Shown: positions 1 to 64,000 of the stretch, piece after piece
Position numbering within the stretch: the stretch's first letter is position 1
Layout: the number at the start of each line of letters is the position of its first letter
DNA from: Nitrospirota bacterium
GTDB lineage: Bacteria > Nitrospirota > Nitrospiria > JACQBW01
Reading direction: 5' to 3'
Assembly: GCA_016178585.1 (NCBI GenBank)
Contig: JACOTA010000013.1
Coordinates: 3,183-67,182, forward strand
Length of the DNA stretch: 64,000 nucleotides
The notes under the pieces: generated by a model
What the model saw: the letters and a program-made list of their open reading frames with translations, nothing else
Databases searched by the model: none
What the model was told of the DNA's origin: nothing
Position numbers and translations under genes: made by a program

Positions 1-1915
1 AAACCAGACTTGAAAGTAAAAAAACGACCAGCGCCATCTGGGCCATATTCTTAAACTTACCGGTTGTTAATTCCTCGTTGATGGCAATCGTCTGGGGAAG
101 GCTCCCTCCGATGCTAACGGTTATACCCGGAGGAAAATTCTCCGCGATAACGGTTTTGGATTTTTTATAAATGGTTTCGGCATTGACAGTGCTGTCATCT
201 TTTAGATAGACCCAAACCACCGTTTGCCGATAATCGTTATCGACAAAGTTATCAAAATCCTGGGGATCTCCCGAAATGGAATAGAGCAAGAGGTATTGGG
301 CGATTAATTCCCGGGTTTCTGGAAGCTTGTTATAAGCCGGATCATCTCCATGCATCGCCTGGTTCATTCGTTTCATCATATCCGCCAGGGACTGGGTTTT
401 ACCGACATAGGGCTGACCGTCCAAAAACTTCTGAAGGGCGGCCATCCCCTGAAGAACACGCGGATCTTTAATGCTATCCTGTTCCCGTCCCTCGATTAAG
501 AAAAAGATAGAATCCGTTCCGCCAAACCTTTTATTGAGAATCACATCGTCTTTTCGGACTTCGCTATTAACGCTATTATATCGTTTAATACTGCTGTCGG
601 CATGAAGCCGTGTAATTCCCATAAACGCAAAGCCAATAAACAGAACCGCGGCCCCTAGAATCCACGCGGATTTTCCGCCAACCAGGTTCTTCGATAATGT
701 TAAAAGCATCCGATCGAGAAAATCGGCCTTCTGCTCGCGTTCAACCTCCCGGCGTTTCGGCGCGGGCAGGAGCGAACGGAGAACCGGAATAAAGGTCATT
801 TCTAAAATCAACGCCCCCAGGACGCCCGAACCCGCAAAAACGCCAAAATGCCGGACCACCGAAATCCCCGCCGTCGTTAACGAATAAAAGGTCACAACGG
901 CGATCAAACCGGCGGTCAGCATGACGGGTCCCACCTTGACCAGCGATTCAATGACAGCCTTTTTGCTGGCGTCCCGCGGAGACATCGTCTCTCTCTCCTG
1001 AAGCTTGTGATATTCTTCATAGTAACGCTTTAAAATCTGAATAGCATGGCCGGCCGCAACCGCCATAATTAAAATGGGCGTCGTGGTATTCATCCCATCC
1101 ATGTGGACGCCCAGCACTCCCATGAAGCCCAAGCCCCAGATCACGCTCAAAATGGCGGTTAGAATGGGCAAAAACATTCCTTGAAAACTTTTGAAGGACC
1201 AATATTGAATCCCCATAATAATTAAAAGGGCGATTCCAAAGTAAATCGGCATTTTAAACATGTGGTATTCAAACCAGGCCAGGCCGACCGGAAGGCCTCC
1301 CATAGAGATATTCACCTGGTCGTCCCGTTCCCTATCCACCACCTTTCTGATCGATTCATAAAGCGCGGCATAACTGGGGTTTTCCTTATTGACTCTGAAA
1401 TCGGCGATGATTGCGGCTGCTTTTCCATCAGGAGAGACCAATGAATTAATATAGATTGGGTTGGAAGCCACCGCCGCTTTGAGACGTTCAATTTCGGCCG
1501 GAGTCTGGGGAATCGTCTCCATCATCTGCCGGACCTCCATTCCCTCCGGAGTTCCCTTAATTTCTTTCACCTTGCGGGCGGCAAAACTGATGATGTTATG
1601 CCGAACCGCCTCCGGAATTTCTTCAATCCCTTGCTGGATGCGCTGAATTTTCGCCAGGACAGCCGGCTGATAAACATCCCCATTTTTCGGAATGATTCCA
1701 ATCACCGTAAAGTTTCTCCCGCCAAAAACATTTTCAAGCTGTTTGGTCGCCTTGACATAGGGATGGGCCTGCGGAGCCCAGATATCCGGATCCATATCGA
1801 TTTTCAAGCTGGTAAGCCTTGATCCCAGAAACAGGGTTACGGCTGTAATCATTAAAATTGTAAACAGGCGATGACGAATGATGAATTCTGTATAGCGGCG
1901 AAATATTTGGGTCAT
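1..1915 (-). CDS. RND/MMPL-family exporter, N-terminal part (gene runs off the window start)
   Basis: Minus-strand reading frame from ATG at 1915 (RC ATGACCCAAATATTTCGCCGC..., AGGAG about 9 nt upstream), open to the window edge by hand translation (MTQIFRRYTEFIIRHRLFTILMITAVTLF...). Hydrophobic N-terminal TM followed by a large loop region typical of RND/MMPL. Sits directly downstream of a TetR gene, a classic regulator-pump pair. Not in the ORF track because the stop lies outside the window. Confidence 0.5.
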   Translation of the reverse strand, partial: MTQIFRRYTEFIIRHRLFTILMITAVTLFLGSRLTSLKIDMDPDIWAPQAHPYVKATKQLENVFGGRNFTVIGIIPKNGDVYQPAVLAKIQRIQQGIEEIPEAVRHNIISFAARKVKEIKGTPEGMEVRQMMETIPQTPAEIERLKAAVASNPIYINSLVSPDGKAAAIIADFRVNKENPSYAALYESIRKVVDRERDDQVNISMGGLPVGLAWFEYHMFKMPIYFGIALLIIMGIQYWSFKSFQGMFLPILTAILSVIWGLGFMGVLGVHMDGMNTTTPILIMAVAAGHAIQILKRYYEEYHKLQERETMSPRDASKKAVIESLVKVGPVMLTAGLIAVVTFYSLTTAGISVVRHFGVFAGSGVLGALILEMTFIPVLRSLLPAPKRREVEREQKADFLDRMLLTLSKNLVGGKSAWILGAAVLFIGFAFMGITRLHADSSIKRYNSVNSEVRKDDVILNKRFGGTDSIFFLIEGREQDSIKDPRVLQGMAALQKFLDGQPYVGKTQSLADMMKRMNQAMHGDDPAYNKLPETRELIAQYLLLYSISGDPQDFDNFVDNDYRQTVVWVYLKDDSTVNAETIYKKSKTVIAENFPPGITVSIGGSLPQTIAINEELTTGKFKNMAQMALVVFLLSSLV

Positions 1916-2006
1916 CACGATCTCTCTCCTTTAGCTATTTTCACCCATCTAATATTGTTATCAGTTTATTGTCACTGATAAAAAAAATCTGTTCTTATCT
2001 GCGCTT

Positions 2007-2645
2007 CTATTTAAGAAAGGATCCGTCAGGATATTTTTTTTCAAATAAACATTTTAGGTAAAGTTTATACTGCAGAATGTTTCTTTCAAAAATTCCGTTA
2101 TCCTTTTTGGCCTTCGCAAGGATGAAAGAGCCCTCTACCAGGGAAATCAAGTGCTCCGCAAGACTCAGAGTGTCGAATGGCGCCTTATGAGCATGAAGGT
2201 CCTTTGCTTGATCCAAATCCCGCTTAAATCTGTTAGCCCATTGATCAAATCGCGCGGCGCATAAAGACCGGATTTCAGCATGGGTCTCGGCAAGTTCCTG
2301 TGTAAAATTTCCGAGAATGCAACTTTTCGGGGCTTCCGGATGTTTTGACAATTGAATTAAAAAATCAAGATATCCGTAAACACGCTGAAGCGGATCGAAT
2401 TCCTGATTGAAAGGTGCCATTTCTATCATTTCGGACATCTTGTTGGAATAAAATTCTAAAACCGCTTTTCCAAGCTCTTCCTTGCTCTCAAAATAATGAA
2501 AAAAGCTTCCCTTGGTAAACCCGGAGGCATCACAAATTTCGTCGACGGTTGTAGCCGGAAATCCCTGCTTCAGCATCAATTGTTTTGCGGCTTCAAGGAT
2601 TTTTTCTTTAGTGGCAGAAATTTCTTTAATGACCTTCATATTCAC
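2007..2645 (-). CDS. TetR/AcrR-family transcriptional regulator
   Basis: 212 aa. N-terminal HTH signature TVDEICDASGFTKGSFFHYFESKEEL. Located upstream of the RND gene. Confidence 0.8.
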   Translation of the reverse strand: MNMKVIKEISATKEKILEAAKQLMLKQGFPATTVDEICDASGFTKGSFFHYFESKEELGKAVLEFYSNKMSEMIEMAPFNQEFDPLQRVYGYLDFLIQLSKHPEAPKSCILGNFTQELAETHAEIRSLCAARFDQWANRFKRDLDQAKDLHAHKAPFDTLSLAEHLISLVEGSFILAKAKKDNGIFERNILQYKLYLKCLFEKKYPDGSFLK

Positions 2646-2728
2646 AAACCTACTAGTTGGTATATTTTTGTTTCATCATATTTTTATCATACCTTCGGAT
2701 TCATTGTCAACTTTTTAAATTTAAGCAC

Positions 2729-3334
2729 CTATTTTGATTGAGAGGTCATTTGTTTTTCAGTCCCTGCCAACAGTCTTTTGATATTTTCGACGTGTTTCAG
2801 GTAGATGATTAAAACGACCAGGACCGCAAAGAAAAGATAATCTTTTTCCCCCAAAACCAGGAAGGTCAAGGGAAGGAGCCCAAATGAAACAAGCCCCCCG
2901 AGTGAGGAATACTTCCAGGTAAAATAGACCCCGTTCCAAATGATGAAGGTAATAATGGCTACCGCGGGGGAAATTCCTAAAAGAACACCGAAGCTGGTGG
3001 CAACCCCTTTTCCCCCTTTAAACCTCAGATAAATTGAAAAAATATGTCCCAGGATAGCAGCAAGGGCTACCGTCGAAATCCAGAAAACGGTGGGCGTCAT
3101 CTGCTTTGCGATTAGGACAGGAAGTGTTCCCTTCAGTGTGTCAAGGGTCAGGGTCATAAACGCTGTTTTTTTATTGGTGGTGCGCATGACGTTGGTGAAG
3201 CCAATTCCACCGCTTCCTCCTTTCCGGGGATCCATCCCGGCAAATATTTTCGATAAGATCAGGCCAAATGGAATACCGCCTAAAAGGCAGGAGATTGTCA
3301 CGATCATTATTCCGGATACAATTGAAGAATCCAA
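2729..3334 (-). CDS. plsY: Glycerol-3-phosphate acyltransferase PlsY
   Basis: 201 aa polytopic membrane protein with the PlsY signature FKGGKGVAT. TTG start (RC of caa at 3332-3334). Confidence 0.85.
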   Translation of the reverse strand: MDSSIVSGIMIVTISCLLGGIPFGLILSKIFAGMDPRKGGSGGIGFTNVMRTTNKKTAFMTLTLDTLKGTLPVLIAKQMTPTVFWISTVALAAILGHIFSIYLRFKGGKGVATSFGVLLGISPAVAIITFIIWNGVYFTWKYSSLGGLVSFGLLPLTFLVLGEKDYLFFAVLVVLIIYLKHVENIKRLLAGTEKQMTSQSK

Positions 3335-3350
3335 ATTTCTAATCCTTATT

Positions 3351-3439
3351 TATATTCAGGGGCCGGTGCGCCCCGCCTTCGGCGGATGCTCCGATGCCCC
3401 CCGAACCCCGCGTTCCGCACCGGCTTAGCCGGTTGCTTC
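3351..3439 (-). repeat. F1 structured intercistronic element, copy 1 (pgsA|plsY)
   Basis: Conserved ends TATTCAGGGGCC ... CCCCGAACCCCGCGTTCCGCACCGGCTTAGCCGGTTGCTTC. Confidence 0.8.
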
Positions 3440-3445
3440 CCTTAC

Positions 3446-3979
3446 CTATTTATAGGCCTGTCTGGCGTAATTGACAAAATACTGAATGCCGGAAATGACT
3501 GCAAGGAAAAGCGAGACCCACATAAAAAAAGTCCCCAGGAGTTGAAAATTTAAAGGGAAAGTTAAATTCCAGAGGAGGAGCGAAATCGCGGTAATTTGAG
3601 CCCCCATTTTATACTTTCCGAGAACATCAGCGGGAATGATAATATCTTCCATCGCGGCAAGGGCTCTAAGCCCGGTCACCGCCATTTCCCTGCCGATTAA
3701 GATGACCACAATCCACGCTTCAACGCGATGAAAATTGACCAGCAGGATTAACGCGGAAATGACCAGAAGTTTGTCTGCGATCGGGTCCATGAGTTTTCCC
3801 CATTTGGTCACTTCTCCTCTTTTCCTGGCAAGATATCCGTCAAGAAAATCTGTCAGGGATGCCAGCAAAAACGTTACGGTTGCAAAAAAAGACCGGATGG
3901 GAGTCGGGTCCAAATAAATAAATATAAAAACGGGAATCATGGCTATTCGGAGAAGCGTCAGAAAATTAGGAAGATTCAT
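3446..3979 (-). CDS. pgsA: CDP-diacylglycerol--glycerol-3-phosphate 3-phosphatidyltransferase
   Basis: CDP-alcohol phosphatidyltransferase motif DFLDGYLAR...GKLMDPIADKLL. The ORF track extends to 4090, but the typical start is MNLPNFLTLLRIA at 3979, which overlaps the upstream gene's stop by 14 nt. Confidence 0.85.
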   Translation of the reverse strand: MNLPNFLTLLRIAMIPVFIFIYLDPTPIRSFFATVTFLLASLTDFLDGYLARKRGEVTKWGKLMDPIADKLLVISALILLVNFHRVEAWIVVILIGREMAVTGLRALAAMEDIIIPADVLGKYKMGAQITAISLLLWNLTFPLNFQLLGTFFMWVSLFLAVISGIQYFVNYARQAYK

Positions 3980-4883
3980 GACTCGCGGATCCGTACCGGG
4001 TTTGCCAACGGTTATGCATCCAGACCCACTGATCAGGATGCCGTTTGATGGTTTCTTCGATAGCCTTCGTAAAATAGGCGGTATTTGCATAAATATTTTC
4101 TTCCAATGTCCCCTGCTGAATCAAAGGAACAGGCCCGGTCAATGAAACCACATGACGATCGCCGGGTTCACGATGGATAAAACCAAGAATCACCGAAGCC
4201 CCGCTTTTCAGGGCTAAAGACGCGGCGCCAGAAGGGGTAAAAGCTTTTCGGTTAAAAAAATCTACAAAAACTCCTTCCGCTTCGATATCCTGGTCGATTA
4301 ACAAACCCAAAATCTGATTGTTTTTAAGCGCCGACAAGATTTTTCTCGCCCCTTTTTCTCCCCCTCGCGTAATCGTTTGCACCCCGTGAAGCGAGCGAAA
4401 TTGATTCATGATTCGATCAAGCCGGGAATCATAAAGGGGCGCCGCAATCACATTCGTCGGATACCCTTTAATCGAAAGGGCAATCCCCATCAGCTCCCAA
4501 TTTCCGGTGTGCCCTGTAACAAAGACAACTCCTTTTCCCTTCGCGAAGGCTTCCCTTAAGCAGGCCTCCCCTTCGAAGGTTACCATTCGATCGATATTCC
4601 GGGAATTGATTTGACTGAACTTTAAAACCTCTATCAGACTCTTTCCGAGATTTTCAAAACTCTTTTTGAGGATTTCATTTTTCTGGCTGTCATTATACCC
4701 GTCACCAAACGCGAGATTAAAATTATTCCAGGCCCTGTCTCGCTCTTTTTTTAATCGCTGGTAAGCAACCCTCCCTAAAAAACCGCCCGTTGCCAAAGCG
4801 ATTTTCCAGGGTATCAGGAGAATGAGAACAGAAACGACTTTCAGCCCTGCAATAATCAGCCATCTGACCACTTTTTGTTTCAT
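3966..4883 (-). CDS. LpxL/HtrB-family lipid A (Kdo2-lipid IVA) acyltransferase
   Basis: 305 aa with an N-terminal TM. HX4D/E acyltransferase motif VTGHTGNWELMG. Lies within the KDO/LPS gene string. Confidence 0.7.
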   Translation of the reverse strand: MKQKVVRWLIIAGLKVVSVLILLIPWKIALATGGFLGRVAYQRLKKERDRAWNNFNLAFGDGYNDSQKNEILKKSFENLGKSLIEVLKFSQINSRNIDRMVTFEGEACLREAFAKGKGVVFVTGHTGNWELMGIALSIKGYPTNVIAAPLYDSRLDRIMNQFRSLHGVQTITRGGEKGARKILSALKNNQILGLLIDQDIEAEGVFVDFFNRKAFTPSGAASLALKSGASVILGFIHREPGDRHVVSLTGPVPLIQQGTLEENIYANTAYFTKAIEETIKRHPDQWVWMHNRWQTRYGSASHESS

Positions 4884-4903
4884 ATATCAATCAGTCTACA
4901 ACA

Positions 4904-5029
4904 GTCCTGACGTTGAGAAGTGGTCAGTTGCCAGGCCGCAGAATCGAGGCAACGCAGGCGTACGTTAAATGTACGTTGAGGAAGCCGAGATTCGAGAACG
5001 CAGCAAATGGCCACTTATCGACGATCAGG
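4904..5029 (+). ncRNA. F3 structured element, copy a (candidate small RNA; overlaps the kdsC stop)
   Basis: About 125 nt imperfect palindrome. Closing stem CCUGACG...CGAUCAGG and internal hairpin CGUAC-7nt-GUACG. Shares about 75% identity with 32759-32886. Confidence 0.45.
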
Positions 5030-5557
5030 CGAGAGAAAGCCAACCGGCTTGAGGCCTTTCTCACCCATCCTCGCCGATAAAATAAAATCAATCGCTTCGC
5101 GAACGCCTCCCAGACCTCCTGCTTTTTTGGTCACCCAGTCGCACTGATCTTTTACTTCATCAATTCCATTGGAAACGGAAAGAGAAAGGCCGACCCGTTT
5201 TATTACCGGCAAATCAATCAGATCGTCGCCAATATAGGCCATTTCATGATCTTTCAAGTGGTGCTTTTTTAAAATTTCTTCGTATTGTTTAATCTTATTT
5301 TCAACGCCCAGATAACATTCCTCGATCCCCAACTCTCTGGCTCTGATTTCAACCGCTTTTGACTTTCTCCCCGAGAGGATTCCGACTTTAATTCCCTGCT
5401 CCAAAAGAAGCCGGATGCCATGGCCGTCATGGATATGAAATACTTTAATCTCTTTTCCCTGATCGTCGTAATAAAGACGGCCGTCGGTCAAGACTCCGTC
5501 GACATCCATGAGGAAAAACTTGATTTGTCCGGCTTTTTCAATCAGTTCCCGTTTCAT
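5015..5557 (-). CDS. kdsC: KDO 8-phosphate phosphatase (HAD family)
   Basis: 180 aa. Motifs FLMDVDGVLTDG and GDDLIDLP. Adjacent to kdsD and kdsA. Confidence 0.85.
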   Translation of the reverse strand: MKRELIEKAGQIKFFLMDVDGVLTDGRLYYDDQGKEIKVFHIHDGHGIRLLLEQGIKVGILSGRKSKAVEIRARELGIEECYLGVENKIKQYEEILKKHHLKDHEMAYIGDDLIDLPVIKRVGLSLSVSNGIDEVKDQCDWVTKKAGGLGGVREAIDFILSARMGEKGLKPVGFLSPDRR

Positions 5558-5568
5558 CGTTTTTCAGC

Positions 5569-6531
5569 TCAGACAACTCCCATTTTCAGAAGGTCGTGTA
5601 AATGAACAACCCCTACCAGCTTTTCATTCTCATCCATGACGGGTAAAACCGTAATGGAATAGGTTTCCATCACCTGAACCGCTTTGGCCGCCAGCTCCTT
5701 TTCCCCGATAAATTTGGGGTTTTTAGTCATGACTTCTTTGGCCCTTTTTTCAAATATTTTTTCTTCCTTTTCCAACAGCCGCCTTAAATCACCATCGGTA
5801 ATGACGCCGGTCAATTTCCCCTGCCGGCCTGTTACCGTTGTCATTCCCATTTTTTTCCGGGTCATTTCAAACAAGGCTTCTTTTAAGGAACTCTCTTCAC
5901 TTACAATCGGAATTTGGGCCGTCTGGTGCATGATATCTTTTACCCGGAGGAGGAGTCTTCTTCCCAAACTTCCGCCGGGGTGGAAAAAGGCAAAGTCTTC
6001 TTCTTTGATTCCTCTTAATTCAAACAGGGCGACGGCCAGCGCGTCTCCCATTGCCAGCGCCGCAGTGGTACTGGCGGTCGGAACAATCCCCATGGCCCCC
6101 GCCTCTTCTTGAACGCTGACGTCTAAAGCGACGTCGCTTTCCCTGGCAAGAGTCGATTTAATATTTCCGGTCATGGAGAGCAAAAATAAACCGAGTCGTT
6201 TGATCGATGGGAGAATTTTAAGGAGCTCTTCGGTTTCCCCGCTGTTTGAAATCGCCAGGATAACATCTCCTTTTGAAATCATCCCGATATCGCCATGAAG
6301 CCCCTCCGCAGGATGAAGAAAAAAAGAAGGCGCGCCGGTACTGGCCAGTGTGGCTGAAATTTTTTTTCCAATAATTCCGGATTTTCCCATTCCGGTCACA
6401 ACGACCCTTCCCTGACATTGGTTCAGCGCCTCAACCGCCTCAACAAAATTCTGATTAACGGAACTTAAAAGACGGGTCAGAGCGTTCGCTTCAGTTTGAA
6501 GGACTTTTTTTCCGGTTTGAATAATGTCCAT
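5569..6531 (-). CDS. kdsD: Arabinose-5-phosphate isomerase (SIS + tandem CBS)
   Basis: 320 aa. SIS motif GRVVVTGMGKSG with a C-terminal CBS pair. Confidence 0.85.
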   Translation of the reverse strand: MDIIQTGKKVLQTEANALTRLLSSVNQNFVEAVEALNQCQGRVVVTGMGKSGIIGKKISATLASTGAPSFFLHPAEGLHGDIGMISKGDVILAISNSGETEELLKILPSIKRLGLFLLSMTGNIKSTLARESDVALDVSVQEEAGAMGIVPTASTTAALAMGDALAVALFELRGIKEEDFAFFHPGGSLGRRLLLRVKDIMHQTAQIPIVSEESSLKEALFEMTRKKMGMTTVTGRQGKLTGVITDGDLRRLLEKEEKIFEKRAKEVMTKNPKFIGEKELAAKAVQVMETYSITVLPVMDENEKLVGVVHLHDLLKMGVV

Positions 6532-6585
6532 AAACCCTTTGTAAAATGGAGTCCGTGGGTTGGCCGAGACCCAGGAATCAACCTG

Positions 6586-9767
<3,182 letters not shown>

Positions 9768-9771
<4 letters not shown>

Positions 9772-10778
9772 AAAGAATGGTTAAGATCATCCAATAAGGT
9801 TTGCTGAGTCACAGTTGCCGTTCCGACAATCCCGACGACAATTCCGGCGGCATGATTTGCCAAAACCGCGGAATCTTTTAAATTGGCTCCCGCCGAAAGA
9901 GCCAGGGATAATACGCTTACAACCGTATCCCCGGCGCCTGTAACATCGAAAACTTTCTTGGCGACAGTCGGAATATGCGTGACCTCCCCGGAGTTTTCAA
10001 AGAGGCTCATCCCATGTTCTCCCCGCGTAATGAGTACCGACTCGCAATCGAGCTTCTTTAAAATGGTCTGACCGGCTTTCATTAACGACGCTTCATCCTC
10101 TATTTCAATCCCGGAACCCAGGGAAGCTTCGAGATGGTTGGGGGTGAGGAGCGTGACACCCCTATAGATTGAAAAATGACTGATTTTCGGGTCGACAATA
10201 ATTTTGATTTTAAGTTCTTTTGAAAAATTAATTGCCCCCCTGATTAAACTTTCAGTGACAACCCCTTTTTCGTAATCGGAGATGACAATCGACTGATATT
10301 GATCAAGATTTTTTTCCAGCCAGGAGAGGAGTTTTTTCTGGCTTTCGGCGGAAATATCTCCCCGTTTTTCGTGATCAAATCTAACCACCTGCTGACTATG
10401 GGCGATGACCCTCGTTTTCCGGGTCGTTGGGCGTCCGGGTTCCTGAATAATGCCCTGTCCGCTGACCTTCATCTCCCTTAAACGGCGGGTAATCCATTCG
10501 CCGGAAGCGTCCTGTCCAATAACCCCTCCGAGATCCGTTTTACCGCCAAGAGAAAAAATATTATGGCAAACGTTGGCCGCCCCGCCCAATAACATGGTTT
10601 CAGAGGTTACATTCACCACGGGAACGGGCGCTTCTGGCGAGATCCGTTTCACGGTTCCCCAGATATAATGGTCCAGCATTAAATCGCCAATCACAAGAAT
10701 CCGCGACTCTGAAAATTTTTTAACGTAAGACCTTAACGGATGTTCAGCGCGTTTTCTTTGTTCATTCCCAGGTTTCAT
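9768..10778 (-). CDS. hldE: D-glycero-beta-D-manno-heptose-7-phosphate kinase (RfaE domain I only, PfkB family)
   Basis: 336 aa. Motif ILVIGDLMLDHYIWG plus the PfkB motif DVTGAGDT. No adenylyltransferase domain is fused. Confidence 0.75.
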
Positions 10779-10799
10779 AAATTGACGCTCCTTTCGGAC

Positions 10800-11408
10800 T
10801 TATTGAATGAACTTTCCGATTCGATTCCAGCGCACCCACTCATCCTTCCCATCCCATGACCAATAAATGATAAACGCTTTTCCTTTTAACTTATTTTCGC
10901 TGACAAATCCCCAAAAACGACTGTCAAGACTTTGATCGCGATTATCTCCCATCATAAAATATTTACCTTCCGGAACGGTGATGGGACCGAAATTGTCCCG
11001 GTCCTGAAGAATGGCTGTATCGGAGTGGATGATGTAAGGTTCTTTCATGGCCTCCCCGTTGACAAACAACTGTTTGTTTTTAATTTCAATCGTGTCCCCG
11101 GGTTCTCCTATTAACCTTTTCACAAAATCTGTTTTTTCATCTCTCGGATATTTAAAGACCACCACATCGCCATGTTTCGGCTGCCAAGTGTGAATTAAAA
11201 TTGTATCTGAAAAAGGGATTTTAACGCCATAAATAAATTTCAGAACAAAAATATGATCCCCAACCTTCAAGGTTGGAATCATCGATCCTGAAGGTATTTT
11301 GAAAGCCTGAATGACAAAGGTCATCACGATCAGAGCCAAAATCAAGGCGGTTAAAATCGCTTCTACATATTCCCTGATCATTGAAGGTTCATTTTTTCTT
11401 TTGGTCAT
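10800..11408 (-). CDS. lepB: Signal peptidase I
   Basis: 202 aa. Motifs SGSMIPTL and GDNRDQSLDSRFWG. Confidence 0.9.
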   Translation of the reverse strand: MTKRKNEPSMIREYVEAILTALILALIVMTFVIQAFKIPSGSMIPTLKVGDHIFVLKFIYGVKIPFSDTILIHTWQPKHGDVVVFKYPRDEKTDFVKRLIGEPGDTIEIKNKQLFVNGEAMKEPYIIHSDTAILQDRDNFGPITVPEGKYFMMGDNRDQSLDSRFWGFVSENKLKGKAFIIYWSWDGKDEWVRWNRIGKFIQ

Positions 11409-11429
11409 TTCATTCCTTAAGCCTTATTT

Positions 11430-11516
11430 TATTCAGGGGCCCGTGCGGTTTCACTCCGTGAAATCCTCCGATGCCCCCGAACCCCGCGTTCCGCACCGAC
11501 TAAGCCGGTTGCTTCA
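11430..11516 (-). repeat. F1 element, copy 2 (lepA|lepB)
   Basis: Same conserved ends. Confidence 0.8.
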
Positions 11517-11529
11517 CTTCATTTCTTAC

Positions 11530-13335
11530 TTAATCTTTTATTTTAAGTACTGCCAGAAAAGCCTCCTGAGGGATTTCAACCCTGCCGATCTGTTTCATTC
11601 TTTTCTTGCCTTCTTTTTGCTTTTCCCACAATTTTCGTTTTCTTGAAATATCTCCGCCATAACATTTTGCAGTCACGTTTTTTTTCATGGCGGCAATTGT
11701 TTCACGGGCAAGAATCTTGCCGCCGATGGTCGCCTGAACAGCGATCTCAAACATTTGGCGGGGAATCAGTTCTTTCATTTTTTCGGCAATCTGGCGGCCG
11801 CGTTGAGCCGCTTTTGTTCTGTGGGTGATAAAGGAAAGGGCGTCTACGGTTTCGCCGTTCAACAAAATATCGATTTTAACCAGATCCGATTCCTTATAAC
11901 CGATCAATTCATAATCAAAGGATGCATATCCTTTGGTCAGCGATTTTAATTTATCATGAAAATCCAGAATCACTTCGTTTAGAGGCATTTCGTAGGACAT
12001 CAAAATGCGTTTTCGGTCCAGATATTTGTAGTCTTTTTGAATGCCTCTTTTTTCCTGGCAGAGGTTTATTAACGAACCCATGTATTCTTCCGGGGTAATG
12101 ATCGAGGCAAGAATGTTAGGCTCTTCATACGTTTTGACTTTTTGCGGATCAGGGAGTTTGGCCGGATTATCGATGAGAAGAAGGTCTCCCTTTATTGTTG
12201 TAATCCGGTAAACAACGGTCGGAGCCGTACTGATTAAACTTAAGTTATATTCCCGTTCCAGACGCTCCTGGATAATTTCCATATGAAGGAGCCCCAAAAA
12301 ACCGCACCGAAAGCCAAAACCAAGAGCAAGAGAGGTCTCAGGTTCATAACGAAAGGAAGAATCATTTAAGCTGAGTTTTTCTAACGCGTCCCTTAAATCT
12401 TCATATTCGGCCGTATCCTGACAATAAAGTCCGCAAAAAACCATCGGTTTAACATCCCGATAACCCGGAATCTGGACTTCTGCCGGCCGGCTTGCGGAGG
12501 TGACTGTATCTCCGACCTTGGTATCTCCGACTTTTTTTATCGCCGCCGTAAAACACCCGACCTCTCCGACGCTCAGTTCGGAAACCGGGGTCCGGGCGGG
12601 CGTGAAAATACCCAGCGAGATCACTTCAAACTCCTTCCGGTGGGACATAAAAAGAATTCGGTCTCCAACTTTCAGGGTGCCTTCGACAATCTTGACCAAA
12701 ACCACGGCCCCTTCGTAATTGTCAAACCATGAATCGAATACAAGGGCTTTTAAAGGGCCCTCCGGATCACCTGAAGGGGGAGGAACCCTGTGAACGACGG
12801 CTTCAAGAATCTCTTTTATTCCAATCCCCTCTTTGGCGCTTGCCAGGACCGCCTCGTTCGCTTCAAGGCTTAAAATATCCTCAATTTGCTCTTTTGCTTT
12901 TACAATATCCGCGCTCGGCAGGTCGATTTTATTGATCACCGGAATAATCTTGAGCCTGTTGTCCATCGCCAGATTGGCATTCGCGATCGTTTGGGCTTCA
13001 ACGCCCTGCGTGGCGTCGACGACAAGAAGAGCGCCTTCACAGGCCGCAAGGCTTCTGGAAACTTCATAGGTAAAATCTACATGGCCGGGGGTGTCGATTA
13101 AATTCAGAATATATTTTTCGTTGGAATCTGATTGGTAAACCAGCCTGACCGCATGAGCTTTAATCGTTATACCCCGTTCCCGCTCAAGATCCATGTCATC
13201 AAGAAACTGCTCCCGTTGCTCTCTTTTGGTCAAAGCACCGGTATATTCCAGAAGACGATCTGCCAGGGTTGACTTGCCATGGTCAATATGGGCGATAATG
13301 GAAAAATTTCGGATGTGGTTTTGGATTTCATTCAT
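11530..13335 (-). CDS. lepA: Elongation factor 4 (LepA)
   Basis: [17 protein letters not shown] GTPase domain plus the LepA C-terminal domain. Start placed at the second Met (MNEIQNH...) because a consensus promoter -10 sits 2 nt from the first ATG at 13344. Confidence 0.9.
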
Positions 13336-13346
13336 AAAACGCATGA

Positions 13347-13375
13347 ATTATATTCGTAATTGCAAGGCTTGTCAA
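13347..13375 (-). promoter_or_regulatory. Consensus sigma70 promoter (TTGACA-17-TATAAT) abutting the lepA start
   Basis: Minus strand: TTGACA at 13375-13370, 17 nt spacer, TATAAT at 13352-13347. This implies a transcription start only a few nt before ATG 13335. Confidence 0.5.
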
Positions 13376-13492
13376 AATGATTATTGCTGGAGGGGTATTC
13401 CAGGCCGATGGCCATGGGGAAGCACCTTACTACTTGCCTGACCGGAAAATCGTCAAACTCTTCAGCCAAGCATTCAGATGCGAATGATAGAT

Positions 13493-13780
13493 TCAGGTTT
13501 CGGTATAAAAATTCTCGGTTTGCTTTTCAGCGGAAGGATTGCTGATTTTTTGCACATAGTGCCTGGCCCAGCTCAAAAAAATAGAAGCGCTGTCTTTCAT
13601 AGACTCAGACCCCTCAATCATCGGCCCTAGCTGTTCATCGCTGAATCCTTTTACGCGGAGCTCGTCGACTTTATGGTCATAAACTGATGTGAAATCCTGC
13701 AACGCTTTCAGCACGTTGGTTAATGACTTTTCGATTTCAGGATCCATTTCAATCATATATTTTACTCCGCATGTGGCCAT
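13493..13780 (-). CDS. Hypothetical protein (95 aa) downstream of OFOR-1 delta
   Basis: ORF with acidic, non-repetitive composition. No motif recognised. Confidence 0.4.
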   Translation of the reverse strand: MATCGVKYMIEMDPEIEKSLTNVLKALQDFTSVYDHKVDELRVKGFSDEQLGPMIEGSESMKDSASIFLSWARHYVQKISNPSAEKQTENFYTET

Positions 13781-13806
13781 TCCCTTAAGGAATCCCTTTT
13801 ATAAGG

Positions 13807-14019
13807 TTATCGCATGACCATGGTAATCGCCATGTGTTTTGCATTATCACAAACGACCACGCAGAGCTCACACCCTTTGCATCGATTTTCGACAACATAG
13901 GCTTTCTTTTTGTTAGGGTCGAGTTTAATCGTATCGGCTTCCGGGCAATAAAGAATACAGAGCCGGCACCCCTTGTTGGCAATACATTTATCGTCATCAA
14001 CCTGTGCAACAGCGTACAT
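13807..14019 (-). CDS. 2-oxoacid:ferredoxin oxidoreductase delta subunit (2x[4Fe-4S] ferredoxin), operon 1
   Basis: 70 aa carrying two CxxCxxCxxxCP-type clusters. Confidence 0.8.
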   Translation of the reverse strand: MYAVAQVDDDKCIANKGCRLCILYCPEADTIKLDPNKKKAYVVENRCKGCELCVVVCDNAKHMAITMVMR

Positions 14020-14046
14020 TCAGAAATTCTCCTTTTTCTTCGAAAA

Positions 14047-14727
14047 TTAAACCAACATGGCTGATTGAGACTCCGCCCAGGCGGAACTTATTTCATACCC
14101 TTTCACAATTGTTTCGAGGTTTTTCTGGAGAAGCTGTTCTTTTTTAGCGAATTTTTTCTTAATGGCTTCGTCCAACGTCGCAGTTCCGCCCGAAGCGACG
14201 TATTTTTTTCCAAACCGGTCGGCAAGCGCCTTTTCCATCGATTCCATCTTGACGATTTTTGTGGCTCCCACCAGGGCGCCTAACATGGCCATATTGGTGG
14301 CCAGTTCGGTTCCTGCGATATCCACGGCGATCTGCGTCGCGTCTATGTATAAAAGCTTTGCTTCCAACTCTCCAAGCCGGGCGGTATCTTCCTCACTGAG
14401 CAAAGGGTGATCGGTATTAATAATGACCAGCCCGCCCCGTTTCAGGCCAGAATAAAACGGCATGGTGTAACATTTTCCCTGAGTGTAGACCTGAGGGTGG
14501 TATATCATAATAATGTCGGGATAGACAATTTCGCCTCTGTCATAAATTTTTTGGTCAGCAATTCTGACATAGCTTTCCGCCGGGGCCATCCGTTTTTCAG
14601 CTCCAAAAAAGGGATTTGAAATCGCATTCCTTCCCTCTTTGTAAACGGCTGTGGCTAAAACATGCGCGGAAGTGACCGCCCCCTGTCCTCCTAACCCTGA
14701 AATTCGAACATTGATTCTTTTTCTCAT
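14047..14727 (-). CDS. 2-oxoacid:ferredoxin oxidoreductase gamma subunit, operon 1
   Basis: 226 aa. Paralogous to 33473-34174 (shared motifs GGQG, TELATNMAMLGA). Confidence 0.8.
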   Translation of the reverse strand: MRKRINVRISGLGGQGAVTSAHVLATAVYKEGRNAISNPFFGAEKRMAPAESYVRIADQKIYDRGEIVYPDIIMIYHPQVYTQGKCYTMPFYSGLKRGGLVIINTDHPLLSEEDTARLGELEAKLLYIDATQIAVDIAGTELATNMAMLGALVGATKIVKMESMEKALADRFGKKYVASGGTATLDEAIKKKFAKKEQLLQKNLETIVKGYEISSAWAESQSAMLV

Positions 14728-14729
14728 CT

Positions 14730-15644
14730 TTATTTCACTCCTGCCGGTACGGCCGTTCCAATTTTTGCGGCGGCAGCCGCTAATTTTTTCTTGGCATCCA
14801 GTTCGGCCAAAAACGCTTTGGCTTCGTCAGTAATAAATTCTCTAAATGCGAAACGGTCAGCGGGCCCTTCAGAATCTCTCATCTCCTGAAGACCTTCCAT
14901 GCTCTGCTTTCCGATTTCAAGAATGCAGGGGGTGTAAATCTGCACGTAAGTCGGACCGATGGTTCTCGCGATTAAAATCGCGTTTTTTAGAACCCTTTCG
15001 ACCAGATTCGGCTTGCTGACGGTTAAAATGGCGACATAGGCACAGCCCGATTCCCGCGCAATTTCCGGCATACGGACTTTGTTGAATTTTTTCCCCTGAG
15101 GCGCCATTTTCATGACAAACCCTTTCTGGGTCAACCCGCTTTCCTGCCCGCCGGTATTTGCATAAAGTTCATTGTCAAAACAGATGGTTGTGAATTTCTC
15201 CTGGCGGAACCACGATTGAAGGGTCATGTCCAAACCGATATCGACCGTCGCACCATCGCCCGCGAGAACAACCACATCTTTTTCTTTTTCAGGAAATCTG
15301 ACTTTAAGCGCCCTTTTTAAACCTGAGGCAACCGCGTTTTGATTTCCGAAGAGAGAATGAATATTATGAACCGCGACATGGGGAAATACGAGACTGGTAC
15401 ACCCTGTCGACCCGACCATTACGGTATCTTCAGGATTCGGGAGCGAGGCCAAAACATACCGAAAGGCAATTGACTCCGGGCAGCCCGCACAGAGGGAATG
15501 TTCCTCAATCAGTTCTTTTGCACTGCCGATATCTTTCCATCCGCGGTTTTCTTTTCCATAGGTTGCGTCGGCAACAAGCTCTCTATATTCAACCGGCATA
15601 ATATCTTCTAAATCTTTCGAAATCTTGATTTTATCTTTACCCAT
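14730..15644 (-). CDS. 2-oxoacid:ferredoxin oxidoreductase beta subunit (TPP-binding), operon 1
   Basis: Motif GDGATVDIG. Start reassigned to the internal MGKDKIKISKDL (15644) so that it no longer overlaps alpha by 56 nt. N-terminus parallels that of beta-2. Confidence 0.8.
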   Translation of the reverse strand: MGKDKIKISKDLEDIMPVEYRELVADATYGKENRGWKDIGSAKELIEEHSLCAGCPESIAFRYVLASLPNPEDTVMVGSTGCTSLVFPHVAVHNIHSLFGNQNAVASGLKRALKVRFPEKEKDVVVLAGDGATVDIGLDMTLQSWFRQEKFTTICFDNELYANTGGQESGLTQKGFVMKMAPQGKKFNKVRMPEIARESGCAYVAILTVSKPNLVERVLKNAILIARTIGPTYVQIYTPCILEIGKQSMEGLQEMRDSEGPADRFAFREFITDEAKAFLAELDAKKKLAAAAAKIGTAVPAGVK

Positions 15645-16842
15645 GGACAAGCTCCTTTTTCCTAAGATGGATTTGCTTTTTAATCTCTTCAACGATCACT
15701 TCAGGGGGCAGGGTCATTCCACCGGCAACGTGAGGGCCGGCAATCACGCGATCGTTCCGGTCAATCACCGATTTAATTTCTCTCGCCATCCAGCCGGCCA
15801 CGTTAAACTCGGGCACAAAAATGAGTTTGGCATTCTTTGTCGCCCGACGGATTTCCTCGGTGGGGAACGGACGAATGGTTTTAATTTTAACCAGTCCGAC
15901 TTTAATTCCCTCTTCGTTCAATAAACGAATCGCTTCCCGTCCTTGAGCAACCGCCGTTCCTGAAGAAACAATCAGAATGTCGGCATCGGTGTTTTCTTCT
16001 TCAATCAAGCTTCCTCCCAGGTAACGGAGCGAATATTTTCTCGACCGTTCAATGGCAGCCTTAATTTCCTGCTGCCAGCTTGCGTGGGTCGCGTAGCTGA
16101 TATAATTGCTCTTCATCACGAAGGGGTCTCTCATCATCCGGACAGGCGGAGTCTCCATATCCATACAGGGAACGGGAGAACGATAAGGGTCATAATGGGG
16201 AATACAGATGTCGGCGCCGGTTAAGGAAACCATCTCTTTGGTATGGCTGACAAAGAAACCATCGATACAAACCGCAATGGGAAGATGAACATCCGGCTGT
16301 TCAGCCACAATAAATCCTTTCAGGAGCATATCAAACAATTCCTGGGCGGTCTCAGCGTGCCAGATGAGCATTCCGGTGTCTAATAAAAATGCCATCTCCA
16401 GAGTATCCGGCTGAATATTCAAAGGTGAGTTGACACCGCGAACCATCACGTTAATCATAATGGGAAGCCTTGACCCTGCCCACATCGGAAAGTTTTCAAA
16501 CGCTCTTAACGTGCCGGGGCCTGACGTCGTGGTAAAAACCCTTGCGCCTCCAAAAGCGGCGCCGGCGCATTCACCCATCACGGCAAATTCGTTTTCACCT
16601 CTGAAATAATCCCCGACATACCCTTCTGTCCATAACTCCCCGATTAAAGCTGAAGCTTCACTCTGAGGGGTAATAGGATAAGCCACGGAGATGTCAACAC
16701 TGGCTCTCCTGATCGCCTCTTTTACCACTTCGCTCCCCGTTAAGAAAAATTCCTGCCTGGGAGCTTCGAAAAACATATATTCTGGTTGAACAAACTTTTG
16801 TCCCTTCTTATTTAACGTTCCAATCAGATTATTCCCACCCAT
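15637..16842 (-). CDS. 2-oxoacid:ferredoxin oxidoreductase alpha subunit, operon 1
   Basis: 401 aa. Pyruvate-flavodoxin/ferredoxin oxidoreductase domains. Paralogous to 35144-36400. Confidence 0.8.
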   Translation of the reverse strand: MGGNNLIGTLNKKGQKFVQPEYMFFEAPRQEFFLTGSEVVKEAIRRASVDISVAYPITPQSEASALIGELWTEGYVGDYFRGENEFAVMGECAGAAFGGARVFTTTSGPGTLRAFENFPMWAGSRLPIMINVMVRGVNSPLNIQPDTLEMAFLLDTGMLIWHAETAQELFDMLLKGFIVAEQPDVHLPIAVCIDGFFVSHTKEMVSLTGADICIPHYDPYRSPVPCMDMETPPVRMMRDPFVMKSNYISYATHASWQQEIKAAIERSRKYSLRYLGGSLIEEENTDADILIVSSGTAVAQGREAIRLLNEEGIKVGLVKIKTIRPFPTEEIRRATKNAKLIFVPEFNVAGWMAREIKSVIDRNDRVIAGPHVAGGMTLPPEVIVEEIKKQIHLRKKELVHG

Positions 16843-17052
16843 TTTACTTTTCCTCCCTCATTAGCGGAATTTTTATGTAAAACTAAAATTAACAGATCTA
16901 TTTGAATCTACTGGTGTTTTTCGTATTTTTTTCTTAAAAAACATTAAAATTAAAACGGATAAAACCTTCCTTTTTCATTATTTTTTATAAAAGCCTTTTT
17001 CAAAAGTATAAAACCCCGGGGCATGATAAGTCAAGATAATAATTTTTAATCC

Positions 17053-17089
17053 TACTCATTATTGAGGAAGAATTCATCAATAATGAGTA
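17053..17089. promoter_or_regulatory. Perfect 13-bp inverted repeat (TACTCATTATTGA-11-TCAATAATGAGTA), candidate operator
   Basis: Seen directly in the AT-rich divergent intergenic region between OFOR-1 alpha and htrA. Confidence 0.4.
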
Positions 17090-17237
17090 TTTACTCAAAA
17101 CCCGTTTTAACGGCAAGGTAATCTTAAAAGATAAAACGGATTGGAGTCAACTGGAATCAGCGGGGCCCTTTCATTTTTCTTTAAAAGCCCCTGTTAATAT
17201 GCTATAAATTTAAAATCACATTAATGGAGGTTTTTAA

Positions 17238-18647
17238 ATGACTTTAAATAATACAAGGATTTCGGTAAAAAAATGGAAGTCCAGTTTGGTCTTATTTTCC
17301 GCTCTATTTTGTTTGATTTCCGGCTTTCCTCTTTTAGCAAAGACCGCCGGTCTGGAGGATGCCATTAAATTTCTGGACCAAACCCAAAATGTTTTTATTG
17401 ATATCGCGGCAAAAGCTAAACCGGCGGTGGTGAATATTTCTCCGGCTCAGGCGCTCTCCCATGCCGGAAGACAGGATGAGGCGCCGGCGGAAAGGAGAAG
17501 ACCGGAAGTCCCCCAGGGATCGGGTTCCGGAGTCATTATTGATAAAAAAGGACTCATTATCACCAACCAGCATGTCGTGGGAGACGCGAAAGAGGTTGAA
17601 GTCCGTCTGTCGGATAAACGAAAATTTACCGGAAAGGTTATTGGAAGAGACAGCGATACCGATGTGGCTGTGGTGAAAATTGAGGCGTCTGATTTACCGA
17701 CCCTTGCCGTCGGCGATTCGTCGAAAGTTAAAGTCGGGCAATGGGCAATTGCGGTGGGAAATCCTTTCGGGCTTGAAGGAACCGTGACGCTGGGGGTTAT
17801 CAGCGCCACAGGCCGGGAGAGCGTTAATTTGTCCCGCTATGAGGATTTTATTCAAACCGACGCCTCGATCAACCCGGGCAACAGCGGGGGACCTCTTTTA
17901 AACTTAAAGGGTGAAATCATCGGCATCAACACGGCGATCATTAATTTTGCTCAGGGAATAGGATTTGCCATACCCTCGAACATGGTTCAGGAAATTGTCA
18001 CCCAACTGGTTTCGACAGGGAAAGTGACCCGCGGATGGCTCGGAATCGGCATTCAGGAAGTCAGCACGGATTTAGCCGAAAAGTTCCACATTAAGGAAGG
18101 GGAAGGCATCCTGGTCAGCGAAGTTTTTGAAGGAGACCCCGCCGCCCGCGCAGGAATTCAGCCCGGTGATATTATTACAAAAATAAACGGTCATGACATC
18201 ACCTCCACCAGCACCCTCTCCCGGCTCATTGCAAGCCTGCCACCGGGTAAAAAAACAGATATGGTCATTTTGCGCGATGGAAAACCTAAAACGATCTCGA
18301 TCACGCTGGGTGAAAGAAAAGACGAACAGAAGGTTGCCAGCGCTCAAAAAGAAACCGGCAATCTTCTCGGAATTACCGTGACTGAAATCAATCCTGATCT
18401 GAAGGAGAAATATAAATTAAAAATTGAAAAAGGAGTTTTAATTTCAAAACTCGATTCTGAAGGGCGTTATGATACAGATGCGTTGAAAGAAGGCGACGTC
18501 ATTAAGAAAATGAGGGATGATAAAATAGAAACCATCAACGACTTTAACGAGGCGGTTAAAAAGATCAAGGAAAACGAATCCGTCCTGATCTATGTTAATA
18601 GAGAAAACCGGTCGTTCTTCATCGTCTTAAAACCGAAGGAAAAGTGA
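17238..18647 (+). CDS. HtrA/DegP-family periplasmic serine protease with two PDZ domains
   Basis: 469 aa with a signal peptide. Active-site motifs TNQHVV, DVAVVKI and GNSGGPL. GGAGG RBS. Confidence 0.85.
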   Translation: MTLNNTRISVKKWKSSLVLFSALFCLISGFPLLAKTAGLEDAIKFLDQTQNVFIDIAAKAKPAVVNISPAQALSHAGRQDEAPAERRRPEVPQGSGSGVIIDKKGLIITNQHVVGDAKEVEVRLSDKRKFTGKVIGRDSDTDVAVVKIEASDLPTLAVGDSSKVKVGQWAIAVGNPFGLEGTVTLGVISATGRESVNLSRYEDFIQTDASINPGNSGGPLLNLKGEIIGINTAIINFAQGIGFAIPSNMVQEIVTQLVSTGKVTRGWLGIGIQEVSTDLAEKFHIKEGEGILVSEVFEGDPAARAGIQPGDIITKINGHDITSTSTLSRLIASLPPGKKTDMVILRDGKPKTISITLGERKDEQKVASAQKETGNLLGITVTEINPDLKEKYKLKIEKGVLISKLDSEGRYDTDALKEGDVIKKMRDDKIETINDFNEAVKKIKENESVLIYVNRENRSFFIVLKPKEK

Positions 18648-18702
18648 AAAAATAACAAAAACACCTGAATATTTTCGATAACCCGTTCGAAGGAGTCTAA
18701 TT

Positions 18703-19896
18703 ATTAATCAGCAACGGAATATCCTCATCTCTGTTTCCGGACAAGACAAACCCGGCATCACCGCCGGGTTAACCGGTCTCATTTCAACCCTGGGCGCCAA
18801 CCTGATCGATATCGAACAGGTCGTCACCCGTTCCCTTCTTTCCCTTTCCATGATCGTCAGCCTTGATTCAGAAAAAAATCACCAGGACCTGATCAAAGAG
18901 CTCCTCTTCAAAGCTCATGAACTCGGCGTTCACCTGACTTTCCATGTGCTGGAGGAAACGGAACTCAAGAAACATGCAGATAAACAGAACTTCGTCATCA
19001 CCTGTCTGGGTGAAGAGGTCAACGCTAAAGTCATCGCTAAATTAAGCGGACTTCTCTTTGAAGAAGGAATCAATATAGAAAAGATCGGAAAACTGACTCA
19101 GGATAAACTCAATTGCATAGAAATGACGATCAACACTGAGAAAAACATCAACCCCAGGGAAATGACGAAAAAGCTTCTCCATTTAAATGCCGAATTTGGC
19201 GTCGATATCGCCGTTCAAAAAGAGTCGTTGTTCCGCCGGGCAAAACGGTTAATCGTCATGGATATGGATTCCACGCTTGTTCAAATGGAAGGAATCGACG
19301 AATTGGCCAAAGAGGCCGGTGTTGGACCAAAGGTTTCGCAAATTACCGAAAGAGCCATGAACGGTGAGTTAAATTTTCAAGAGGCGTTAAGGGAACGGGT
19401 ACGTTTATTAAAAGGCCTCCCCGAGGAAACTCTTCAAAAGGTATACGCCAGAATACCCTTTACCAAAGGGGCCAAAGAGCTGGTCCGGATTTTAAAAAAA
19501 ATGGGGTATAAAACCGCGGTTTTAAGCGGAGGATTCAATTATTTTACCGATCGTCTGAAAAAAGAGCTGGGATTGGATTACGCCTACTCCAACCAGCTGG
19601 AAATCATCAATGGAAAACTGACCGGGGAAGTTTTAGGCGAAATTGTCGACGGGTTAAAAAAATCGGACCTGATGGAGGAGATCGCGGCTAAAGAGGGAAT
19701 TTCGCTCGACCAGGTTATTGCGATCGGTGATGGGGCGAATGATTTAATGATGATTGGCAAAGCCGGTTTGGGAATTGCGTTTAACGCAAAACCAAAAGTC
19801 AGGGAAGCCGCGCAATACAGTATTACCCAGAAAAATCTTGACGCCATCCTCTATTTACTGGGAATCAGTGATAAGGACGTCGCCCAGTTAAGCTGA
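18703..19896 (+). CDS. serB: Phosphoserine phosphatase with N-terminal ACT domain
   Basis: HAD motifs DMDSTL and GDGANDL. The reading frame is open from 18682 and encodes an ACT-like ILISVSGQDKPGITAGLTG upstream of the first ATG (18850), so a non-ATG start (ATT/ATC near 18700-18721, AGGAG at 18691) is likely. Confidence 0.75.
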   Translation: MNQQRNILISVSGQDKPGITAGLTGLISTLGANLIDIEQVVTRSLLSLSMIVSLDSEKNHQDLIKELLFKAHELGVHLTFHVLEETELKKHADKQNFVITCLGEEVNAKVIAKLSGLLFEEGINIEKIGKLTQDKLNCIEMTINTEKNINPREMTKKLLHLNAEFGVDIAVQKESLFRRAKRLIVMDMDSTLVQMEGIDELAKEAGVGPKVSQITERAMNGELNFQEALRERVRLLKGLPEETLQKVYARIPFTKGAKELVRILKKMGYKTAVLSGGFNYFTDRLKKELGLDYAYSNQLEIINGKLTGEVLGEIVDGLKKSDLMEEIAAKEGISLDQVIAIGDGANDLMMIGKAGLGIAFNAKPKVREAAQYSITQKNLDAILYLLGISDKDVAQLS

Positions 19897-19940
19897 GCTG
19901 TTTCATTGTTACATTGTTTAAGGGTTGAATTGAGAAAAAT

Positions 19941-20150
19941 TTAAATAATGATTTTAACCGGTTTTGTGGTCTTCTCCGTCCGTTCCCCTATCGAGGTTCC
20001 ACAATAAACACACCGATACTCAAAAAGCTGCCCATCGGGAAGAACCAACAATAACCTTTCTCTAATCTGAACAGCCCTCGCGCATTTGGGACAATACAAA
20101 AGCGAGGCTTGAAGCTGGTCAAAACTTTTGGCCGGCGGGGTTTTTTTCAT
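19941..20150 (-). CDS. Zinc-ribbon small protein
   Basis: 69 aa. CPKC...CVYC pairs. Confidence 0.5.
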   Translation of the reverse strand: MKKTPPAKSFDQLQASLLYCPKCARAVQIRERLLLVLPDGQLFEYRCVYCGTSIGERTEKTTKPVKIII

Positions 20151-20527
20151 CTTTTTCTTTCAACTAATTCAATTTCATAACGGTCGGGCGCGTCTATAAA
20201 AGCAAAACAACCGCCGCCTGAAGATTCTGTCGGCCCGTCGGTCAGAGAAATTCCTTTTTCAGCCAGGTATGCGGCGAACTTCTTCAAGTCCTTAACTTCG
20301 AAAGCCAGATGGACCAGGTCTTCCTGGACCTCGACTTTTCCGCTTTTGGGATAGTGACACAGTTCAATCTCCGCTTCACTTCCCGGAACCTTAAGAAAAA
20401 CCAATTCAGAACCCCGCGGAGACTTATGGCGGCTGACTAACGTTAAGCCGAGGATATCGCAAAAAAAATGAACATGCTCGTCCATATTATTAACCCTTAA
20501 CCGTGTATGCAATAATTTTGTAATCAA
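20147..20527 (-). CDS. VOC (glyoxalase/bleomycin-resistance) family protein
   Basis: 126 aa. Fold-type pattern only. Confidence 0.5.
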   Translation of the reverse strand: MITKLLHTRLRVNNMDEHVHFFCDILGLTLVSRHKSPRGSELVFLKVPGSEAEIELCHYPKSGKVEVQEDLVHLAFEVKDLKKFAAYLAEKGISLTDGPTESSGGGCFAFIDAPDRYEIELVERKR

Positions 20528-20534
20528 TCTATTT

Positions 20535-20642
20535 TATTCAGGGGCCTGTGCCACAAAGCTTGCTCGCGAGCGTTCCCGCAGCGAAGCTATGTTTTCATGC
20601 CCCCGAACCCCGCGTTCCGCAACGGCAAAGCCGGTTGCTTCA
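20535..20642 (-). repeat. F1 element, copy 3 (HDAC-like|VOC)
   Basis: Same conserved ends with a longer variable hairpin. Confidence 0.8.
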
Positions 20643-20648
20643 GCACTC

Positions 20649-21614
20649 TTACTCCATTAATACGGAAATATGTTTTTCAACCGACTCAGCCAATGCCTCA
20701 AGATGATATCCCCCTTCAAGAACCGAAACCAGCCTCCCGTCGCAGAATTGTTCAGCCATCTGCCTGACGATAGAGGTTAATCTGCCAAACCCATCGGTTG
20801 AAACCGCCATTCCCGCAAGGGGATCATCCTTGTGAGCATCAAACCCTGCGGAAATAAAAATAAACTGAGGTTTAAAAATTTCAAGCCGGGGAAAAAGGAT
20901 ATTTTCAAACGGGTCAAAATATTCCCGATCTCCCGAACCCTGATCAAGGGGACAGTTCAGGGTATACCCTTCCCCGGGGCCTTTACCGGTTTCTCCCGAA
21001 CGGCCTGTTCCGGGATAAAACGGGAATTGATGGACACTAAAATAGAAAACAGCGGGGTCTTCATAAAAAATCTCCTGAGTTCCGTTCCCGTGGTGGACAT
21101 CCCAGTCAATAATCGCAACCCGTTCCAGCTTATATTTTTGTTGTACATAACGGGCGCCAACAGCTACATTGTTGATCAGGCAAAACCCCATGGCCTGGTT
21201 AATTTTTGCATGATGCCCTGGAGGCCGAACGGCACAAAAGGCATTTTTAATTTTTCCCGTCATCATCTCATCAATAGCCTGGCAAACCCCTCCGGCCGCA
21301 AGAAGCGCTGTCTTAAAAGAAACAGAAGAAACCGGCGTATCAGGATCGAGATAAGAAAGGCCGTCCTGGGATGCAAAAGATGCCAGCCGCTCAATATACT
21401 CTCGTTGGTGAACCTTTAAAACAAACTCACGGTCAGCAAAACGAGGCTTAATCTGAAATAATTGATCGATCAGACCTTTTTGGTGAATTCTCCTGTCGAT
21501 AAAATCCAGGCGGGAAGGTGTTTCAGGATGGCCGGTTCCCGTGAGATGTTCCCGGTAACGGACGTCTGTTAAAAATCCGGTTTTAGGTTTGTTTTCCATA
21601 AAGATTACCGGCAA
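20649..21614 (-). CDS. Histone deacetylase-family (AcuC/Hda-like) protein
   Basis: Motifs DWDVHHGNGTQEIF and GFCLINNVAV. Confidence 0.8.
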   Translation of the reverse strand: MPVIFMENKPKTGFLTDVRYREHLTGTGHPETPSRLDFIDRRIHQKGLIDQLFQIKPRFADREFVLKVHQREYIERLASFASQDGLSYLDPDTPVSSVSFKTALLAAGGVCQAIDEMMTGKIKNAFCAVRPPGHHAKINQAMGFCLINNVAVGARYVQQKYKLERVAIIDWDVHHGNGTQEIFYEDPAVFYFSVHQFPFYPGTGRSGETGKGPGEGYTLNCPLDQGSGDREYFDPFENILFPRLEIFKPQFIFISAGFDAHKDDPLAGMAVSTDGFGRLTSIVRQMAEQFCDGRLVSVLEGGYHLEALAESVEKHISVLME

Positions 21615-21657
21615 TCCTTAAATTTCAGGTGGTCTCCCTAAACCTGAACGATTATCA

Positions 21658-22404
21658 TTACAGCAGCGAGATCAGCTCATAATACTGCTTTTGGGGCCTC
21701 TGGCTTAATTTTTCAGCCAATCGTCTTGCCTCTTCAAATAAACCAGCGCGCTCATAACAGGCCATCGCCTCTTTGTACTTTTCAGTCATCTCAAAAAGGC
21801 GTCCCGCCTGTCCGAATTGATTTCCTCTTTGATATATCTCAATCGATCGGTTAATCATTCCCAATTTTTCCGCCAACTGGCAGGCTTCGTCAATCATCCC
21901 TTCTTTTTCAAGGTCATCAATTTGACGTTTAAACAATTGAGCCGATTTTTCTTTTTGCCCGGCCTCTTCGGCTAACCGGGCGGCGTCGTCATACCACCCC
22001 GCTTTTTCATAAAGTTCGATCGCCCGGTTGACCTGGGTCATCCCCTCGGCGATTTCTGCCGATTTTTGAAGTTTCCCGGCCTTTTCATAATGTAAAATCG
22101 CTTCTTCATTTAATCCAAGGTAATAAGCGATTCTCCCCGCCTCCTCGGCTCTGTCTTCTTTTACCAGTTGTTCATAAAACCGACGGTACAGGGCAATAGA
22201 CCGCTGGGGGTCGCCTAACTGTTTCGCAAGTTTTCCCGCCTCTTCAAGTTTCCCATCCTGCTCATAGGACAAAATAAGTAACGGTCCTGCCTTTGGAATT
22301 GAAGCCTTCAGCGCTTTTTTTAAAAACTCGATCTTCCCTTCTTTGGTTGCCAGGGCGTTTAAAATTTCCTGAAACTGCTGTTCAATCTGGTCTTTGACCG
22401 TCAT
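21658..22404 (-). CDS. TPR/HEAT-like helical repeat protein
   Basis: 248 aa with a recurring ~30 aa module A.KLG....A.ELYEKAG. Confidence 0.5.
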   Translation of the reverse strand: MTVKDQIEQQFQEILNALATKEGKIEFLKKALKASIPKAGPLLILSYEQDGKLEEAGKLAKQLGDPQRSIALYRRFYEQLVKEDRAEEAGRIAYYLGLNEEAILHYEKAGKLQKSAEIAEGMTQVNRAIELYEKAGWYDDAARLAEEAGQKEKSAQLFKRQIDDLEKEGMIDEACQLAEKLGMINRSIEIYQRGNQFGQAGRLFEMTEKYKEAMACYERAGLFEEARRLAEKLSQRPQKQYYELISLL

Positions 22405-22495
22405 TTATTCTTTCCAAAACGAATCATTTTTCAATAAACGCATCCATCCGATCATACTGGATTCTGTGACACCCGGTCAATCACCTTTTATCCAC

Positions 22496-22632
22496 CCAAG
22501 ACCAGCGATAGACTTCGCACCCACTTATTAATCATGTCATTGCGAGCACCGAAGGGTGCGTGGCAATCTTATCGTAAAGTCTTGAGATTGCTTCACTTTG
22601 TTCGCAATGACAGCTTTCTAACTCTGTTCTTG
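22496..22632 (-). repeat. 137-bp element, copy A (inverted relative to B and C)
   Basis: Exact reverse complement of 24706-24842. Overlaps the ABC-F stop and last 4 codons. Confidence 0.9.
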
Positions 22633-24528
22633 TTCTTCTATGACTTGAAAAAATTTTTCTTTCTCCCGATAAAGTTCGGGATCGGCCAGCATCGCGGTTA
22701 ATTCCTCAATCCGTTTGTTCTTCTGGTCCAAAACCTTTTCCAGCTCTGCCATCTGGTTTTTTTTGGAATGGTTTTTTTGAAACCGATTATTTCTTAATTC
22801 GGCTTCCAGCCGTTTCTCTTCTTTGGTTTTTCGGGAAGACCGGTTCGCGTTGTCGCCGGTTTTAAGCATCGCCCCCGGTTCTCTTATTCCGGGCGAAGCC
22901 TCGCCCACGCCATTTTGACCGGCGGCCTGAAGTTCTTTTTTGTGGAGGTAATAATCATAATCTCCAACAAAGACCTCCACCTTTCCATTAGAAACTTCTA
23001 TGATTTTGTTCGCGACGGCCCGGATCAGGTGCCGATCATGGGTAATAAGGCAATAAGTTCCTGAATATTCTTTTAAGGATTCTTCAAGGACATTCATCGA
23101 TTGAATGTCAAGATGATTGGTTGGCTCATCCAAAAGCAAAAAGTTAGCAGGTTTCACCAGCATTTTGGCTAAAGCCAAACGGCTTTTTTCACCACCGCTT
23201 AAAACGGAAACTTTTTTGAAAACATCATCGCCAGTAAATAAAAACGATCCTAAAATCCCCCGCAAAAATGACACCGGTTCCATCGGGGCCACCGTGAGTA
23301 TTTCTTCCAAAATTTGGTTTTTTGGGTTTAAAAGTTCCAGCTGATGCTGGGCATAATAAGCGGTCTGGACATGGTGGCCTAACACCCGCTCTCCTTTTTG
23401 AAACGGCGTCGCCCCGGCCAAAAGCTTTAAAAGCGTCGATTTTCCCGCGCCGTTTGGACCCACAAATGCCACTTTGTCTCCTCGTTGAAGCGTTAAATTA
23501 AGACAGGGATAAATAACATTTTGGTCATACCGCTTTTCAATGTCTTTTAATTCAATGACCACTTCTCCCGACCGAATCGGTTGAGGAAATTTAAATCTCA
23601 CCTTCTTTCGTTCAGAGGCAAGCTCGATCTTGTCCATTTTTTCAAGCATTTTAACCCGGCTTTGAACCTGGCTTGCCTTACTTGCCTTTGCGCGAAACCG
23701 CTCTATAAATTTTTCAGTATCCTCTATCTTTTTTTGCTGGTTTTGATAGGCCGAAAGAAGGATCTCCTTGGCCAGCGCCTTTGCCTTTTCATACTGGTCG
23801 TAATTTCCGGTATATTCGGTGAGTTTTTTTTGATCGGCCTCAACGACTTTTGTCACAAGATTGTTCATGAAATTCCGGTCATGGGAGATTAACACGATCG
23901 AACCCTCATATTTCCTTAGGAAACCTTCAAGCCAGAGGACCGATTCCAGATCCAAATGGTTGGTCGGTTCGTCCAAAAGAAGCAGATCAGGGCCCGAAAG
24001 CAAAAGTTTAGCCAGGGCCAGCCGCATCAGCCACCCTCCGCTGAATTCCTCGGTCTTTCGATTTAAATCTCGTTCTTTAAAACTTAAACCAAATAAAATC
24101 TTCTTCGCTTCCGTCTCTAAATTGTAGCCCCCCATATTTTCAAACCTGGTTTGAAGCTCGCCATAATATTGAATTAATTTTTCAAGCTCGTCAGGGTTCG
24201 TTGTTTCTGAAATTTCTGTTTCTAAAACTTTAAGGTGGTGCTCCAAATTTTGTGCATCGCTCGAAACCGTTAACAACTCTTCCAGGACGGTTTTTCCCTT
24301 GAAATAAGTGATGTCCTGGGGAAGATATCCAATGACCGCTTTTTTGTTTCTAACGATGGTCCCGGAGTCAGGCGGTATCATCTCGGCAATCATCAGCATT
24401 AAGGTAGACTTGCCTGCTCCGTTAGGACCAATTAAAGCAATTTTATCCTGCGGCCCTATCCGGAAAGAAATATCGGCAAAAAGGGTTCTACTACCAAAAC
24501 TTTTACAAATATTATTAAGTGAAATCAA
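22618..24528 (-). CDS. ABC-F family ATPase (Uup-like, two NBDs plus C-terminal coiled coil)
   Basis: Two Walker A motifs GPNGAGKST and two ABC signatures ([24 protein letters not shown]). Charged coiled-coil tail. The last four codons and the stop lie inside a 137-bp repeat. Confidence 0.85.
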
Positions 24529-24705
24529 TTACGTACTCCATTTTTTTCCGCTGTTTATCAGATATCCCGTCCTTTTAAAAATCACCTTTTCTGCGAAAAG
24601 GCAGGCAAATTATCTTTTTCGTTAACAGGGTCCTTCTTAAACATCATGATTTTAATAAATGGTATTCTTTTTTGTTAAGCGACGGTTTATGACATGTATC
24701 AAGCC

Positions 24706-24842
24706 CAAGAACAGAGTTAGAAAGCTGTCATTGCGAACAAAGTGAAGCAATCTCAAGACTTTACGATAAGATTGCCACGCACCCTTCGGTGCTCGCAATG
24801 ACATGATTAATAAGTGGGTGCGAAGTCTATCGCTGGTCTTGG
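24706..24842 (+). repeat. 137-bp element, copy B
   Basis: Identical to RC of copy A. Nested hairpins (GTCATTGCGA...TCGCAATGAC; GCAATCT...AGATTGC; cUUCGg). Confidence 0.9.
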
Positions 24843-24876
24843 CAACAACCAACCCACAGAAAGAAATTAGGATTCC

Positions 24877-25221
24877 TTGATGGAAAGCAAACCGATTTCA
24901 ACAGAGACAGACCTGCGCTGGGGAACCCGAATCCCCTTCAACCAGGAAGTGCTCGTCAACTATAAAACGTTTGGATTGATAAAGGATATCAGCATTTCCG
25001 GATGTTTTATCGAAATCAAAAAAATTTTTGGTTTGGGCCAGGATGTCGTTCTTCGTTTTAATCTTATTTCCTCGCGGAAAACTTTCATACAAACCAAAGC
25101 CAGGGTGGTCAGTATCCGACCGGGTCAGGGAATTGGTGTTAAATTTTCTTTCGATGGCGAGGAATTTCCCAAAATCATTCAACAATTTATCGACCAAATT
25201 CTTAACGACAAAAAAACATAA
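24877..25221 (+). CDS. PilZ-domain protein (c-di-GMP receptor)
   Basis: RxxxR motif (RWGTR) and DxSxxG motif (DISISG). Confidence 0.7.
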   Translation: MMESKPISTETDLRWGTRIPFNQEVLVNYKTFGLIKDISISGCFIEIKKIFGLGQDVVLRFNLISSRKTFIQTKARVVSIRPGQGIGVKFSFDGEEFPKIIQQFIDQILNDKKT

Positions 25222-25273
25222 CCCCCTTTAATCAACTCTTTTCATCCAACCGCAAATATGCTATTTTCTGGTT

Positions 25274-26341
25274 ATGGCTGGAAATAGTTTTGGAACACAC
25301 TTTAAGATAACCACCTTCGGGGAGAGTCATGGCGCAGGTTTGGGCGTGATCCTGGACGGATGTCCCGCGGGAATCGGCGTCGATCCTGCTGATATTCAAA
25401 AGGAATTAGATCGCCGCAAACCTGGCCAAAGCCTCATGACGACACAAAGACAGGAATCGGATAAGGTCCAAATCCTCAGCGGGGTTTTTGAGGGGAAAAC
25501 AACCGGCACCCCGATTGCCATGGTCATTTACAATGAAGACCAGAAATCCAAAGATTACACCGCCATAAAGGACCTTTTTCGTCCGGGACATGCGGATTTC
25601 ACCTACCAGAAAAAATATGGAATAAGAGATTACCGGGGTGGCGGTCGGTCTTCGGCGAGAGAAACCGTTGCCAGGGTTGCCTCAGGCGCAATCGCAAAAA
25701 TAATGCTTGCCTCCGCCGGAATTAAAATTATCGGTTACCTCAAGCAGTTAGGGCCGGTAAAAATCAATAAAATTGAATACGATCAAATTAACCGGAACCC
25801 ATTTTTTTGTCCGGATGCTGAAACAGCCAAAGAAATGGCCCGCTATCTCGAAAAGATCAAAGCCGAAAAAGACTCGATTGGAGCGTTAGTTGAGGTCATC
25901 GCAACGGGAGTCTCCCCTGGGTTGGGAGAACCGGTTTTTGATAAGCTCGACGCTGATCTGGCCAAAGCCATGATGTCGATTAACGCGGTTAAAGGAGTTG
26001 AAATTGGGGATGGATTCCGAGTGGTCGAGCTTAAAGGGAGTGAAAATTGCGACCCGATCACGCCCAAGGGATTTAAAACCAATCATGCCGGCGGGATCCT
26101 CGGAGGAATTTCCAATGGCGATACGGTGATTGTCCGCCTGGCGTTAAAACCCACCTCTTCGATCGCCCGGGAGCAGGATACCATTGACCTGAATAACAGC
26201 CCTGCTAAAATCTCCACCAGGGGCCGCCATGACCCGTGCGTGGGAATCCGGGCGGTACCCATTGCCGAGGCCATGATGGCCTTAACGCTTGCCGACCATT
26301 GGTTAAGAGCCAAGCTCTCCCGAATCGATCAACTCCTTTAA
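25274..26341 (+). CDS. aroC: Chorismate synthase
   Basis: Motifs FGESHG and GRSSARET. Confidence 0.9.
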
Positions 26342-26367
26342 AGGAATTCTTCATTCCCAGGTAATCC

Positions 26368-27492
26368 TTAAATACTATCAATTTTTTGGCCGTAACGTTT
26401 TATCTGCCATTGGCGCAAAAGACCCGACTCGGATAGTCGTTCAGGACTATGGATATCCCGGGAGGTAATTGATCTCAAAACATCCGTCGAAATAATCATG
26501 GCCGGCTCCACACCCTCTTCGACCGCCTGCGCATCCCGCCATTTCTTTAACTCGGTAAATCGCTTTTCCTGGGCAGGGGTCGGAGGCGCTCCTCCTTTTT
26601 TAACTTTTAAAGGAAGGGGTTCATGGCTTTTTTCTCCGAGCGAAAGGGTTTTGAGCCAAAAAACGGGGTTTCGAAAAACGGAAGCGGTTTGTCTGGGAAA
26701 AAGAACCTTAAGCTCTTCAAGGGAATGCGGAGGTTGTTTGGCTAAAAGAAATAAATCCTCATTCGAAATAACCTTAAAGGGGGGACGGTCTAAATCTTTA
26801 GCCTGTTGTTCCCGTGCGATAACCAGTTCCCTTAAAATTTTTTGAGAACCCTCGGGTAAATTTTTTGCTCCCTTAATTTTAAAATATTTTTCAGACGAAA
26901 ATTCCTTCTCTTCCCAAACCCTCTCCTGTAACAGAAAACATTCCTCCTGGATTTGGTCTTGCCTCCCCTTTTTTTCCACTTCCGCAACAAGCCGTTCGTA
27001 TAACCCCGCAAGAAACGAAGTATCTTTATAGGCGTATTCGAGCTGGTCCGTTGAAATGGGGCGTTTTGACCAGTTGGCTTTCTGATGGGTTTTCACAAGT
27101 GCGATATTAAAATAAAGGGAGACCAGGTTTTGAAGAGAAAAGGCCTTAATTCCAACCGCACGGGCCGCCAGGACCGTGTCAAAAATCGTTAATATCGTGA
27201 AACCAAAGTCGCGTTTAAGCGAAATCAAATCATACTCGGCCCCATGAAAAATTTTGACGATCTTTTCGTTCTTGAACAACGACGAAAGCGGTTCTATCGT
27301 ATCGAGGAGAAGCGGATCAAAGATAAAATTTTCTTCTCCGCCGGAGATTTGAACAAGGCAAACTTTGTCCTGATAATGATAAAGAGAATCTCCTTCGATA
27401 TCGACCCCGATCACAGGGTGGGAAGAAAGACGCAAAATCGCTTCATCCCGCTCTTCGGGAAGCGTAATATAACGGTAAGGCAAGGCTGTCAT
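26368..27492 (-). CDS. rnd: Ribonuclease D (DEDDy 3'-5' exonuclease + HRDC)
   Basis: 374 aa with a 3'-5' exonuclease domain and a C-terminal HRDC-like region. Confidence 0.75.
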   Translation of the reverse strand: MTALPYRYITLPEERDEAILRLSSHPVIGVDIEGDSLYHYQDKVCLVQISGGEENFIFDPLLLDTIEPLSSLFKNEKIVKIFHGAEYDLISLKRDFGFTILTIFDTVLAARAVGIKAFSLQNLVSLYFNIALVKTHQKANWSKRPISTDQLEYAYKDTSFLAGLYERLVAEVEKKGRQDQIQEECFLLQERVWEEKEFSSEKYFKIKGAKNLPEGSQKILRELVIAREQQAKDLDRPPFKVISNEDLFLLAKQPPHSLEELKVLFPRQTASVFRNPVFWLKTLSLGEKSHEPLPLKVKKGGAPPTPAQEKRFTELKKWRDAQAVEEGVEPAMIISTDVLRSITSRDIHSPERLSESGLLRQWQIKRYGQKIDSI

Positions 27493-27564
27493 TTTTTCAT
27501 TTTATCACGAAATATCAATCACATGTGCAAAAAATAAGATTGTCTATTTTTTTAAAATGAGGGG

Positions 27565-27594
27565 TTTACCTCAACACTTTTTCCATGCTATTAT
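27565..27594 (+). promoter_or_regulatory. Putative sigma70 promoter (TTTACC-18-TATTAT) for the 27670 gene
   Basis: Hexamer match and spacing only. Confidence 0.3.
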
Positions 27595-27669
27595 CCTCTT
27601 AAGATTATTTTAAATCCGCCGATTAAATTTTAAAGGTTTAATTTTCATTTAATTCAGTAAGGAGAAAAA

Positions 27670-28269
27670 ATGCCGACACAAGCACAATACAAGGTTGTCC
27701 ATGGTCCGGAGGGGATTCTTCCTCCCGCCGCCGCGTACATGGGAGTTCTTCTCCCTGAAGAAGGAGAAGGATTGCTCGAAGGAGCGATTGTTAGCGAAGA
27801 TAAGGCAATGGAAGCCGCCGCTATCGCCATGTTAACCCGGAAAAATCCAACGCTTTTTCCCGGTCCGCTGGTTGTCTGGGGATGGACTTCTCATACCAAT
27901 GAAAAAGCAAAGGTGGTTTTAGAAATCGCTCATGAAATTCCAGGGGTCCGGATTATCCCGATGCCCGATTATCGCCCCATTTATCCAAAGATCGATCCTG
28001 AAGCGGTGATTAATCCCTGCCATCCGAACCTGACCATCTGGCATAATAAGATTCAAGCCTGTGTTTTCATCGGCGTTCATTGCCATTATGCCAATGTGAC
28101 CCTTAAGATCATTCGCGGCGGAACCAATTGTTACACCATCGCTCTCTGTGCGGAAGCAGGGCATGAAGACGCGATGTCCTCCGTCCCCAATTGCGATATA
28201 GACAAATTAGTTAAATTCCGTGATACCTTAAGGCGGGTTAAAAAGAATGGTGTAAAACCTTTTATATGA
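27670..28269 (+). CDS. Hypothetical protein, possibly CdhB (CODH/ACS epsilon)-like Rossmann fold
   Basis: 199 aa with a good RBS (AAGGAGAAAAAATG). Weak recollected resemblance to CdhB-type proteins (AIAMLTRKNPTLFPGPLVV, ACVFIGVHCHYANVTL). No partner cdh genes are present. Confidence 0.3.
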   Translation: MPTQAQYKVVHGPEGILPPAAAYMGVLLPEEGEGLLEGAIVSEDKAMEAAAIAMLTRKNPTLFPGPLVVWGWTSHTNEKAKVVLEIAHEIPGVRIIPMPDYRPIYPKIDPEAVINPCHPNLTIWHNKIQACVFIGVHCHYANVTLKIIRGGTNCYTIALCAEAGHEDAMSSVPNCDIDKLVKFRDTLRRVKKNGVKPFI

Positions 28270-28428
28270 AGGAAAAGGGATTATCCCCTCCTCTGCCTAT
28301 CAAAAAGCGCGATTGACGGGTGAAGATTATAACCCTGCAGTTGAAGACCATGCGCCTGGGTTCGCCCATGATCTTGAAAAAGGGTTGGACGAAAACGAAG
28401 AATAAATATAAATAAGAAGATAAAAAAA

Positions 28429-28457
28429 GGGGAGGCCAAAAGCCTCCCTTTTTTATT
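28429..28457 (+). terminator. Rho-independent terminator (GGGAGGC-CAAAA-GCCTCCC + T6)
   Basis: 7-bp GC stem followed by TTTTTTATT. Confidence 0.55.
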
Positions 28458-28806
28458 GTGCGCCCGGCAGGGCGCACAATTTAAAAACTTGAAATCACAG
28501 ATTGTGACTTCAAGTTGGGGTGGACTGCGCCGGGCCGCCCCCTACGCCTTCACTGAGCAAGGCGTGGCTATGCTTTCAAGTGTATTGCACAGCGAGCGCG
28601 CGATTCAGGTGAATATCGCCATCATGCGGACTTTTGTCCGCCTTAAAGAAATGATAACCACCCACAAAGACCTGGCCCGCAAGCTCGATGCGCTTGAGAA
28701 GAAATATGACCAACAGTTTGCGGTAGTTTTCGAGGCTATCCGGCAATTAATGACACCTTCAAAGAGCAAATTAACTCCTATCGGGTTTCGGACGAAGAAA
28801 AAATGA
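28456..28806 (+). pseudogene. ORF6N-domain protein, 5'-truncated remnant
   Basis: [53 protein letters not shown] matches the C-terminal half of ORF6N mobile-element proteins. The N-terminal half is absent, and the reading frame begins inside a palindrome. Confidence 0.55.
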
Positions 28807-28876
28807 AACTCTTTTTCTCGCTGAATGTCAGGGAAGGAAAATCGGTTTATTTCGGTTTAAATCCGAGAGAAAAAAC

Positions 28877-29146
28877 ATGAAAATCAATAAGCGCATTGTA
28901 TCCTTTTTGCTTTTTATCGCTATTCTTTGTTCGGTTCCGGCTTGGGCTGGACAGGGATGGTATCTGATGTACCCACCTTTAAAATCACAAGACCCTGATA
29001 GCTATTTATTTTATCAATTTGATTCTGAAGCCCCTCTAACAAAGTGGGAACATGTTGAGTCATTTGAGCGTGTTGAAGATTGTAAGCGTTATAAAGGTTC
29101 CGATATGGATATGGTAAACCATGAAATTGATTGCTTCATGGCATAG
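28877..29146 (+). CDS. Small secreted protein (signal peptide, two Cys)
   Basis: 89 aa. N-terminus KRIVSFLLFIAILCSVPAWA. Confidence 0.45.
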   Translation: MKINKRIVSFLLFIAILCSVPAWAGQGWYLMYPPLKSQDPDSYLFYQFDSEAPLTKWEHVESFERVEDCKRYKGSDMDMVNHEIDCFMA

Positions 29147-29592
29147 GAAACGCAGGGCAAGGATGGTATTTGATGGAGCCACCGATAGGGTCTGGCACAA
29201 CTCCGGAGGGAGGTACTATTTACTTCAGATTGAATAGTTGGATGACTTCCCCCTGGGTGTTCCCCGGAGTAAAACCCTCAATGCGGAGGGATGCTCAGAA
29301 TTTCTACAATCGGGTTTTCATTCCGGCTCTGGAGGGGGACGAAGCCAAGAAGGAGGCCAAAATTGAGGGAGTCGTGTGGCACTCACTCAGGCATACATTC
29401 GCTAGCCGGTTAGTCATGGCAGGGGTGGATTTAAGGACGGTCCAGGAGTTAATGGGACACAAGACGATAGAAATGACCCTGAGATATTCCCATTTAAGTC
29501 AAAGCCATCTAAACGAGGCAGTTTTAAGACTGGACCAAAAGAAGGTTCAGGAGCCGAAACCGGAGCAAACTCCAGTTCCAACCGCCACCTAA
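29131..29592 (+). pseudogene. Tyrosine recombinase (phage integrase) C-terminal fragment, chimeric
   Basis: The reading frame holds only the catalytic tail (HSLRHTFASRL...LMGHKTIEMTLRYSHL; R, H-x-x-R and Y present). N-terminal and core-binding domains are missing. The 5' portion repeats the AGQGWYLM segment of the upstream small gene. Confidence 0.65.
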
Positions 29593-29651
29593 ACCGCCAC
29601 CTGGTAAAAGAGGGAGATATTAAAAACACTCTAACCTATTGAAAAATAAAG

Positions 29652-29725
29652 TGCGCCTGGAGGGAATTGAACCCCCGACCTACAGATTCGGAATCTGCCA
29701 CTCTATCCAACTGAGCTACAGGCGC
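29652..29725 (-). tRNA. tRNA-Arg (anticodon CCG)
   Basis: Manual cloverleaf: 7-bp acceptor GCGCCTG/CAGGCGC, D arm, anticodon stem GCAGA/TCTGT with loop TTCCGAA, T loop TTCAATT, discriminator A. No encoded CCA. Confidence 0.85.
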
Positions 29726-29843
29726 ATTCAAGAAAAGTCATTTTAACAAAACTAATCCAGAAACTCTAATACCTTCAAAAACAATAAATCAAAACCTTAT
29801 CGACATTGCGGAACCATGTCGAGAGCAAGCTTGGTGACTCGCA

Positions 29844-29862
29844 CCAACTGAGCTACAGGCGC
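29844..29862 (-). other. tRNA-Arg 5' fragment (positions 1-19) within a diverged tandem copy of the tRNA upstream region
   Basis: CCAACTGAGCTACAGGCGC is identical to 29707-29725. About 78 bp of upstream flank is also duplicated at roughly 80% identity. Confidence 0.7.
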
Positions 29863-29958
29863 ATTATAGAAAAGTCTATTTTAACAGAACGAATCGAAAA
29901 ACTCTAATGCCCTTAAAAACAATAAATAAAAACCTTTTTAAAAAGTATTATAAAGGAT

Positions 29959-31167
29959 TTATTTGGGTTGGACAACCGCTTTGCTTCTCTGGCTTTTGAT
30001 TAAAAAGACGATGGCCATGATAAAGGCCAGACCCATAGTCAGCCCCGCGAAAATATAGGGGGTGTCGATTCCGTATCGGTCATAAACAAATCCGCCAGAC
30101 ATTGGACCCAATATTCGGGCCAGACTTCCCATCGCTTGCGAAACGCCCATTGTCGCTCCCACAAAATGAGGATCCGTATGTTGTGAAATCAAGCTCGTAA
30201 TTGAAGGATTGTTGATTCCCAGACCAAATGAAAGAACAACCAGTACAACAAGAAGATAATAAAGGTTGGGCGCGAAAGGGATCAAGATAAGCCCTAAAAT
30301 CATCATAAAAGTTCCGGCGACCACCAACCTTTTCTCGCCAAATTTTTTAACCAGATGACCGATTAGCCCCCCTTGCATAATCGCCATTAAAATTCCAATG
30401 AAGCCAAAAACATATCCCGTTTCGACCGAGCTGAAATGATATTTTTGTTCCGCGAAAAGGGCAAAAGTAGCTTCCAGGGTCGAAAAGGAAAAGGTGATGA
30501 TAAACATTAAGAAAACAAGAATGCCTAAAAGAGGAAATGAAAAAGTCTTTTTAATACTCTCGAGACTAAGACTCCTTTTCTCTCCAATCATTTCGGGTTT
30601 AAGGGTTTCCGGCAGGCTAAAAAGAGCAAAAAAGAAGTTGATGCCGCAAATAGCCGATGCTAAAAACGCCGGAATTCGGTAACCAAAGTGACTGAAATAC
30701 CCTCCAAACAGCGGTCCTAGAACAAATCCCAGACCAAATGCCGCTCCGATAAGACCCATCCCTTTCGCCCGGTTTGCCGCCGTCGTCGAATCGGAAATAT
30801 AAGCCTGGCTGGTCGATATATTGGCCGCAAAAATTCCCGCAAAAAACCTCGATATAAATAAAACCGCGAGAGAATCGGCAAGACCAAAAATAAGATAGGA
30901 AATGGAGGATCCAACCAGGCTCATTAGAATAATCGGTCTTCTCCCTTTCAGATCTGAAATGCGCCCCCAGATGGGCGAAAAAATTAACTGCATGAAAGAA
31001 TAGGAAGACATTAAAAGGCCTACCGTTAGCCCGGTCGCGCCATATTTTTCGGCATAAAAGGGTAATACGGGGATGACAATCCCGAATCCGAGGAGATCAA
31101 TAAAAACAGTAACGAAAATAATAACGAGTGGAGATTTTTTCAAGCGCCCGATTCCTTCCCTAACCAT
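29959..31167 (-). CDS. MFS transporter
   Basis: 402 aa with 12 predicted TM segments and an MFS loop motif (GRISDLKGRRP). Confidence 0.8.
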   Translation of the reverse strand: MVREGIGRLKKSPLVIIFVTVFIDLLGFGIVIPVLPFYAEKYGATGLTVGLLMSSYSFMQLIFSPIWGRISDLKGRRPIILMSLVGSSISYLIFGLADSLAVLFISRFFAGIFAANISTSQAYISDSTTAANRAKGMGLIGAAFGLGFVLGPLFGGYFSHFGYRIPAFLASAICGINFFFALFSLPETLKPEMIGEKRSLSLESIKKTFSFPLLGILVFLMFIITFSFSTLEATFALFAEQKYHFSSVETGYVFGFIGILMAIMQGGLIGHLVKKFGEKRLVVAGTFMMILGLILIPFAPNLYYLLVVLVVLSFGLGINNPSITSLISQHTDPHFVGATMGVSQAMGSLARILGPMSGGFVYDRYGIDTPYIFAGLTMGLAFIMAIVFLIKSQRSKAVVQPK

Positions 31168-31286
31168 TTTTTTATTGAGGTGAGCGATACATCCACAAAC
31201 GGTTAAATATAAGGTAATTCATGGGTAGAGTAAAGAAAATTGTGGAAACACCTTGATCTGATTTTGCGCCTGCCTTATGATGTAAG

Positions 31287-31396
31287 TGAAGCATCTGGCT
31301 CTGCCAGTGACGGACTTGGGAATGGTCGTAGTGAGACCGAGCGTAACGCGGGGTTCGGGGGCATTGAGAGTGAAGTGCTCGAAGGCCTCCTGAATA
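31287..31396 (+). repeat. F1 element, copy 4 (inverted on the chromosome; precedes the + strand radical SAM gene)
   Basis: Reverse complement of the consensus. Contains one 32-bp CGGTCT..GTC sub-module. Confidence 0.8.
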
Positions 31397-31402
31397 TAAT
31401 AA

Positions 31403-32275
31403 GTGAAGCAAAATCCTAACCTTTCTAAAGCCTTTTCCGACCATCGTCGCAGTTACGATCGTAACCGGCATGTTTATCCGGTTATTTCAAGGCGGTCAAA
31501 AGGGCTGTCGATAGGGATTAATCTTAACCCCGACAAGGTCTGTAACTTCGATTGTGTTTACTGCCAGGTTGACCGACGGGCTCCAGGTCATCCACCCCTG
31601 GTCGAAATTCCTCTCATCCTCCATGAGCTTAAGGAAATCCTTGAATCGGTCATGTCGGGTCAATTTTACCTGGACCCCCGGTTTAAGGATATTCCGCGTG
31701 ATCAGCTTATTTTAAGGGATATTGCTTTTTCCGGAGACGGAGAACCTTCCACCTTTCCGCTATTTTTAGAGTTAACCCAGGGAGTGATTTCGCTGAAAAA
31801 TGAATTAGGTCTTTTCGAACTCAAGGTCGTCGTGATTACCAATGCTTCAGGTCTGGGCCGTCTGGAGGTTCAAAAAGCCCTTGACTTATTGGATAATCAT
31901 CACGGGGAAATTTGGGCCAAACTTGACGCAGGGACGGAGGCTTACTTTCATAAAATTTGCCGGACACCGTTAGGTTTTCAAAAAATCTTGAATAATATTC
32001 AGTTTGCCGCCCAAAAAAGACCTATTGTGATTCAATCCTGTTTTATGAAAATCGATGGGAAAGGACCATCAGAAGATGAATTAGAGGCTTACGCAGAACA
32101 ATTCCGGCGAATTTTGGAGAACCATGGCAAGTTAAAGCTGATCCAGATCTACACCGTTGCGCGAGTTCCTGCCGAACCCTATGTCACCCCCCTGGAGGAC
32201 CATGAGCTTGATGAAATTGTCGAACGAATAAGATTAAAAATAAATGTGCCGTTGGAAGCTTTTTACCACGCTTAA
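31403..32275 (+). CDS. Radical SAM protein
   Basis: CNFDCVYC (CxxxCxxC) near the N-terminus. GTG start immediately after a repeat element; the exact start is uncertain. Confidence 0.6.
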   Translation: MKQNPNLSKAFSDHRRSYDRNRHVYPVISRRSKGLSIGINLNPDKVCNFDCVYCQVDRRAPGHPPLVEIPLILHELKEILESVMSGQFYLDPRFKDIPRDQLILRDIAFSGDGEPSTFPLFLELTQGVISLKNELGLFELKVVVITNASGLGRLEVQKALDLLDNHHGEIWAKLDAGTEAYFHKICRTPLGFQKILNNIQFAAQKRPIVIQSCFMKIDGKGPSEDELEAYAEQFRRILENHGKLKLIQIYTVARVPAEPYVTPLEDHELDEIVERIRLKINVPLEAFYHA

Positions 32276-32320
32276 TAACTGGAAAACCCCGTCCATGGTT
32301 TAGAAATTGAGGAGTATTCA

Positions 32321-32755
32321 ATGAGCGCCTTTGACAAAGAAAACCAACACAAATTTATCAGAATTGCAAAACAGTTAAAGAACGGTATTCCTCCGGACGA
32401 AGGCGAAGAAGGGATGATTGCCGATATCCTCTCTCAACATCCGGAATTTGAACAAGTTTGGGAACTTGGAGAAATGTCCGCGACACCGCAGGAGATCAAT
32501 GGCCAAATCGTTAATCCTTTTGTTCATACCGCCCTCCACCTGGCCATGGAAAAGCAAATTGAAAAGAATGACCCCATGGAGGTCGTCGAAGCCATTAATA
32601 ACCTGTTAAAAGGGGGAAAGGAAAGGCATGAAATCATTCATCAGATCGGAGGGGTTTACGCAAACATTTATTTTGCGACCTTTAGAAGGGGTCAGATGTT
32701 TGAAGAGATCAGTTATATCGAAATCGTCAGAGAAATGACCCGCGGCGAACAATAG
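32321..32755 (+). CDS. Hypothetical protein (144 aa)
   Basis: ORF with RBS GAGG. No motif recognised with confidence. Confidence 0.4.
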   Translation: MSAFDKENQHKFIRIAKQLKNGIPPDEGEEGMIADILSQHPEFEQVWELGEMSATPQEINGQIVNPFVHTALHLAMEKQIEKNDPMEVVEAINNLLKGGKERHEIIHQIGGVYANIYFATFRRGQMFEEISYIEIVREMTRGEQ

Positions 32756-32758
32756 AAC

Positions 32759-32886
32759 GTCCTGAACGTGGAGATGAGGTCAGTTGCAAGGCCGCAGCTT
32801 TGAGGGCGACGCAGGCGTACTTTGTCGGTACGTCGAGGAGACCGAAAGGCGAGAACGCAGCAAATGGCCTCGTATCAGCGTTCAGG
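32759..32886 (+). ncRNA. F3 structured element, copy b (fills a convergent intergenic gap)
   Basis: Same architecture, with compensatory changes in the closing stem. Confidence 0.45.
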
Positions 32887-32888
32887 GG

Positions 32889-33083
32889 TTATTCAGATTG
32901 ACCGGGCCGTAGGGGCTCATGGCACCGGTCACAAAACTCATATTTTGCCGGGTTTTCATAGTGACATTCCGGGCAAAATAAATGTTTTTCCCATTGATAA
33001 GATGGAAACTCGGCCAAACACTTTTCACAAAAACTCGATTGATTCAGATTCGGAGTGTCGCATTTTGGACAATGAAGAATCAT
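32889..33083 (-). CDS. Double zinc-ribbon protein
   Basis: 64 aa with four CxxC pairs (CPKC, CEKC, CPEC, CDRC). Confidence 0.55.
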   Translation of the reverse strand: MILHCPKCDTPNLNQSSFCEKCLAEFPSYQWEKHLFCPECHYENPAKYEFCDRCHEPLRPGQSE

Positions 33084-33157
33084 ACCGGTTAAAACCCTGT
33101 TTAAATAAAAAATCCCGCATCTCGCGGGATTTTTTTAAAATCTCGGTTTATTTTTTA

Positions 33158-33421
33158 TTACCGCGGGATGAATCCCTCTTTTGACATTTCAAAAGGACTG
33201 GCAACCTGGTCCACGGGAACCATTTTGATGGCATGGTGTTTGGCCAGAGTATCACAAATTCCTACGCAAATTTCACACCCCTTGCAACGGTCAACTGCGA
33301 CATAGGCCGTTTTACGGGCGCTATCATATAAAATTGTATTGGCTTCCGGACAATATTGCGTGCAAAGGCGGCAACTTGTTTCTGAACAAATGGATACATT
33401 GATATCAGCTACAACGTACAT
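33158..33421 (-). CDS. 2-oxoacid:ferredoxin oxidoreductase delta subunit (ferredoxin), operon 2
   Basis: 87 aa with two 4Fe-4S motifs. Paralogous to 13807-14019. Confidence 0.8.
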   Translation of the reverse strand: MYVVADINVSICSETSCRLCTQYCPEANTILYDSARKTAYVAVDRCKGCEICVGICDTLAKHHAIKMVPVDQVASPFEMSKEGFIPR

Positions 33422-33472
33422 GAAACTCCTTTAACAATAATTCATTCAAGTTGATAATTTAATTTCGATAGC

Positions 33473-34174
33473 CTAGGCGGTAACCTTTTGTTTCGCGGGT
33501 TTAGCCACCTGCCACCCCTGCTCAATCGCATAATGATGAGCAAAGGTAATCGCATCCATATTTTTTTGAATCAGCAGGGCTTTTTTGGCGAACTTTTTTT
33601 CAATCACGTTATCTAACGATGCGGTCCCGCCGGAAACCACAAATCCTTTACCCAAAAACCTGTCCTTGACAGATTGCTCAAGGGACACAAGATCAGGCAT
33701 TCCCATAATTCCTGCCATGGCGCCGCACATCGCCATGTTGGTCGCTAATTCTGTTCCCGCGACTTCACTGGCAATCTTGGTGGCCGGCAGATAATATACC
33801 TTGGCCTCTTTTTCCTTTAATTCTCTTTCTTCATCCTCAATAAGCGGAAGAGGCGTATCGTTGTTAATGAGAACGATTCCGCCCTGTTTAAGGCCTGAAT
33901 AAAAAGGCATCGTGTAAGACTTTCCATGGGTGATCACCTGAGAGTGGAAGATCATTAAAGCGTTCGGAAAAATGATTTCTCCAATTTCATAAATACGATC
34001 CTCGGAAATCCGCACATAACTTTCAACCGGAGCCATCCGTTTTTCAGACCCGAAAAACGGAACAAGCGTGCTTTCTCCGCCACTGACAATGACCGCATTG
34101 CTGAGAATGTGAGAAGCGGTCACCACACCCTGCCCGCCAATTCCAGCCATACGAATATTATATCGTTTCCTCAT
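33473..34174 (-). CDS. 2-oxoacid:ferredoxin oxidoreductase gamma subunit, operon 2
   Basis: 233 aa. Confidence 0.8.
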   Translation of the reverse strand: MRKRYNIRMAGIGGQGVVTASHILSNAVIVSGGESTLVPFFGSEKRMAPVESYVRISEDRIYEIGEIIFPNALMIFHSQVITHGKSYTMPFYSGLKQGGIVLINNDTPLPLIEDEERELKEKEAKVYYLPATKIASEVAGTELATNMAMCGAMAGIMGMPDLVSLEQSVKDRFLGKGFVVSGGTASLDNVIEKKFAKKALLIQKNMDAITFAHHYAIEQGWQVAKPAKQKVTA

Positions 34175-34209
34175 TAATTTATTCCTTCTATCTTATGGTT
34201 AAACCGAAT

Positions 34210-35082
34210 TCAGGAAGCGGCCGCCGTTTTTTTATTTTCCTTTTCGACGCGCGCTAAATATTCTTTCGCCTCATCGGAAATAATTTCCATAAATCCATAA
34301 CGATCTTTTTCAACTGCTCGCGCATCGTCCATGACCTTGGGTGTCGGAATCGCATATTCAATGTTGCAGGAGGTGTAAGCCTGAACATAGGTCGGCCCGA
34401 TCTCCCTGGCAATTAAAACAGCCTTCCGAATCACGCTGGCGATGCGGGTTGGGTTGGTTGGAGCCAGCCGCACGATGTAAGGAAGTCCGGCGGTTTTGGC
34501 AAGGCCAATAACATCCATTTTTTCAAACTTTTTACCAAAGGGAGCCATCTTAAGGACCATCCCTTTGGTGGTCATGCCGCTTTCCTGGCCGCCGGTGTTT
34601 CCATAAACCTCGTTATCCAACATGATCGTTGTAAATTTTTCTTTTCTAAACCAGGAATGCATCAGGGCGCTAAAGCCGATGTCGACCAGGCCGCCGTCGC
34701 CCGCCATGACAACGACATCTTTTGGCTGATTTTCATGGCGAATCGACAGACCCCTTTTTAAACCGGAGGCCACCGCATTGGTGTCGCCATAGTTTCCGTA
34801 AACGAAAGGAATATTAGCCTGAGAAAGAGCCAAACGTCCGCAGCCGGCAGTCCCGATGATAATCGTATGTTCCGGATTGGGGAGCCCCACCATGGTCAAC
34901 CGGATAAAGAGGGTCATGGCACATCCCGCGCACATCGGATGTTCCTCTAAAAGCTCTTTAAAGCTTCCCATTTCGGAAACTTTTACCTGACGGCCATAAG
35001 GGCCTCTTTCAACCAGGTCCACATATTCTTTTGGCATATAATGGGAAAAACCATCTGCTATTTTAACGGTATCTAATGACAT
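34210..35082 (-). CDS. 2-oxoacid:ferredoxin oxidoreductase beta subunit, operon 2
   Basis: 290 aa. Motif GDGGLVDIG. Confidence 0.8.
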   Translation of the reverse strand: MSLDTVKIADGFSHYMPKEYVDLVERGPYGRQVKVSEMGSFKELLEEHPMCAGCAMTLFIRLTMVGLPNPEHTIIIGTAGCGRLALSQANIPFVYGNYGDTNAVASGLKRGLSIRHENQPKDVVVMAGDGGLVDIGFSALMHSWFRKEKFTTIMLDNEVYGNTGGQESGMTTKGMVLKMAPFGKKFEKMDVIGLAKTAGLPYIVRLAPTNPTRIASVIRKAVLIAREIGPTYVQAYTSCNIEYAIPTPKVMDDARAVEKDRYGFMEIISDEAKEYLARVEKENKKTAAAS

Positions 35083-35143
35083 CTGTTCCCTTTCCTGTTT
35101 TTTCTTCTAAAGAAGAATTTAGTTTGGATTAACGATCTTGAAC

Positions 35144-36400
35144 CTAAAAGCGTTTACCGCCGGCCTGAGGGAAAATATAATCCAAAATCATCTCTGTGGG
35201 CATCGACATTCCACCAAAAACACGGGGACCATCGGCAATTTCCGCGTGAGTATGCCCGTATAAGGTATTTCGCACTTCTTTGGTATGCCATCCGACATAA
35301 TTAAACTCCGGAACAATAATTCTTTTGGCATGCTTGCAAGCTTCAATTAATTCAAGTCTCGGATATGGCCGGATCGATTTTATTTTCACAAGACCGATCT
35401 TCACGCCATGATCTTCTTCAGCCTGCCGAACGGCCTCCCTGGACTGGGAAACGGCGCTTCCGGAAGCGACAATCATAATATCGGAGCCGGGATTAACGAC
35501 TTCAACTGCGCTTCCCATATATTGGTTAATATACCGGCGGGACCTTTCATGAGCGGCAAAAACTTCCTGCTGCCAGGAAGCGTGCATATGGTAACTGATA
35601 AAATTTGATTTTTGAATCGGCGCATCTCTGGAGATACGGGCCGGAGGATTTTCGTTGTCCATACAAGGTGTCGCGGCACGATAAGGATCTCTCGGAGGAA
35701 GCTTGATATCTTTAGGAGGTAATTCAACATATCCGCGGGCATGGGTCACAAAGAATCCATCGACCGCGACGACAACAGGAATATTGACATCGACTTTTTC
35801 TGTAATCATAAACGCTTTCATGGTATAGTCGAAAAAGTCTTGCTGATTTTCGGCGTGGAAAAGAAGAACTCCGGTATTTAAAAGATAGGACAGTTCAACG
35901 TTGTCCGGCTGAATGGCAAGCGGCGCATTCACCACGCGACACATCACGAGAAGAACCAGAGGCATGCGTCCTCCGGGCCATGAGGCGATCACTTCAAGGC
36001 CCCTTAAAAGGCCAGGTCCGGCTGTCGCCGTCAGCGCACGCACACCGGAACGGGATGCCCCGGAAATCGCCGACATGACACCGTATTCTTCTTCACCTCT
36101 ATAATAATCCTTTAAATAACCTTCCGCATAAAGATATCCCACCTGTTGCATCGTTTCGCTCTGAGGCGTAATCGGGTAAGAAATGGCAATATCCACATTA
36201 GAACGGCGAATCGCCTCTTTGGCTGCCTCGCTGCCGGTGATAAAAACCCTTTCCCGGGGAGCTTCAAAGAACATATGTTCAGGGGTAACAACCCGTTGTA
36301 ACGAAGCCTCGCTTACTTTTTCTTTTTTTGGCGCCTCCGCTACGGATATGACGTCCCCTTGCGGGTTTGTTTTTACTTCTGTTTCTACTCCTTCAGACAC
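35144..36400 (-). CDS. 2-oxoacid:ferredoxin oxidoreductase alpha subunit, operon 2
   Basis: 418 aa. Confidence 0.8.
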   Translation of the reverse strand: MSEGVETEVKTNPQGDVISVAEAPKKEKVSEASLQRVVTPEHMFFEAPRERVFITGSEAAKEAIRRSNVDIAISYPITPQSETMQQVGYLYAEGYLKDYYRGEEEYGVMSAISGASRSGVRALTATAGPGLLRGLEVIASWPGGRMPLVLLVMCRVVNAPLAIQPDNVELSYLLNTGVLLFHAENQQDFFDYTMKAFMITEKVDVNIPVVVAVDGFFVTHARGYVELPPKDIKLPPRDPYRAATPCMDNENPPARISRDAPIQKSNFISYHMHASWQQEVFAAHERSRRYINQYMGSAVEVVNPGSDIMIVASGSAVSQSREAVRQAEEDHGVKIGLVKIKSIRPYPRLELIEACKHAKRIIVPEFNYVGWHTKEVRNTLYGHTHAEIADGPRVFGGMSMPTEMILDYIFPQAGGKRF

Positions 36401-36484
36401 AGATTCCTCCTTGTGGATTTATTCACGATATGGATATGGAAATTCAGCCCAGAATATTCATAAAAACTAAGTCTTTTTAAAAAT

Positions 36485-36506
36485 TACACCAGTTCTTGAT
36501 CTGGTG
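36485..36506 (-). terminator. Rho-independent terminator on minus strand (ACACCAG-loop-CTGGTGT + AAUUUUUAAAAAG)
   Basis: 7-bp stem with a U-rich tail in minus sense. Follows the stop of the 99-aa gene. Confidence 0.5.
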
Positions 36507-36583
36507 TCAAGATAATTTTGGGAAAAACGGTTGATAACCAGAAGGATAAAATGAAGCGGATCAATCCAATTTTTTTATTTAAA

Positions 36584-36883
36584 TCAAGGGGTTTCGGCAA
36601 AGTGGGTCCTCCTGCCGGTTTGCCCGTCCCCATAGACCATAAAGACTCTTTTCCCCTGACGTACATGGTAGGTCGCCCAAGCCGGAGATTTCCCCTCATA
36701 CTCCGCCAGAGGGTCTTCGCCGTGGGCTTTAAAAAAGTCGGGATAGCTTAAACCCGCCTCCATAACATCTGCCAGAAGACAGTCGGTTGTAAACCCTTTA
36801 CCTTTTAAAACAACGTGTGTTAATATCTGTTGAATTTCTTCCGGATTGTTTACTTCAATTGCGTTAATTTCCTCTTTCAACAA
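36584..36883 (-). CDS. Hypothetical protein (99 aa)
   Basis: AGGAG RBS and protein-like composition (KRVFMVYGDGQTGRRTHF). Has its own terminator. Confidence 0.5.
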   Translation of the reverse strand: MLKEEINAIEVNNPEEIQQILTHVVLKGKGFTTDCLLADVMEAGLSYPDFFKAHGEDPLAEYEGKSPAWATYHVRQGKRVFMVYGDGQTGRRTHFAETP

Positions 36884-36924
36884 CGAACTCCTAAATAAAA
36901 AGATTTTTTAAAACGCGATACGCT

Positions 36925-37713
36925 TTAATAACTTTCTTCTTTGGAAGGGAACTTCCCGCCCTCGACGTCCCCTTTATATCGGCGAATCGCGTCTTCTGCC
37001 AGCTTTTTAAAGTCCGCATATTTCCGAACAAATTTAGGAACAAACTGATCAAACAACCCCAAAAGATCATAAAGAACAAGGACCTGTCCCCCGCAGTCGG
37101 GACCTGCCCCTATTCCAACTGTCGGAATCGACAAACTCTTCGTAACTTTTTTGGCTAATTCGGCCGGAATCCCTTCCAACAAGAGGGCAAAAGCGCCCGC
37201 TTCTTCGATTAAACGGGCATCGGATAAAATCTTATCGGCCTCTTTTTTGCCTTTTCCCTGAACCTTATATCCCCCGAATTTGTGGATCGACTGAGGGGTT
37301 AAGCCCAAATGCCCCATAACCGGTATTTCGGCATCCACAATCGCCCTGATCCGGTCGATCATGGGCGAGCCCCCTTCCAACTTAACCCCCATTGCGCCGC
37401 CCTCTTTTAAAAACCGCCCCGCATTATGAACGGCCTCTTCGTTCGAGACTTGGTAGGAAAGAAACGGCATATCGGCTAACAAAACACCGTTTTTGACCCC
37501 TCGCGAAACAATTCGGGTATGATAAACCATTTCGTCCATGGTCACCGGAAGGGTATTGGGATTTCCCTGGACAACAACGCTCAAAGAGTCTCCCACCAGA
37601 ACCACGTCGATTCCCGCTTCATCTACGATAGATCCGAAAAGAAAATCATATGCAGTCAGCATGGTGATTTTCTTACCCTCGTTTTTCTTTTTTTGAAGAT
37701 CTGGAATCGTCAT
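36925..37713 (-). CDS. panB: 3-methyl-2-oxobutanoate hydroxymethyltransferase
   Basis: 262 aa. N-terminus KITMLTAYD and motif GAMGVKLEGG. Confidence 0.85.
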   Translation of the reverse strand: MTIPDLQKKKNEGKKITMLTAYDFLFGSIVDEAGIDVVLVGDSLSVVVQGNPNTLPVTMDEMVYHTRIVSRGVKNGVLLADMPFLSYQVSNEEAVHNAGRFLKEGGAMGVKLEGGSPMIDRIRAIVDAEIPVMGHLGLTPQSIHKFGGYKVQGKGKKEADKILSDARLIEEAGAFALLLEGIPAELAKKVTKSLSIPTVGIGAGPDCGGQVLVLYDLLGLFDQFVPKFVRKYADFKKLAEDAIRRYKGDVEGGKFPSKEESY

Positions 37714-38576
37714 GACATGATTTCTCTTTTTAGGGCATTTTGAGCGGAGACCAGAGTATTGGACAAAAGCATGGCAATCGTCATAGGACCCACGCCCCCG
37801 GGAACCGGGGTAATGAAACCCGCTTTTTTAGAAACCTTTTCAAAATCAACATCCCCTACCAACTTCCCGTCGGGAAGACGGTTGATTCCGACATCAATCA
37901 CCGCCGCCCCGGCTTTAATCATCTCTTCGGTCACCATAAGCGCTTTTCCAACGGCCGCAACAACGATATCTGCCTTTTTAATTATTTCAGCTAAATCTTT
38001 TGTCTTGGAGTGGCAAATAGAGACTGTGGCATCTTTCTGCAACAACATTAACGCGACCGGCTTGCCCACCAGGTGGCTCCTTCCCAAAACCACCGCATTT
38101 GCCCCTTTTATTTCGATTTTCATGTATTCCAAAAGCTTCATGACGCCTAAAGGGGTGCATGGAACAAAACCCGCTTCCCCCATCATCAATTTACCGGCAT
38201 TTAACGGATGAAGCCCGTCTACATCTTTTTCCGGAGAAATGGCGTTAATTATTTTCTTTTCGTCTAAATGTTTCGGGAGAGGAAGTTGAACGAGAATTCC
38301 ATGAATTTTGGAATCCCGGTTCAAAAAGTCAACCAGCTTTAACACCTCTTCCAGAGAGGCGTTTTTATCCAGTTCGTGAAGCTCCGAATGCATACCGGCC
38401 TCCCGGGCCGATTTCCTTTTGTTCCGGACGTAGACCTGAGACGCTGGATGATCTCCGACTAAAACCGCAGCCAGGCCGGGAACAATCCCTTTCGCGACAA
38501 CCTCTTTGACCTCAATTGCGATCTGGTTCCTGATTTCTAAAGCAATTTTTTTCCCATCGATGAGCCTGGCAGTCAT
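37710..38576 (-). CDS. folD: Bifunctional 5,10-methylene-THF dehydrogenase/cyclohydrolase
   Basis: 288 aa. Motifs PGGVGPMT and VQLPLP. Confidence 0.9.
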   Translation of the reverse strand: MTARLIDGKKIALEIRNQIAIEVKEVVAKGIVPGLAAVLVGDHPASQVYVRNKRKSAREAGMHSELHELDKNASLEEVLKLVDFLNRDSKIHGILVQLPLPKHLDEKKIINAISPEKDVDGLHPLNAGKLMMGEAGFVPCTPLGVMKLLEYMKIEIKGANAVVLGRSHLVGKPVALMLLQKDATVSICHSKTKDLAEIIKKADIVVAAVGKALMVTEEMIKAGAAVIDVGINRLPDGKLVGDVDFEKVSKKAGFITPVPGGVGPMTIAMLLSNTLVSAQNALKREIMS

Positions 38577-39166
38577 ATCTTCGAACGGATCTCCTTTTGA
38601 GTGATTTCAATCGTCCTGTATTCCGTAAGGATTTTATTCATTTTAATGTCATGTTCCTCTGAAGGAATGGATTTCACAATCTGAAATTCAAAGGCCAGCC
38701 CGATGAGGAGCGCGGTTCGATTCTGGCTGAATAGTTTATCGTAAAACCCTTTACCAAAGCCAATCCTGTTCCCTGACGGATCAAATGCCACCCCTGGAAT
38801 GACCGCCAACTGAACAGACCGGCGATCTACCGGCCTGATAAACGGGCCATAGGGCTCTTTAATCCCATACTTATTTTCCCTTAACTCTGTTCTCAGGTCT
38901 TTGAGTTCGGAGAGTTCGATTTGATCGGTTTTATCGTTTAACCAGGGCACGACGACCTGTTTTCCTGCTTCAAGCGACTTCCGAATCACCTCATCGGTCT
39001 CAACTTCGTTTTTAAAGCCCATATAAAAATGAACGGTTTTTGCCCGCCGGTACTCCTCACGATTCAATAGCCTTGCCTGAATGGCGCGAGACTTCAGTTT
39101 CCATTCTTCCGGAGAAAGAGCCGCCCTCCTGGCAAGGAGTTCTTTTCGTATTCCGTCTTTGTCCAC
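38573..39166 (-). CDS. 5-formyltetrahydrofolate cyclo-ligase
   Basis: 197 aa. Motif GFGKGFYD. Follows folD. Confidence 0.75.
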   Translation of the reverse strand: MDKDGIRKELLARRAALSPEEWKLKSRAIQARLLNREEYRRAKTVHFYMGFKNEVETDEVIRKSLEAGKQVVVPWLNDKTDQIELSELKDLRTELRENKYGIKEPYGPFIRPVDRRSVQLAVIPGVAFDPSGNRIGFGKGFYDKLFSQNRTALLIGLAFEFQIVKSIPSEEHDIKMNKILTEYRTIEITQKEIRSKI

Positions 39167-39491
39167 GAATAACTTTCCTGTTTAACGCAAAAAACTAGAT
39201 TAACAGTCCGGCGCCATTCGTGTCAATCACGTTCCCGGGCCTTTAAATGGGCAAGGTCTTGTTTTCAGAAAAATTTTGTTTTTTAGATTTTTAAGGCGAA
39301 GTTAAATTTGGGGAAACAGGGGCGTTCAGGCGCACAAAAGTCTGGAAACCTTTTTAATGATAAGATGATTTCCGAAACTTTTGTTCGCCTCAGAAACCTT
39401 TTTGCGAAGCCCGTTATATTTTTGAATGGGAAAAATCAACTGGTCTTTGAATGAATCCATCCAAACAAATAATAAAATCTTAAAAAATAAA

Positions 39492-39779
39492 TTACTTTTT
39501 TCCTAAAACAGCGTCTTTGCAGGCTTTAGCCACTCGAAACTTTAAAACCCTCTTTGCCGCAATCTTAATGGCTTCACCTGTTTGGGGGTTTCTTCCCATC
39601 CTGGCCTTGCGATTAACAACCACCAGTTTTCCCAGACCCGGAACGGTGAAAGAATTTTTTGCTTCTTTATATGCCAACGAAATAACTTCGTCTAATATTT
39701 CGGCCACTCTCTTTTTGCTTAAAACTAATTTTTTGGAAAGATGTTCCAATATTTTAGATTTTGTCATGGACTTAGCCAT
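39492..39779 (-). CDS. HU/IHF-family DNA-binding protein
   Basis: Motif GRNPQTGEAIKIAAKRVLKFR. The likely start is the internal MAKSMTK (39779); the ORF track extends to 39848. Confidence 0.75.
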   Translation of the reverse strand: MAKSMTKSKILEHLSKKLVLSKKRVAEILDEVISLAYKEAKNSFTVPGLGKLVVVNRKARMGRNPQTGEAIKIAAKRVLKFRVAKACKDAVLGKK

Positions 39780-39903
39780 AATTCCTCCCCGGTTTGAGTT
39801 TAAAGCCGGCCAAAGCCTGAACGATAGCTTTTCGGCCAGTGTTTCCATACTAAAATAAGCATTTTTTTAAAAAAAGCAAGATAAAAATTAAAAAAACGCA
39901 AAT

Positions 39904-41130
39904 TTATTGGTCTTGCAAAATCAAAAATCCTTTTTTTCCGATTTTAATTCGGAATGTTTGATTCGTTTTCTTAAGTTCAAATTTAAAAAACGGATCCGAA
40001 ATCCGGCATGAATTGATTTCAACGCCTCCCTGTTCAATCAACCGTTTACTCTCGCTGTTACTCTTAACAAATCCATATTTAACCAAAAGCGCCACAATTC
40101 CAACGGTTGCCGAACCGGGAGGATCCAGCAATTCCGACAACGGGATCGGCCTCAGATCGTCGGGGAATTCTCTGCGGCTGAACTTTTGGGTAAACTCCGT
40201 TTCGGCGGTTAAGCTTTCCGCCACGCTATGGAAACGGGCAACAATCTCCCGCGCTAATTTTCTTTTTGCCTCCATTGGGTGGAATCGGCTGACCTCTACG
40301 ATGGGCAGGTCCGTCAAAAGCTCATAATATTTCAACATGACAGCATCATTTATCGACATGATCTTTCCGAACATTTCAGATGGGGGATCCAACAGTCCAA
40401 TACTGTTTCCATACGATTTGCTCATTTTTCGGACCCCGTCTGTTCCCTCCAGTAACGGAAGAGTCAGGACGACCTGGGGATTCTGACCATAAGCGCGCTG
40501 TAAATCCCTCCCCACCAGAAGATTGAATTTCTGATCCGTTCCACCAAGCTCGACATCTGACTTCAGAGCAACAGAGTCATACCCCTGAATGAGAGGATAA
40601 AGAAATTCATGAATGGAAATAGGTTGATTAGAAGCATATCTTTTTTGAAAATCGTCCCGTTCCAGGATACGGGCAACACTATAATGGGCGCTTAAATGAA
40701 TTAAGTCTTCCGCGGACATTTTACTTAACCAGCGGCTATTAAAGTCAATCACTGTTTTTTGAGGGTCAAGGATTTTAAAAACCTGTTCCTTATAAGTTTC
40801 CGCGTTTTCTAAAACCTCTGTTTTAGTCAGCGCTTTTCGGGTGTCAGACCTGCCGCTTGGATCACCAATCATACCGGTAAAATCTCCAATTAAAAAAATG
40901 ACCTCATGTCCTAAATCCTGAAAGGCTTTTAGTTTCGACAATAAAACGGTATGTCCGAGGTGCAGGTCTTTTGCCGTCGGATCAAAGCCGGCCTTTATCC
41001 GGAGGGGTTTTTTTTCTTTAATCGAGTATTCAATTTTATGAATCAACTCGTCTTTCTGGATAATTTCCACACATCCTCTGGAAAGAATATCGAGTTGCCT
41101 TTTTACGACTTCTGAAAACATGTCAGCCAA
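39904..41130 (-). CDS. tyrS: Tyrosyl-tRNA synthetase
   Basis: HIGH-like HLGH and KMSKS motifs, with a C-terminal S4-like domain. Confidence 0.9.
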
Positions 41131-41141
41131 TTTTATCTTTT

Positions 41142-41513
41142 TTATTCAACTGTAATATAGGGTTTTATTTTATTGAAATTTTTTGAACCCACCCCTTTAA
41201 TTTCCATCACGGATTCAATGGTGGGGAAAGGGCCGTTCAAGTCCTGATATTCCTTAATCCGCTTCGCAAGTTTTTCTCCTATCCCGGGGAGTGTCATCAG
41301 GTTATCCAGAGAGGCCTGGTTCAGGTTTACCTTTTTCTCATCGGCTCCCTCTCCTGATAGAGCGGATGCGTCCTGAGAAGGCTGAGGCGGAACGATTTCT
41401 TGCTGCGAGACCCACCCCCTTAAACCAAAGGCCGTTCCCAGGGCGAGAAAAAAAAGAAGGAATTTAAATACTCTAATCCTCTTCCTGCTGTTCCTCTCGA
41501 ATAAATTCTTCAT
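41142..41513 (-). CDS. ComEA-like helix-hairpin-helix DNA-binding protein
   Basis: Signal/TM N-terminus. HhH motif [15 protein letters not shown]. Confidence 0.7.
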
Positions 41514-41868
41514 ATTCCTTATAATCCATTAAGTTATCCAATTCAGATGGATCAGACATTTCGATCACCGCAATCCAGCCCAATCCGTAGGGGTCTTCAT
41601 TAATCAGTTCAGGCCTTTCTTTTAATTCCTGATTAACCTCAATTATTTTTCCGCTGATAGGCGCAAGAACAGGAGAGGTCGTTTTTGTCGATTCAATTTC
41701 CATAATTTCTTCTTCAGCGCTTAATTCGATGTTGGTTTCGGGGGTTTCGATAAATACAATATCTCCGAGCGATTCCTGGGCAAAATCGGTGATGCCGATC
41801 GTCGCGCGCTTTCCCTCTTTTTTGACCCACTCATGATCTGTCGAAAATTTTAAATCTTCAGGCCGCAT
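41473..41868 (-). CDS. gcvH: Glycine cleavage system H protein
   Basis: 131 aa lipoyl domain (ESTKTTSPV). GGAGG RBS. Confidence 0.8.
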   Translation of the reverse strand: MRPEDLKFSTDHEWVKKEGKRATIGITDFAQESLGDIVFIETPETNIELSAEEEIMEIESTKTTSPVLAPISGKIIEVNQELKERPELINEDPYGLGWIAVIEMSDPSELDNLMDYKEYEEFIREEQQEED

Positions 41869-41883
41869 TAAATCCTCCTATTT

Positions 41884-41962
41884 TATATTCAGGGGTCTTC
41901 GAGAAAAACACTCTCAATGCCCCCGAACCCCGCGTTACGCACTGGCAAAGCCAGTTGCTTCA
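41884..41962 (-). repeat. F1 element, copy 5 (FAD-oxidoreductase|gcvH)
   Basis: Same conserved ends. Confidence 0.8.
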
Positions 41963-41982
41963 CTTATTAGAATTGAATATGT

Positions 41983-43416
41983 TTAAGGGTTTATTCCTCT
42001 TTTTTTAACGATATGAGCAACATCGTACCCTCTCTTAATCAAAAAGGGATTGATCAAAACATCCGAAACCGGATGAGGGAGAAAATAAAAAGATTTATCC
42101 ATTGAAAGAACAGGATAATTGCCCTTTTGCAAAAAGGCCGCCTTCCGAAGCTTTTCTTTTGAAAGATAAGGGAAATTCCATTCTTTTTGTTCTTCCACAA
42201 AGCTTTTAATCCATTCAATTTTTCCTTCAACAAATGGCATCACCCAGATCAGGCGTTGTTCTATTTCTTTTTTTAACTCCTCCTCTGAAACCTGATTTTT
42301 GCTGGCGGGCAAAAAATATTGCGCCAAAACCGCTCTTTTGGAGGTAAAGCGTTTTTCCTCCATTGAGCCCGCTGTTTCCCCGGTTGCCAGGGAAAACATC
42401 AGAAAATTCCCGGAATGATAAGGAAAACGATCATTAAACTTCAAGATCAAACAATCTCCCATCATGGCAGGGATGACTTCTTCCGGTATTTCAAAATAAC
42501 CATTAAAAATCCGGACAGCCTTTTCTTTCGCGAGGCCTCCCTTCTCCGGATTTAAAATCAACACATCGCAACCCAGGGATTCTTTTCCTTTAAATTCAAC
42601 TCCTAAAATCCTGTTTTTTTGAAAAGAAAGGGAAGAGGGAGGCGTAGACCAGATTTCTCCTTTATTTTTCTTGATCACTTTTAAAAAAATTTCTCTTAAT
42701 CCGGAAATCCCTCCAGAGACCATCAAAGGTTCGTTTTTTAAAACAAGCAACATTTTAAAAAAATCTAATGTCGAAATATCCCGGAGGGTATGATGAAAAT
42801 AAAAAAGCGAGAGCGCATTAAGGAAGTCAATGGGATCCTCCTCCATTCCCAGCGCTTTACAAAACTCCAGGGCTTTTTGGGTTTGTAATTTAAAGACCTT
42901 CGCCTGATAAACAAACCCCCTGGTCAATTGTTTTAAGACAGCTCCCTTCCGAATAAACGCCCATGGAGAGGTTGAATAAAGGAAGGGATACAGAATCGCC
43001 TCCCATTCATCCGATTTTTGAAACAAAACCCTAAGGGTTTGGACCTTTCCGCCAAATCCGGTTTTTAAGTCGTCCAGGGTATTTTCACGATCATGGTAAA
43101 GCGTAAATCGATAAAAAGACAACAGAATCTGCAAAAAGGATGACTTTTTTTTGAAAACCTCCTGGGTTCGCCTTAACAGCGGAATAGAAATTCCGATTTC
43201 GTTAAAGATTCGGTCCACGGGTCCCTCTCTCTCAAACCCTAACCCGATGGTCTGGGGAAAAAATGGGACCTCAACAGAAGCGGCCGGGTTTTCTTCAGGA
43301 AGAATGACAACTTTTTTTCCTGATTTTGATAGAAGGGCGCCCGCCACTAAACCGGATAATCCGCTGCCAATAATGACCGCATCGCTTCTTACCGCATATT
43401 TAAAGGGTTTGGTCAT
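41983..43416 (-). CDS. FAD/NAD(P)-binding oxidoreductase (phytoene-desaturase-like)
   Basis: N-terminal motif [17 protein letters not shown]. Confidence 0.6.
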
Positions 43417-43825
43417 TTAATCCCAAAGCATCAAAAAAATAAGGAATCTCAAATTGAGCGGATTCCTTTGAGTCAGAGCCGTGGACCACGTTTTCTTCAA
43501 TTCCCCCGCCAAACTCTCTTCGAATCGTTCCCTTTTCAGCCGCTTTCGGATCTGTTGCTCCCATAATCTCCCTGACTTTCTTGATGGCGTTTTCCCCTTT
43601 TAAGATCATTGCCACAATAGGGCCTGAACTCATAAATGACGTCAGATCATTAAAAAAAGGGCGGCTTTTGTGAACCACATAAAAACCTTCCGCTTGTTTT
43701 TTGGTCAAGTGCAGCATTTTTAAACCAATGACCTGTAATCCGTTTTGTTCAAATTTTCTGAGGACTTCCCCGATGACTTTTTTTCTAACGCCATCCGGTT
43801 TGATCAAAGAGAGTGTTATTTCCAT
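43400..43825 (-). CDS. ndk: Nucleoside diphosphate kinase
   Basis: Motifs LSLIKPDGV and NVVHGSD. Confidence 0.9.
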
Positions 43826-43864
43826 TAAACCATCCTTCCTTTTAAAAAAGCCGTTTTATAAAAA

Positions 43865-44242
43865 TTAATCCTCGAAATAAGTGGCGGAGACCCCTTCCAC
43901 CTCCGACACGACGATACGTGACACTTCGAGGTCTTCCGTGTCAAGACGTTTGCTCAGCGTATCATAAATCCATCTTGATAAATTTTCACTGGTTGGATTA
44001 ATTTCAGTAAAAGGAAATACTTCGTTTATGCAGGATCGATCAAGAGGTTCAATCAGGCCGCGAAGTTCTTTTTTTAATTCGCCAAACTCAATGGAAATTC
44101 CATTGGGGGTTAAATCCTTACTTAAAATGTATAATTGAATTTTCCAATTATGTCCATGAATCTTTTCCTTCGCGCCTTTTATATTTCTAAGCCTGTGAGC
44201 GGCAGAAAAGGACTCCTCGATCATTAATTCAAACATAGCCAA
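43865..44242 (-). CDS. queD: 6-carboxy-5,6,7,8-tetrahydropterin synthase
   Basis: 125 aa PTPS fold. Motifs AAHRL and HGHNW. Confidence 0.8.
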   Translation of the reverse strand: MAMFELMIEESFSAAHRLRNIKGAKEKIHGHNWKIQLYILSKDLTPNGISIEFGELKKELRGLIEPLDRSCINEVFPFTEINPTSENLSRWIYDTLSKRLDTEDLEVSRIVVSEVEGVSATYFED

Positions 44243-44353
44243 TACCTCATAAAAAATAAAACTTCAAAATAACCGAAAAAGGTCTCCGAGTCAAATTTAA
44301 TTGACAAAAATTTTTCTTTCATATAATTTACAATTTGTAGAAGAGAGGAATCG

Positions 44354-45901
44354 GTGAAACAGAACAGGGCGGAAGCATGTAAACTCCTTTTTTTTGCGTT
44401 TTTCTTTTTCATTTCTATTTTTCCTTCTACAGGGTTAAGTAAAAATAAAACCAGCTTCCTTATCGCCGCAGACACTCAATCCTCTTCTGTCCTGCTTTTA
44501 AAAGCGAAATCATGTAAAAACAAACTCCTTCACTCGCAAAAAAAAAGAATCCGGTCAAAATGGCTCTTGTGCGTCCTGGTTTATCAACAGGCATTAAAAC
44601 AAAAACCCTCCGAAGAAGTTCAACTCGAGGCCTATACAGACTTGACTGATCTTTACCACCAGTTAGGGCGGTATTCAGGAAAAAAGTCTGATAAAGGAAA
44701 GGAAAAATATTGGGAAGAAATGAAATTAAAATTGGCCTCCCGATCCAATCAGACCGGCTCTCCATTAATGACCCCGGAAAAGGCGGAGCAAATACCCGCT
44801 TCAGGAGAGATTTTTAATCTAAGAACCTGGAATCATCGGGAGTATCTCAGGATCGTTCTTGACCTTAAAGGTCCCGTCAAATACGAAATCCACGAATTTA
44901 AAGAATCTGGCGCTGTGCAAATTGATTTTCCCAAAACAACGCTTCAATCCGGGCTCAATCTTAAAGTGTTCCCGCTGGATAAAACCCAAATGCAAGCCCA
45001 ACTTTCCCAATTACCCGACCGTGCTCTATTGAGTCTCACCCATGTGTCATATAAAAGTTTAAGCGTAACGGAGCTTTTAAATCCCGGTCGATTGGTGATC
45101 GATTTTCATAAAACGGATGAGACTGTTTCAGCAAAACAGGAAGAGGATGCCTTGTCCATTCCACCGCCAAAGAAAACGCTGGAAGACCTTTCGTTTCCAA
45201 AGCCTGGAATCCATAAAATCATTATCGATCCCGGTCATGGCGGAAAAGATCCTGGCGCGATTGGACTTTCGGGATATCCTGAAAAGGAGGCTGTATTGGA
45301 CATAGGGCTCCGATTAAAAGAGCTTGTCATGAGTCAGCTCAAAGTGAATGTCATCATGACACGGTCTAAAGATGTATTTATTTCCCTGGAAGAAAGGGCT
45401 GAAATGGCTAATGAAGCCAATGTCGATCTGTTTATTTCAATCCATGCCAATTCCAGCCCGCACAGGACTACCCACGGTATCGAGATTTACCTGTTGGGTC
45501 AATCCTCCGATAAAAGAGCATTAAGGACAGCCGCCAGGGAAAACAATTCGACGGAAAAAGAAGCCGTCGATCTGGAGAAAAATCTTTTCTCGATTAAGAA
45601 AGATCTTACTCAGGAATACAAAAAAGAAGAATCCCTGGAACTTGCCCATATCACACGATCTTCTTTTTTGAATATTTTACGTCCTCTCTACCCGGTCGTG
45701 GACCTCGGTATAAAAACAGCCCCCTTCTATGTGTTGATGCATACCTCCATGCCGAGTATCCTGGCAGAGGTCTCCTTCATCAGTAATCCGGTTGAAGAGC
45801 AGCGTTTAAAAAATCCCGGTTATCGGCAAAAAATGGCTGAATCGCTTTTGGAAGCCATTCAAAATTACGTTTCTTTTAATTCCCCGCTGGCATCTTTTTA
45901 A
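44354..45901 (+). CDS. N-acetylmuramoyl-L-alanine amidase (AmiC-like, AMIN + Amidase_3)
   Basis: Motif IIIDPGHGGKDPGA plus a signal peptide. Confidence 0.8.
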   Translation: MKQNRAEACKLLFFAFFFFISIFPSTGLSKNKTSFLIAADTQSSSVLLLKAKSCKNKLLHSQKKRIRSKWLLCVLVYQQALKQKPSEEVQLEAYTDLTDLYHQLGRYSGKKSDKGKEKYWEEMKLKLASRSNQTGSPLMTPEKAEQIPASGEIFNLRTWNHREYLRIVLDLKGPVKYEIHEFKESGAVQIDFPKTTLQSGLNLKVFPLDKTQMQAQLSQLPDRALLSLTHVSYKSLSVTELLNPGRLVIDFHKTDETVSAKQEEDALSIPPPKKTLEDLSFPKPGIHKIIIDPGHGGKDPGAIGLSGYPEKEAVLDIGLRLKELVMSQLKVNVIMTRSKDVFISLEERAEMANEANVDLFISIHANSSPHRTTHGIEIYLLGQSSDKRALRTAARENNSTEKEAVDLEKNLFSIKKDLTQEYKKEESLELAHITRSSFLNILRPLYPVVDLGIKTAPFYVLMHTSMPSILAEVSFISNPVEEQRLKNPGYRQKMAESLLEAIQNYVSFNSPLASF

Positions 45902-45915
45902 GTGATCCATCCGTT

Positions 45916-46695
45916 ATGACCAGGAATGTCAGATTAACGATTTCCTATAATGGGACCCCTTTTCATGGGTGGCAGGTACAGCCTGATGTAAACACTATTC
46001 AAGGGACTTTAATTAAAGTTATTGAAAAAATTACGTCGGGGAAAAATGTCAATTTAATCGGCGCCGGGCGGACAGATGCCGGAGTCCATGCTTTAGGACA
46101 GGTGGCTAATTTTAAGACCGAAAAAACTTTGACGGAAAAAAAGTGGAAGGCCGCGCTAAATGGTCTGCTTCCGCCTGAAATTGTCGTATGGAAAGTCGAA
46201 TTTGTGCCGGACGGTTTCCATTCCCGCTACACGGCCATTGATAAAACCTACGCCTATCATATCGGTTTTCAAAAATCACCGTTTTTATTCGATAGAGAAT
46301 GGACTTTTAGCCGTCCACTTAAACTTCCGGCCATGAAAAAAGCGCTCTCTTTTTTAGCCGGAAAACATGATTTTACCTCTTTTGCTTCTTCATTATCGGA
46401 ATCGGAGACCAAAATCTGCCATTTAAAAAAATACGAGATTGTTCAAAACCGTCATTCGCTGATCTTCAGGTTGACCGCGAACCGTTTTTTAACGCATATG
46501 GTACGAAATATCGTCGGAACGCTCGTGGAGGTTGGTTTAGGTAAAATAAAACCCGCTGAAATTAAACAAATTCTAGAACTGAAAGACCGGAAAAAAGCGG
46601 GACCGACAGCGCCCCCTCATGGGCTTTATCTGGTCGAAGTCAAGTACCGGAAAAGGCTATCAGAGGGGCTCGCGTCGCCCCCTCCACTGGCATAG
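45916..46695 (+). CDS. truA: tRNA pseudouridine(38-40) synthase
   Basis: Motif GAGRTDAGVHALGQV. Confidence 0.9.
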   Translation: MTRNVRLTISYNGTPFHGWQVQPDVNTIQGTLIKVIEKITSGKNVNLIGAGRTDAGVHALGQVANFKTEKTLTEKKWKAALNGLLPPEIVVWKVEFVPDGFHSRYTAIDKTYAYHIGFQKSPFLFDREWTFSRPLKLPAMKKALSFLAGKHDFTSFASSLSESETKICHLKKYEIVQNRHSLIFRLTANRFLTHMVRNIVGTLVEVGLGKIKPAEIKQILELKDRKKAGPTAPPHGLYLVEVKYRKRLSEGLASPPPLA

Positions 46696-46755
46696 CCAGC
46701 TGGAGCCTCCCCGTCTCGCTCGCTTCCGCTCGCTAGGTTAAGCCTCTGAGTGGAT

Positions 46756-47421
46756 TTAAGAGGAATGGTGTTTTTTGGGGTTTTTTGCTTCATGATCTTG
46801 AATCAAGGAACGGAGTTCTGCCAATTCGAGCTCAAGCTGATCCAAACGGTCTGAAATCGGATCGGGTAAATCCCCATGGTTCATATTAAGAAGAGAGGGC
46901 TTCGTTTCACGAATCTTTAATATTCTTCCCGGAACGCCGACAACAGTCGAATAAGGGGGAACCGATTTTAAGACCACCGAATTGGCCCCTATTTTCACCC
47001 CTTCACCAATGGTGATCCCGCCAAGGATTTTTGCTCCGACACCAACCATGACGTTATCTCCGAGAGTGGGATGGCGCTTGCCCCGTTCTTTTCCAGTTCC
47101 TCCCAATGTCACCCCCTGAAAAAGGGTCACATTCTCTCCGATTTCGGTTGTTTCACCCACAACAACCCCCATGCCGTGATCAATGAAGAAACCTGCTCCA
47201 ATCCTTGCTCCCGGATGAATTTCAATTCCGGTTAAAAACCTGGCAAACTGGGATAACACTCTGGGTAAAAGCGGAATTTTAAAAGTCCATAACACGTGAG
47301 CAAAACGATAGAGTAAAACGGCATGAAATCCGGAATAGGTCAGAAACACCTCAAATCTGTTAACAGCCGCGGGATCTCTTTCAAAAATGGCTTTAAAGTC
47401 TTTTTTGATCTTGTTCCACAT
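46756..47421 (-). CDS. cysE: Serine O-acetyltransferase
   Basis: Hexapeptide repeats. N-terminal SAT motif. Confidence 0.8.
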   Translation of the reverse strand: MWNKIKKDFKAIFERDPAAVNRFEVFLTYSGFHAVLLYRFAHVLWTFKIPLLPRVLSQFARFLTGIEIHPGARIGAGFFIDHGMGVVVGETTEIGENVTLFQGVTLGGTGKERGKRHPTLGDNVMVGVGAKILGGITIGEGVKIGANSVVLKSVPPYSTVVGVPGRILKIRETKPSLLNMNHGDLPDPISDRLDQLELELAELRSLIQDHEAKNPKKHHSS

Positions 47422-47924
47422 TACTGAGTTAATTCCTCCAGGCGGGAAAGGATGCAGGCCGCGTGTGCCGCGATTCCCTCTCCCCTCCCGATGGCATCTA
47501 ATTTTTCCGCGGTCTTTGCCTTTATATTGACTTTTTTTTCTTCGATATGAAGCGTTTTGGCAAGCGTAAATTTCATTTGGGGCATAAAAGGAGCCAACTT
47601 CGGTTCCTGCGCGATAACAATGGTATCCAGATTTTCAATGCCCATTTCATTTTTCACCAAAAGCTCTTGTATTTCTTCAAGAATGATCAGACTCGACATT
47701 CCTTTATATTTCGGATTCGTATCAGGATAATAATGCCCGATATCGCCCAGACCGAGCCCCCCCAGCAGAGCATCGGCTACCGCATGGATTAAGACATCTC
47801 CATCGGAATGACCCAGGAGTCCTTTTTCGAATGGAATCGATATTCCGCCTATGACCAATGGCCTTCCCGGAACAAGCCGGTGTATGTCGTACCCAATTCC
47901 GATTTTCATTATTCTCCCGGCCAA
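47421..47924 (-). CDS. ispF: 2-C-methyl-D-erythritol 2,4-cyclodiphosphate synthase
   Basis: Motifs GYDIHRL and HSDGDV. Confidence 0.9.
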   Translation of the reverse strand: MAGRIMKIGIGYDIHRLVPGRPLVIGGISIPFEKGLLGHSDGDVLIHAVADALLGGLGLGDIGHYYPDTNPKYKGMSSLIILEEIQELLVKNEMGIENLDTIVIAQEPKLAPFMPQMKFTLAKTLHIEEKKVNIKAKTAEKLDAIGRGEGIAAHAACILSRLEELTQ

Positions 47925-47985
47925 TAATCAGGGGCCATGGGCTGCGTTCTTGCCTCTGCGGCTTGCGACCCGCTGACCCCCCTCC

Positions 47986-48684
47986 TCATTGGCCTCGCCT
48001 TTTTTGATATTGAAGGATCATTTCGCCAAGAATCAAATCGTCCGGAACGGTAATTTTGATATTAAAAACCGACCCTGGAAAAATTTTAACGGGGTGACCC
48101 AGTTGTTCAACAAGACCCGCATCGTCTGTCGCAGAAATCTGCCGGCTGGAAGCTTTTTCATAAGCCTCCCTTAAAAGGCTGAAACGAAAGGTTTGGGGTG
48201 TTTGAGCCTGCCATACCCCCTTCCGATCGATGGTATTTTGAATGAAACCCTGTTCGGTTTTTTTTAAAGTATCCCCAAGGGGAATACCGGCAATCGCTCC
48301 GCCGGTTTCTTTGGCCGCTTCAACAGAATTTTCAATGATCTGACACGTTACAAAAGGCCGGCAGCCGTCATGAATGACCACGAAATCGGCTGCCGGATCA
48401 ACGGCTTTCAACCCATTGAAAACAGATTCTATACGTTCTTTTCCCCCGTTGACAAACGTTAAAATCTTTTTAAAAGGAGAAGAAAGAATGATTTCCTCCT
48501 CCGCAAGTTTTCGGTCTGCTTTGGAAAGGACGACGACAATTTCATCAATGACGGGACACAGATTAAAAACAGCCAAAGTGTGATAAAGAACCGGCTTTCC
48601 TCCAAGGGAAAGGAATTGTTTCGGCAGGCCGGCATTCATCCTCGTTCCAAGACCTGCGGCCGGGATAATCGCCGCCACTCTCAA
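47986..48684 (-). CDS. ispD: 2-C-methyl-D-erythritol 4-phosphate cytidylyltransferase
   Basis: Motif AAIIPAAGLGTRM. Confidence 0.9.
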   Translation of the reverse strand: MRVAAIIPAAGLGTRMNAGLPKQFLSLGGKPVLYHTLAVFNLCPVIDEIVVVLSKADRKLAEEEIILSSPFKKILTFVNGGKERIESVFNGLKAVDPAADFVVIHDGCRPFVTCQIIENSVEAAKETGGAIAGIPLGDTLKKTEQGFIQNTIDRKGVWQAQTPQTFRFSLLREAYEKASSRQISATDDAGLVEQLGHPVKIFPGSVFNIKITVPDDLILGEMILQYQKRRGQ

Positions 48685-48691
48685 TTGAAAA

Positions 48692-49747
48692 TCACCTGGC
48701 TACCCGAAGCTCTTCTCTTTCCTGATCTTCTTTCAGCCGGGTAAAGATCATTCTGCCTGCGGTGGTTTGCAGAACGCTGGTAACAACCACTTCGACATTT
48801 TTTCCGATCCATCGTCTCGCGTCATCGACAACAATCATGGTTCCATCGTCAAGATAGGCAATTCCCTGACCCGATTCCTTACCCTCTTTAAGTATAAAAA
48901 CTTTCATCACTTCTCCCGGAAGGACGACCGGTTTTAACGCATTGCTCAGTTCATTGATGTTTAATACTTTTACCCCCTGAAATTCCGCAACTTTATTCAG
49001 GTTCAAATCATTGGTAATGACTTTGTAATTCATCCTTTTTGCAAGGGCGACGATTTTATCATCTACCTCTTTAATGGAAGGAAAATCATCTTCCACAATT
49101 CGGATATCTAAACCGGCCATTTTTTGAATACGGTTTAAAACATCCAACCCCCGCCGTCCTCTCGCCCGTTTCATGGAATCTGACGAATCCGCAATATGTT
49201 GAAGCTCATTTAAAATAAAATGGGGAATAATGAAAGCCCCTTCTAAAAAACCGGTTTCGCATAAATCGGCGATCCGGCCGTCGATAATGACGCTGGTATC
49301 CAGTATTTTACTGCTTAAGGGCTCTTTCTCGTTTTTAGAAAGAAAGTTAAGCGGCAACCACTCATTCCCTGTTTTAATCCCCAGAATCAGGCCTAAATAC
49401 CCGCCCGACATCAATAAACCCCAATGCCAAAGGACCAGAAAAGCTAAATCTTTTACAAAAAATGATTCCGAAATATGATAAATGAAATTGGAAGCGGCCA
49501 ACCCGAGCAGGAGACCCAATAAACTAACCAGCGAAACTTTTGCGGAAGTTTTTTGAAACGAATACTCAATCCCGAACAAAATCGATGCTAAAATTCCGCC
49601 TGCAATAATTCCCCACCATTCTTCAAAGAAACCAACTCCAAAACTCCCTTTTAAATAATTAAATAGATAAAACCCTCCAATTGCCGACAAAATGAAATAT
49701 AAAAGACGTATAATTTTCATCCTGCACCTCCCCCTCAAAGCTAGCAC
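48692..49747 (-). CDS. YacL-like membrane protein with PIN and TRAM domains
   Basis: N-terminal TM segments followed by PIN ([10 protein letters not shown]) and a C-terminal TRAM. The yacL-ispD-ispF order is conserved. The true start may be the internal MKIIRLL. Confidence 0.7.
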
Positions 49748-49808
49748 CCGTCATTCAGGCCCTCAATTCATAAAAATGACCTTCATTAAAATAATAATCC
49801 TTTACTTC

Positions 49809-49837
49809 ACTATAACAATATTTTATTCAGACGTCAA
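49809..49837 (-). promoter_or_regulatory. sigma70 promoter (TTGACG-17-TATAGT) for the yacL-ispDF-cysE operon
   Basis: Minus strand: -35 at 49837-49832, -10 at 49814-49809. Confidence 0.45.
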
Positions 49838-49865
49838 ACAACGCAATTAAATCAATGACTTGTCG

Positions 49866-51371
49866 TTAAGGGATAAAAGTGACGAATAAAGTCCGCCCCT
49901 GTCTGTTGATCAGGAATAAAACCTGTGTCCCTTTGTTAATCTGGCTCATAATGCGATTGTAATCTTCCGTGTTTTTAACAACGATCCGGTTGATTTCCAA
50001 AAGAATATCCCCTCTCAAAATCCCTGCCTCTTCAGCAGGACTACCGGCTTCAACATTGGTAACAGCGATATGATTCCCCTTAAACGGAACCCCTAATCGC
50101 CGGGCCGTTTCAGGAGTCAGGTTCGTCACCTCCAGGCCGCTGATATCCCGGCTTTCTTCGCTGTTTTTACCCCCTTCCTCTCCGCTTGTTTTCACTAAAT
50201 CCTTAGGCTGTTCCCCAATATTAACTTCGATTGAAATCTCTTTTTTATCACGGATGATTGCCATTTTCACCCGGGTTCCTACCCTCGTCTGAGCAACCGA
50301 ATTCCTTAAGTGTCCGGGATTGTCAACCGGATTACCTTGATACTGAACGATGACATCACCCCTTTTTATTCCGGCTTTTTCGGCCGGGCTCTTTTCCATG
50401 ACGTCGCTCACCAGCGCTCCGGCGTTTTCCTTAATACCAAATTGTTTGGCCAGGTTGGGATTAATTTCCTGAATCGAAACCCCGAGCCAACCTCGAACCA
50501 CTTTGCCCTCTTTTTTGATACTTTCCAAAACAGCCCTGGCCATGTCGGTTGGAATAGCAAAACCAATTCCCATGTAGCCGCCGCTTTTGGAAAAAATTGC
50601 CGTGTTGATCCCGATCAGTTCCCCTCGAGTATTAACCAGAGCTCCGCCTGAATTACCCGGATTGATGGCCGCATCCGTTTGAATAAAGTCTTCGTAATCC
50701 GATATTCCGACATTCGCCCGTCCGATGGCGCTGATGATCCCCATCGTCACGGTTTGATTGAGGCCAAACGGATTTCCGATCGCCAGCACATATTCTCCAA
50801 CCTCCATTTTACTCGAATCCCCCATGGGAATCGTAGGAAGGTCCCTGGCCTCTATTTTGACGACGGCGATATCTGTTTTTGGGTCGGTCCCCAGTACCTT
50901 TCCTTTGAACTCTCTCTTATCGGATAGCAACACTTTAATCTCATCCGCGTTGGCAATCACATGATTATTCGTGATAATAATTCCATTGGATTCGACAATC
51001 ACCCCGGACCCAAGGCTTTGTTCCTTGCGCTCTCTCGGCTGCTCAAATTGACGCCCTAACTCGTCACCAAAAAAACGCCTGAAGAAAGGATCCTCAAAAA
51101 AAGGATTCGGTCCCATTTCATTCTTCACAAGACGGGTTGTCGAAATATTAACCACAGCGGGAGTCGCCGCTTTTGAAATTTCAACAAAAGTCTCGTCGGG
51201 TTTATGTAACCCCGGAAGCAGGGGCACTGCGGATTTTTTCTCATTGTTAACCGCCTTTCCGGAAGGGGTCAGGTTTAAATTCGAAGAAATTGTGATTCCT
51301 AAAATCACACCCAAAACAATCAAAAAAATCGAGATGGAAACCCATTTACGAACCGTTTTATAGTCTTGCAT
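49866..51371 (-). CDS. DegP/DegQ-family periplasmic serine protease (2 PDZ)
   Basis: 501 aa. Motif GNSGGAL plus a signal anchor. Confidence 0.85.
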   Translation of the reverse strand: MQDYKTVRKWVSISIFLIVLGVILGITISSNLNLTPSGKAVNNEKKSAVPLLPGLHKPDETFVEISKAATPAVVNISTTRLVKNEMGPNPFFEDPFFRRFFGDELGRQFEQPRERKEQSLGSGVIVESNGIIITNNHVIANADEIKVLLSDKREFKGKVLGTDPKTDIAVVKIEARDLPTIPMGDSSKMEVGEYVLAIGNPFGLNQTVTMGIISAIGRANVGISDYEDFIQTDAAINPGNSGGALVNTRGELIGINTAIFSKSGGYMGIGFAIPTDMARAVLESIKKEGKVVRGWLGVSIQEINPNLAKQFGIKENAGALVSDVMEKSPAEKAGIKRGDVIVQYQGNPVDNPGHLRNSVAQTRVGTRVKMAIIRDKKEISIEVNIGEQPKDLVKTSGEEGGKNSEESRDISGLEVTNLTPETARRLGVPFKGNHIAVTNVEAGSPAEEAGILRGDILLEINRIVVKNTEDYNRIMSQINKGTQVLFLINRQGRTLFVTFIP

Positions 51372-51578
51372 TCACTACTCCTTATATCAAATTTAAGACA
51401 TTGATTTATAAGCCATTAAAAAATTTAAATTTTTAAAACAAATGAGTGAGATTATTATATCGGATGTTCGGGTCTTAGTAAAGCATCCCCTCTTTTTTCT
51501 ATTCCTTGCTTCTGCCAGACAGTTTTATTTATGATAAGCTCATCTTTTAATTCATGATTAAACAAAAAGCAGGAAAAA

Positions 51579-52940
51579 ATGCTCTCCAAAAACGAGAAAC
51601 AGAGACTCATCGAGGGTGATCACAAATATCTGTGGCATCCCTTTACTCAGATGCGGGATTGGTTAAACGAACTCCCTGTGATCATAGAAAGAGGGGAAGG
51701 AATCTTTCTCTGGGATACCGATGGGAATCGATATTTTGACGGATACTCTTCAGTCTGGGTTAACCTCCACGGTCATCGAAGAGAAGAAATCAATCAGGCC
51801 ATTGAATCCCAACTCAATAAAGTCGCTCATTCCACTTTTTTGGGTTTAAGCAATATCCCTGCCGTTCAGCTCGCCGAGAAATTGATTCGTCTTGCGCCAA
51901 TCGGCCTTTCGCGGGTCTTTTATTCGGATAATGGATCGACCGCCGTGGAAATTGCCCTAAAAATCGCCTTTCAATACTGGCACCAAAAAGGCGCAATTTT
52001 TCAGAAAAAAACGAAATTTATTGCCCTCTATAATGGTTATCATGGAGATACCATTGGAACGATGAGCGTCGGAGGAATTCCTCTGTTTCAGAATCTGTTT
52101 AAGTCTTTGTACTTTTCCAGTTACAAAGTCGAGTCCCCTTATTGCTACCGTTGTCCTTTAAATTTAAAGTTTCCCGACTGTCAGATCGCCTGCCTGGATC
52201 CCATGGAAGAGGTTCTCAAAAGCCGCCATGAGGAAATAGCGGCCATTGTCATAGAACCGGGGCTTCAAGCCGCCGGTGGAATGATCGTTCTTCCGCCCGG
52301 CTATTTAACCCGGGTCAGTGAATTGTCGAAAAAATATGGCTGCCTATTGATCGCGGACGAGGTTGCCACCGGGTTTGGAAGAACCGGAAAAATGTTTGCC
52401 TGCAATCACGAAAATGTATCGCCTGATTTAATGGCTGTTGCAAAGGGTTTAACGGGAGGATATCTTCCTCTGGCCGCTACACTGGCCACGGAAGAAATCT
52501 TTGAAGCGTTTTTAGGATCGTATGAAGACTTTAAAACTTTTTTCCACGGGCATAGTTATACGGGAAATCAGCTAGGGTGCGCCGCCGGAATCGCCAATTT
52601 GGAGATTTTTGAGAAGGAAAACACCTTGCAGATTCTGCAAGGAAAAATTCACCAATTCAAAAAAATGCTGGAGCCTCTTTACAACCTGAAGGGGGTCGGA
52701 GATATCCGGCAAATCGGCTTGATTGGAATTATCGAACTGGTTAAAAACAAAAAAACGAAAGAACCTTTCATGTTAAAAGAAAAAAAAGGTATGAAGGTCT
52801 GTCAGGAGGCCCGAAAAAGAGGCCTTTTAATTCGGCCTCTGGGGAACATTCTTGTTTTAATGCCCCCCTTATCCGCTTCTCCCGGCCAGTTGCATGAAAT
52901 AATCAGCATTTTGGGGGAATCTATAAGAACAGCCATTTAA
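51579..52940 (+). CDS. bioA: Adenosylmethionine-8-amino-7-oxononanoate aminotransferase
   Basis: Class III aminotransferase. N-terminus HKYLWHPFTQM, PLP-Lys region. Confidence 0.8.
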   Translation: MLSKNEKQRLIEGDHKYLWHPFTQMRDWLNELPVIIERGEGIFLWDTDGNRYFDGYSSVWVNLHGHRREEINQAIESQLNKVAHSTFLGLSNIPAVQLAEKLIRLAPIGLSRVFYSDNGSTAVEIALKIAFQYWHQKGAIFQKKTKFIALYNGYHGDTIGTMSVGGIPLFQNLFKSLYFSSYKVESPYCYRCPLNLKFPDCQIACLDPMEEVLKSRHEEIAAIVIEPGLQAAGGMIVLPPGYLTRVSELSKKYGCLLIADEVATGFGRTGKMFACNHENVSPDLMAVAKGLTGGYLPLAATLATEEIFEAFLGSYEDFKTFFHGHSYTGNQLGCAAGIANLEIFEKENTLQILQGKIHQFKKMLEPLYNLKGVGDIRQIGLIGIIELVKNKKTKEPFMLKEKKGMKVCQEARKRGLLIRPLGNILVLMPPLSASPGQLHEIISILGESIRTAI

Positions 52941-52968
52941 TGATTTAATAAAAACCCCTGTTAAAAAG

Positions 52969-53535
52969 TTATTTCTTTTTAATATCCTGAGAATGATAAT
53001 GCCTGAGATAACTCCGGGTAAGGTTTTTGGGGTCAACGTTTAAATATTTGGCGTATTCTGAAAGATAACTTTTTAAATAGACCTCAGCGGGAAAATTTTT
53101 AAATTGGTTTTCCTCAATTGCCACCAAATAATTCACTCCGATCCGGGTGTGTGACACCAGGTTCTGCAAGCTAATTCCCTTTTGCTCACGGAGATTTTTT
53201 AAAAAAGAACCTGTTATTGAATCGGGAAACGAAATCGGCGTTTTGAGTTCAGACTCTTTCTGAACCGGAGCCCATGGATCAGGAGAATCTGATCCTCTCG
53301 CAAGAAAGATATCATAACTTTTCCTCCGGTCAAAATCAGACAAAATGTGGTAAGCTTCCTCGATTTTCAGCCAGATGGCGGCTCTTTCTTCCTCGGAGAA
53401 AAGCGAGAGCGTTGCGAGGTTCTTTTCTCCAAAAGTCTTTTTTGCTAAAAAATAAGCGGTTTTAATCTGCTTTAAAGTCGCATCCTGCGGGACTTCGAGC
53501 AGCTCGTAATAATTAGAATCCTGGTATCTGTTCAT
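52969..53535 (-). CDS. J-domain-like protein lacking HPD, with C-terminal XRE-type HTH
   Basis: YYELLEV...AYHILSD..RRKSYD J-fold without an HPD tripeptide. C-terminal HTH GISLQNLVSHTRIGVNYLVAIE. Confidence 0.5.
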   Translation of the reverse strand: MNRYQDSNYYELLEVPQDATLKQIKTAYFLAKKTFGEKNLATLSLFSEEERAAIWLKIEEAYHILSDFDRRKSYDIFLARGSDSPDPWAPVQKESELKTPISFPDSITGSFLKNLREQKGISLQNLVSHTRIGVNYLVAIEENQFKNFPAEVYLKSYLSEYAKYLNVDPKNLTRSYLRHYHSQDIKKK

Positions 53536-53541
53536 CCATTC

Positions 53542-53616
53542 TATTCAGGGGCCTTCGCAAACGACGCTCAATGCCCCCGAACCCCGCGTTCCGCACTGGC
53601 AAAGCCAGTTGCTTCA
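53542..53616 (-). repeat. F1 element, copy 6a
   Basis: First unit of a tandem pair. Confidence 0.8.
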
Positions 53617-53623
53617 TCCATTC

Positions 53624-53794
53624 TATTCAGGGGCCTTCGCAAACGACACTCAATGCCCCCGAACCCCGCGTTCCACTCGGTCTAACTACGACCATTCCAA
53701 AGTCCGTCTCGGTCTAACTACGACCATTCCAAAGTCCGTCTCGGTCTAACGACGACCATTCCAAAGTCCGTCACTGGCAAAGCCAGTTGCTTCA
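53624..53794 (-). repeat. F1 element, copy 6b with three tandem 32-bp sub-modules (53678-53773)
   Basis: Second tandem unit. CGGTCTAACTACGACCATTCCAAAGTCCGTCT repeated three times. Confidence 0.8.
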
Positions 53795-54754
53795 CTGGAC
53801 TAAAAAGTCAAAACTTAGCTGTTCTTTTTTTAATAAGTTATGCGATATTCGATTAATCCCCTGCGCCGAAGTGGAATAGGGATATTCGAGCATCAGCGGA
53901 CGGCTCATTTTCGTTGCCCTCCATACCGAATCATCATATTCGACATAGCCTACATATTCTATCTGAATTCCAAAATATTTGGAACAGGAACTACGCATCG
54001 AAAAACCGAGCGCGATATCATCTTTTGACCGTACCTGGTTAACGATGATTTTAGGTTTGAAATTATAAATCTGTTCCTTTAATGTCCTTCCGACTTCAAA
54101 ATCGATTTTTTCCACCTGTTCGATTAAATCAAAAGGAGTTCGAATTCCCAGGTCATTTTTCTGGTCCATCGCCTGCGTAATAACGGCTTTAATCGCGGGA
54201 TCTTTGACAACTTTTTTAAACCGCCTGTAAAAAGAACTTTTGATAAACCGATAAACGTTTTCGATGGACGTCGGCTCCGGGAGGACCGTCAAAATTCCGA
54301 CATCCGAAATCAGAAAAAAATCCAAAATATTAAAAGAAGTTCCCGCCCCCAAATCAAGAATGATGTACTCAAAATCGAGTTCCTGAATCTGCCGGATAAG
54401 CTTCATTTTTTCGCGATATTTTGGATTCGCGATTTCCAAAAAATCCTGGGCCCCGCTGATTAGCGATAAATTGGGTATTTGCGTTTCGAGCAAAACTTCA
54501 TGGATGGACTTTACTTTTCCCCGTATAAAATCCGAAAGGGTGGCCCCTTTCACGGAAATTCCCAAACAGGTATGAAGATTGGCGCAGCCTAAATCCGCGT
54601 CAATTAAAATGACTTTTTTCCCTAATCGGGTGAGAGAAATCGCAAGGTTTCCGGATAAGAAGGTCTTTCCGGTTCCTCCCTTTCCTCCGCCAACGGCCCA
54701 GATTTCCCGGTTTTGCGCTTTTAATTTACCTTTAAGGATATCGACTGAAGACAT
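53792..54754 (-). CDS. MinD/ParA-family P-loop ATPase
   Basis: Deviant Walker A GGGKGGTGKT. 320 aa. Confidence 0.7.
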   Translation of the reverse strand: MSSVDILKGKLKAQNREIWAVGGGKGGTGKTFLSGNLAISLTRLGKKVILIDADLGCANLHTCLGISVKGATLSDFIRGKVKSIHEVLLETQIPNLSLISGAQDFLEIANPKYREKMKLIRQIQELDFEYIILDLGAGTSFNILDFFLISDVGILTVLPEPTSIENVYRFIKSSFYRRFKKVVKDPAIKAVITQAMDQKNDLGIRTPFDLIEQVEKIDFEVGRTLKEQIYNFKPKIIVNQVRSKDDIALGFSMRSSCSKYFGIQIEYVGYVEYDDSVWRATKMSRPLMLEYPYSTSAQGINRISHNLLKKEQLSFDFLVQ

Positions 54755-54813
54755 TTGACATATTTGTATAATAACCTCATTATTTTTTCAAGCACTTTAA
54801 AAAATGTTGTATA

Positions 54814-55713
54814 ATGCGGCAGATGCGACTGAATTCGTTAAAAACCCTCTTGATTGTTAACCCCAATTCAGGTCCCCTTCATAAAAGAAGAGCTATCCCC
54901 CGGGTCATTTCTTACCTTCAAGATTACCTTCCTGAACTCGAAATTGTATTTACTCAAAAAAGCGGAGACGCCGCTGCTCTGGTCAAAAACAGCCTCCTTA
55001 AAAAAGTTGAGCTGGTCTTTTGTGCCGGCGGAGACGGAACCATTAATGAGGTGGCCAACCAACTCTACGGTACGGCCGTCTTGCTGGGTATTATTCCGGT
55101 TGGGACTGGAAACGGGTTGGCGAGGGAGATAGGGCTTTCCCTTGATCCGATAAAGGCCGTCGATCAGGTTCTTAACGGCAAGGTCATTCCGGTCTATCCT
55201 GGAACGATTAATGACCATAGATTTTTTCTGGTTTCCGGCGCAGGTTTTGACGCGTTCGTCTCTTATCAAACAGACTTCCACCACCCCCGGCTTAAAAAGA
55301 TAACCGGTTTTCTTTCCTATATCATGGTAGGAATTGCCGTTGGGTGGAAATACCCTTTTTCTCCCATAACCGCCAGAATTGACGGAAAACCCTGCCGGTG
55401 TTACGGATTACTCGTGATGAAGGCAAAAGCTAAAATTGGACCTTTCACCCTGGCCGGCACTCTTTCGTTGCAGGAAAGTCAAATGGGGGTTTTTGTTTTT
55501 ACCAAAAAAGGAATTTGGAGCATCGCCAGGTTTTTCTTTGCGTTTTTATTCCGTTGTCACATGACACTTTCGGAAACCCCGTTTATCTTTTTCAGTCAAT
55601 TAGAAGCCGAGTCCGAAACGCCGGTCCCCGTGGAATTTGACGGCGAACAGGCAAAACCGCTTCCAACCACCTGGGAGCAATCAAAAAAACATGTCCTTTT
55701 GATTTACCCTTAA
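54814..55713 (+). CDS. Diacylglycerol-kinase-catalytic-domain lipid kinase (YegS/BmrU-like)
   Basis: Motifs LIVNPNSG and GGDGT. Confidence 0.7.
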   Translation: MRQMRLNSLKTLLIVNPNSGPLHKRRAIPRVISYLQDYLPELEIVFTQKSGDAAALVKNSLLKKVELVFCAGGDGTINEVANQLYGTAVLLGIIPVGTGNGLAREIGLSLDPIKAVDQVLNGKVIPVYPGTINDHRFFLVSGAGFDAFVSYQTDFHHPRLKKITGFLSYIMVGIAVGWKYPFSPITARIDGKPCRCYGLLVMKAKAKIGPFTLAGTLSLQESQMGVFVFTKKGIWSIARFFFAFLFRCHMTLSETPFIFFSQLEAESETPVPVEFDGEQAKPLPTTWEQSKKHVLLIYP

Positions 55714-56184
55714 ATGAAAGAGACCTTTATGTCCCGGTTTTTTTATCTCCTCCTTTTTTATCTGTTTATTGCCCTGGGCCGGCCTGTCGATGCCTCGCAA
55801 ACGGCCAACATTGATCAAAAAAAAATCAGCATTATCCTCCCGGGGGGTGAAAAAATCGAAGCCGTCGTCGCGGACACGACCACGGCACGATCCACCGGGT
55901 TGATGGGGCGTTCCCGCCTCGGCCTGAATGAAGGAATGCTTTTTTTATTTAAAACCACAGAACCTCATTTGATGTGGATGAAGAACATGTTAATCCCGAT
56001 CGATATTATCTGGTTGAATGAAAAAAAGGAAATAATCGAAATCGTTCAATCGGCCCCGCCCTGTTCGAACGATCCGTGCGAGGTCTTCGGACCGGAACTT
56101 CCTTCACGTTATGTCTTAGAAATAAAAGACGGATCGTCTAATTTACTGCATCTCCAGAAAGGCCTAACGCTCAAATTCCCTTGA
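55714..56184 (+). CDS. DUF192 family protein
   Basis: Signal peptide. Motifs LMGR...GMLF and IPIDIIWL. Confidence 0.6.
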   Translation: MKETFMSRFFYLLLFYLFIALGRPVDASQTANIDQKKISIILPGGEKIEAVVADTTTARSTGLMGRSRLGLNEGMLFLFKTTEPHLMWMKNMLIPIDIIWLNEKKEIIEIVQSAPPCSNDPCEVFGPELPSRYVLEIKDGSSNLLHLQKGLTLKFP

Positions 56185-56313
56185 TTGTCTGAATTTTGTT
56201 GTGCTAGGATATGCCATTACCATTACCTCTTAATATGATAGACCTATATCAATTTTCAGCAACAACACCTGTTTACAAAGTAAATCATCGACAGGATTCA
56301 TAAGGAATAATTT

Positions 56314-56757
56314 ATGTCTTTTTTTAAACGCCGTCTAAAGTTTCGCCCAACCCTTTCCACGCCTTCCTGGTGGAAAATGGTCCTCAATAAAATAAGACGG
56401 ACCTACCTCTGTTACTTTAACCCTGACTATGTCAAAGAAGCTGAAGCCACTCGAGTCGGAGAGTGCGTCGGTTGCGGAAAGTGTTGCACCCTGGTTTTTA
56501 AATGTGTCTTTCTGGAAGGATCGGAAGAACAGTCTCGCTGTAAAATTTATGATATCGGCAGACCTAAACCCTGCGGGGCATTTCCCATCGATCCAAAAGA
56601 TTTAGCGGATGTCAATTTCCTGTGCGGTTACTCCTTTGTCAGTTCTAGGGAAACCAAACCTACTATAACGGGTGTCCCTCCTTTTGAAATTAACCCTTCC
56701 CTCGAACCTGCTTTTTCTTTAATCCGAAAGATTGAGGTGAACCTGATTAATGAGTAA
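56314..56757 (+). CDS. YkgJ-family (CxxCxxCC) putative Fe-S/zinc protein
   Basis: Motifs CVGCGKCC and CKIY...PCGAFP. Confidence 0.6.
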   Translation: MSFFKRRLKFRPTLSTPSWWKMVLNKIRRTYLCYFNPDYVKEAEATRVGECVGCGKCCTLVFKCVFLEGSEEQSRCKIYDIGRPKPCGAFPIDPKDLADVNFLCGYSFVSSRETKPTITGVPPFEINPSLEPAFSLIRKIEVNLINE

Positions 56758-58162
56758 TGCTATGGAATTACATCAATCTATTGACCATTTATATCGCCAC
56801 TTTTCGGATATTTTAAAAGTTGATCAGGAGGGTTTGACGCTATTAGACAAATCAAGGTTTATTGAAGAAGCCCTTGATTCGCTTGTTTACCAGGCTGTTT
56901 TCAATCCTGATAAAAAAGTAAAGGGGACCGCGCGCTGGCTCCTCAAAAAAGCGGCGTGCGAATTAAAAGCAATCCCTTCCTCTATTCAAAACCTTTATGA
57001 AGCGATGGGAAATCAAAAAGAAGGCGGGTACACCGTCCCCGCGATTAATATTCGAGGCCTGACTTACGAGGTTGCGCGGGCTATTGTTCGGGCCGCCAAA
57101 AAGAACCACTCTGGAACTTTTATCTTCGAAATCGCAAAATCTGAAATCGGATACACCAAACAGAGCCCGAGCGAATTTGCCGTTGTCATTTTAGCCGCCG
57201 TTATGAGAGAACGATACGAAGGCCCGGTTTTTATTCAGGGCGATCACTTTCAAGCCAATGCCAAAAAATATCTTGAAGATCCAAAAGAAGAGGTAGCCGG
57301 GCTTAAAACCTTGATTAAAGAGGCGATCGAAGCCGGTTTTTATAACATCGACATCGACTCCTCAACCCTGGTCGATTTAAACAAACCCGCGATAAAGGAA
57401 CAACAAAGAGTCAATTTTGAACTGGCCGCGGAGTTAAGCAATTATATTCGTTCCCTCGAACCGAAAGGCGTAACCATTTCAATCGGGGGAGAAATCGGCG
57501 AAGTCGGAGGAAAAAACAGCACCGTTGAGGAATTAGAAGTTTATATGGATAATTACCTTGACGTTCTGATAAATCGGTATCATCGAAAAACAGGAATCAG
57601 TAAAATCAGCATACAGACAGGCACATCCCATGGGGGAATTCCCCTGGCAGATGGAACAATCGCGAAAGTTAAACTCGATTTCGAAACGTTGAAAAGTCTG
57701 TCAAAAATCGCCAGGGAAAAATATCATATTTCCGGAGCGGTTCAGCACGGCGCCTCTACGTTGCCCGATGAGGCCTTTGATCGTTTTCCGGATACCGGAA
57801 CATCTGAAATTCATCTCGCCACGGGGTTTCAAAACCTGATGTACGACCACCCAAAATTCCCTCCCGCCTTAAAAGAAGAGATTTATCAATACCTTCGGAC
57901 CAATTTAAGCGAGGAGAAAAAACCGAACGAAACGGATGAACAATTTATTTATAAAACCCGGAAAAAGGGATTTGGCTTCTTTAAAAAACAGATCGCAAAC
58001 CTTCCAGAAGAAGCCAAAGAAAAGATCGGAAAAGCTTTAGAAGATAAATTCGACTTTCTTTTTAAAAAATTAAAATCTATCGATACCTACGACCAGGTCA
58101 AAAAAATCATCCCTTTAGTGACGGTACCTCCCTCTTTGGAATCCGAGATTCAGCGAAGTTAG
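56750..58162 (+). CDS. Class II fructose-bisphosphate aldolase family protein (long form)
   Basis: Motifs PAINIRG, IQGDHF and TGTSHGG. 470 aa. Confidence 0.6.
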   Translation: MSNAMELHQSIDHLYRHFSDILKVDQEGLTLLDKSRFIEEALDSLVYQAVFNPDKKVKGTARWLLKKAACELKAIPSSIQNLYEAMGNQKEGGYTVPAINIRGLTYEVARAIVRAAKKNHSGTFIFEIAKSEIGYTKQSPSEFAVVILAAVMRERYEGPVFIQGDHFQANAKKYLEDPKEEVAGLKTLIKEAIEAGFYNIDIDSSTLVDLNKPAIKEQQRVNFELAAELSNYIRSLEPKGVTISIGGEIGEVGGKNSTVEELEVYMDNYLDVLINRYHRKTGISKISIQTGTSHGGIPLADGTIAKVKLDFETLKSLSKIAREKYHISGAVQHGASTLPDEAFDRFPDTGTSEIHLATGFQNLMYDHPKFPPALKEEIYQYLRTNLSEEKKPNETDEQFIYKTRKKGFGFFKKQIANLPEEAKEKIGKALEDKFDFLFKKLKSIDTYDQVKKIIPLVTVPPSLESEIQRS

Positions 58163-59172
58163 GTTTGGTATTTTTTGATAAAGGCTTCGTACCTTAGAAC
58201 TTCTTCACGGTTTCCGATAATTAAAGGAACCCTCTGGTGAAGGGTTTCCGGTTGAATATCCAAAATTCTTTCTGTACCGGTGGACGCATAACCCCCGGCC
58301 TGTTCCGCGATAAACGCAAGGGGGGCCGCTTCAAAAAGGAGCCTCAACTTCCCGGTGCTTCTTTTCGGGTCTTTATGATCCACGGGATAAAGAAAAATTC
58401 CACCCTTGATCAAATTCCGATGAAAATCAGCCACCAATGCCCCGACATAACGCGCGTTGTAAGGTCTTTGTGTTGCCGGGTCGACCGACTTGACATAGCT
58501 GACATATTCCTGGGTCGCCCGGTCCCAATAATGATGATTTGATTCGTTAATACTGTAAATCGTACAGCGTTCAGGACACTTCATATCTTCATGCGAAAGA
58601 AGAAATTCCCCTAAGGCCTGGTCTAAGGTAAACCCATGCACACCCTGTCCGGTGGAATAAACCAACATCGTGGAGGATCCATAAACGAGATAACCTGCGC
58701 CCACCTGGAGAGAGCCTTTCTGCAGGCTGTCTTCTTCGGTCCCCGTTTTACCAACAGAAACTTTCCGATGAATGGAGAAAATCGTGCCGATCGGCAAATT
58801 GGCATCAATATTGGAAGAACCGTCCAGCGGATCAAGATTAACGGCATACTTACCCGACATTTGATCAGATTCCATGCAAATACATTTTTCGTCTTCCTCA
58901 GACCCAAACGTGCAGACTCTTCCGTTTTTTTCAAATAATTTGAAAAAAACAGAATTGGCAAAAATGTCGAGCTTTTGCACTTCCTCGGCCTGAATATTCA
59001 TTTTTCCGGTTGATCCCATAATATCGACCAGACCCGCCCTGTTGACCTCCCTGGACAGAATCTTTCCCGCCAGGGCGATATCATAAAGCAAATCTGAAAG
59101 ATCGCCTGTCGATTCCGGAAATTTCCTTTGCTGCTGAATGATATGCTGTTCAATCGTTACCATAGACCACAC
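58159..59172 (-). CDS. fbp: Fructose-1,6-bisphosphatase class 1
   Basis: Motif DPLDGSSNIDANLPIGTIFSI. Confidence 0.85.
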   Translation of the reverse strand: MWSMVTIEQHIIQQQRKFPESTGDLSDLLYDIALAGKILSREVNRAGLVDIMGSTGKMNIQAEEVQKLDIFANSVFFKLFEKNGRVCTFGSEEDEKCICMESDQMSGKYAVNLDPLDGSSNIDANLPIGTIFSIHRKVSVGKTGTEEDSLQKGSLQVGAGYLVYGSSTMLVYSTGQGVHGFTLDQALGEFLLSHEDMKCPERCTIYSINESNHHYWDRATQEYVSYVKSVDPATQRPYNARYVGALVADFHRNLIKGGIFLYPVDHKDPKRSTGKLRLLFEAAPLAFIAEQAGGYASTGTERILDIQPETLHQRVPLIIGNREEVLRYEAFIKKYQT

Positions 59173-59181
59173 TCTCCATTT

Positions 59182-59916
59182 TCAGGATGAAATAAGGTGA
59201 CACGCCTTTGCAACTCCGTCACGGTATGCCAACCAGAGGTCCAGGGTATTCTGAATCAGGCTTTTGATCTTTTTCTGTTTGAGAGACGTATCGACATAAT
59301 CGAGAACCATTTTCCAGGCGGCTTTCCGATGGCCCCGTTCAACAAGATTGTGAGCTCTAACCAAATCCATATCTTTTGGATTCACACCATGAGTTTTAAC
59401 CAAAGGGTGTATTAAAATCGTGTTTTCAATATCCTGGTGCGAGGTCTGACCTGAAGATTGAATTTCCTGCCGATCCTTTACACTTCCCTCTACAAAAATG
59501 GCAATGACTGCAGCCGCTTCATACCATACGCCATCGGAGGTGACCTCGTCCAGCCAATTCCGGTATTTTATACTCTCCGGAAGCATTTCGACATTTTGAA
59601 ATTCCAAAGGATCAAAACCTAAACCCGTCATCATTTGGAGAAACAAAACAGGATGCGGACCCGTTTTAGAAAGCCCTCCTGTTTCTTCTTCGTAAATGTT
59701 TTCCGCGAGGTCATGACGAACGTCTGTGGGGGGACCTTTACTGTAAATCCGGCTCAAAAAAATGGGAAAATCCCGCACGTAAACACGATATTCCTGTTTA
59801 AAATGAGTTTTCAACTGATCTTTTGAAATCTTTTCCTGGGAAAAGAACTTCCATGCCCAATGGTCTTTTTGATCCATTAGAGACAGAAGCTCTTCTTTAA
59901 ATTGAGAGTCAGCCAT
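59182..59916 (-). CDS. TenA/PqqC/CADD-like heme-oxygenase-fold protein
   Basis: 244 aa helical protein with a conserved E/H pattern. Family assignment is tentative. Confidence 0.4.
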   Translation of the reverse strand: MADSQFKEELLSLMDQKDHWAWKFFSQEKISKDQLKTHFKQEYRVYVRDFPIFLSRIYSKGPPTDVRHDLAENIYEEETGGLSKTGPHPVLFLQMMTGLGFDPLEFQNVEMLPESIKYRNWLDEVTSDGVWYEAAAVIAIFVEGSVKDRQEIQSSGQTSHQDIENTILIHPLVKTHGVNPKDMDLVRAHNLVERGHRKAAWKMVLDYVDTSLKQKKIKSLIQNTLDLWLAYRDGVAKACHLISS

Positions 59917-59924
59917 CCAGAAGG

Positions 59925-60209
59925 TTAAGCCGGGGAAGAATCTGACGACGGTTTGGGCACTTCTTTTTTGGCCGAATCGGGCGAAATTTTCAAAGGAGGA
60001 GAGGAGGATACCGCCGGTTGAGCGGCCGGAGCTGCCGCAACCGCTTTGGGCTGTTCAGGGGCCTTTGCTGTTGCAGATGGATCGACAATCTCTTCTTTAT
60101 AAACTTCGATAATGCTGTCTAATTTAATATTTTTGGCTTCAAGCGCTTTTTTGATATCAAGCAGTTTTGCATCGGTAACTTTTACAACAAAATTTATTTT
60201 TTTCGCCAT
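59925..60209 (-). CDS. Hypothetical protein (94 aa, low-complexity Pro/Ala/Ser tail)
   Basis: ORF with an AGGA RBS. Confidence 0.4.
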   Translation of the reverse strand: MAKKINFVVKVTDAKLLDIKKALEAKNIKLDSIIEVYKEEIVDPSATAKAPEQPKAVAAAPAAQPAVSSSPPLKISPDSAKKEVPKPSSDSSPA

Positions 60210-60231
60210 TCCTAAAATTCCTTTTCGATTA

Positions 60232-60359
60232 TATTCAGGGGCCCGTGCGGAGAAATGATTAAAACCATATGTCCGCTACGGGATCGCTCCCAAAGCAGGC
60301 TCGGAGGCTCCAAATGCCCCCGAACCCCGCGTTACGGACTGGCAAAGCCAAGTGCTTCA
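60232..60359 (-). repeat. F1 element, copy 7 (upstream of the 94-aa gene)
   Basis: Same conserved ends. TATAAT lies 3 nt upstream in transcript sense. Confidence 0.8.
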
Positions 60360-60624
60360 CTTTATTATACCCCTTTTGCTTTCAAGTCTAGCATGGAAAC
60401 TTATCAAAAAAAGCCTCTTTAAGTCAAGTTAAATCAATGACTTATTGTAATCCTTCAGTGAAACGGGGCGATACACACGAAAGGGCCTGGTGTGACCTGA
60501 ACGGAGACTTCGGCGAAGTTTGTTGATCCCTCCATAATGTAAAGTCCAGAAATGAGGATAACTTCGTCGGCGTCGGAGAGACGGTCATTCCAGGTCCTTG
60601 AAAACCCTTGACTGAATGGTTCCC

Positions 60625-60760
60625 AAGAACAGAGTTAGAAAGCTGTCATTGCGAACAAAGTGAAGCAATCTCAAGACTTTACGATAAGATTGCCACGCAC
60701 CCTTCGGTGCTCGCAATGACATGATTAATAAGTGGGTGCGAAGTCTATCGCTGGTCTAGG
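60625..60760 (+). repeat. 137-bp element, copy C
   Basis: One mismatch to copy B. Confidence 0.9.
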
Positions 60761-60769
60761 GTTGGCATA

Positions 60770-61129
60770 TTGTTATATTATCCAATAGTTTCATTCTCCC
60801 CGGTGATTCAAATCGTGATGATTTTGAGTCTATTTAGCCTGGGAGTCTGGTGTTCTTTTTCGGTTGAAAAAGCCCTTGGGCAGAAAGACCCTGGAATTAT
60901 TGTGGTGGATGAAATCGTCGGAGTCTGGATATCCCTTTACCTCATCCCATTTCATTGGAATCTTCTGTTGGCCGCTTTTATTTTGTTTCGGTTTCTGGAT
61001 ATTAAAAAGCCATTTCTAATTGCTCAGGTTCAATCGCTAAAAGGAGGCTGGGGGGTCATGCTGGATGACTGCTTGGCAGGACTTATTACAAACCTGTTGT
61101 TGCGCCTTATTCTTTATTTCTGGCCGTAA
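60770..61129 (+). CDS. pgpA: Phosphatidylglycerophosphatase A, N-terminally truncated
   Basis: Conserved PgpA core (PGIIVVDEIVGVW...FLDIKKP...GVMLDDCLAG), but the N-terminal segment is missing. A 137-bp repeat lies immediately upstream. Confidence 0.6.
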   Translation: MLYYPIVSFSPVIQIVMILSLFSLGVWCSFSVEKALGQKDPGIIVVDEIVGVWISLYLIPFHWNLLLAAFILFRFLDIKKPFLIAQVQSLKGGWGVMLDDCLAGLITNLLLRLILYFWP

Positions 61130-61167
61130 TCGATCCGAATTAATCCTGACGGTCTCGTAAAAAGTCT

Positions 61168-61200
61168 GAGACGGATTGTGGAATGGTCGTAGTTAGACCG
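61168..61200 (-). repeat. Solo 32-bp sub-module (CGGTCTAACTACGACCATTCCACAATCCGTCT)
   Basis: Occurs outside any F1 element, downstream of pgpA. Confidence 0.6.
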
Positions 61201-61311
61201 AAAAAGTGGTTTTTTTGTCATTCCCGTGCAAACGGGAATCCAGTTTTTTCAAGTCGTTATGTTCTCCCTAGATTCCCGCTTTCGCGGGAATGACGAATTT
61301 TTACAAGACCA

Positions 61312-61890
61312 TCAATCCTTGAAGTCAACAAACCGGACATGATCATTCCACATCGATAAAAATTTTTCTCTGGCCTTCCGGGTATTAGAAGAATCAATAA
61401 TCACGTCCAAGCGTTCATCATTCAGCGTGTTGGCGCTCCAGGTTTGATTAAATGAACCGGAAGTGTTGATTTGATCGTCAATAATCACCTGTTTAATATG
61501 CATTAACCCTTCATGCCGGTTTACCTTAATCGGAATCCCGGCCTGACGCAGGGAATGAATCGCCTTACGGGTATGCTCATTTTCCAATTCCCCATGATCG
61601 GTAATAATCCGGACGTCAATCCCTTTTTTCCTGGCTCTTATCAGCATTCTGGTAATGGGTTTAGAGGTCATGTTAAAACAGGCGATGTAAATTGACTTTT
61701 CAGCGTTTTGGTATAAAGAGATCATGTGAGACTGGAGATGGTCTTCAGGCCCGTAGTAGGTTTGAATGTCGCCGGCAAAGGCCGGTTGAATGGAGAGAAA
61801 AATAAAGGCGCTGGCCAGAAGGCCGGTCAAAATCAGTGGAAGGAAAAAAGTCCAATGACAGCGGTTTGGGGCGGACGTTTTCAGGTTCAT
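61312..61890 (-). CDS. PLD-family HKD protein (Nuc-like), secreted/anchored
   Basis: Single HxK(x)4D motif (MHIKQVIIDD) and an N-terminal signal/TM. Confidence 0.65.
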   Translation of the reverse strand: MNLKTSAPNRCHWTFFLPLILTGLLASAFIFLSIQPAFAGDIQTYYGPEDHLQSHMISLYQNAEKSIYIACFNMTSKPITRMLIRARKKGIDVRIITDHGELENEHTRKAIHSLRQAGIPIKVNRHEGLMHIKQVIIDDQINTSGSFNQTWSANTLNDERLDVIIDSSNTRKAREKFLSMWNDHVRFVDFKD

Positions 61891-63191
61891 CAGGAAGACA
61901 AAATATCCAGACCCAAATCTGTTTTACTTAAAGGACCGAGTGAGGTTAACGAATAAAAAGCGGGATCAAAGACCTGCCGGGCGATTTGATGGACTGAAGT
62001 TTTTGAAACAGCCTCAATATCCTGAATGACTTCTTCCAGAGTAAAAAAACGTCCGAAATAAATTTCATCTTTCGCTAATTGGGCCATCCGGCTGCTGGTA
62101 CTTTCCATCCCCAGCATCATGCTTCCTTTTAAATGGTCTTTTGCCTTTTTAAGTTCCGAGGAACTAATGCCTTCATTCCTCAGTTTCCTGAGTTCCTTAA
62201 GAATGATCTGGACAACCTGACGGACTGTTTTAACGCTGGTTCCCGCGTAAATCGTAAATAAACCGGTATCTTGAAAGAAGGAAAGATATGAATAAATGGA
62301 GTAAACCAGCCCTCGTTCCTCTCTGACTTCCTGAAAAAGGCGGGAGCTGACGCTCCCTCCCAACACGGTATTTAATACATAAAGGGCGTGCCGGGTTTTA
62401 TCAGTATGAGAAACCCCCGGCAGCCCCAGACAAAAATGAATCTGTTCAAGATTTTTCTTCTTGCTGAATACGCCGGTTTCCATCCGGGGAGGAATCCTCC
62501 TGGGAACAAAGGGTGTCTGGTTTTTATACTTTCCGAAGGTTTTGTTAAGAAGCCTGAAAAGTACGGTCGGGTTAAAATTCCCCGCCGCGGAAATGACAAT
62601 TTGTGAGGGATGATAATATTTCTCAAGAAAATAAAGAATATCTTCCCTCTTAAGTGAAGAAACCGTGTCGAGGGTTCCAAGAATGGTGCGTCCAAGAGGA
62701 TTTTTTTTCCAGACCTGTTCCAGATAAAAATCATTTAAAAGTTCTTCCGGATCATCCTCAACCATCTTGATCTCTTCGAGGATAACCTTTTTTTCTTTTT
62801 TGATTTCGTCTGGATCAAAAATCGAATGGTGAAAAACATCTGAGAGGATTTGAATCGCCTTGGGCAGGTGTTCATCCAGGACTTTAGTATAAAACGTCGT
62901 GGTTTCCCTCGAGGTGAAAGCGTTCATCTCCCCGCCCAGAGAATCCATGTCCTGGGCAAGTTCTTTGGCCGATTTCTTCCGGGTCCCTTTAAAAAACATA
63001 TGTTCCAGAAAATGGGAAAGCCCGTGCTCCTTCCCTTCTTCATCTCTGGAACCGACATTAACCCAGATTCCGATGGAAACAGATTTTACCGACGGAATCC
63101 TTTCGGTGACAAGCCGGATCCCATTATCTAAAACCATTTTTTTAAACATTGGGATTTGGGCGGCGGAAAAAGGCTTCCGGTAGAGGGTCAA
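61890..63191 (-). CDS. M16-family zinc peptidase
   Basis: Inverted zinc motif [11 protein letters not shown]. 433 aa. Confidence 0.8.
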
Positions 63192-64000
63192 CCGGCCTCT
63201 TGACCTTCTTTATTTGCCATCGCCTCCTTACGGCTGAGTCTGATTTTTCCCTGCTTGTCGATCTCAAGAACTTTAACGAGAAACTCGTCTCCCTCCTTGA
63301 CTTCATCCGTAACATTTTTTACCCTATGATGGGCTAACTGGGATATATGAACAAGCCCGTCGACGTTGGGCAGAATCGTAACAAACGCTCCAAAGTCCAT
63401 GATTTTACTAACCTTTCCGAGATAGAGCTTTCCGATTTCAACATCTTCGGTGATTTTATTGATGATCTCCACCGCAGCTTTTGCGGAAGCGTCATCGTTG
63501 GAAGCAATTGAAATGGTTCCATCGTCCGCGATATCGATTTTAACCCCGGTTCTTTCAATGATACTTCGAATCATTTTACCGCCAGGCCCTATGACTTCTC
63601 GAACCTTTTCGGGCTTCACTTTCATGATCAAAATTTTGGGAGCATAAATTGAAAACTCTTTTCTGGGTTCGGAAAGAGCAGCGTCCATTTTTTCCAGAAT
63701 ATGCAATCTTCCAGCCTTTGCTTGATCCAGGGCCCGGGCCATCACGGTACTGTCAAGTCCTCCAATTTTGATATCCATTTGGATGGCAGTAATTCCATTC
63801 CGGGTTCCGGCCACTTTAAAATCCATATCTCCGAGATGATCTTCCTGGCCCAGGATATCCGACAAAATCACAGTCTCTTGTCCTTCTTTAATTAACCCCA
63901 TGGCAATTCCGGCAACCGGCGCTTTAATAGGAACGCCTCCATCCATTAACGCCAATATGCCGCCGCAAACTGTCGCCATTGAGGAGGATCCGTTCGACTC
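63188..64000 (-). CDS. pnp: Polyribonucleotide nucleotidyltransferase, C-terminal part (runs off window)
   Basis: KH and S1 domains at the C-terminus (...[18 protein letters not shown]). RNase PH-like domain upstream. Confidence 0.85.

Follow-up and report, generated by a model that had tools for sequence, protein, structure and literature searches.

A dispersed, structured non-coding repeat of Nitrospiria probably makes up the 5' leader of a radical SAM gene

The window analysed here, i.e., the whole 64-kb stretch of DNA, contains a divergent pair of genes encoding an MFS transporter (29959..31167, minus strand; Pfam PF07690) and a radical SAM protein of 290 aa (31403..32275, plus strand; Pfam PF04055), and the same gene order occurs at the related loci L030, L032, and L033. 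The radical SAM gene has homologues of 283-292 aa (coverage 97-100%) and begins with a GTG codon that is not preceded by a Shine-Dalgarno sequence. Between the two genes lies a repeat copy, c8 (31286..31402, plus strand), which was delimited by direct reading and by a covariance-model match of 76.2 bits (E = 7.5e-16) and is the sole plus-strand copy in the window. On the plus strand, c8 comprises a head, GTGAAGCA (31286-31293), a P1 hairpin (about 31293-31309), a nested 32-nt module (31309-31340), the invariant core AACGCGGGGTTCGGGGGCAT (31345-31364), the 5' arm of a helix P2 (31354-31362), a P3 hairpin (31365-31384), the 3' arm of P2 with one extra T (31385-31394), and an A/T-rich tail that extends to 31402 and includes TATAAT (31395..31400) 2 nt before the GTG. 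As the original prediction had it, the order on the plus strand is element and then gene, with c8 ending in ...GGCCTCCTGAATATAATAA and the GTG at 31403 following directly. The first base of c8 is G31286 and not, as given there, 31287. The first 8 nt of the radical SAM gene (GTGAAGCA) are identical to the head of c8, and an 11-nt direct repeat, TAAGTGAAGCA, is found around the element (31283-31293 and 31400-31410).

Upstream of c8, a promoter scan called a sigma-70-type promoter of the radical SAM gene (31253..31281, plus strand) with the -35 box TTGATC (31253-31258), a 17-nt spacer, and the -10 box TATGAT (31276-31281). Direct reading places this TATGAT 4 nt before the first base of c8, in agreement with the prediction. 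The motif CTTGA(T/A)CT ... TAT(G/C)AT could be aligned in the element-free orthologous MFS/radical-SAM spacers of L030, L032, and L033; both hexamers are thus conserved in four genomes. In the three relatives, exactly 6 nt separate the -10 box from the ATG or GTG start codon, which implies that the radical SAM gene is leaderless in these organisms. As the same -10 box is present where the element is absent, the box predates c8 and belongs to the host gene: judging from these alignments, TTGATC-17-TATGAT is the ancestral promoter of the host gene and not part of the repeat. Insertion of c8 took place downstream of this -10 box and ahead of the GTG, so that c8 probably makes up the whole 5' leader, albeit as an accident of insertion. 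Given the usual spacing from -10 box to start site, we predict that transcription starts at about 31287-31289, inside GUGAAGCA, in which case c8 would be essentially the entire 5' UTR. The original prediction that the element is the exact 5' leader of its gene, with transcription starting near the head, is therefore supported at c8 by a conserved promoter, but the idea that the -10 box is a companion of the element is not.

The second copy with a conspicuous box is c7 (60226..60360, minus strand; covariance-model match 81.1 bits; fold z = -3.4), which carries a long P3 insertion and lies upstream of a 94-aa gene (59925..60209, minus strand) whose ATG start follows an AGGA ribosome-binding site. 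A perfect TATAAT (60364..60369, minus strand) was indeed found ahead of c7, separated by 3 nt from G60360, the first base of the head. However, the TAGACT (60385..60390, minus strand) claimed to precede it at 16 bp is separated from it by 15 bp (spacer 60384-60370), and the promoter scan made no call. Neither the empty c7 site of L036 nor that of L037 contains the TATAAT, and we rejected TAGACT/TATAAT as a sigma-70 promoter on the grounds of its spacing, the missing scan call, and its absence in these two relatives. At the other end of c7, a second TATAAT (60228-60233) follows CCCCTGAA, giving a 6-nt flanking direct repeat. A candidate for the promoter of the 94-aa gene is a conserved motif further upstream (60398..60427, minus strand; -35 TTGACT 60427-60422, 18-nt spacer ending in TGA, -10 TAAGTT 60403-60398). 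The pattern TTGACT-N18-TGnTA(A/G)nnT is shared by the window, L036, and L037, and its -10 box ends 37 nt upstream of c7. As this -10 box is weak by consensus, the candidate is put forward on the basis of its conservation.

Hexamers of the -10 type (at least 5/6 matches, with A at position 2 and T at position 6) end 2-6 nt before 2.1% of window positions, and before 4 of 17 independent element 5' ends (c7, c8, L015_a, and L036_a), which is well above chance. Such a box was present at both of the copies without an upstream cistron and at 2 of the 15 with one (Fisher p ~0.04). The prediction that boxes occur only where an upstream cistron is absent thus describes the window, but fails outside it, since L015_a and L036_a have co-oriented upstream cistrons. 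The left flanks show only a loose (T)AAA preference.

With the covariance model, which missed none of the window copies, we counted nine copies in the 64 kb, lying 7-20 kb apart amid housekeeping genes, and 24 over all compared loci. Related Nitrospiria metagenome-assembled genomes (MAGs) carry further copies. The census is small because it rests on ~250 kb of clade sequence. Elements measure about 76-180 nt, with approximate end coordinates. On the minus strand of the window, c1 (3347..3441) lies between a CDP-alcohol phosphatidyltransferase gene and plsY and is flanked on both sides by TATAAATA (8/8 identical). Copy c2 (11424..11517) lies between lepA and lepB, and its flanks form an imperfect duplication of ~25-30 nt of the lepB ribosome-binding/start region (alignment score 14 vs. 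a background of 6.1 +/- 1.4). Copy c3 (20529..20643) separates a deacetylase gene from a glyoxalase-family gene whose TTG start, without a Shine-Dalgarno sequence, follows the tail after 7 nt, and c4 (41880..41963; fold z = -4.5) is located upstream of gcvH. A tandem array (53536..53795) of c5a (53618-53795, with three 32-nt modules) and c5b (53536-53617) lies between a ParA-like and a DnaJ-HTH gene; the L036 counterparts of these two genes overlap by ATGA, and the head of c5a (G-TGA-AGCA) contains the TGA stop of the upstream gene. A solo 32-nt module was found at 61170..61201 (plus strand).

A scan of GTDB genomes gave real matches in two Nitrospiria MAGs only, and a scan of JGI metagenomes gave two contigs only, near-duplicates of L005 and L015. 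A phage origin was dismissed, as the sole IMG/VR match was 32 nt long and arose by chance. Rfam 15, including its ribozymes, returned nothing at the gathering threshold, and two element-rich stretches gave no Rfam match at E <= 10. In a full-text literature search, the core sequence returned no description, only human TERC coincidences. The repeat family is thus apparently undescribed so far and, as far as the searches show, limited to a group of Nitrospirota MAGs of the class Nitrospiria.

At 15 of 16 non-orthologous loci, the element is in sense orientation to the adjacent gene (binomial p ~5e-4), and at the sense loci a start codon, a ribosome-binding site, or the 5' end of a tRNA lies within a few bases of it. 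The exception is a copy in L033 (8507-8585) that is antisense to both neighbours. The claim that the inverted copy c8 still faces its gene is therefore correct and can be generalised. It is trivial, however, in a divergent region, where either orientation faces some gene, so that the non-trivial fact is the tail abutting the start codon. GC skew is negative across the entire window, which places it in a single replichore; the inverted c8 thus follows gene direction rather than the replichore. Replication-strand bias was accordingly rejected as the cause of orientation, with c8, a single copy, going against it. The landing spots lie before ribosome-binding sites, between overlapping genes, and against tRNA 5' ends, and one copy (L036_b) sits inside rbfA, at codons 3-4. 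No common function links the downstream genes (plsY, lepB, glyoxalase-family, gcvH, DnaJ-HTH, radical SAM, FBPase, rpmG, secE, nusG, and tRNA), and four of them have no Shine-Dalgarno sequence (those at c3, c5b, c8, and L036_a).

Orthologous sites were empty in close relatives at all four comparable window loci: the c8 site in L030, L032, and L033, the c4 site in L030 (23-nt spacer) and L033 (47-nt spacer), the c5 site in L036, and the c7 site in L036 and L037. Conversely, relatives carry copies that the window lacks. In L036, one copy separates a haem-oxygenase-like gene from the FBPase gene; the corresponding window spacer is short, free of the element, and contains a GGAGAG ribosome-binding site. 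L033 has one between an MFS gene and a tRNA, with no copy at the window counterpart. The secE-nusG spacer contains decayed or truncated copies in L038 and L042 and an intact copy in L005. Small size, lack of coding potential, multiple copies, and presence/absence polymorphism all apply to the family. Empty sites in relatives together with copies of the relatives elsewhere show that the element is an insertion, and it is probably mobile. Counting against mobility, no transposase, integrase, or reverse transcriptase was linked to the element and no movement was observed. At L036_a, the element appears to have taken the place of the native ribosome-binding-site spacer instead of merely splitting it, which fits recombination better than cut-and-paste transposition.

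The flanks were compared for signs of the insertion mechanism. Flanks of the same copy resembled each other slightly more than flanks of different copies (permutation p = 0.03), a weak signal carried by c1, c7, L036_a, and L005_ab, and flanking repeats varied without a fixed length (c1 8/8, c7 6/6, c8 5/6, c2 ~25 nt). A long target duplication was rejected as a general rule, since c2 alone stands out. A target resembling the element's own tail was likewise rejected: it was significant in 1 of 17 flanks (L036_a), which also drove the combined Fisher p of 0.015. Terminal inverted repeats of the classical MITE type are lacking, as the first 30 nt compared with the reverse complement of the last 30 nt scored like shuffles in 6 of 7 copies, with c1 alone reaching p = 0.02.

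These flanks bear on the possibility that the element acts purely as DNA, for example by binding a nucleoid or recombination protein or by serving as an attC-like recombination site, and that its RNA plays no part. The core could bind a protein, the hairpins could form in single-stranded DNA, and the flanks of L036_a, c1, and c8 look like a tail-head junction, as would result from recombination with a circular or tandem donor. On inspection by hand, however, the ends contain neither the R'' (RYYYAAC) nor the R' (GTTRRRY) core sequence of integron attC sites, the copies lie 7-20 kb apart rather than in cassette arrays, the core is not palindromic, and a tail-like target is confined to the one significant flank. 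The sense orientation and the G-U pairs described below also favour a constraint on the transcribed strand, and we give this possibility a very slim chance.

In sense-strand order, the element consists of a 5' P1 hairpin, an invariant single-stranded RAACGCGGGG, P2, P3, and an unpaired A/U-rich tail. P2 is a long-range G+C-rich helix in which UUCGGGGGC pairs with GCCCCUGAA, thereby closing P3, a variable hairpin that is able to expand and falls into a type A and a type B subfamily, the latter with GGAUUUCAC...GUGAAAC. Two helices are supported by covariation: 96% of cells pair and six pairs show compensatory changes, in an alignment that had been fitted to the model, and controls with slid partners collapsed. 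A full swap was seen for P1 in L020 and for P3 between c1 and c2, and the alternation of GU and GC in P2 is compatible with the sense strand only. Fold z-scores ranged from -1.5 to -4.5 in six copies and were weakest for c8 (-0.2). The 32-nt module occurs zero, one, or three times per copy (once in c8 and three times in c5a) as well as solo, and tandem arrays of the whole element exist. HDV-like and tRNA-like folds were tried by hand and discarded, because their pairings vary across copies. The 20-nt core is invariant across genomes of 44-51% GC. The centre is more conserved than the ends, which would be odd for a purely selfish DNA transposon and points to a trans-acting partner or a role at the RNA level.

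Such features could mean that the element is a dedicated cis-acting leader or intercistronic RNA, recruited to many genes, that steers processing, stability, or translation, perhaps with the invariant AACGCGGGGUUCGGGGGC as the basis of an RNase site or of a platform to which proteins or ribosomes bind. Consistent with this are the covarying helices with their strand-specific G-U pairs, the core that does not change with genomic GC content, the nearly constant sense placement directly before start codons, and the four downstream genes without a Shine-Dalgarno sequence. In addition, the copy proximal to tRNA-Trp has been kept in three genomes, which could mean selection for function, while the distal tandem copy decays. 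However, the downstream genes are functionally unrelated and their orthologues in relatives do without the element, copies decay in place and occur in tandem or nested, one copy is antisense, and another has disrupted rbfA at its 5' end. Covarying structure, as in a riboswitch or cis-leader, is therefore present, whereas a coherent gene set and orthologous conservation are lacking, and we consider a dedicated regulatory RNA unlikely. The same observations divide the original argument that the element is no passive spacer: covarying helices and an invariant core do indicate constraint, but presence/absence polymorphism, decayed and tandem copies, and the rbfA copy mark it as an insertion that these genes can dispense with and not as their dedicated leader.

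Among small dispersed bacterial repeats, the family behaves, by analogy, most like the mycobacterial MIRUs, which Supply and colleagues are said to have reported in 1997 within operons and in the direction of transcription. Likewise, we found insertion at or beside start codons, within operons, and in sense (c4, c5, c7, and c8; 15 of 16 loci), including the -10/start junction at c8, the ATGA overlap at c5, and the first codons of rbfA at L036_b. MIRUs are short, apparently mobile, located at start codons or between cistrons, and often tandem, and downstream expression survives their presence (PMC12548453). Unlike MIRUs, which carry a short ORF with a -4 nt overlap, the Nitrospiria family lacks a conserved ORF and is instead marked by covarying helices and an invariant 20-nt core; it shares no sequence similarity with MIRUs and belongs to another phylum.

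A MIRU-type coupling cassette would read a short ORF from the GTG of the head to the downstream start and hand on ribosomes there. The head does read GTGA, in c5a the TGA stop of the upstream gene falls within the head, the tail has stop codons in two frames before the start, and in c4 and c8 the ORF of the head ends at the TGA of the tail. In these two copies, GTG...TGA would be translated into MKQLALPVRNAGFGG, but a small protein or uORF was ruled out on 23 copies, over which the ends of the head-frame ORF are scattered (with five codons only in c2, L036_a, and L040_a). Several heads have GGG, CTG, GCG, or AGG in place of a start codon, changes in P3 length break the frame, and the core is conserved as nucleotides without synonymous variation. 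The GTGA overlap with an upstream stop, i.e., -4 coupling, is restricted to c5a. Ribosome coupling is therefore the faintest of the possibilities that we weighed.

In most copies, the tail hexamer TAnAAW (TATAAT, TATAAA, TAGAAT, or TACAAT) comes close to a -10 consensus, and the element might thus be a portable promoter whose tail serves as the -10 box of the downstream gene, as in some Correia elements (PMC10969869). Position argues against this. In c8 and c5b, 2 nt separate the end of the hexamer from the start codon, and at tRNA-Trp it adjoins the mature 5' end (0 nt). Transcripts beginning 6-8 nt further on would start within the gene, and in c4 they would lack the Shine-Dalgarno sequence. 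The TATAAT of c8, at 2 nt from the GTG, is too close for a transcript starting at the GTG. In L040, L042, and L005, TAnAAW directly adjoins the mature 5' end of tRNA-Trp, so it cannot be a general promoter. Inspection of c4 and c5b by hand revealed no -35 box at 16-18 nt but only TTGAG, 22-24 nt away, and the promoter scan called no promoter within c8 or c7. We regard a portable promoter as highly improbable.

Correia elements end in 26-bp terminal inverted repeats, show a TA duplication, and are found in either orientation, in contrast to the Nitrospiria family, which lacks inverted repeats, is nearly always in sense, and has a tail hexamer that is not positioned as a promoter. Otherwise there is some resemblance, in that Correia elements of ~100-200 bp occur in many copies, mostly immediately upstream of genes, are co-transcribed and RNA-processed, bear -10-like sequences at their ends, and can separate a promoter from its gene (PMC10969869).

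Taken together, we think it fairly probable that c8 is a copy of a small, non-coding, structured repeat family that inserts at the 5' boundaries of genes, mostly in sense. Transcription of the host gene or operon would include the element, as a 5' UTR or as a segment between cistrons. P2 and P3 would lock up the G+C-rich body, while the A/U-rich tail just ahead of the start codon would stay unstructured, so that translation could begin without a Shine-Dalgarno sequence. This sequestration of the body, with the tail staying open, may be the reason why insertions are tolerated at tight junctions. The A/T-rich TAnAAW at both ends might represent an A/T-rich target or a short target duplication, which would account for the -10-like boxes at the 5' end. 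For c8, the target was the -10/start region of the radical SAM promoter, which would now fire straight into the element.

A more elaborate version, which we hold to be quite unlikely, pictures a mobile, self-insulating RNA cassette that is co-transcribed and then cut precisely at its 3' end under the direction of its invariant core and helices, with either a new self-cleaving fold or a recruited host RNase doing the cutting. Such a cut would restore the native 5' end of the downstream sequence, whether that end belongs to a leaderless GUG or AUG mRNA, to a mature tRNA, or to a ribosome-binding site. Insertions at a -10/leaderless start, in overlapping genes, or at tRNA-Trp would consequently not kill these genes, and four downstream genes would need no Shine-Dalgarno sequence.

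Still less probable, and in our view very unlikely, is a SINE-like retroelement or ribozyme-bearing repeat that is co-transcribed with host genes, excised from the RNA at defined ends through self-cleavage or RNase P/E, and recopied into A/T-rich sites by a reverse transcriptase whose gene lies elsewhere. This would match the sense-only arrangement within transcription units, the A-rich 3' tail, the A/T-rich flanks with repeats of variable length (c1 8, c7 6, and c2 ~25 nt), the tail that stops exactly at the RNase P site in three genomes, and the choice of junctions where repair at the RNA level alone would seem to make insertion harmless. However, there was no Rfam ribozyme match even at E <= 10, no reverse transcriptase was seen in the window, and the heads of c1, c2, and c4, inspected by hand, have no conserved HDV-like P1. 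Moreover, RNA cleavage could not repair the rbfA insertion, and the duplications are statistically insecure.

Returning to the structured repeat family that we favour, further known systems share single traits with it. To our knowledge, BOX elements show no strict orientation or proximity to start codons. The pneumococcal BOX elements are modular intergenic repeats with a variable number of internal modules, strong predicted RNA structure, and mutual insertion (PMC10969869); the 32-nt module, present zero, one, or three times or solo, is reminiscent of this arrangement, with no sequence relationship. ERIC/IRU and Rickettsia palindromic elements are small, structured, and transcribed with their neighbours, and some lie in-frame within genes (PMC10969869), as the L036 rbfA copy also lies within a gene. 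They are imperfect palindromes, whereas the Nitrospiria family has an asymmetric head-core-tail layout with a single-stranded invariant segment. With PATEs and REP/RAYT systems, the family has in common the lack of inverted terminal repeats, subterminal hairpins, strand specificity, and the lack of a clear target duplication. PATEs of the IS200/IS605 type and REP/RAYT systems carry similar hairpins at both ends, depend on one Y1 transposase, and use a fixed left target of 4-5 nt. In contrast, the two ends of the Nitrospiria element differ, P1 is unrelated in sequence to P2/P3, the left flank shows no fixed target beyond its loose (T)AAA, and the inverted c8 tracks gene direction within one replichore.

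If this description holds, the repeats represent an uncatalogued family in a poorly studied phylum, and their invariant 20-nt core implies a trans-acting partner. They insert where genes are most sensitive, at promoter/start junctions, gene overlaps, and tRNA 5' ends, yet the reading frames stay intact and of normal length, which makes them a natural test of the 5' context that bacterial translation and tRNA processing tolerate. In particular, c8 shows the outcome when an apparently leaderless gene gains a structured leader of 115 nt, and it teaches that a promoter box beside a repeat may be the host's own and older than the insertion. The element also misleads gene callers: the rbfA call runs through a copy, and spurious ORFs are called within others. 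Masking or modelling of the element is therefore advisable in the annotation of these MAGs. It breaks short-read assemblies as well, and Logan assemblies of element-bearing DNA were observed to end within the element.

The reported copy of the element, c8, occupies positions 31286-31402 (+) and reads GTGAAGCA-TCTGGCTCTGCCAGT-[GACGGACTTGGGAATGGTCGTAGTGAGACCGA]-GCGTAACGCGGGGTTCGGGGGCAT-TGAGAGTGAAGTGCTCGAAG-GCCTCCTGAATATAATAA; directly 3' of it, the GTG at 31403 opens a 290-aa radical SAM reading frame. The original prediction had noted a TATGAT hexamer 4 nt before the first base of this copy, and reading of positions 31276-31281 bore this out, with 4 nt separating the hexamer from the first G. 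A promoter scan of the window called TTGATC-17-TATGAT at the same flank. Alignment with the orthologous MFS/radical-SAM spacers of related genomes gave ...AGAGTAAAG...CTTGA(T/A)CT-N17-TAT(G/C)AT-N6-ATG/GTG. The distance from the -10 box to the start codon is exactly 6 nt in the relatives' loci L030, L032 and L033 (GAGACA-GTG, TAAAAG-ATG and GAACGA-ATG, respectively), which would be the geometry of a leaderless mRNA. In the window, c8 occupies the gap between this ancestral -10 box and the GTG. From this arrangement, transcription should start within GUGA of the element head, and the whole 5' UTR of the radical SAM gene, about 115 nt, should consist of c8. The proposal that the element forms the exact 5' leader of this gene is therefore probably right, given the conserved promoter; however, the box is the ancestral promoter of the host gene and does not travel with the element.

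At c7 (60226-60360, minus strand), the predicted TATAAT does lie 3 nt before the element (60369-60364 in minus sense, head G at 60360), but the TAGACT at 60390-60385 is spaced from it by 15 bp and not by 16 bp. No -35 box was found at a usable distance from this TATAAT, and the hexamer is missing at both empty orthologous sites (L036, L037). The conserved sequence shared by the window, L036 and L037 is TTGACT-N18-(TGn)TAAGTT/TAGTTT/TAACAT, whose window instance (60427-60398) has a -10 box ending 37 nt upstream of the head. A second exact TATAAT lies at the other side of c7 (60233-60228).

Across the family, 4 of 17 independent 5' flanks carry a good -10-like hexamer ending 2-6 nt before the head, against 2.1% expected. 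That such a box occurs only where an upstream cistron is lacking is contradicted by two of these four flanks (copies L015_a and L036_a), each with a co-oriented gene upstream. These two argue that the enrichment probably belongs to the A/T-rich junctions of the element (TAnAAW at both ends) and not to a need for a promoter. The tail hexamer was rejected as a general promoter on account of its position: only 2 nt lie between it and the start codon in c8 and c5b, and in three genomes it immediately adjoins the mature tRNA-Trp.

Exactly nine copies were detected in the window by repeat finding, by motif searches and with R1, a covariance model derived from 15 copies. Besides c7, the minus strand carries c1 (3347-3441), c2 (11424-11517), c3 (20529-20643), c4 (41880-41963) and the tandem c5b (53536-53617) and c5a (53618-53795). 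The element consists of a head, (A)AGTGAAGCA, a P1 hairpin (ACYGGC-TTW-GCCRGT), a single-stranded segment (GCGKAACGCGGGG), a P2 stem in which TTCGGGGGC pairs with GCCCCTGAA to close a variable P3 hairpin (20 to >90 nt), and an A/T-rich 3' tail, TAnAAW. Eight of the nine window copies share the same core 20-mer, AACGCGGGGTTCGGGGGCAT. Between P1 and this core, c8 carries one nested copy (31309-31340) and c5a three tandem copies (53677-53772) of a 32-nt module, GACGGACTTTGGAATGGTCGTAGTTAGACCGA, which has a small hairpin (GGTC...GACC) and is absent from all fetched relatives. The module behaves like a mini-repeat in its own right and also stands alone downstream of pgpA (61170-61201), where it is adjoined by a REP-like palindrome pair, GTCATTCCCGTGCAAACGGGAATC and GATTCCCGCTTTCGCGGGAATGAC (61218-61300).

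Standard pairs fill 96% of the P1 and P2 cells in the 24-copy alignment, with six pairs changed on both sides, figures to be read in light of the fitting of that alignment to the model; when the 3' partners were slid by 1-3 columns as a control, pairing fell to 24-52%. P1 is entirely different in L020 (CCCCTTTTAGGGG), and P3 is wholly different between c1 (CCGCC-GAAG-GGCGG) and c2, L040 and L036 (TTTCAC-GRAG-GTGAAA). One P2 pair switches between G-U (17 copies) and G-C (6 copies), which fits the sense strand only. Single-sequence fold z-scores were -4.5 for c4, -3.5 for c2, -3.4 for c7, -3.2 for c3, -2.4 for c5b and -1.5 for c1. With its nested module and an additional T in P2, c8 scored only -0.2, which makes the reported copy the most weakly folded in the family.

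With orthologous positions taken once, 16 loci were counted, and at 15 of them the element reads in the same direction as the gene that follows it. Thirteen of these lie in a same-strand run, between two genes, or a gene and a tRNA, of like orientation, and two, c7 and c8, in a divergent spacer. The downstream genes are unrelated, comprising plsY, lepB, gcvH, rbfA, rpmG, secE, nusG and tRNA-Trp as well as genes for a glyoxalase-family protein, DnaJ-HTH, a 94-aa protein, radical SAM, FBPase and a DegT-type aminotransferase. GC skew is negative across the whole window, which therefore lies in one replichore; thus the orientation of c8 follows its gene and not the replication strand. This supports, on the strength of one copy, the prediction that the inverted copy still faces its gene. 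Native spacers are tiny (-4 to about 47 nt), so any surviving insertion must end near a start codon, and proximity in itself is no evidence of function. The preference for tiny spacers over longer intergenic regions points to a target close to the 5' ends of genes.

The radical SAM protein of the window has an identical counterpart in a Nitrospirae/Nitrospirota MAG. Scanning GTDB, with each species represented by one genome, for exact matches to the core returned 24 stretches, of which three hold a complete element (L005 and L015 from one Nitrospiria MAG, L020 from another); the remainder are chance matches in G+C-rich genomes. A scan of JGI metagenomes gave two contigs only, duplicates of L005 and L015, and the single viral match was rejected as a 32-nt chance match. 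Syntenic loci fetched via protein homologues added two copies in L036 (GCA_054638995.1), one in L033 (GCA_016194305.1), others in L040 and L042 and a decayed one in L038, bringing the total to 24 distinct copies. Rfam 15 gave no match to the element at gathering scores or at E <= 10, and a full-text literature search with the core sequence found no relevant paper. Three independent short-read assemblies break inside the element, which is therefore under-represented in short contigs; this fits a high genomic copy number. Logan contigs of the window organism (L027-L029, L038-L039) stop inside or beside it, L027 beginning at model position 28.

All four window sites comparable by synteny are empty elsewhere. 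The c8 site is empty in L030 (78% protein identity), L032 (61%) and L033/L034 (57%), and the c4 site is a pre-gcvH spacer of 23 nt in L030 and 47 nt in L033. At the c5 site, the ParA-like and DnaJ-HTH genes overlap by ATGA in L036, and the window has a 256-nt gap with two elements; at the c7 site, the 5' UTR is uninterrupted in both L036 and L037 and about 35 nt long. Reciprocally, L036 carries a copy between a haem-oxygenase-like gene and the FBPase gene, where the window has a short element-free spacer with a GGAGAG ribosome-binding site, and L033 carries one, lacking in the window, between an MFS gene and a tRNA. The latter copy (8507-8585, + strand; also in L034 and L035) is the only antisense one: it lies between the stop of the minus-strand MFS gene and the minus-strand tRNA, antisense to both, and its head is somewhat degenerate (GTGAGGA).

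A second L036 copy lies inside the first codons of rbfA (2503-2595 within 2478-2948). The ATG at 2491, probably the native start, no longer lies in frame, and the deposited call uses an upstream TTG in frame through the entire element, adding about 36 residues; RbfA would thus be either a fusion product or inactivated. In the secE-nusG spacer, L005 has an intact copy, L042 (GCA_041480245.1) a stump made up of head and P1, L038 a decayed copy and L040 (GCA_041498655.1) none. Together, the empty sites, reciprocal copies, decay and assembly breaks, with the sequence subfamilies, tandem arrays and nesting present in the family, suggest that the element is a repeat with a history of spread in these lineages. 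Copies are concentrated in the tuf-rpmG-tRNA-Trp-secE-nusG cluster, a hot spot (L005 150-1290; L040 190-375; L042 270-425 and 784-831; L038 289-367); in L005, six copies within 1.2 kb fill four successive spacers. A tandem pair precedes tRNA-Trp in three genomes, the proximal copy intact and ending exactly at the tRNA 5' end, the distal one decaying.

The junctions would be compatible with an A/T-rich target and a short or variable duplication, or with recombination at junction-like sequences. Terminal inverted repeats of the element were not found, and the two flanks of one copy resemble each other only slightly more than do flanks taken from different copies (p = 0.03). Flank repeats occur at c1 (TATAAATA, 8/8), c7 (TATAAT, 6/6), c8 (TATGAT/TATAAT) and L036_b (GTATA), and c2 shows a significant imperfect duplication of about 25 nt spanning the lepB ribosome-binding and start region. 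An 11-nt repeat, TAAGTGAAGCA, bounds c8, its second copy supplying the first radical SAM codons (N-terminus V-K-Q-N-P in the window vs V-T-Q-N-P in L030). At L036_a a complete tail precedes the head, an arrangement that a position-weight-matrix test found in only 1 of 17 flanks.

These comparisons show an insertion-polymorphic, sense-biased, structured repeat at gene 5' boundaries. The element is probably co-transcribed with its host gene; P2 and P3 would then tie up the G+C-rich body, and the A/U-rich tail ahead of the start codon would stay unpaired. This arrangement may explain intact, normal-length reading frames after the element without a Shine-Dalgarno sequence. Genes without one follow c3, c5b, c8 and L036_a, the native GGAGAG being lost at the last. 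The invariant centre hints at an RNA-level function, e.g., as a processing site or protein platform; so does the tRNA-Trp locus, where three genomes have kept the copy at the tRNA 5' end while its distal tandem partner is decaying. Since the downstream genes are unrelated and orthologous sites are empty, a riboswitch is excluded.

The family is a small dispersed bacterial repeat without Rfam counterpart. Closest in behaviour are MIRUs, described as mobile and inserting at start codons with little disturbance of target-gene expression (PMC12548453); unlike them, the family has no MIRU-type ORF. In c4 and c8 the frame is open from the head GTG to the tail TGA. A coding or uORF role was rejected, as head-frame stops are scattered across 23 copies and several heads have no start codon, so MIRU-type coupling was not found. 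Correia elements share upstream-of-gene positions and -10-like ends, as well as co-transcription (proposed for the present family) and RNase processing (possible in it), and BOX elements share modularity and nesting (PMC10969869). MIRUs, Correia and BOX elements have no sequence homology to the family, which differs from MITEs in having no inverted repeats.

The window holds further repeats. A 142-nt repeat occurs three times at 99% identity (22496-22637, -; 24701-24842, +; 60622-60760, +), two inverted copies bracketing an ABC-F ATPase gene (22618-24528). It contains a stem, GTCATTGCGA...TCGCAATGAC, and the string AAAGTGAAGCAATC, which accounts for three of nine GTGAAGCA matches; because its copies are near-identical, the repeat may have spread recently or be a composite element. 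An unrelated conserved non-coding segment of ~120 nt (4910-5030 and 32766-32886, +; 81% identity) has no Rfam match, and its differences look hairpin-preserving (CGTAC...GTACG). With an orthologous copy after the DUF1841 gene in a relative (L030 11354-11469), it may be a small RNA or cis element. The segment 29652-29936 holds a tRNA gene (29652-29725, -) and, after it, a duplication whose period is about 137 nt and which includes a partial copy of the tRNA 3' half (29700-29744 vs 29837-29881; 29740-29798 vs 29878-29936). Finally, paralogous gene blocks at 14410-16107 and 33857-35605 (71-73% DNA identity) look like two 2-oxoacid:ferredoxin oxidoreductase clusters, judged by position in syntenic loci.

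Follow-up and report, generated by a model that had tools for sequence, protein, structure and literature searches.

Sense-oriented mosaic repeats ahead of gene starts in a Nitrospirota genome: anatomy, distribution and possible origin

The BOX elements of Streptococcus pneumoniae are composite repeats of the form boxA-boxB(n)-boxC, with terminal inverted repeats that are related to an IS, and spacers between convergent genes hold an excess of them (PMC3049150, Table 1). Selfish repeats usually gather in such spacers (see BOX, RUP and SPRITE; PMC3049150). The REP, BIME and REPIN-RAYT systems of Proteobacteria are GC-rich intergenic hairpins of high copy number (PMC2817692, PMC3116915, PMC3184786). 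The REPs are palindromes of 20–40 nt, typically arranged as inverted doublets. These systems mix into mosaics, keep a 'master' sequence over long vertical descent, may form hairpins in mRNA, and are presumed to be mobilized as single strands in a hairpin-directed manner. ERIC/IRU and the Correia (NEMIS) elements are small and lie in transcribed intergenic regions of operons, where they form RNA hairpins and affect the mRNA in an orientation-dependent way (PMC2229807, PMC10969869, PMC3049150). They are bounded by terminal inverted repeats, duplicate a TA target and are found in either orientation.

The repeats described here come from a stretch of 64,000 nucleotides of a Nitrospirota bacterium, which we call the window. 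An earlier note, made from these letters alone, had described a family of structured elements in the window, resembling REP/BIME repeats or MITEs, every copy of which is locked in orientation to the gene that it precedes. Non-autonomous elements derived from IS200/IS605, known as palindrome-associated transposable elements, provide a further comparison. They have no terminal inverted repeats, carry hairpins near their ends, are strand specific and insert beside a short conserved motif. Are the units of the window selfish elements that are transcribed along with their host genes? Or do they have a function in the RNA?

The units and their modules

The core 20-mer of the family, ATGCCCCCGAACCCCGCGTT, has eight matches in the window (seven exact and one with a one-base insertion; seven on the + strand and one on the − strand), where shuffled sequences lead us to expect none. 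The opposite end, TATTCAGGGGCC, is exact in six units and has one mismatch at 41886 and two at 31385. A covariance model built from the units, as the earlier note had proposed, finds just these eight in the window at 56–101 bits, with everything else at 15 bits or less. The eight units at seven loci that had been listed are thus borne out. They are 75, 77, 87, 88, 108, 110, 128 and 171 nt long, and are given below with the scores of the model and two related features.

Unit 1: 3349–3443, − strand, pgsA/plsY spacer, D2-type inner hairpin, 77 bits
Unit 2: 11426–11519, − strand, lepA/lepB spacer, D2-type inner hairpin, 82.9 bits
Unit 3: 20531–20645, − strand, deacetylase/VOC spacer, D4-type inner hairpin, 64.8 bits
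Unit 4: 31284–31400, + strand (the sole + strand unit), between divergent MFS (−) and radical SAM (+) genes, sense to radical SAM, 56.5 bits
Unit 5 (focal unit): 41882–41965, − strand, FAD-protein/gcvH spacer, 96.3 bits
Unit 5, 5' part in mRNA sense: UGAAGCA at 41962–41956, P1 hairpin at 41958–41939, unpaired linker at 41938–41929
Unit 5, P2 and inner hairpin: P2 5' strand at 41928–41919, variable hairpin at 41918–41896, P2 3' strand at 41895–41887
Unit 5, 3' end: the stretch to the AUG at 41868 holds the A/U tail and AGGAGG
Unit 6a: 53538–53619, − strand, downstream member of a tandem pair, 6 nt before the DnaJ-HTH start, 101.3 bits
Unit 6b: 53620–53797, − strand, upstream member of the tandem pair, split by the model into 53620–53688 (60 bits) and 53758–53797 (23 bits)
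Unit 7: 60228–60362, − strand, between a divergent 94-aa ORF (−) and pgpA (+), sense to the 94-aa ORF, long D3-type inner domain, 63.7 bits
Solo 32-nt B module: 61170–61201, + strand, convergent spacer after pgpA, outside full units
Possible mini relative (uncertain): 47925–47985, − strand, ispD/ispF spacer, a G-run and hairpins followed by GGCCCCUGAUUA

The mini relative has neither P1 nor the conserved linker, and the covariance model gives no match there. Pfam supports the flanking genes that had been named: pgsA/plsY, lepA/lepB, deacetylase/VOC, radical SAM, FAD protein/gcvH, MinD/ParA-like/DnaJ-HTH and the 94-aa ORF. It also supports pgpA, on the + strand beside unit 7.

Read on the sense strand, a unit begins with (A)AG-UGAAGCA and the P1 hairpin, which has the consensus GCA.CNGGC-NNN-GCCNGUGC. 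After optional B modules there is an unpaired and conserved linker, (G)RAACGCGGG, and then the P2 stem, the strands of which (GUUCGGGGGC and GCCCCUGAAU) enclose an inner hairpin module that is interchangeable and comes in four types or more. The unit closes with an A/U-rich tail, UANAAU..(A)AG(G). The ends are not terminal inverted repeats: UGAAGCAAC at the 5' end is not the reverse complement of GCCCCUGAAUA at the 3' end, and a repeat search within the units was also negative. The long P2 stem lies in the interior, and P1 forms a hairpin of its own on the 5' side.

The B module, of 32 nt, lies between P1 and the core in 0, 1 or 3 copies per unit and is also found as a solo copy. There are three in tandem in the P1-to-core interval of unit 6b (53676–53771) and one in unit 4 (31309–31341). 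The great length of unit 6b (53624–53794) and of unit 4 (from 31287) is therefore due to the insertion of separate 32-nt modules, and their variable core is no larger. The variable core of 15–70 bp in the earlier description stands as a swappable inner hairpin, but not as the source of length in these two units. The D2 core is common to the window and to the related sequences L018 and L019. The D4 core of unit 3 recurs reverse-complemented within another repeat in L018 (95% identity over 39 nt). By eye, the element in L008 seems to have the long inner-domain type of unit 7; blastn-short between both inner domains gave no match. Adjacent units are always head-to-tail, both in the window (53538–53797) and in L001 (496–659, 746–975), L002 (2765–2930) and L018 (196–371).

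Placement and orientation

All units in the window are sense to their downstream gene. From the last A of CUGAAUA to the start of the ORF there are 16, 21, 7, 6, 17, 6 and 22 nt at the seven loci, within the range of 3–50 nt first reported. At five loci the unit begins 0–20 nt past the upstream stop, as had been claimed for every copy. The other two, 31287–31396 and 60232–60359, are between divergent genes, so that no stop precedes them and the units sit in 5' leaders. The overlap that had been noticed in unit 6b is present at 53794, where the first 3 nt of the unit are the TGA stop of the MinD/ParA-like gene. Six bases ahead of unit 4, at 31281, is the end of a promoter-like sequence, TTGATC-17-TATGAT.

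The 19 occupied spacers in the window, L001, L002, L008, L009, L016, L018 and L019 reduce to 15 independent sites, at 14 of which the unit is sense and at one antisense (two-sided binomial p ~0.001). The sole antisense copy (L009, 18681–18792) is a divergent one and is antisense to both neighbours. The orientation lock thus holds for all units of the window but is not absolute in the family. None of the eight convergent-gene spacers in the window contains a unit. The genes downstream of units are functionally unrelated by Pfam. The tuf-rpmG-tRNA-Trp-secE-nusG cluster is enriched in units, some of them lying directly against the 5' end of tRNA-Trp, as seen in three species. The whole window has a negative GC skew, which suggests that the − strand, carrying seven of the eight units and 48 of the 67 ORFs, is probably the leading-strand sequence.

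RNA structure, conservation and turnover

The predicted fold of unit 5 has a free energy of -33.4 kcal/mol (z = -3.4). In 18 of 19 copies the sense strand folds more stably than the antisense strand, with a mean difference of 8.4 kcal/mol, and there are 2–12 G·U pairs per sense fold versus 0–3 per antisense fold. In the P1 and P2 stems 93.5% of cells are paired and both sides have changed in 6 of the 16 pairs, which none of 500 shuffles reached. Two conserved G-runs compete for one C-run. Length variation is confined to the distal stems, and the unpaired linker is among the best-conserved parts.

Copies in different species are 85–95% identical, compared with 41–51% identity at third-codon positions of nusG. 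This gene was used to gauge species divergence because a tblastx comparison of the window with L001, L002 and L008 gave element matches alone among the matches listed. The rpmG/tRNA-Trp site is occupied in three species and has a compensatory C-G to U-A change in P2, which hints at long retention at that locus. Cross-species identity and the conserved linker amount to a stronger constraint than is seen in most selfish repeats; a host-level RNA function would also fit.

Two of the sites occupied in the window are empty in relatives. The pgsA/plsY and lepA/lepB spacers in L009 and L010, the LepA proteins of which are 85% and 83% identical to that of the window, are 3–30 nt long and unit-free. 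L009 has a unit at a different junction, where it fills kdsC/lpxL (45 bits), and within 2.4 kb of a co-directional gene block it carries one copy on each strand. At lepA/lepB in L011 (92–94% nucleotide identity) there is just a 35-nt mini hairpin with a tail. The secE/nusG site is found in several states: L001 has an intact unit (101 bits), L016 from the window's own population has a decayed one (25 bits), L019 and L020 retain only P1, and L018 has no unit there. The core is also where independent short-read contigs stop, L004 at 41935 and the Logan contigs L014 and L015 at 11469 in unit 2, probably a sign of high copy number. An exact search of genome contigs with the 20-mer found one other species, SMAG_U11475, and one chance match in the high-GC genome L003; a metagenome scan with it found the same loci and L008. 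The core is absent from viral contigs, and a phage origin was ruled out on this ground.

Nature of the family and rival explanations

The units are not coding sequence, since their lengths keep no reading frame, and they are not intrinsic terminators, since P2 in the sense strand is followed by AAUAUAAA and not by a U tract. In the stretches that contain units 7 and 4, a terminator scan of both strands picked up nothing terminator-like at the units. Both conclusions agree with the earlier note. The Rfam search that it had suggested gave no match to a unit: over the window only tRNA-Arg passes the gathering threshold, and the tandem pair (53400–53900) has no match at E up to 10. ARAGORN called no tRNA within the units, and we found no paper that contains the core sequence. 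By eye, kink-turn, HDV-like and hammerhead-like readings of the core do not fit. An integron attC site was rejected because the flanks are conserved housekeeping operons, syntenic with relatives that have no unit. An outward promoter in the tail (TANAAT box) was set aside because unit 5 transcripts would then begin no earlier than the Shine-Dalgarno sequence.

No transposase domain turned up in the 46 window ORFs scanned with Pfam or in those that the precomputed Pfam annotation of L013 covers, a result that suits a non-autonomous element. A single ORF resembles an integrase, and it is a truncated fragment adjoining tRNA-Arg. In a test for target-site duplication, same-copy flank alignments gave 6.3 and cross-copy alignments 5.1, with only unit 2 prominent and with several 5' ends misplaced by the automatic boundary finder. 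The flank similarity of unit 2 lies partly in the lepA coding sequence and is conserved in L011, which makes a long duplication improbable. Units 1 and 7 have, by eye, TATAAATA(A)GG and TATAAT on both sides, an AT-rich motif common to all copies. The flanks share only an AT-rich TAWAAW(A)AG-like motif, from which no clean target-site duplication or excision footprint can be defined.

We file the family, which is uncatalogued, among the mosaic repeats of the REP/BIME/BOX type. Like BOX, the units are composite, non-coding, intergenic and multi-copy, with conserved end modules and variable tandem internal modules; stable RNA stem-loops are predicted on co-transcription, and units are nested with other repeat families. 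Unlike BOX, they lack IS-related inverted-repeat ends and are sense-locked just before starts, absent from convergent spacers. The searches made, chief among them that of Rfam, where no catalogued RNA or repeat matched a unit, showed no sequence similarity to BOX. With the REP systems they share GC-rich hairpins, mosaic mixing, high copy number and possibly the mode of spread and descent. They differ in being 75–171 nt long, not palindromic overall and head-to-tail, with no inverted doublets and no 20–40-nt palindrome with a GTAG head; P1 is a 20-nt hairpin preceded by GUGAAGCA, and no RAYT gene was seen within the 64 kb. ERIC and Correia elements are likewise small hairpins in transcribed spacers, but the units have neither their inverted ends nor their TA duplications and are nearly always sense. 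As in MITEs, the units are small, non-coding, multi-copy and polymorphic for presence, but without terminal inverted repeats. The REP/BIME or MITE likeness first proposed holds, then, for dispersal, seen in empty sites, copies elsewhere, decay, mosaic structure and contig breaks, but not for inverted doublets or inverted ends.

As a whole, the data are best explained if the units are a non-autonomous, dispersed, mosaic repeat family of a Nitrospirota clade close to Manganitrophaceae, a reading to which we give a probability of roughly 0.55. Gene junctions have acquired and lost copies, and some copies there are truncated or decayed, so that no single locus seems to depend on its unit. The very short AT-rich interval that separates a stop codon or promoter -10 box from the following ribosome-binding site would be where units insert, or the only place where they persist. 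Being nearly always sense to transcription, they would be passively transcribed as intercistronic or 5'-leader hairpins. The lack of terminal inverted repeats, the sub-terminal hairpins, the structure of one strand and the conserved short flank motif suggest a strand-specific, hairpin-directed spread in the style of a single-strand DNA transposase. Selection may then purge the copies that disturb expression, which would account for the sense lock and for a tail that leaves open an A/U-rich, Shine-Dalgarno-like start region. High cross-species conservation would reflect constraint on the master sequence of the family and not on individual loci.

The same orientation might instead mark a cis-acting RNA module that has been domesticated. 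It could serve for processing or 'punctuation', as a stem-loop that protects the flanking cistrons (5' for the downstream cistron, 3' for the upstream one), or as a portable translation start made of the A/U tail and a Shine-Dalgarno-like AAGG. The 14 sense sites of 15, the constant 6–22 nt before start codons in the window, the unit-free convergent spacers and the enrichment in the tuf-rpmG-tRNA-Trp-secE-nusG cluster speak for such a module, as do the preference of the sense strand for structure through G·U pairs and the covariation of both P1 and P2. The invariant unpaired linker, in a conserved core amid peripheral hairpins of variable length, is what functional RNAs have, and 85–95% identity has been kept despite near-saturated synonymous sites. 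Yet close relatives manage with unit-free spacers of 3–30 nt at the same junctions, copies at shared sites are decayed or truncated, the downstream genes have no functional relation, the divergent L009 copy is antisense to both neighbours, and no known RNA family in Rfam matches. We consider domestication possible but doubtful. A new catalytic or ligand-binding RNA between cistrons, for instance a ribozyme that cleaves itself or a tRNA-like signal for punctuation by RNase P/Z, is very improbable. Conserved unpaired nucleotides between two helices with length variation in distal stems only, the two G-runs that vie for one C-run, the contacts with tRNA-Trp in three species and our own reading of GCGGGGUUCG as resembling the 5' half of a T-arm would suit it. 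Rfam, however, has no ribozyme, riboswitch or tRNA-like match even at E = 10, ARAGORN finds no tRNA in the units, and decay and presence/absence polymorphism speak against an essential role.

Replication could also set the orientation. A single-strand transposon derivative of the IS200/IS605 or REP/RAYT type, inserting into the lagging-strand template, would appear locked to genes as a by-product of the leading-strand bias of the genes themselves. The hairpins near both ends, the missing inverted repeats, one favoured strand and the (A)AG|UGAAGCA motif just 5' are shared with IS200/IS605 derivatives, and seven of eight units are on the G-rich − strand, the probable leading-strand sequence. On the other hand, no Y1/HUH transposase, and neither TnpA nor TnpB, was found in the window, and the tetranucleotide rules for cleavage and guide sequences are not recognizable. 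The lone + strand unit (31284–31400) follows its gene against the strand rule, and the L009 copies are on opposite strands beside their co-directional block. The gene accounts for orientation a little better than the strand does (8/8 versus 7/8), a difference that is statistically inseparable at n=8. We think this origin quite unlikely. Slightly less unlikely, though still a speculative proposal, is that the units are mobile 'cistron leaders', transposable cassettes at the RNA level that insert in a transcription-coupled way, for instance by capturing the non-template strand while it is exposed, and are kept by host selection. The downstream cistron would gain a 5' stem-loop that protects it and can be processed, together with a start region that is A/U-rich and open. 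This would account for the sense lock, the G·U-rich structure of the sense strand only, the invariant linker and the 85–95% identity.

Most likely, then, the unit is a small mosaic element that is mobile and is transcribed together with the genes beside it; a recruited RNA function is a less likely possibility. If the sense lock and the placement before start codons do reflect function, the family would be a portable RNA module that punctuates or stabilizes operon transcripts across a bacterial lineage, and a natural part for operon engineering. If the units are purely selfish, they would exemplify bacterial repeats that lack inverted ends and the orientation of which is filtered by transcription. 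They would then point to a strand-specific mobilizing enzyme in Nitrospirota, and would explain the short-read assembly breaks at gene junctions in these genomes.

The repeat unit and its modules

Eight copies of the core 20-mer ATGCCCCCGAACCCCGCGTT are present in the window, against none expected from shuffles: seven on the + strand and one on the - strand as the motif was first written. In every unit TATTCAGGGGCC, the other unit end, keeps the distance from the core given in the earlier note. The genes adjoining the units lie on the strand opposite to that motif, so the unit in mRNA sense reads (A)AG-UGAAGCA ... AACGCGGGGUUCGGGGGCAU ... GGCCCCUGAAUA. A covariance model built from ten unit copies finds exactly these eight units in the window (56–101 bits), together with the detached end of long unit 6b bearing the 5' hairpin (P1), and no further match above 15 bits. 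The family of eight units in 64 kb claimed by the earlier note therefore stands, and its gene names are borne out by Pfam.

No reading frame is preserved across the units, in agreement with the claim that they are non-coding, and a scan of both strands at units 4 and 7 found no terminator-like site at either, as expected if they are not intrinsic terminators. The units match no Rfam family and ARAGORN calls no tRNA inside them. The core is absent from the viral contigs searched and from the papers found in a literature search. Pfam on 46 window ORFs, and the precomputed Pfam annotation of the GCA_016195515.1 contig (L013), gave no transposase domain. As far as these searches reach, the family is uncatalogued.

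When the sense strand is folded, most copies share a common architecture in which the inner hairpin is of at least four unrelated types.

Parts of the unit, in mRNA sense
P1 hairpin: GCA.CNGGC-NNN-GCCNGUGC
Linker, unpaired and conserved: (G)RAACGCGGG
P2 stem, 10 bp, closing the inner hairpin: GUUCGGGGGC / GCCCCUGAAU
Inner hairpin, type 1: short, UGAGNG...CNCGAAG
Inner hairpin, type D2: units 1 and 2
Inner hairpin, type D3: unit 7 and metagenome contig L008, a likeness seen by eye (blastn-short of the two inner domains: no match)
Inner hairpin, type D4: unit 3
3' tail: A/U-rich

The D2 core recurs at 95% identity in the relatives' contigs L018 and L019, and the D4 core of unit 3 at 95% over 39 nt in L018, reverse-complemented, within a different palindromic repeat. 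The variable core of 15–70 bp described in the earlier note is not what lengthens units 4 and 6b; they are longer because they contain one and three copies, respectively, of a separate 32-nt insert, the B module. A solo B module, with a GGAAUGGUCGUAGUUAGACC hairpin, lies at 61170-61201 (+) in the convergent spacer after pgpA, so the module exists apart from the full unit. Together with the inner-hairpin types that recur elsewhere, this makes the element a mosaic of smaller hairpin modules. The ispD/ispF spacer, 47925-47985 (-), holds a G-run and hairpins followed by GGCCCCUGAUUA, an arrangement reminiscent of a unit that keeps only P2 and the tail and lacks P1; no covariance-model match falls there.

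In a set of 21 copies drawn from several genomes, 93.5% of stem cells are paired and 6 of 16 stem pairs have changed on both sides (for instance, the second pair of P1 is found as U-A, C-G or A-U); none of 500 shuffles matched these pairing and covariation values. Both stems are maintained, on evidence that is supportive rather than proof, since the copies are related and were aligned by fitting to the model. In 18 of 19 copies the sense strand is predicted to fold more stably than the antisense strand, with a mean advantage of 8.4 kcal/mol; the sense fold contains 2–12 G·U pairs per copy, the antisense fold 0–3. As modelled, the structure is strand-specific.

Placement, orientation and neighbouring repeats

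Gaps between units and genes (upstream stop to unit start; last A of CUGAAUA to ORF start)
Unit 1, pgsA/plsY: 5 nt; 16 nt
Unit 2, lepA/lepB: 13 nt; 21 nt
Unit 3, deacetylase/VOC: 6 nt; 7 nt
Unit 4, 31284-31400, radical SAM leader: divergent region, no upstream stop; 6 nt
Unit 5, FAD protein/gcvH: 20 nt; 17 nt
Units 6b and 6a (tandem pair), MinD/ParA-like/DnaJ-HTH: TGA stop is the first 3 nt of 6b; 6 nt
Unit 7, 60228-60362, 94-aa ORF leader: divergent region, no upstream stop; 22 nt

Units were said to end 3–50 nt before start codons, and the measured gaps of 6–22 nt fall within that range. The claim that each follows an upstream stop applies to units 1, 2, 3, 5 and 6b (0–20 nt) but not to units 4 and 7, which lie between divergent genes. 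A promoter-like TTGATC-17-TATGAT ends six bases ahead of unit 4, which would thus form the extreme 5' end of the transcript. Directly 3' of this unit, at 31402-31413, AAGUGAAGCAAAAUCC repeats the unit's 5' motif and provides the GTG at 31403 that is the predicted start of the radical SAM gene. No Shine-Dalgarno sequence accompanies this GTG, and where the gene truly begins is uncertain. None of the window's eight convergent spacers holds a unit, unlike the pneumococcal BOX, RUP and SPRITE repeats, which are over-represented in spacers of that kind (PMC3049150).

All eight window units are oriented with their gene, as the earlier note had it for every copy, but the rule has an exception elsewhere. 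Counting occupied spacers in the window, L001, L002, L008, L009, L016, L018 and L019, with two multi-species junctions collapsed, 14 of 15 independent sites are sense (two-sided binomial p ~0.001). The antisense site is a divergent copy (L009 18681-18792) with no sense/antisense folding asymmetry. GC skew is negative throughout the window, whose - strand carries 48 of its 67 ORFs, so that a replication-strand rule would predict 7/8 units; the gene rule predicts 8/8. The window alone cannot separate the two.

Other repeats and features in the window
22494-22637 (-), 24701-24842 (+), 60622-60762 (+): second family, ~140 nt, 99–100% identical, each copy in sense and closely preceding a gene (TPR protein, PilZ, pgpA)
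4884-5014: third family, a long near-palindromic filler of the kdsC/lpxL spacer
32805-32886: third family, partial copy (79% identical) between two + strand genes
28456-29936: likely remnant of a tRNA-integrated element
29651-29725 (-): tRNA-Arg(CCG), then a partial tRNA duplicate at 29837-29881 (84%)
29740-29798 and 29878-29936: 59-nt direct repeats beside this tRNA, adjoined by a truncated phage-integrase ORF (29131-29592) and an ORF6N fragment (28456-28806)
14410-14614 vs 33857-34061, 16043-16107 vs 35541-35605: 71–73% DNA repeats of two paralogous 2-oxoacid:ferredoxin oxidoreductase clusters (POR_N, TPP_enzyme_C, POR; second by Pfam on the window, first by precomputed Pfam on 99.93%-identical L013)

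Two second-family copies form 142-nt inverted repeats flanking an ABC-F gene (22618-24528). The family carries AAAGTGAAGCAATCT, a 5' motif in common with the studied units, then a different hairpin; a related copy is in the L019 rplK/rplA spacer, and contig L013 terminates in a copy of the second-family repeat. An L018 element related to the third family (~1760-1900) contains unit 3's D4 hairpin, reverse-complemented.

Distribution and decay among relatives

The window matches contig JACPZL010000111.1 of GCA_016195515.1 at 99.93% identity, and the LepA that it encodes occurs unchanged in a 'Nitrospirae bacterium' MAG; the closest named relatives are Candidatus Manganitrophaceae (LepA identity ~74–75%). 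Outside the window, searches with the exact core hit a single further species representative, Nitrospiria MAG SMAG_U11475 (L001, L002), besides a few metagenome contigs. Short-read contigs of the window's own population break off within the core (position 41935 for L004, 11469 for L014 and L015), which fits a high-copy repeat and probably explains the scarcity of copies in public assemblies.

The unit 1 and unit 2 junctions are empty in syntenic relatives (LepA 83–85% identical), with spacers of 3–30 nt. At 92–94% nucleotide identity, L011 (GCA_043738365.1) holds at the unit 2 site, lepA/lepB, only a 35-nt hairpin (2647-2681, CAGGCTTTTTGAACAGCCTGAAATAAATATTTAAG) whose tail aligns with the unit's CCTGAATAAAATAAGG tail and which may represent either the remnant of a deletion or a precursor. 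L009, one of the relatives with empty unit 1 and unit 2 junctions, instead has a unit exactly filling the kdsC/lpxL spacer, occupied in the window by the third-family filler, and carries its divergent copy, which is of D4 type, after tRNA-Pro. SMAG_U11475 has six units, all sense, within its tuf-rpmG-tRNA-Trp-secE-nusG cluster. Three species (L001, L018, L019) have a unit at the rpmG/tRNA-Trp junction, abutting the first base of the tRNA in each, and in L019 a P2 C-G pair has become U-A. The secE/nusG unit is intact in L001, decayed (25 bits) in the window's own population (L016), reduced to P1 in L019 and L020, and absent from L018. Units have thus been gained, lost and degraded, and no single junction requires one.

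Conservation of units is far above that of neutral sites. A window unit and a SMAG_U11475 unit are 94.9% identical over 79 nt, against a nusG third-codon identity of 41%; the tRNA-adjacent units of L018 and L019 are 85% identical, against 51%. At the rpmG/tRNA-Trp locus the neighbouring upstream unit has drifted to 47–63% identity. Consensus-like and decayed copies side by side point to constraint on a family master sequence, a constraint that recognition by a mobilising enzyme, or else concerted evolution, could impose; RNA function could contribute as well, at some loci at least.

Nature of the family

The evidence is best accounted for by a mosaic, non-autonomous repeat belonging broadly to the REP/BIME/BOX class. 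This retains part of the earlier REP/BIME-type or MITE-like reading, but MITEs are defined by terminal inverted repeats and REPINs by inverted doublets, and the units have neither. BOX, whose ends are modular and whose internal modules vary in number, is nearest in architecture, and REP/REPIN populations are nearest in family dynamics. The units have hairpins near both ends but no terminal inverted repeats, favour one strand and share a recurrent (A)AG flank. In these respects they recall single-strand transposition directed by hairpins, and we infer that this may be how they spread. They would insert into the short AT-rich stretch that precedes a ribosome-binding site, or survive nowhere else, and would then be co-transcribed with host genes as a series of sense-strand hairpins.

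Is the lineage instead using the units as putative processing, stabilising or translation-start modules? Their orientation, the confinement of structure to the sense strand, the conserved unpaired linker and conservation across species all give this alternative real weight. A single-strand transposition mechanism could give rise to the sense lock, as could the selective loss of antisense copies from operons, or the two combined. For a mosaic repeat of the REP/BIME/BOX kind, what is unusual is this near-absolute sense orientation and the position next to start codons.

Follow-up and report, generated by a model that had tools for sequence, protein, structure and literature searches.

Head-to-tail copies of a small modular repeat between a MinD-like and a J-like gene in an uncultured Nitrospirota bacterium

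Organisation of the MinD-like/J-like junction

The window, that is, the whole 64-kb stretch of DNA analysed here, contains a MinD/ParA-like ATPase gene followed by a J-like gene in which a DnaJ domain is combined with a RodZ-like HTH_25 domain, both encoded on the minus strand (Table 1). The 256-nt gap between them consists entirely of repeat DNA that reads 5' to 3' on the minus strand, and the TGA stop codon of the MinD-like gene (53792-53794) lies within the first bases of the repeat element (GTGAAGCA). A first-pass annotation of this DNA had placed a repeat array between the two genes, which stands; the present analysis adds that both genes lie on the minus strand, which is also the strand on which the array is read.

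Two layers of repetition are superimposed in this gap. The outer layer is a head-to-tail duplication, proposed in the first-pass annotation as an element of about 82 bp and recovered by repeat search as copies at 53531-53603 and 53613-53685 with a start-to-start spacing of 82. The first 62 nt of both 82-bp units match save one base, and divergence begins at the insertion of 32-mers. The proximal unit, e53a, is a short form without the 32-nt module and shows no difference from the one unit present in the short allele described below (L001 sequence, BLAST). The distal unit, e53b, is arranged from its 5' end as GTGAAGCAAC, the P1 hairpin ACUGGC-UUU-GCCAGU, three 32-nt modules, UGGAACGCGGGG, the P2 stem and the 3' end CUGAAUAGAA, with the P2 stem (UUCGGGGGC/GCCCCUGAA) enclosing a small inner hairpin. 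Because of the 96-nt insert, the covariance model of the family matches only the P1 part of e53b, as a separate hit.

The inner layer is the array of 32-nt modules, for which Tandem Repeats Finder reports positions 53676-53772, a period of 32, 3.0 copies, 98% matches and a score of 187, which far exceeds any other array of the 64-kb window and makes it the sole strong one. In a pattern search, the copies at 53678-53709 and 53710-53741 show no mismatches and the copy at 53742-53773 shows two. Three copies had been annotated over 53678-53773, and these are retained; of the two substitutions assigned to the third copy, however, one is a boundary base. In RNA sense the unit reads ACGGACUUUGGAAUGGUCGUAGUUAGACCGAG; the two 32-mers closest to P2 are identical, and the P1-adjacent one carries an internal A-to-C change. 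The array is flanked by GCGTTCCAC and TGGCAAAGCC, which are contiguous in the other family copies, so that alignment also bears out the proposal that the modules were inserted where other copies are uninterrupted. No significant fold of its own was found for the array (z = 0.29).

Table 1. Positions of the genes, repeat units, modules and family copies in the window
Feature	Position	Strand	Source
MinD/ParA-like ATPase gene	53792..54754	-	ORF call; Pfam AAA_31/CbiA/ParA
J-like gene (DnaJ domain and RodZ-like HTH_25)	52969..53535	-	ORF; Pfam
Distal unit e53b	53621..53795	-	Alignments, fold
Three 32-nt modules in tandem	53676..53773	-	Tandem Repeats Finder, pattern search, blastn-short
Proximal unit e53a, short form without 32-nt module	53539..53616	-	Covariance match 53537-53619, 95.7 bits
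Duplication junction UGGAUGAA	53613..53620	-	Sequence; comparison with empty sites and short allele
23-nt direct repeat TGAAGCAACTGGCTTTGCCAGTG	53594..53616, partner 53772-53794	-	Sequence
34-codon uORF made by the duplication	53513..53617	-	ORF analysis
Family copy, pgsA-plsY junction	3348..3443	-	Covariance model, gene annotation
Family copy, lepA-lepB junction	11425..11519	-	Covariance model
Family copy, deacetylase-glyoxalase junction, with long variable hairpin	20530..20645	-	Covariance model, fold
Family copy with one 32-nt module (31308-31339), 5' of radical-SAM gene	31284..31401	+	Covariance model, pattern search
Family copy, FAD-oxidoreductase-gcvH junction	41881..41965	-	Covariance model
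Family copy 5' of 94-aa ORF, with long variable insert	60227..60362	-	Covariance model, fold
Solo 32-nt module 3' of pgpA, in a 3' UTR-like position	61169..61200	+	Pattern search, sister-MAG comparison

A structured repeat family at gene junctions

The element belongs to a family with eight dispersed copies in the window. The minimal element, of about 78 nt, consists of the 5' sequence GTGAAGCAAC, P1, GCGGAACGCGGGG, a long P2 stem with a variable hairpin inside and the 3' sequence CUGAAUAUAA; in the orientation of the downstream gene, the family order is GUGAAGCAAC, P1 (ACYGGC-UNN-GCCRGU), GCGKAACGCGGGG, P2 and CUGAAUAUAA. P2 is a stem of 9-10 bp (UUCGGGGGC / GCCCCUGAA) around a variable segment of 20-90 nt that always forms a hairpin of its own. 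A covariance model with 14 copies as input recovers every copy in the window at 65-105 bits. Copies range from 78 to 136 nt, are built of two unlike hairpins and form arrays that are head-to-tail only. No Rfam family matches the element, either across the whole window at gathering thresholds or over 53480-53850 at E <= 10, and a tRNA/tmRNA scan returned nothing but an unrelated tRNA-Arg. Terminal inverted repeats are absent, the 5' end GTGAAGCAAC and the 3' end CCCCTGAATATAA not being complementary, and an inverted-repeat search found only arms belonging to different copies. A search for transposition machinery for the element identified no associated transposase.

All confident copies lie in sense orientation to the downstream gene, just 5' of its start codon. 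At five co-directional loci (pgsA-plsY, lepA-lepB, deacetylase-glyoxalase, FAD-oxidoreductase-gcvH and MinD-like-J-like) the intergenic space is nearly filled by the element, which leaves 0-17 nt after the stop codon of the upstream gene and 1-17 nt ahead of the downstream start, while at the remaining two loci in the window it lies 5' of the first gene of a unit. The sole plus-strand copy (31284-31401) precedes a plus-strand gene, so that in this single instance orientation tracks the gene rather than the majority strand. A Nitrospiria MAG (L010/L011) and a metagenome contig (L013) follow the sense-orientation rule as well; the exception is a weak, degenerate copy in L030 (17 bits), which is reversed.

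The conservation of pairing points in the same direction. Across 16 copies, 92.4% of cells are paired, compared with 29-41% when partners are slid, with double changes in four pairs, and in 16/16 copies the gene-sense strand folds better than its complement, by a mean of 9.5 kcal/mol; the copies share descent, so that the strand-asymmetry, pairing and shuffle statistics overstate independence and are supportive rather than proof. In the diverged copy L028, a U-A pair of P1 has become A-U and a C-G pair of P2 has become U-A. From the exclusive sense orientation, the structure confined to the sense strand and these compensatory changes, we infer that the family shares the transcripts of its host operons and is under constraint at the RNA level. 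The genes downstream of the copies (plsY, lepB, glyoxalase, radical SAM, gcvH and DnaJ-HTH) are unrelated in function, which argues against a gene-specific regulator.

These properties could also describe a functional cis-acting RNA of operon junctions, serving as an RNase processing or stability determinant or as an insulator that presents the ribosome-binding region, with the 32-nt module as a protein- or RNA-binding platform and the duplication as an adaptive change of dosage. The strict sense orientation 1-17 nt upstream of start codons, the sense-strand-only stability with its compensatory changes, the variable insert that is always a hairpin and the AAGGA or GGAGG that directly follows several copies are all consistent with such a role, and for ERIC, BIME and Correia elements that are transcribed, effects on the stability or processing of the transcript have been reported (PMC3049150). 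We nevertheless consider this reading unlikely, since the downstream genes share no function, close relatives do without the element at these junctions, the orientation bias can also stem from purifying selection against harmful orientations, and the 32-nt array lacks significant structure.

A promoter or terminator cassette that sets up independent transcription units at each junction, its signal doubled by the duplication, is a highly improbable account of the element. Its 3' end does carry a TAnAAT-like hexamer (TATAAT, TATAAA, TAAAAT or TAGAAT) after TG, and Correia and BrickBuilt elements can carry promoters (PMC3049150, PMC4596501). However, a consensus scan revealed no promoter-like or terminator-like site in the element, a -35 sequence at a usable spacing is absent, no U tract follows P2, and in L010 only 2 nt separate the end of the hexamer from the mature 5' end of tRNA-Trp, an arrangement incompatible with a start site for that tRNA.

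The family appears confined to a narrow clade. Among 185,579 GTDB species representatives, the element core was found in only one other genome, a Nitrospiria MAG (L010, L011), where copies lie near tRNA-Trp/secE/nusG and include head-to-tail pairs. Additional copies were identified in L013, L028 and L030; the gene downstream of the L013 metagenome copy is presumably nuoA, judging from its translation. Viral contigs gave 0 matches to the core and 0 to the 32-mer, and a covariance search of 20 kb found no copies in relatives with 64-77% J-like identity. A core match in a high-GC Deltaproteobacteria MAG (L012) was without element context and was set aside as chance. A full-text literature search for the core sequences found no paper, and a search on Nitrospira repeat elements found nothing relevant. 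This repeat family of uncultured Nitrospirota is previously undescribed, but of a known general kind.

The 32-nt module is distributed differently from the element. Elsewhere in the window it occurs at 31308-31339 (3 mismatches), within the inverted 31-kb copy, and at 61169-61200 (2 mismatches), the latter as a solo copy, in accordance with the two occurrences that had been annotated there; 100 shuffles gave no 32-mer match by chance. Inside elements, modules always lie between P1 and GCGGAACGC (53-kb locus, window 31308-31339 and L013), so that family copies contain 0, 1 or 3 modules at one shared position, and for the 31-kb copy Logan unitigs of other runs give the same P1-to-module junction. 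The solo 32-mer adjoins a REPIN-like hairpin pair (61217-61294) and is single and identical in the sister MAG. A scan of JGI metagenomes yielded only two external cases of the 32-mer, L013 and L014, and in L014 it sits within the loop of an unrelated REP-like hairpin; this hairpin lies 5' of a gene that we take to be tatA from its translation. In every context the 32-mer is preceded by G(U/A)G. Local alignment of the 32-mer to the rest of the element was no better than that of shuffles (p about 0.5), which indicates that it is not derived from the element, and beyond the five window copies and across all fetched loci blastn-short retrieved no degenerate 32-mers. On this distribution, the 32-mer behaves as a separable optional module, in line with the first-pass annotation, which had described it as independently expanding or mobile. 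It may have reached its positions by insertion, by gene conversion between long-form and short-form copies or by recombination.

Empty sites, alleles and the origin of the long form

Comparison with relatives distinguishes filled from empty sites at three junctions. In L015, L016, L017, L018 and L019, the stop codon of the MinD-like gene and the start codon of the J-like gene overlap as ATGA, with no element between them (J-like identity 80% in L019, 77% in L015/L016 and 64% in L017/L018). The closest relative reads ...TTAGTGCA followed immediately by TGGATGAAC, and in the present species GTGAAGCAAC...CUGAAUAGAA is inserted at exactly this point. Whereas the MinD-like ORF ends in ..HG or ..NG before the stop in relatives, ..HG has become ..Q here, and the TGA of the inserted element now stops the ORF. 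The lepA/lepB junction has a 30-nt spacer in L030, L031 and L032 (LepB 81% and 75% identical) and is filled in L028 and L029 (90% relative) at the same position, 12 nt past the stop; the pgsA/plsY spacer is 3 nt in L030. This presence/absence polymorphism at the orthologous MinD/J, lepA/lepB and pgsA/plsY sites identifies the element as an insertion, which, as judged from the alignments, is placed between formerly overlapping MinD-like and J-like genes. Across the three filled/empty sites there is no consistent target-site duplication: the MinD/J site shows no duplication past a possible TGAA, the pgsA/plsY site has a TATAAATAGG-like repeat that coincides with the 3' consensus of the element itself, and the lepA/lepB site has a loose AAGnAATGAA repeat.

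Two alleles of the inserted locus were identified. A contig of GCA_016195515.1 is 99.8% identical to window positions 49969-56713 but 178 bp shorter; its intergenic region is 78 nt and holds one unit, with neither the duplication nor a 32-mer. The long allele thus equals the short allele plus 178 bp (82 + 96). Logan unitigs (k=31) with their start in the unique MinD-like gene run up to ...GCCAGTGACGGA, and thus into the 32-mer, in SRR12113411, SRR12113389 and SRR12113415, while the corresponding unitig of SRR12113414 ends in ...GCCAGTGCGGAA, which is the short allele. On the other side, the first 31-mer of the J-like unitigs in SRR12113413 and SRR12113389 is exactly the one that ends with the base after GGATGAA. 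A branch at GGATGAA (C versus G) is the product of the duplication junction, and the SRR12113414 unitig reads through this point. Signatures of the long allele are therefore present in four runs, and the short allele in one run and in GCA_016195515.1; the comparison genomes are MAGs or k=31 unitigs, and the copy number of three and the full structure of the long allele are resolved by the present assembly only. Within-sample heterogeneity was not seen in the five runs, each of which shows one allele at the diagnostic k-mers. A single allele per run, together with unitigs that extend past the branch point, places the difference between populations, and on this k-mer evidence the locus is polymorphic between populations and both alleles exist in nature. 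Copy number is not the same everywhere, since near-identical genomes differ in it, and further 32-mers exist outside the array.

The unitig evidence indicates that the short/long difference is not just assembly collapse. Conversely, it is exceedingly improbable that the long allele is an artefact, an erroneous repeat expansion in a metagenome contig. Metagenome assemblers do mishandle repeats, the sister MAG has one unit and the unitigs of all runs break at these repeats. Yet in three runs independent k=31 unitigs connect the unique flank on the MinD-like side with the 32-mer, the unitigs of two runs break at the predicted duplication branch while those of the short-allele run do not, and the third 32-mer and the distal unit carry private substitutions, which are not expected of assembly error.

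The structure of the junctions suggests how the two alleles are related. The long allele contains the junctions MinD flank/32-mer, 32-mer/32-mer and GGATGAAGCAAC. The duplication junction UGGAUGAA consists of 4 nt of native flank (UGGA) and a duplicated copy of the J-like start codon. The 82-bp unit spans from TGAA (CAG-TGAA-GCA) to TGAA (GGA-TGAA-CAG), with this microhomology at both its ends, and holds TGGA together with the beginning of the J-like start. Both units also have private variants in common, namely UAGAA in place of UAUAA and an identical inner hairpin. The native flank, the start codon and the shared private variants point to a local segmental duplication, and on these same grounds a second transposition was rejected as the source of the tandem pair. 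The 82-bp unit would have been duplicated by slippage or unequal exchange at the TGAA microhomology, and the 32-nt module may have been amplified in tandem in the manner of a minisatellite; two identical P2-side 32-mers beside a changed P1-side one are what a recent tandem amplification should leave. In the opposite direction, a single deletion with the 23-nt direct repeats TGAAGCAACTGGCTTTGCCAGTG as its end points would convert the long into the short allele with a loss of exactly 178 bp. The short-allele sequence L001 aligns to the window as two blocks with 27 nt of the query common to both (BLAST). Between these two genomes, a single 178-bp deletion would be more parsimonious, and either polarity is possible. 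Under both, the allele difference would have arisen by ordinary repeat-mediated replication slippage or unequal recombination.

Consequences for the genes and relation to known repeats

Both proteins remain intact after the insertion, and the ATGA overlap is lost; the insertion is presumed to have abolished translational coupling of the MinD-like/J-like pair. The immediate surroundings of the J-like start, which belong to the proximal unit, are the same in both alleles. Given these identical surroundings and the absence of a promoter or terminator consensus, an on/off switch is not expected. The most concrete consequence predicted from the sequence is a different one. In the long allele, the duplicated AUG opens a 34-codon uORF whose upstream context is identical to that of the real start over at least 75 nt; the uORF runs across the real AUG (53535) in a different frame and terminates 20 nt past it. 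This decoy start and its uORF could in this way alter translation of the J-like gene.

The first-pass annotation had viewed the array as a site of phase variation or length tuning for the J-like gene, that is, as a contingency locus in which frequent slipped-strand changes of copy number switch or tune the J-like/HTH gene. The tandem units are perfect, two of them being identical, two genomes of 99.8% identity differ at the locus, and an influence of BOX elements on the phase variation of genes next to them has been proposed (PMC3049150). This role is quite improbable here and the claim is not supported: the five runs have one allele each at the diagnostic k-mers, the alleles differ by a compound 178-bp block and not by unit steps, and the array is non-coding and about 140 nt 5' of the start codon, from which an intact proximal element separates it. 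Moreover, the consensus scan found no sigma-70-like promoter whose spacing could be altered, the 32-nt unit is a minisatellite whereas contingency repeats are typically 1-9 nt, and at 31308 and 61169 the module is present as one stable copy each. The array shares with contingency loci perfect tandem repeats near a gene start, the number of which slippage could change, but it lies outside the coding frame and any promoter spacer, and heterogeneity within samples was not detected.

The closest parallel is offered by BOX elements of S. pneumoniae and S. suis, in which boxA and boxC surround a variable tandem number of boxB (PMC3049150). Like BOX, the present family comprises small, non-coding, modular interspersed repeats with constant 5' and 3' modules, between which an internal module is absent, single or in tandem (0 to n). 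In both, the internal module folds largely independently, so that its number varies without disrupting the structure (PMC3049150), the repeat is transcribed with neighbouring genes (for this family, by inference) and differences of copy number between strains are known. The likeness, drawn from the published description, has its limits: this family lacks terminal inverted repeats, BOX is enriched between convergent genes whereas this family lies in sense between co-directional genes directly 5' of start codons, and the hosts are Firmicutes and Nitrospirota, respectively. Considering host and GC content, homology to boxA, boxB or boxC is very unlikely, and the resemblance would be one of architecture.

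BrickBuilt, a MITE of Porphyromonas gingivalis, contains a minisatellite with a 23-nt unit, the copy number of which ranges from 1 to 22.8 (PMC4596501). It too is intergenic, with the minisatellite nested between leader and tail and with filled and empty loci among related strains. BrickBuilt, however, has small inverted-repeat ends, which this family lacks, as well as promoter activity in both directions, and it consists mostly of the tandem unit, whereas most copies of this family are without the module and their constant part is a conserved pair of hairpins. ERIC/IRU, BIME/REP and Correia elements are likewise structured repeats in transcribed intergenic regions of operons, with orientation-dependent effects and often clustered or in tandem. 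ERIC and Correia are long imperfect palindromes or bounded by inverted repeats, in contrast to the two different hairpins and the lack of an overall palindrome here, and REPs are RAYT-linked palindromes of 20-40 nt in alternating orientation, whereas this family is arranged head-to-tail only. The strict sense orientation at operon junctions and the sense-strand-specific structure make the family distinctive.

Several other classes were considered and rejected. A MITE in the strict sense would have inverted-repeat ends, which are missing even though presence/absence polymorphism was found. REP/REPIN sequences do not fit an element of 78-136 nt with two unlike hairpins in exclusively head-to-tail arrays, and a CRISPR array does not fit 32-nt units that abut without spacers. 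A riboswitch or gene-specific leader RNA is contradicted by unrelated downstream genes and the lack of an Rfam match, and integron attC sites by copies 8-20 kb apart among conserved syntenic housekeeping genes, with no palindromic core sites.

Taken together, the locus probably contains two head-to-tail copies of a small, non-coding, lineage-specific repeat that was inserted between the genes and then diversified by repeat-driven change, with no dedicated switch. The family, comparable to BOX elements, is most likely a parasite of gene junctions that the genome tolerates rather than a dedicated switch. A bolder version, which we regard as distinctly unlikely, would see in it a sense-strand RNA module that colonises operon stop/start junctions, replaces translational coupling with an insulator and an AU-rich/SD landing pad, and spreads via an RNA or single-strand intermediate, with the 32-nt module separately mobile. 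Such an intermediate would explain the orientation rule as well as the missing inverted repeats and target duplications. If this bolder version were true, module multiplicity and the decoy start codon would set the ratio of MinD-like to J-like expression, and a 32-nt binding platform could land in unrelated hairpins, as in L014.

As it stands, the locus represents ordinary repeat biology in a new host, with no demonstrated genetic switch. The family has practical consequences: it fragments short-read assemblies, with unitigs and MAG contigs breaking at its copies, and it yields spurious ORFs, such as ...SMPPNPAFRTGKA.... The junction also provides a natural series at one site, from the empty site through the single insertion to the duplicated and expanded allele, in which a small structured repeat appears to have split a translationally coupled gene pair and then diversified by slippage. 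If the orientation rule reflects function and not mere survival, the family would make it feasible to study how inserted RNA structure is tolerated or exploited at operon junctions.

Tandem layout and false reading frames of the main element

Head-to-tail pairs of the main element, the two-hairpin repeat found in sense orientation upstream of start codons, recur in L010 and L011, two loci of a Nitrospiria metagenome-assembled genome, where they lie on either side of tRNA-Trp and also before secE and nusG. The family has thus adopted the tandem layout repeatedly, and the locus in the gap between the MinD-like and J-like genes is not the sole case. At the 31-kb copy, a second TAAGTGAAGCAA (31392-31412) follows the element and repeats its first 11-12 nt, and the GTG predicted as start codon of the radical-SAM gene falls within this string. 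The string may be what is left of a tandem copy after truncation, or else a duplication related to the target. When the element is translated antisense, spurious ORFs arise, whose shared peptide could serve to survey protein databases for the family and to mark erroneous gene predictions in MAGs of Nitrospirota.

LepB (10800-11408) has 202 aa here versus 193 aa in its database version, to which it is 100% identical over 96% query coverage. The downstream ATG may therefore be the true start, and the gap from the main element to the start codon would then grow by 27 nt.

Features of the window and of related loci
Feature	Position	Description
Main element, head-to-tail pairs, some degenerate	L010 496-975; L011 2770-2930	Nitrospiria MAG SMAG_U11475
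Spurious antisense ORFs	window 53571-53717 (+); L010 334-981, 576-956, 1191-1358 (-)	contain ...MPPNPAFRTGKA...
REP-like hairpins, inverted pair	window 61217-61239 (+), 61272-61294 (-)	GTCATTCCCG(N6)CGGGAAT
139-142-nt repeat, three copies	window 22494-22637, 24701-24842, 60622-60760	99% identity
82-nt repeat, two copies	window 4948-5029, 32805-32886	79% identity
2-oxoacid:ferredoxin oxidoreductase clusters, two paralogous	window 14047-16842, 33473-36400	three genes each: POR, TPP_enzyme_C, POR_N/PFOR_II

Other repeats of the window

The inverted REP-like hairpins, a REPIN-like layout, adjoin the solo 32-mer in the convergent pgpA/PLD intergenic region. Logan unitigs from 5/5 runs break inside this pair, which must therefore be present in many copies in these genomes. 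In a metagenome contig (L014) the 32-mer has a related hairpin, GTCATGCCCGCGTAGGCGGGCAT, next to it.

Two inverted copies of the 139-142-nt repeat bracket the gene (22618-24528) for an ABC-F type ATPase, and the third is close to the 60-kb main-element copy. The sister MAG contig stops about 175 nt before reaching the 60-kb copy. This repeat contains a palindrome, GTCATTGCGA...TCGCAATGAC, and a string, AAAGTGAAGCAATC, that is similar to the main element's 5' end. Long direct repeats spaced ~19.45 kb arise because the two oxidoreductase clusters, with ~71-73% DNA identity, are paralogous.

Gene junctions as possible landing sites

The junction between the KdsC-like hydrolase and lipid A acyltransferase genes is filled by the first copy of the 82-nt repeat, and at the matching site in a relative (L030, 16368-16451) stands a main-element copy that has diverged. 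Several repeat families seem to share gene junctions here as landing sites.

Follow-up and report, generated by a model that had tools for sequence, protein, structure and literature searches.

A MITE-like element and a second small insertion upstream of pgpA in a groundwater Nitrospirota genome, with gene truncations at the element's copies that are probably scaffolding errors

Among the small mobile elements of bacteria, known MITEs include the Correia elements of Neisseria, the RUP elements of Streptococcus pneumoniae and the ERIC/IRU repeats of the enterobacteria. The 140-bp repeat that we describe here, termed E, resembles such elements in being short and non-coding, with inverted ends, a target duplication of fixed length and a strongly folding interior. 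It resembles them also in the placing of its near-identical copies in intergenic regions or at gene ends, in the existence of an empty site and in the rewriting of the end of a gene, in this case one encoding an ABC-F protein. Unlike the Correia elements, which duplicate TA, E is flanked by duplications of 5 bp. A second family that may bear on this locus is IS66, whose members have inverted repeats starting 5'-GTAA and an 8-bp target duplication (ISfinder). Both ends of a further insertion, termed O, begin with GTAA, and an 8-bp duplication flanks it, a similarity that we treat as a possible lead; unlike members of the IS66 family, O is only 177 bp long, carries no transposase and is present here in one copy.

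Two further precedents concern the loss of sequence beside a repeat. The first is the deletion of adjacent DNA by insertion sequences, known for intramolecular transposition of IS1, IS26 and Tn3-type elements. The second is the local scaffolding error, a recognised problem in metagenome assembly workflows that scaffold with IDBA-UD and one for which the program ra2.py was written. Our analysis concerns a gene, pgpA, that appears to have lost its 5' end at the edge of a copy of E, and the choice between these two precedents is central to how that appearance should be read.

The sequence analysed, which we call the window, is a stretch of 64,000 nucleotides from the metagenome-assembled genome (MAG) of an uncultured groundwater Nitrospirota bacterium (Nitrospiria). 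Three sources were compared with it. Contig L058, from a relative about 90% identical, served as the empty-site reference, and its gene order is that of the window (FBPase, haem-oxygenase-like gene, 94-aa gene, pgpA, PLD). A sibling MAG, GCA_016195515.1, is 99.9% identical to the window, the relevant contig being its contig 70 (JACPZL010000070.1; loci L059, L065 and L070). The third source was a set of unscaffolded per-run Logan contigs. The sibling MAG belongs to BioProject PRJNA640378, in which 150-bp paired reads were assembled with MEGAHIT 1.2.9 at default parameters and then scaffolded with IDBA-UD; the project's description mentions no error-correction step, and its MAGs were dereplicated per site at 99% ANI. 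From NCBI naming and the accession series we infer that the window's MAG comes from PRJNA640378 too. Given dereplication per site at that threshold, the window's MAG and its sibling are probably from different sites. The judgement between artefact and deletion that follows is drawn from assembled contigs and scaffolds, rather than from reads or pre-scaffolding contigs.

The first-pass annotation had reported a 137-bp repeat beside pgpA. The repeat is real and occurs three times in the window at 99–100% identity, but its length is 140 bp. Copy A (22495-22632, minus strand) keeps 138 of the 140 bp and lies in the last two codons of the ABC-F gene, copy B (24704-24842, plus strand) keeps 139 of 140 and lies between the ABC-F and PilZ genes, and copy C (60622-60761, plus strand) has 140 bp and is nested in the right end of O. 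Each of the three has a 5-bp target duplication, namely GGATA at copy A, TCAAG at copy B and TGGTT at copy C; the left TGGTT of copy C occupies 60617-60621 and the right one is lost from the window, while at the same locus of the sibling (L059) TGGTT stands on both sides of E.

The termini of E are 11-bp inverted repeats, CCCAAGAACAG and CCCTAGACCAG (the latter as reverse complement), and comparison of CCCAAGAACAG with the reverse complement CCCAAGACCAG gives a match at 10 of 11 positions. The element is predicted to fold end to end with its termini paired (-45 kcal/mol, z = -3.3). It has no coding capacity beyond short chance ORFs that lack a Pfam match, and it matches no Rfam family, hits at the locus staying below threshold at the level of noise. 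Within the window, the terminal motif is confined to the copies of E, apart from a one-mismatch chance hit at 48647, and neither a cognate transposase nor an autonomous insertion sequence with E's ends was found there. Empty sites are available for two of the insertions: contig L058 at the pgpA locus, and the relative represented by protein P0123, which keeps the pre-insertion ABC-F C-terminus. Because it is small and non-coding and has inverted termini, a fixed duplication, multiple copies and empty sites, E is a MITE-like element on our operational definition. It is apparently new to description, as a MITE-like repeat of an uncultured Nitrospirota lineage.

Two further observations on the copies of E may be recorded. 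A fourth copy, 100% identical, lies at positions 177-316 of an unrelated metagenome contig (L069; OBEQ012387051.1), upstream of ORFs that, judged by eye, resemble a Phd/YefM-like antitoxin and a PIN-like toxin; beside it no target duplication could be made out. Within copy C, the sibling has two SNPs, at positions corresponding to 60652 and 60707, where the window's copy C agrees with copies A and B. This absence of the sibling's SNPs from the window could reflect a collapsed repeat consensus or gene conversion.

At the pgpA locus, E does not stand alone. Element O (60447-60621) is a non-coding insertion of 177 bp with the ends GTAATCCTTCAGT and ACTGAATGGTTAC; 175 bp of it are present here, and the AC that completes it is found, in the sibling, on the far side of E. 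L059 contains O, whereas the syntenic contig L058 does not. GACTTGTT occurs once at the empty site of L058, and in L059 GACTTATT flanks the insert on both sides; in the window the left copy of this 8-bp duplication, GACTTATT, is found at 60439-60446 and the right copy falls within a missing segment of 150 bp, described below. Comparison of the three loci shows that two small non-autonomous elements inserted upstream of pgpA, O first and then E into the right end of O. It likewise shows that both insertions left the pgpA coding sequence intact.

O occurs once in the window and matches no Rfam family. Its predicted fold is one end-to-end hairpin of unexceptional energy (DNA-fold z = -1.4), and on that value we dropped the idea that O is a strong palindrome. 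Four independent per-run contigs (L060 and L062-L064) all end at 60481, 35 nt inside O, which suggests that the left end of O is repeated elsewhere in the metagenome, though it is single-copy in the window.

The region that holds these insertions had been read differently in the first-pass annotation, which proposed that the repeat inserted into pgpA, or between two genes, and in doing so cut off the 5' end of pgpA, disrupted a second gene and gave pgpA a new 5' end. Part of this stands, since the empty site in L058 and the flanking direct repeats bear out the insertion of a mobile element. The supposed second gene was a minus-strand open frame without a start codon, said to be protein-like, on the side of the repeat away from pgpA. 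Such a frame exists (60458-60634, minus strand, 59 codons, no start codon), and its upstream stop, at 60635-60637, lies inside the repeat as described; its terminal stop, however, is at 60455-60457 and not at 60472. We found no homologue of this frame among 5.8 billion proteins, nor in the fetched loci, and it has no match in Pfam. Its length is also unexceptional: across its six frames the window has 372 stretches of 57 codons or more without a stop, a count roughly six times that of its plausible genes. With homologues, a domain and a length beyond chance all absent, nothing marks the frame as a protein-coding gene, and its description as protein-like has to be withdrawn. The frame is a chance open frame inside the non-coding element O, not a gene, and the disruption of a second gene falls with it.

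What had been said of the truncation of pgpA, in contrast, is upheld. The frame runs from 60770 to 61129 on the plus strand, starts with TTG, encodes 119 aa and is deposited as MBI1820503.1. Against Pfam PF04608 (PgpA, phosphatidylglycerophosphatase A) it scores 122 bits (E = 2e-35), well above the curated cut-off of 28, and its match covers profile positions 34-140 of 141 and so falls short of the full-length profile. Over its 119 residues the product agrees closely with the family and does not differ from the protein of the sibling; unlike family members, however, it lacks the first 40 residues, including the nearly invariant G..P..PGT motif, which an alignment places in 26 of 26 full-length homologues (144–172 aa). 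Our search for a solved PgpA structure from which the lost segment could be judged found none. What remains of pgpA shows no decay, being 100% identical in nucleotide sequence to the 3' 386 bp of the sibling's region.

Homology to orthologues starts at about 60755-60763, which is the right edge of copy C, and the sequence derived from pgpA begins at 60762/60763; read in frame further upstream, pgpA runs into a stop inside the repeat. The missing 5' part is not encoded in any upstream frame, as had been claimed and as both a frame check and tblastn confirm, and searches with an intact orthologue and with its N-terminus (tblastn) did not find it elsewhere in the window, where there is also no second pgpA. 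Neither the 119-aa nor the 103-aa form of the truncated protein has an exact match among products on record outside the window's MAG. As a side observation, the intergenic region that precedes the truncated pgpA also holds one copy of a second repeat family, partly present in L058. This family has eight copies of about 55 nt in the window, 64–100% identical, at 3389, 11465, 20591, 41911, 53565, 53647, 53743 and 60308; its core, ATGCCCCCGAACCCCGCGTT..GCACTGGCAAAGCCAGTTGC, forms a small hairpin, and the copies look intergenic from the few neighbouring ORFs that we inspected.

Both the coincidence of the repeat's edge with the start of pgpA homology and the open frame abutting its other side would be explained if E had inserted directly into pgpA or between two genes. 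Both reference loci have an intact gene. On L058, where no insert precedes it, the gene encodes P0001 (159 aa), which at 91% identity is the nearest full-length PgpA from outside the species. What speaks against direct insertion is the sibling, which carries the same insert and in which 38 bp separate E from an intact 159-aa pgpA, which was therefore not hit by the element. Direct insertion would also leave the 5' part of pgpA on the far side of E, yet it is nowhere in the window. The orphan frame, for its part, is without homologues and belongs to an insertion that L058 does not have. Nor does the element appear to supply pgpA with a new 5' end, since the N-terminal motif is gone, a promoter and terminator scan gave nothing above shuffled expectation, and no convincing ribosome-binding site was seen. 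We regard direct insertion as very improbable.

Alignment with the sibling locates the difference precisely. Positions 695-844 of L059 have no counterpart in the window, and both sides are otherwise identical, with 1 nt of ambiguity at the junction. The junction at copy C (60761/60762) thus lacks 150 bp, made up of the 38 bp in front of pgpA and 112 bases from the start of its coding sequence, and with them the first 37 codons; the loss begins right after the last base of E. In the window the junction reads GCTGGTCTAGGG followed by TTGGCATATTG, and in the form with an intact flank GCTGGTCTAGGG is followed by TGGTTACGACTT.

A near-perfect repeat at which other assemblies break could in principle have led the assembler to cross between copies of E, so that the flanks of copy C derive from different loci. 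We consider such a chimeric misjoin extremely improbable: the order FBPase, haem-oxygenase-like gene, 94-aa gene, pgpA, PLD and M16 peptidase gene is kept in both L058 and L059, and the flanks of all three copies are collinear with the sibling contig. An inversion between copies A and C, which are in inverted orientation, was also worked through on paper and rejected, its product restoring neither pgpA nor the orphan frame.

Losses of the same kind were found at the other two copies. The ABC-F gene (22618-24528) encodes 636 aa in the window (MBI1820459.1). The sibling and three per-run contigs give 667 aa, and counted by run this intact form is encoded by per-run contigs of at least six. Two separate changes can be distinguished at its 3' end. 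First, insertion of E replaced the final two codons (KR*) by TQEQS*, the stop codon coming from inside E. The GGATA duplication allows the pre-insertion C-terminus to be predicted as ...LDKR, and the 96% identical relative P0123 ends in ...LNKR, in agreement with the prediction in form and in length. Second, the window's ABC-F additionally lacks 31 codons of the ABC_tran_CTD region. This loss amounts to 91 bp of flank and 2 bp of E, 93 bp in all, at the junction 22632/22633. No record of the 636-aa protein was found outside the window's MAG.

At copy B the window lacks 68 bp of flank and 1 bp of E, a total of 69 bp, at the junction 24842/24843. The sibling scaffold is itself incomplete at this edge, where 21 bp of flank and 1 bp of E are missing from the same starting base, and the full flank, including the second TCAAG, is present in the unscaffolded per-run contig L073.

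Over about 38 kb, the window and the sibling differ by 38 SNPs and five structural differences. Three of the five are flank losses at copies of E, measuring 93 bp at copy A, 47 bp at copy B (or 69 bp when the per-run contig is the reference) and 150 bp at copy C; the other two are a 1-bp indel and a 178-bp repeat unit, and separately the repeats at 61148-61317 are not the same. At copies A, B and C the losses begin 2, 1 and 0 nt inside the edge of E, with junction microhomology of only 2, 0 and 1 nt, and the 2 nt at copy A are no evidence for slippage or microhomology-mediated joining. In each case the lost DNA is on the side of E with the higher coordinates, regardless of the orientation of the element; at copy A this is E's left end, at copies B and C the right one.

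Two of the other regions that differ can be described further. The window has the 178-bp unit (53594-53771) and the sibling contig does not; exact 23-nt direct repeats (CACTGGCAAAGCCAGTTGCTTCA) bound the unit, which lies within a block built from tandem units of 32 nt and 82 nt. Within 61148-61317, in the interval from pgpA to the PLD gene, the window has a palindromic element (61221-61295), GTCATTCCCG...CGGGAATGAC, which has a GTCATT...AATGAC frame in common with the core hairpin of E, and five per-run contigs stop inside it, at 61271-61274. As the sibling has a different repeat cluster at 61148-61317, repeat content there differs between assemblies or between strains. Elsewhere in the window, in a region at about 29173-29936, a tRNA-Arg(CCG) gene (29651-29725) adjoins a 139-aa phage-integrase fragment and an ORF6N-domain gene, both taken from the sibling's gene table with coordinates estimated from locus L070, and a diverged copy of the 5' half of the tRNA lies 137 nt away (29700-29744 and 29837-29881). 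This tRNA-Arg region may be the remnant of an integrated element.

Our preferred explanation, to which we assign a probability of roughly 0.7, is that the missing start of pgpA is a local scaffolding error at the edge of E in the window's MAG and not a biological event. The largest default k of MEGAHIT is 141, and IDBA-UD, where the estimated distance between two contigs is negative, drops that many bases of the next contig without checking the overlap. At 140 bp, E would be exactly k-1 for this largest k-mer. An element of that length implies that contigs anchored in one flank would end close to the far edge of E, 0–2 nt from it, and would overlap the neighbouring contig by the length of E. 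If the window's MAG was made, as we assume, by the pipeline documented for its sibling, IDBA-UD would then have scaffolded these MEGAHIT contigs, and any overestimate of the overlap would cut away the unique DNA that immediately follows E in the downstream direction of the scaffold, as is seen here. The length of E, taken together with the use of MEGAHIT and IDBA-UD in the sibling's project, makes the truncation probably artefactual.

Two comparisons with the sibling point the same way. At 99.9% identity it carries the insert and keeps a complete pgpA of 159 aa, and its scaffold, for which MEGAHIT and IDBA-UD are documented, itself lacks 22 bp at copy B. The losses resemble the local errors described for IDBA-UD scaffolds in being small, in lying at repeats and in arising plausibly in the same workflow as that of the sibling's project; they differ in that the loss of unique sequence after a k-1 repeat is a signature we have deduced, and for which we found no documentation. 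Several points weigh against an artefact. A de Bruijn assembler alone cannot make such junctions, and the argument depends on negative distances being treated in this way by the scaffolder of IDBA-UD and on the default k list of MEGAHIT; the over-trimming must have been 22–150 nt and always in one direction; the window's MAG probably comes from another site than the sibling, which makes real strain differences more plausible; and the loss at copy C starts exactly at the terminus of E, as a mechanism linked to a transposase also predicts. We also looked for exact tandem duplications, the mirror image of this scaffolding error, and found none, only diverged or biologically bounded repeats.

The serious alternative is that the three flank losses are real deletions in the strain, begun at the ends of E, so that pgpA and the C-terminal domain of ABC-F are truly truncated. 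Deletions initiated at the element would account for the breakpoints, since at all three copies these lie 0–2 nt inside the ends of E and the element is retained, and at copy B the nested series of 0, 22 and 69 bp with one common endpoint fits recurrent loss initiated at an end. The low microhomology is compatible with end joining, losses of this kind are not seen at other repeat families within the ~38 kb, and the two MAGs, probably from different sites, have structural differences at strain level at 53594-53771 and 61148-61317. Deletions of this kind could have been made by a transposase that acts in trans and cleaves one end, the break then being resected and rejoined, or by intramolecular transposition of the adjacent-deletion type, though we think either route doubtful.

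Where the losses are found and how they are oriented, however, is hard to reconcile with this account. They occur in scaffolded MAGs only, and the unscaffolded per-run contigs compared here carry intact flanks. Among these are contigs from runs with the window's own SNP alleles (SRR12113389 and SRR12113411), which have an intact ABC-F gene and the full copy B flank, their link to the window's strain being made through few SNPs. No record of the truncated products exists outside the window's MAG. What the losses have in common is their side relative to the scaffold and not a given end of E, and the length of E exactly equals k-1 for the largest k-mer of the assembler. Three gene-damaging losses in 38 kb that have only 38 SNPs and show no other decay would be an unlikely tempo, and the window holds no transposase with matching ends. 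The losses are thus like the adjacent deletions of insertion sequences in starting at the end of an element, in keeping the element and in forming a nested series at one end, and unlike them in being very short (22–150 bp), in being confined to scaffolded assemblies, in affecting every copy on one scaffold side and in lacking an identified transposase. On balance we consider real deletions unlikely. We are equally sceptical of the broader proposal that short deletions on one side recur preferentially at the ends of E, in which case all three of its copies within the 64 kb of one natural strain would have clipped their neighbours (the 5' end of pgpA, the C-terminal domain of ABC-F and a promoter region) and the nested series at copy B would extend across populations.

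Returning to scaffolding error as the preferred reading, the deposited PgpA (MBI1820503.1, 119 aa) and ABC-F (MBI1820459.1, 636 aa) are probably truncated by such errors, and both annotations should be treated cautiously. More generally, where a gene in a scaffolded MAG is truncated against an exact repeat, the truncation should be taken for pseudogenisation, or for remodelling driven by the repeat, only if reads support it. For the biology of this lineage the outcome is modest: a MITE-like repeat and a second small insertion, with clean empty-site and target-duplication evidence, and one case, that of ABC-F, in which a repeat rewrote the last codons of a gene. If the deletion at copy C were real after all, pgpA would be a very recent pseudogene without its conserved N-terminal motif, and if the deletions as a set were true, E would be an unusually active, fast and recurrent source of gene truncation in the wild.
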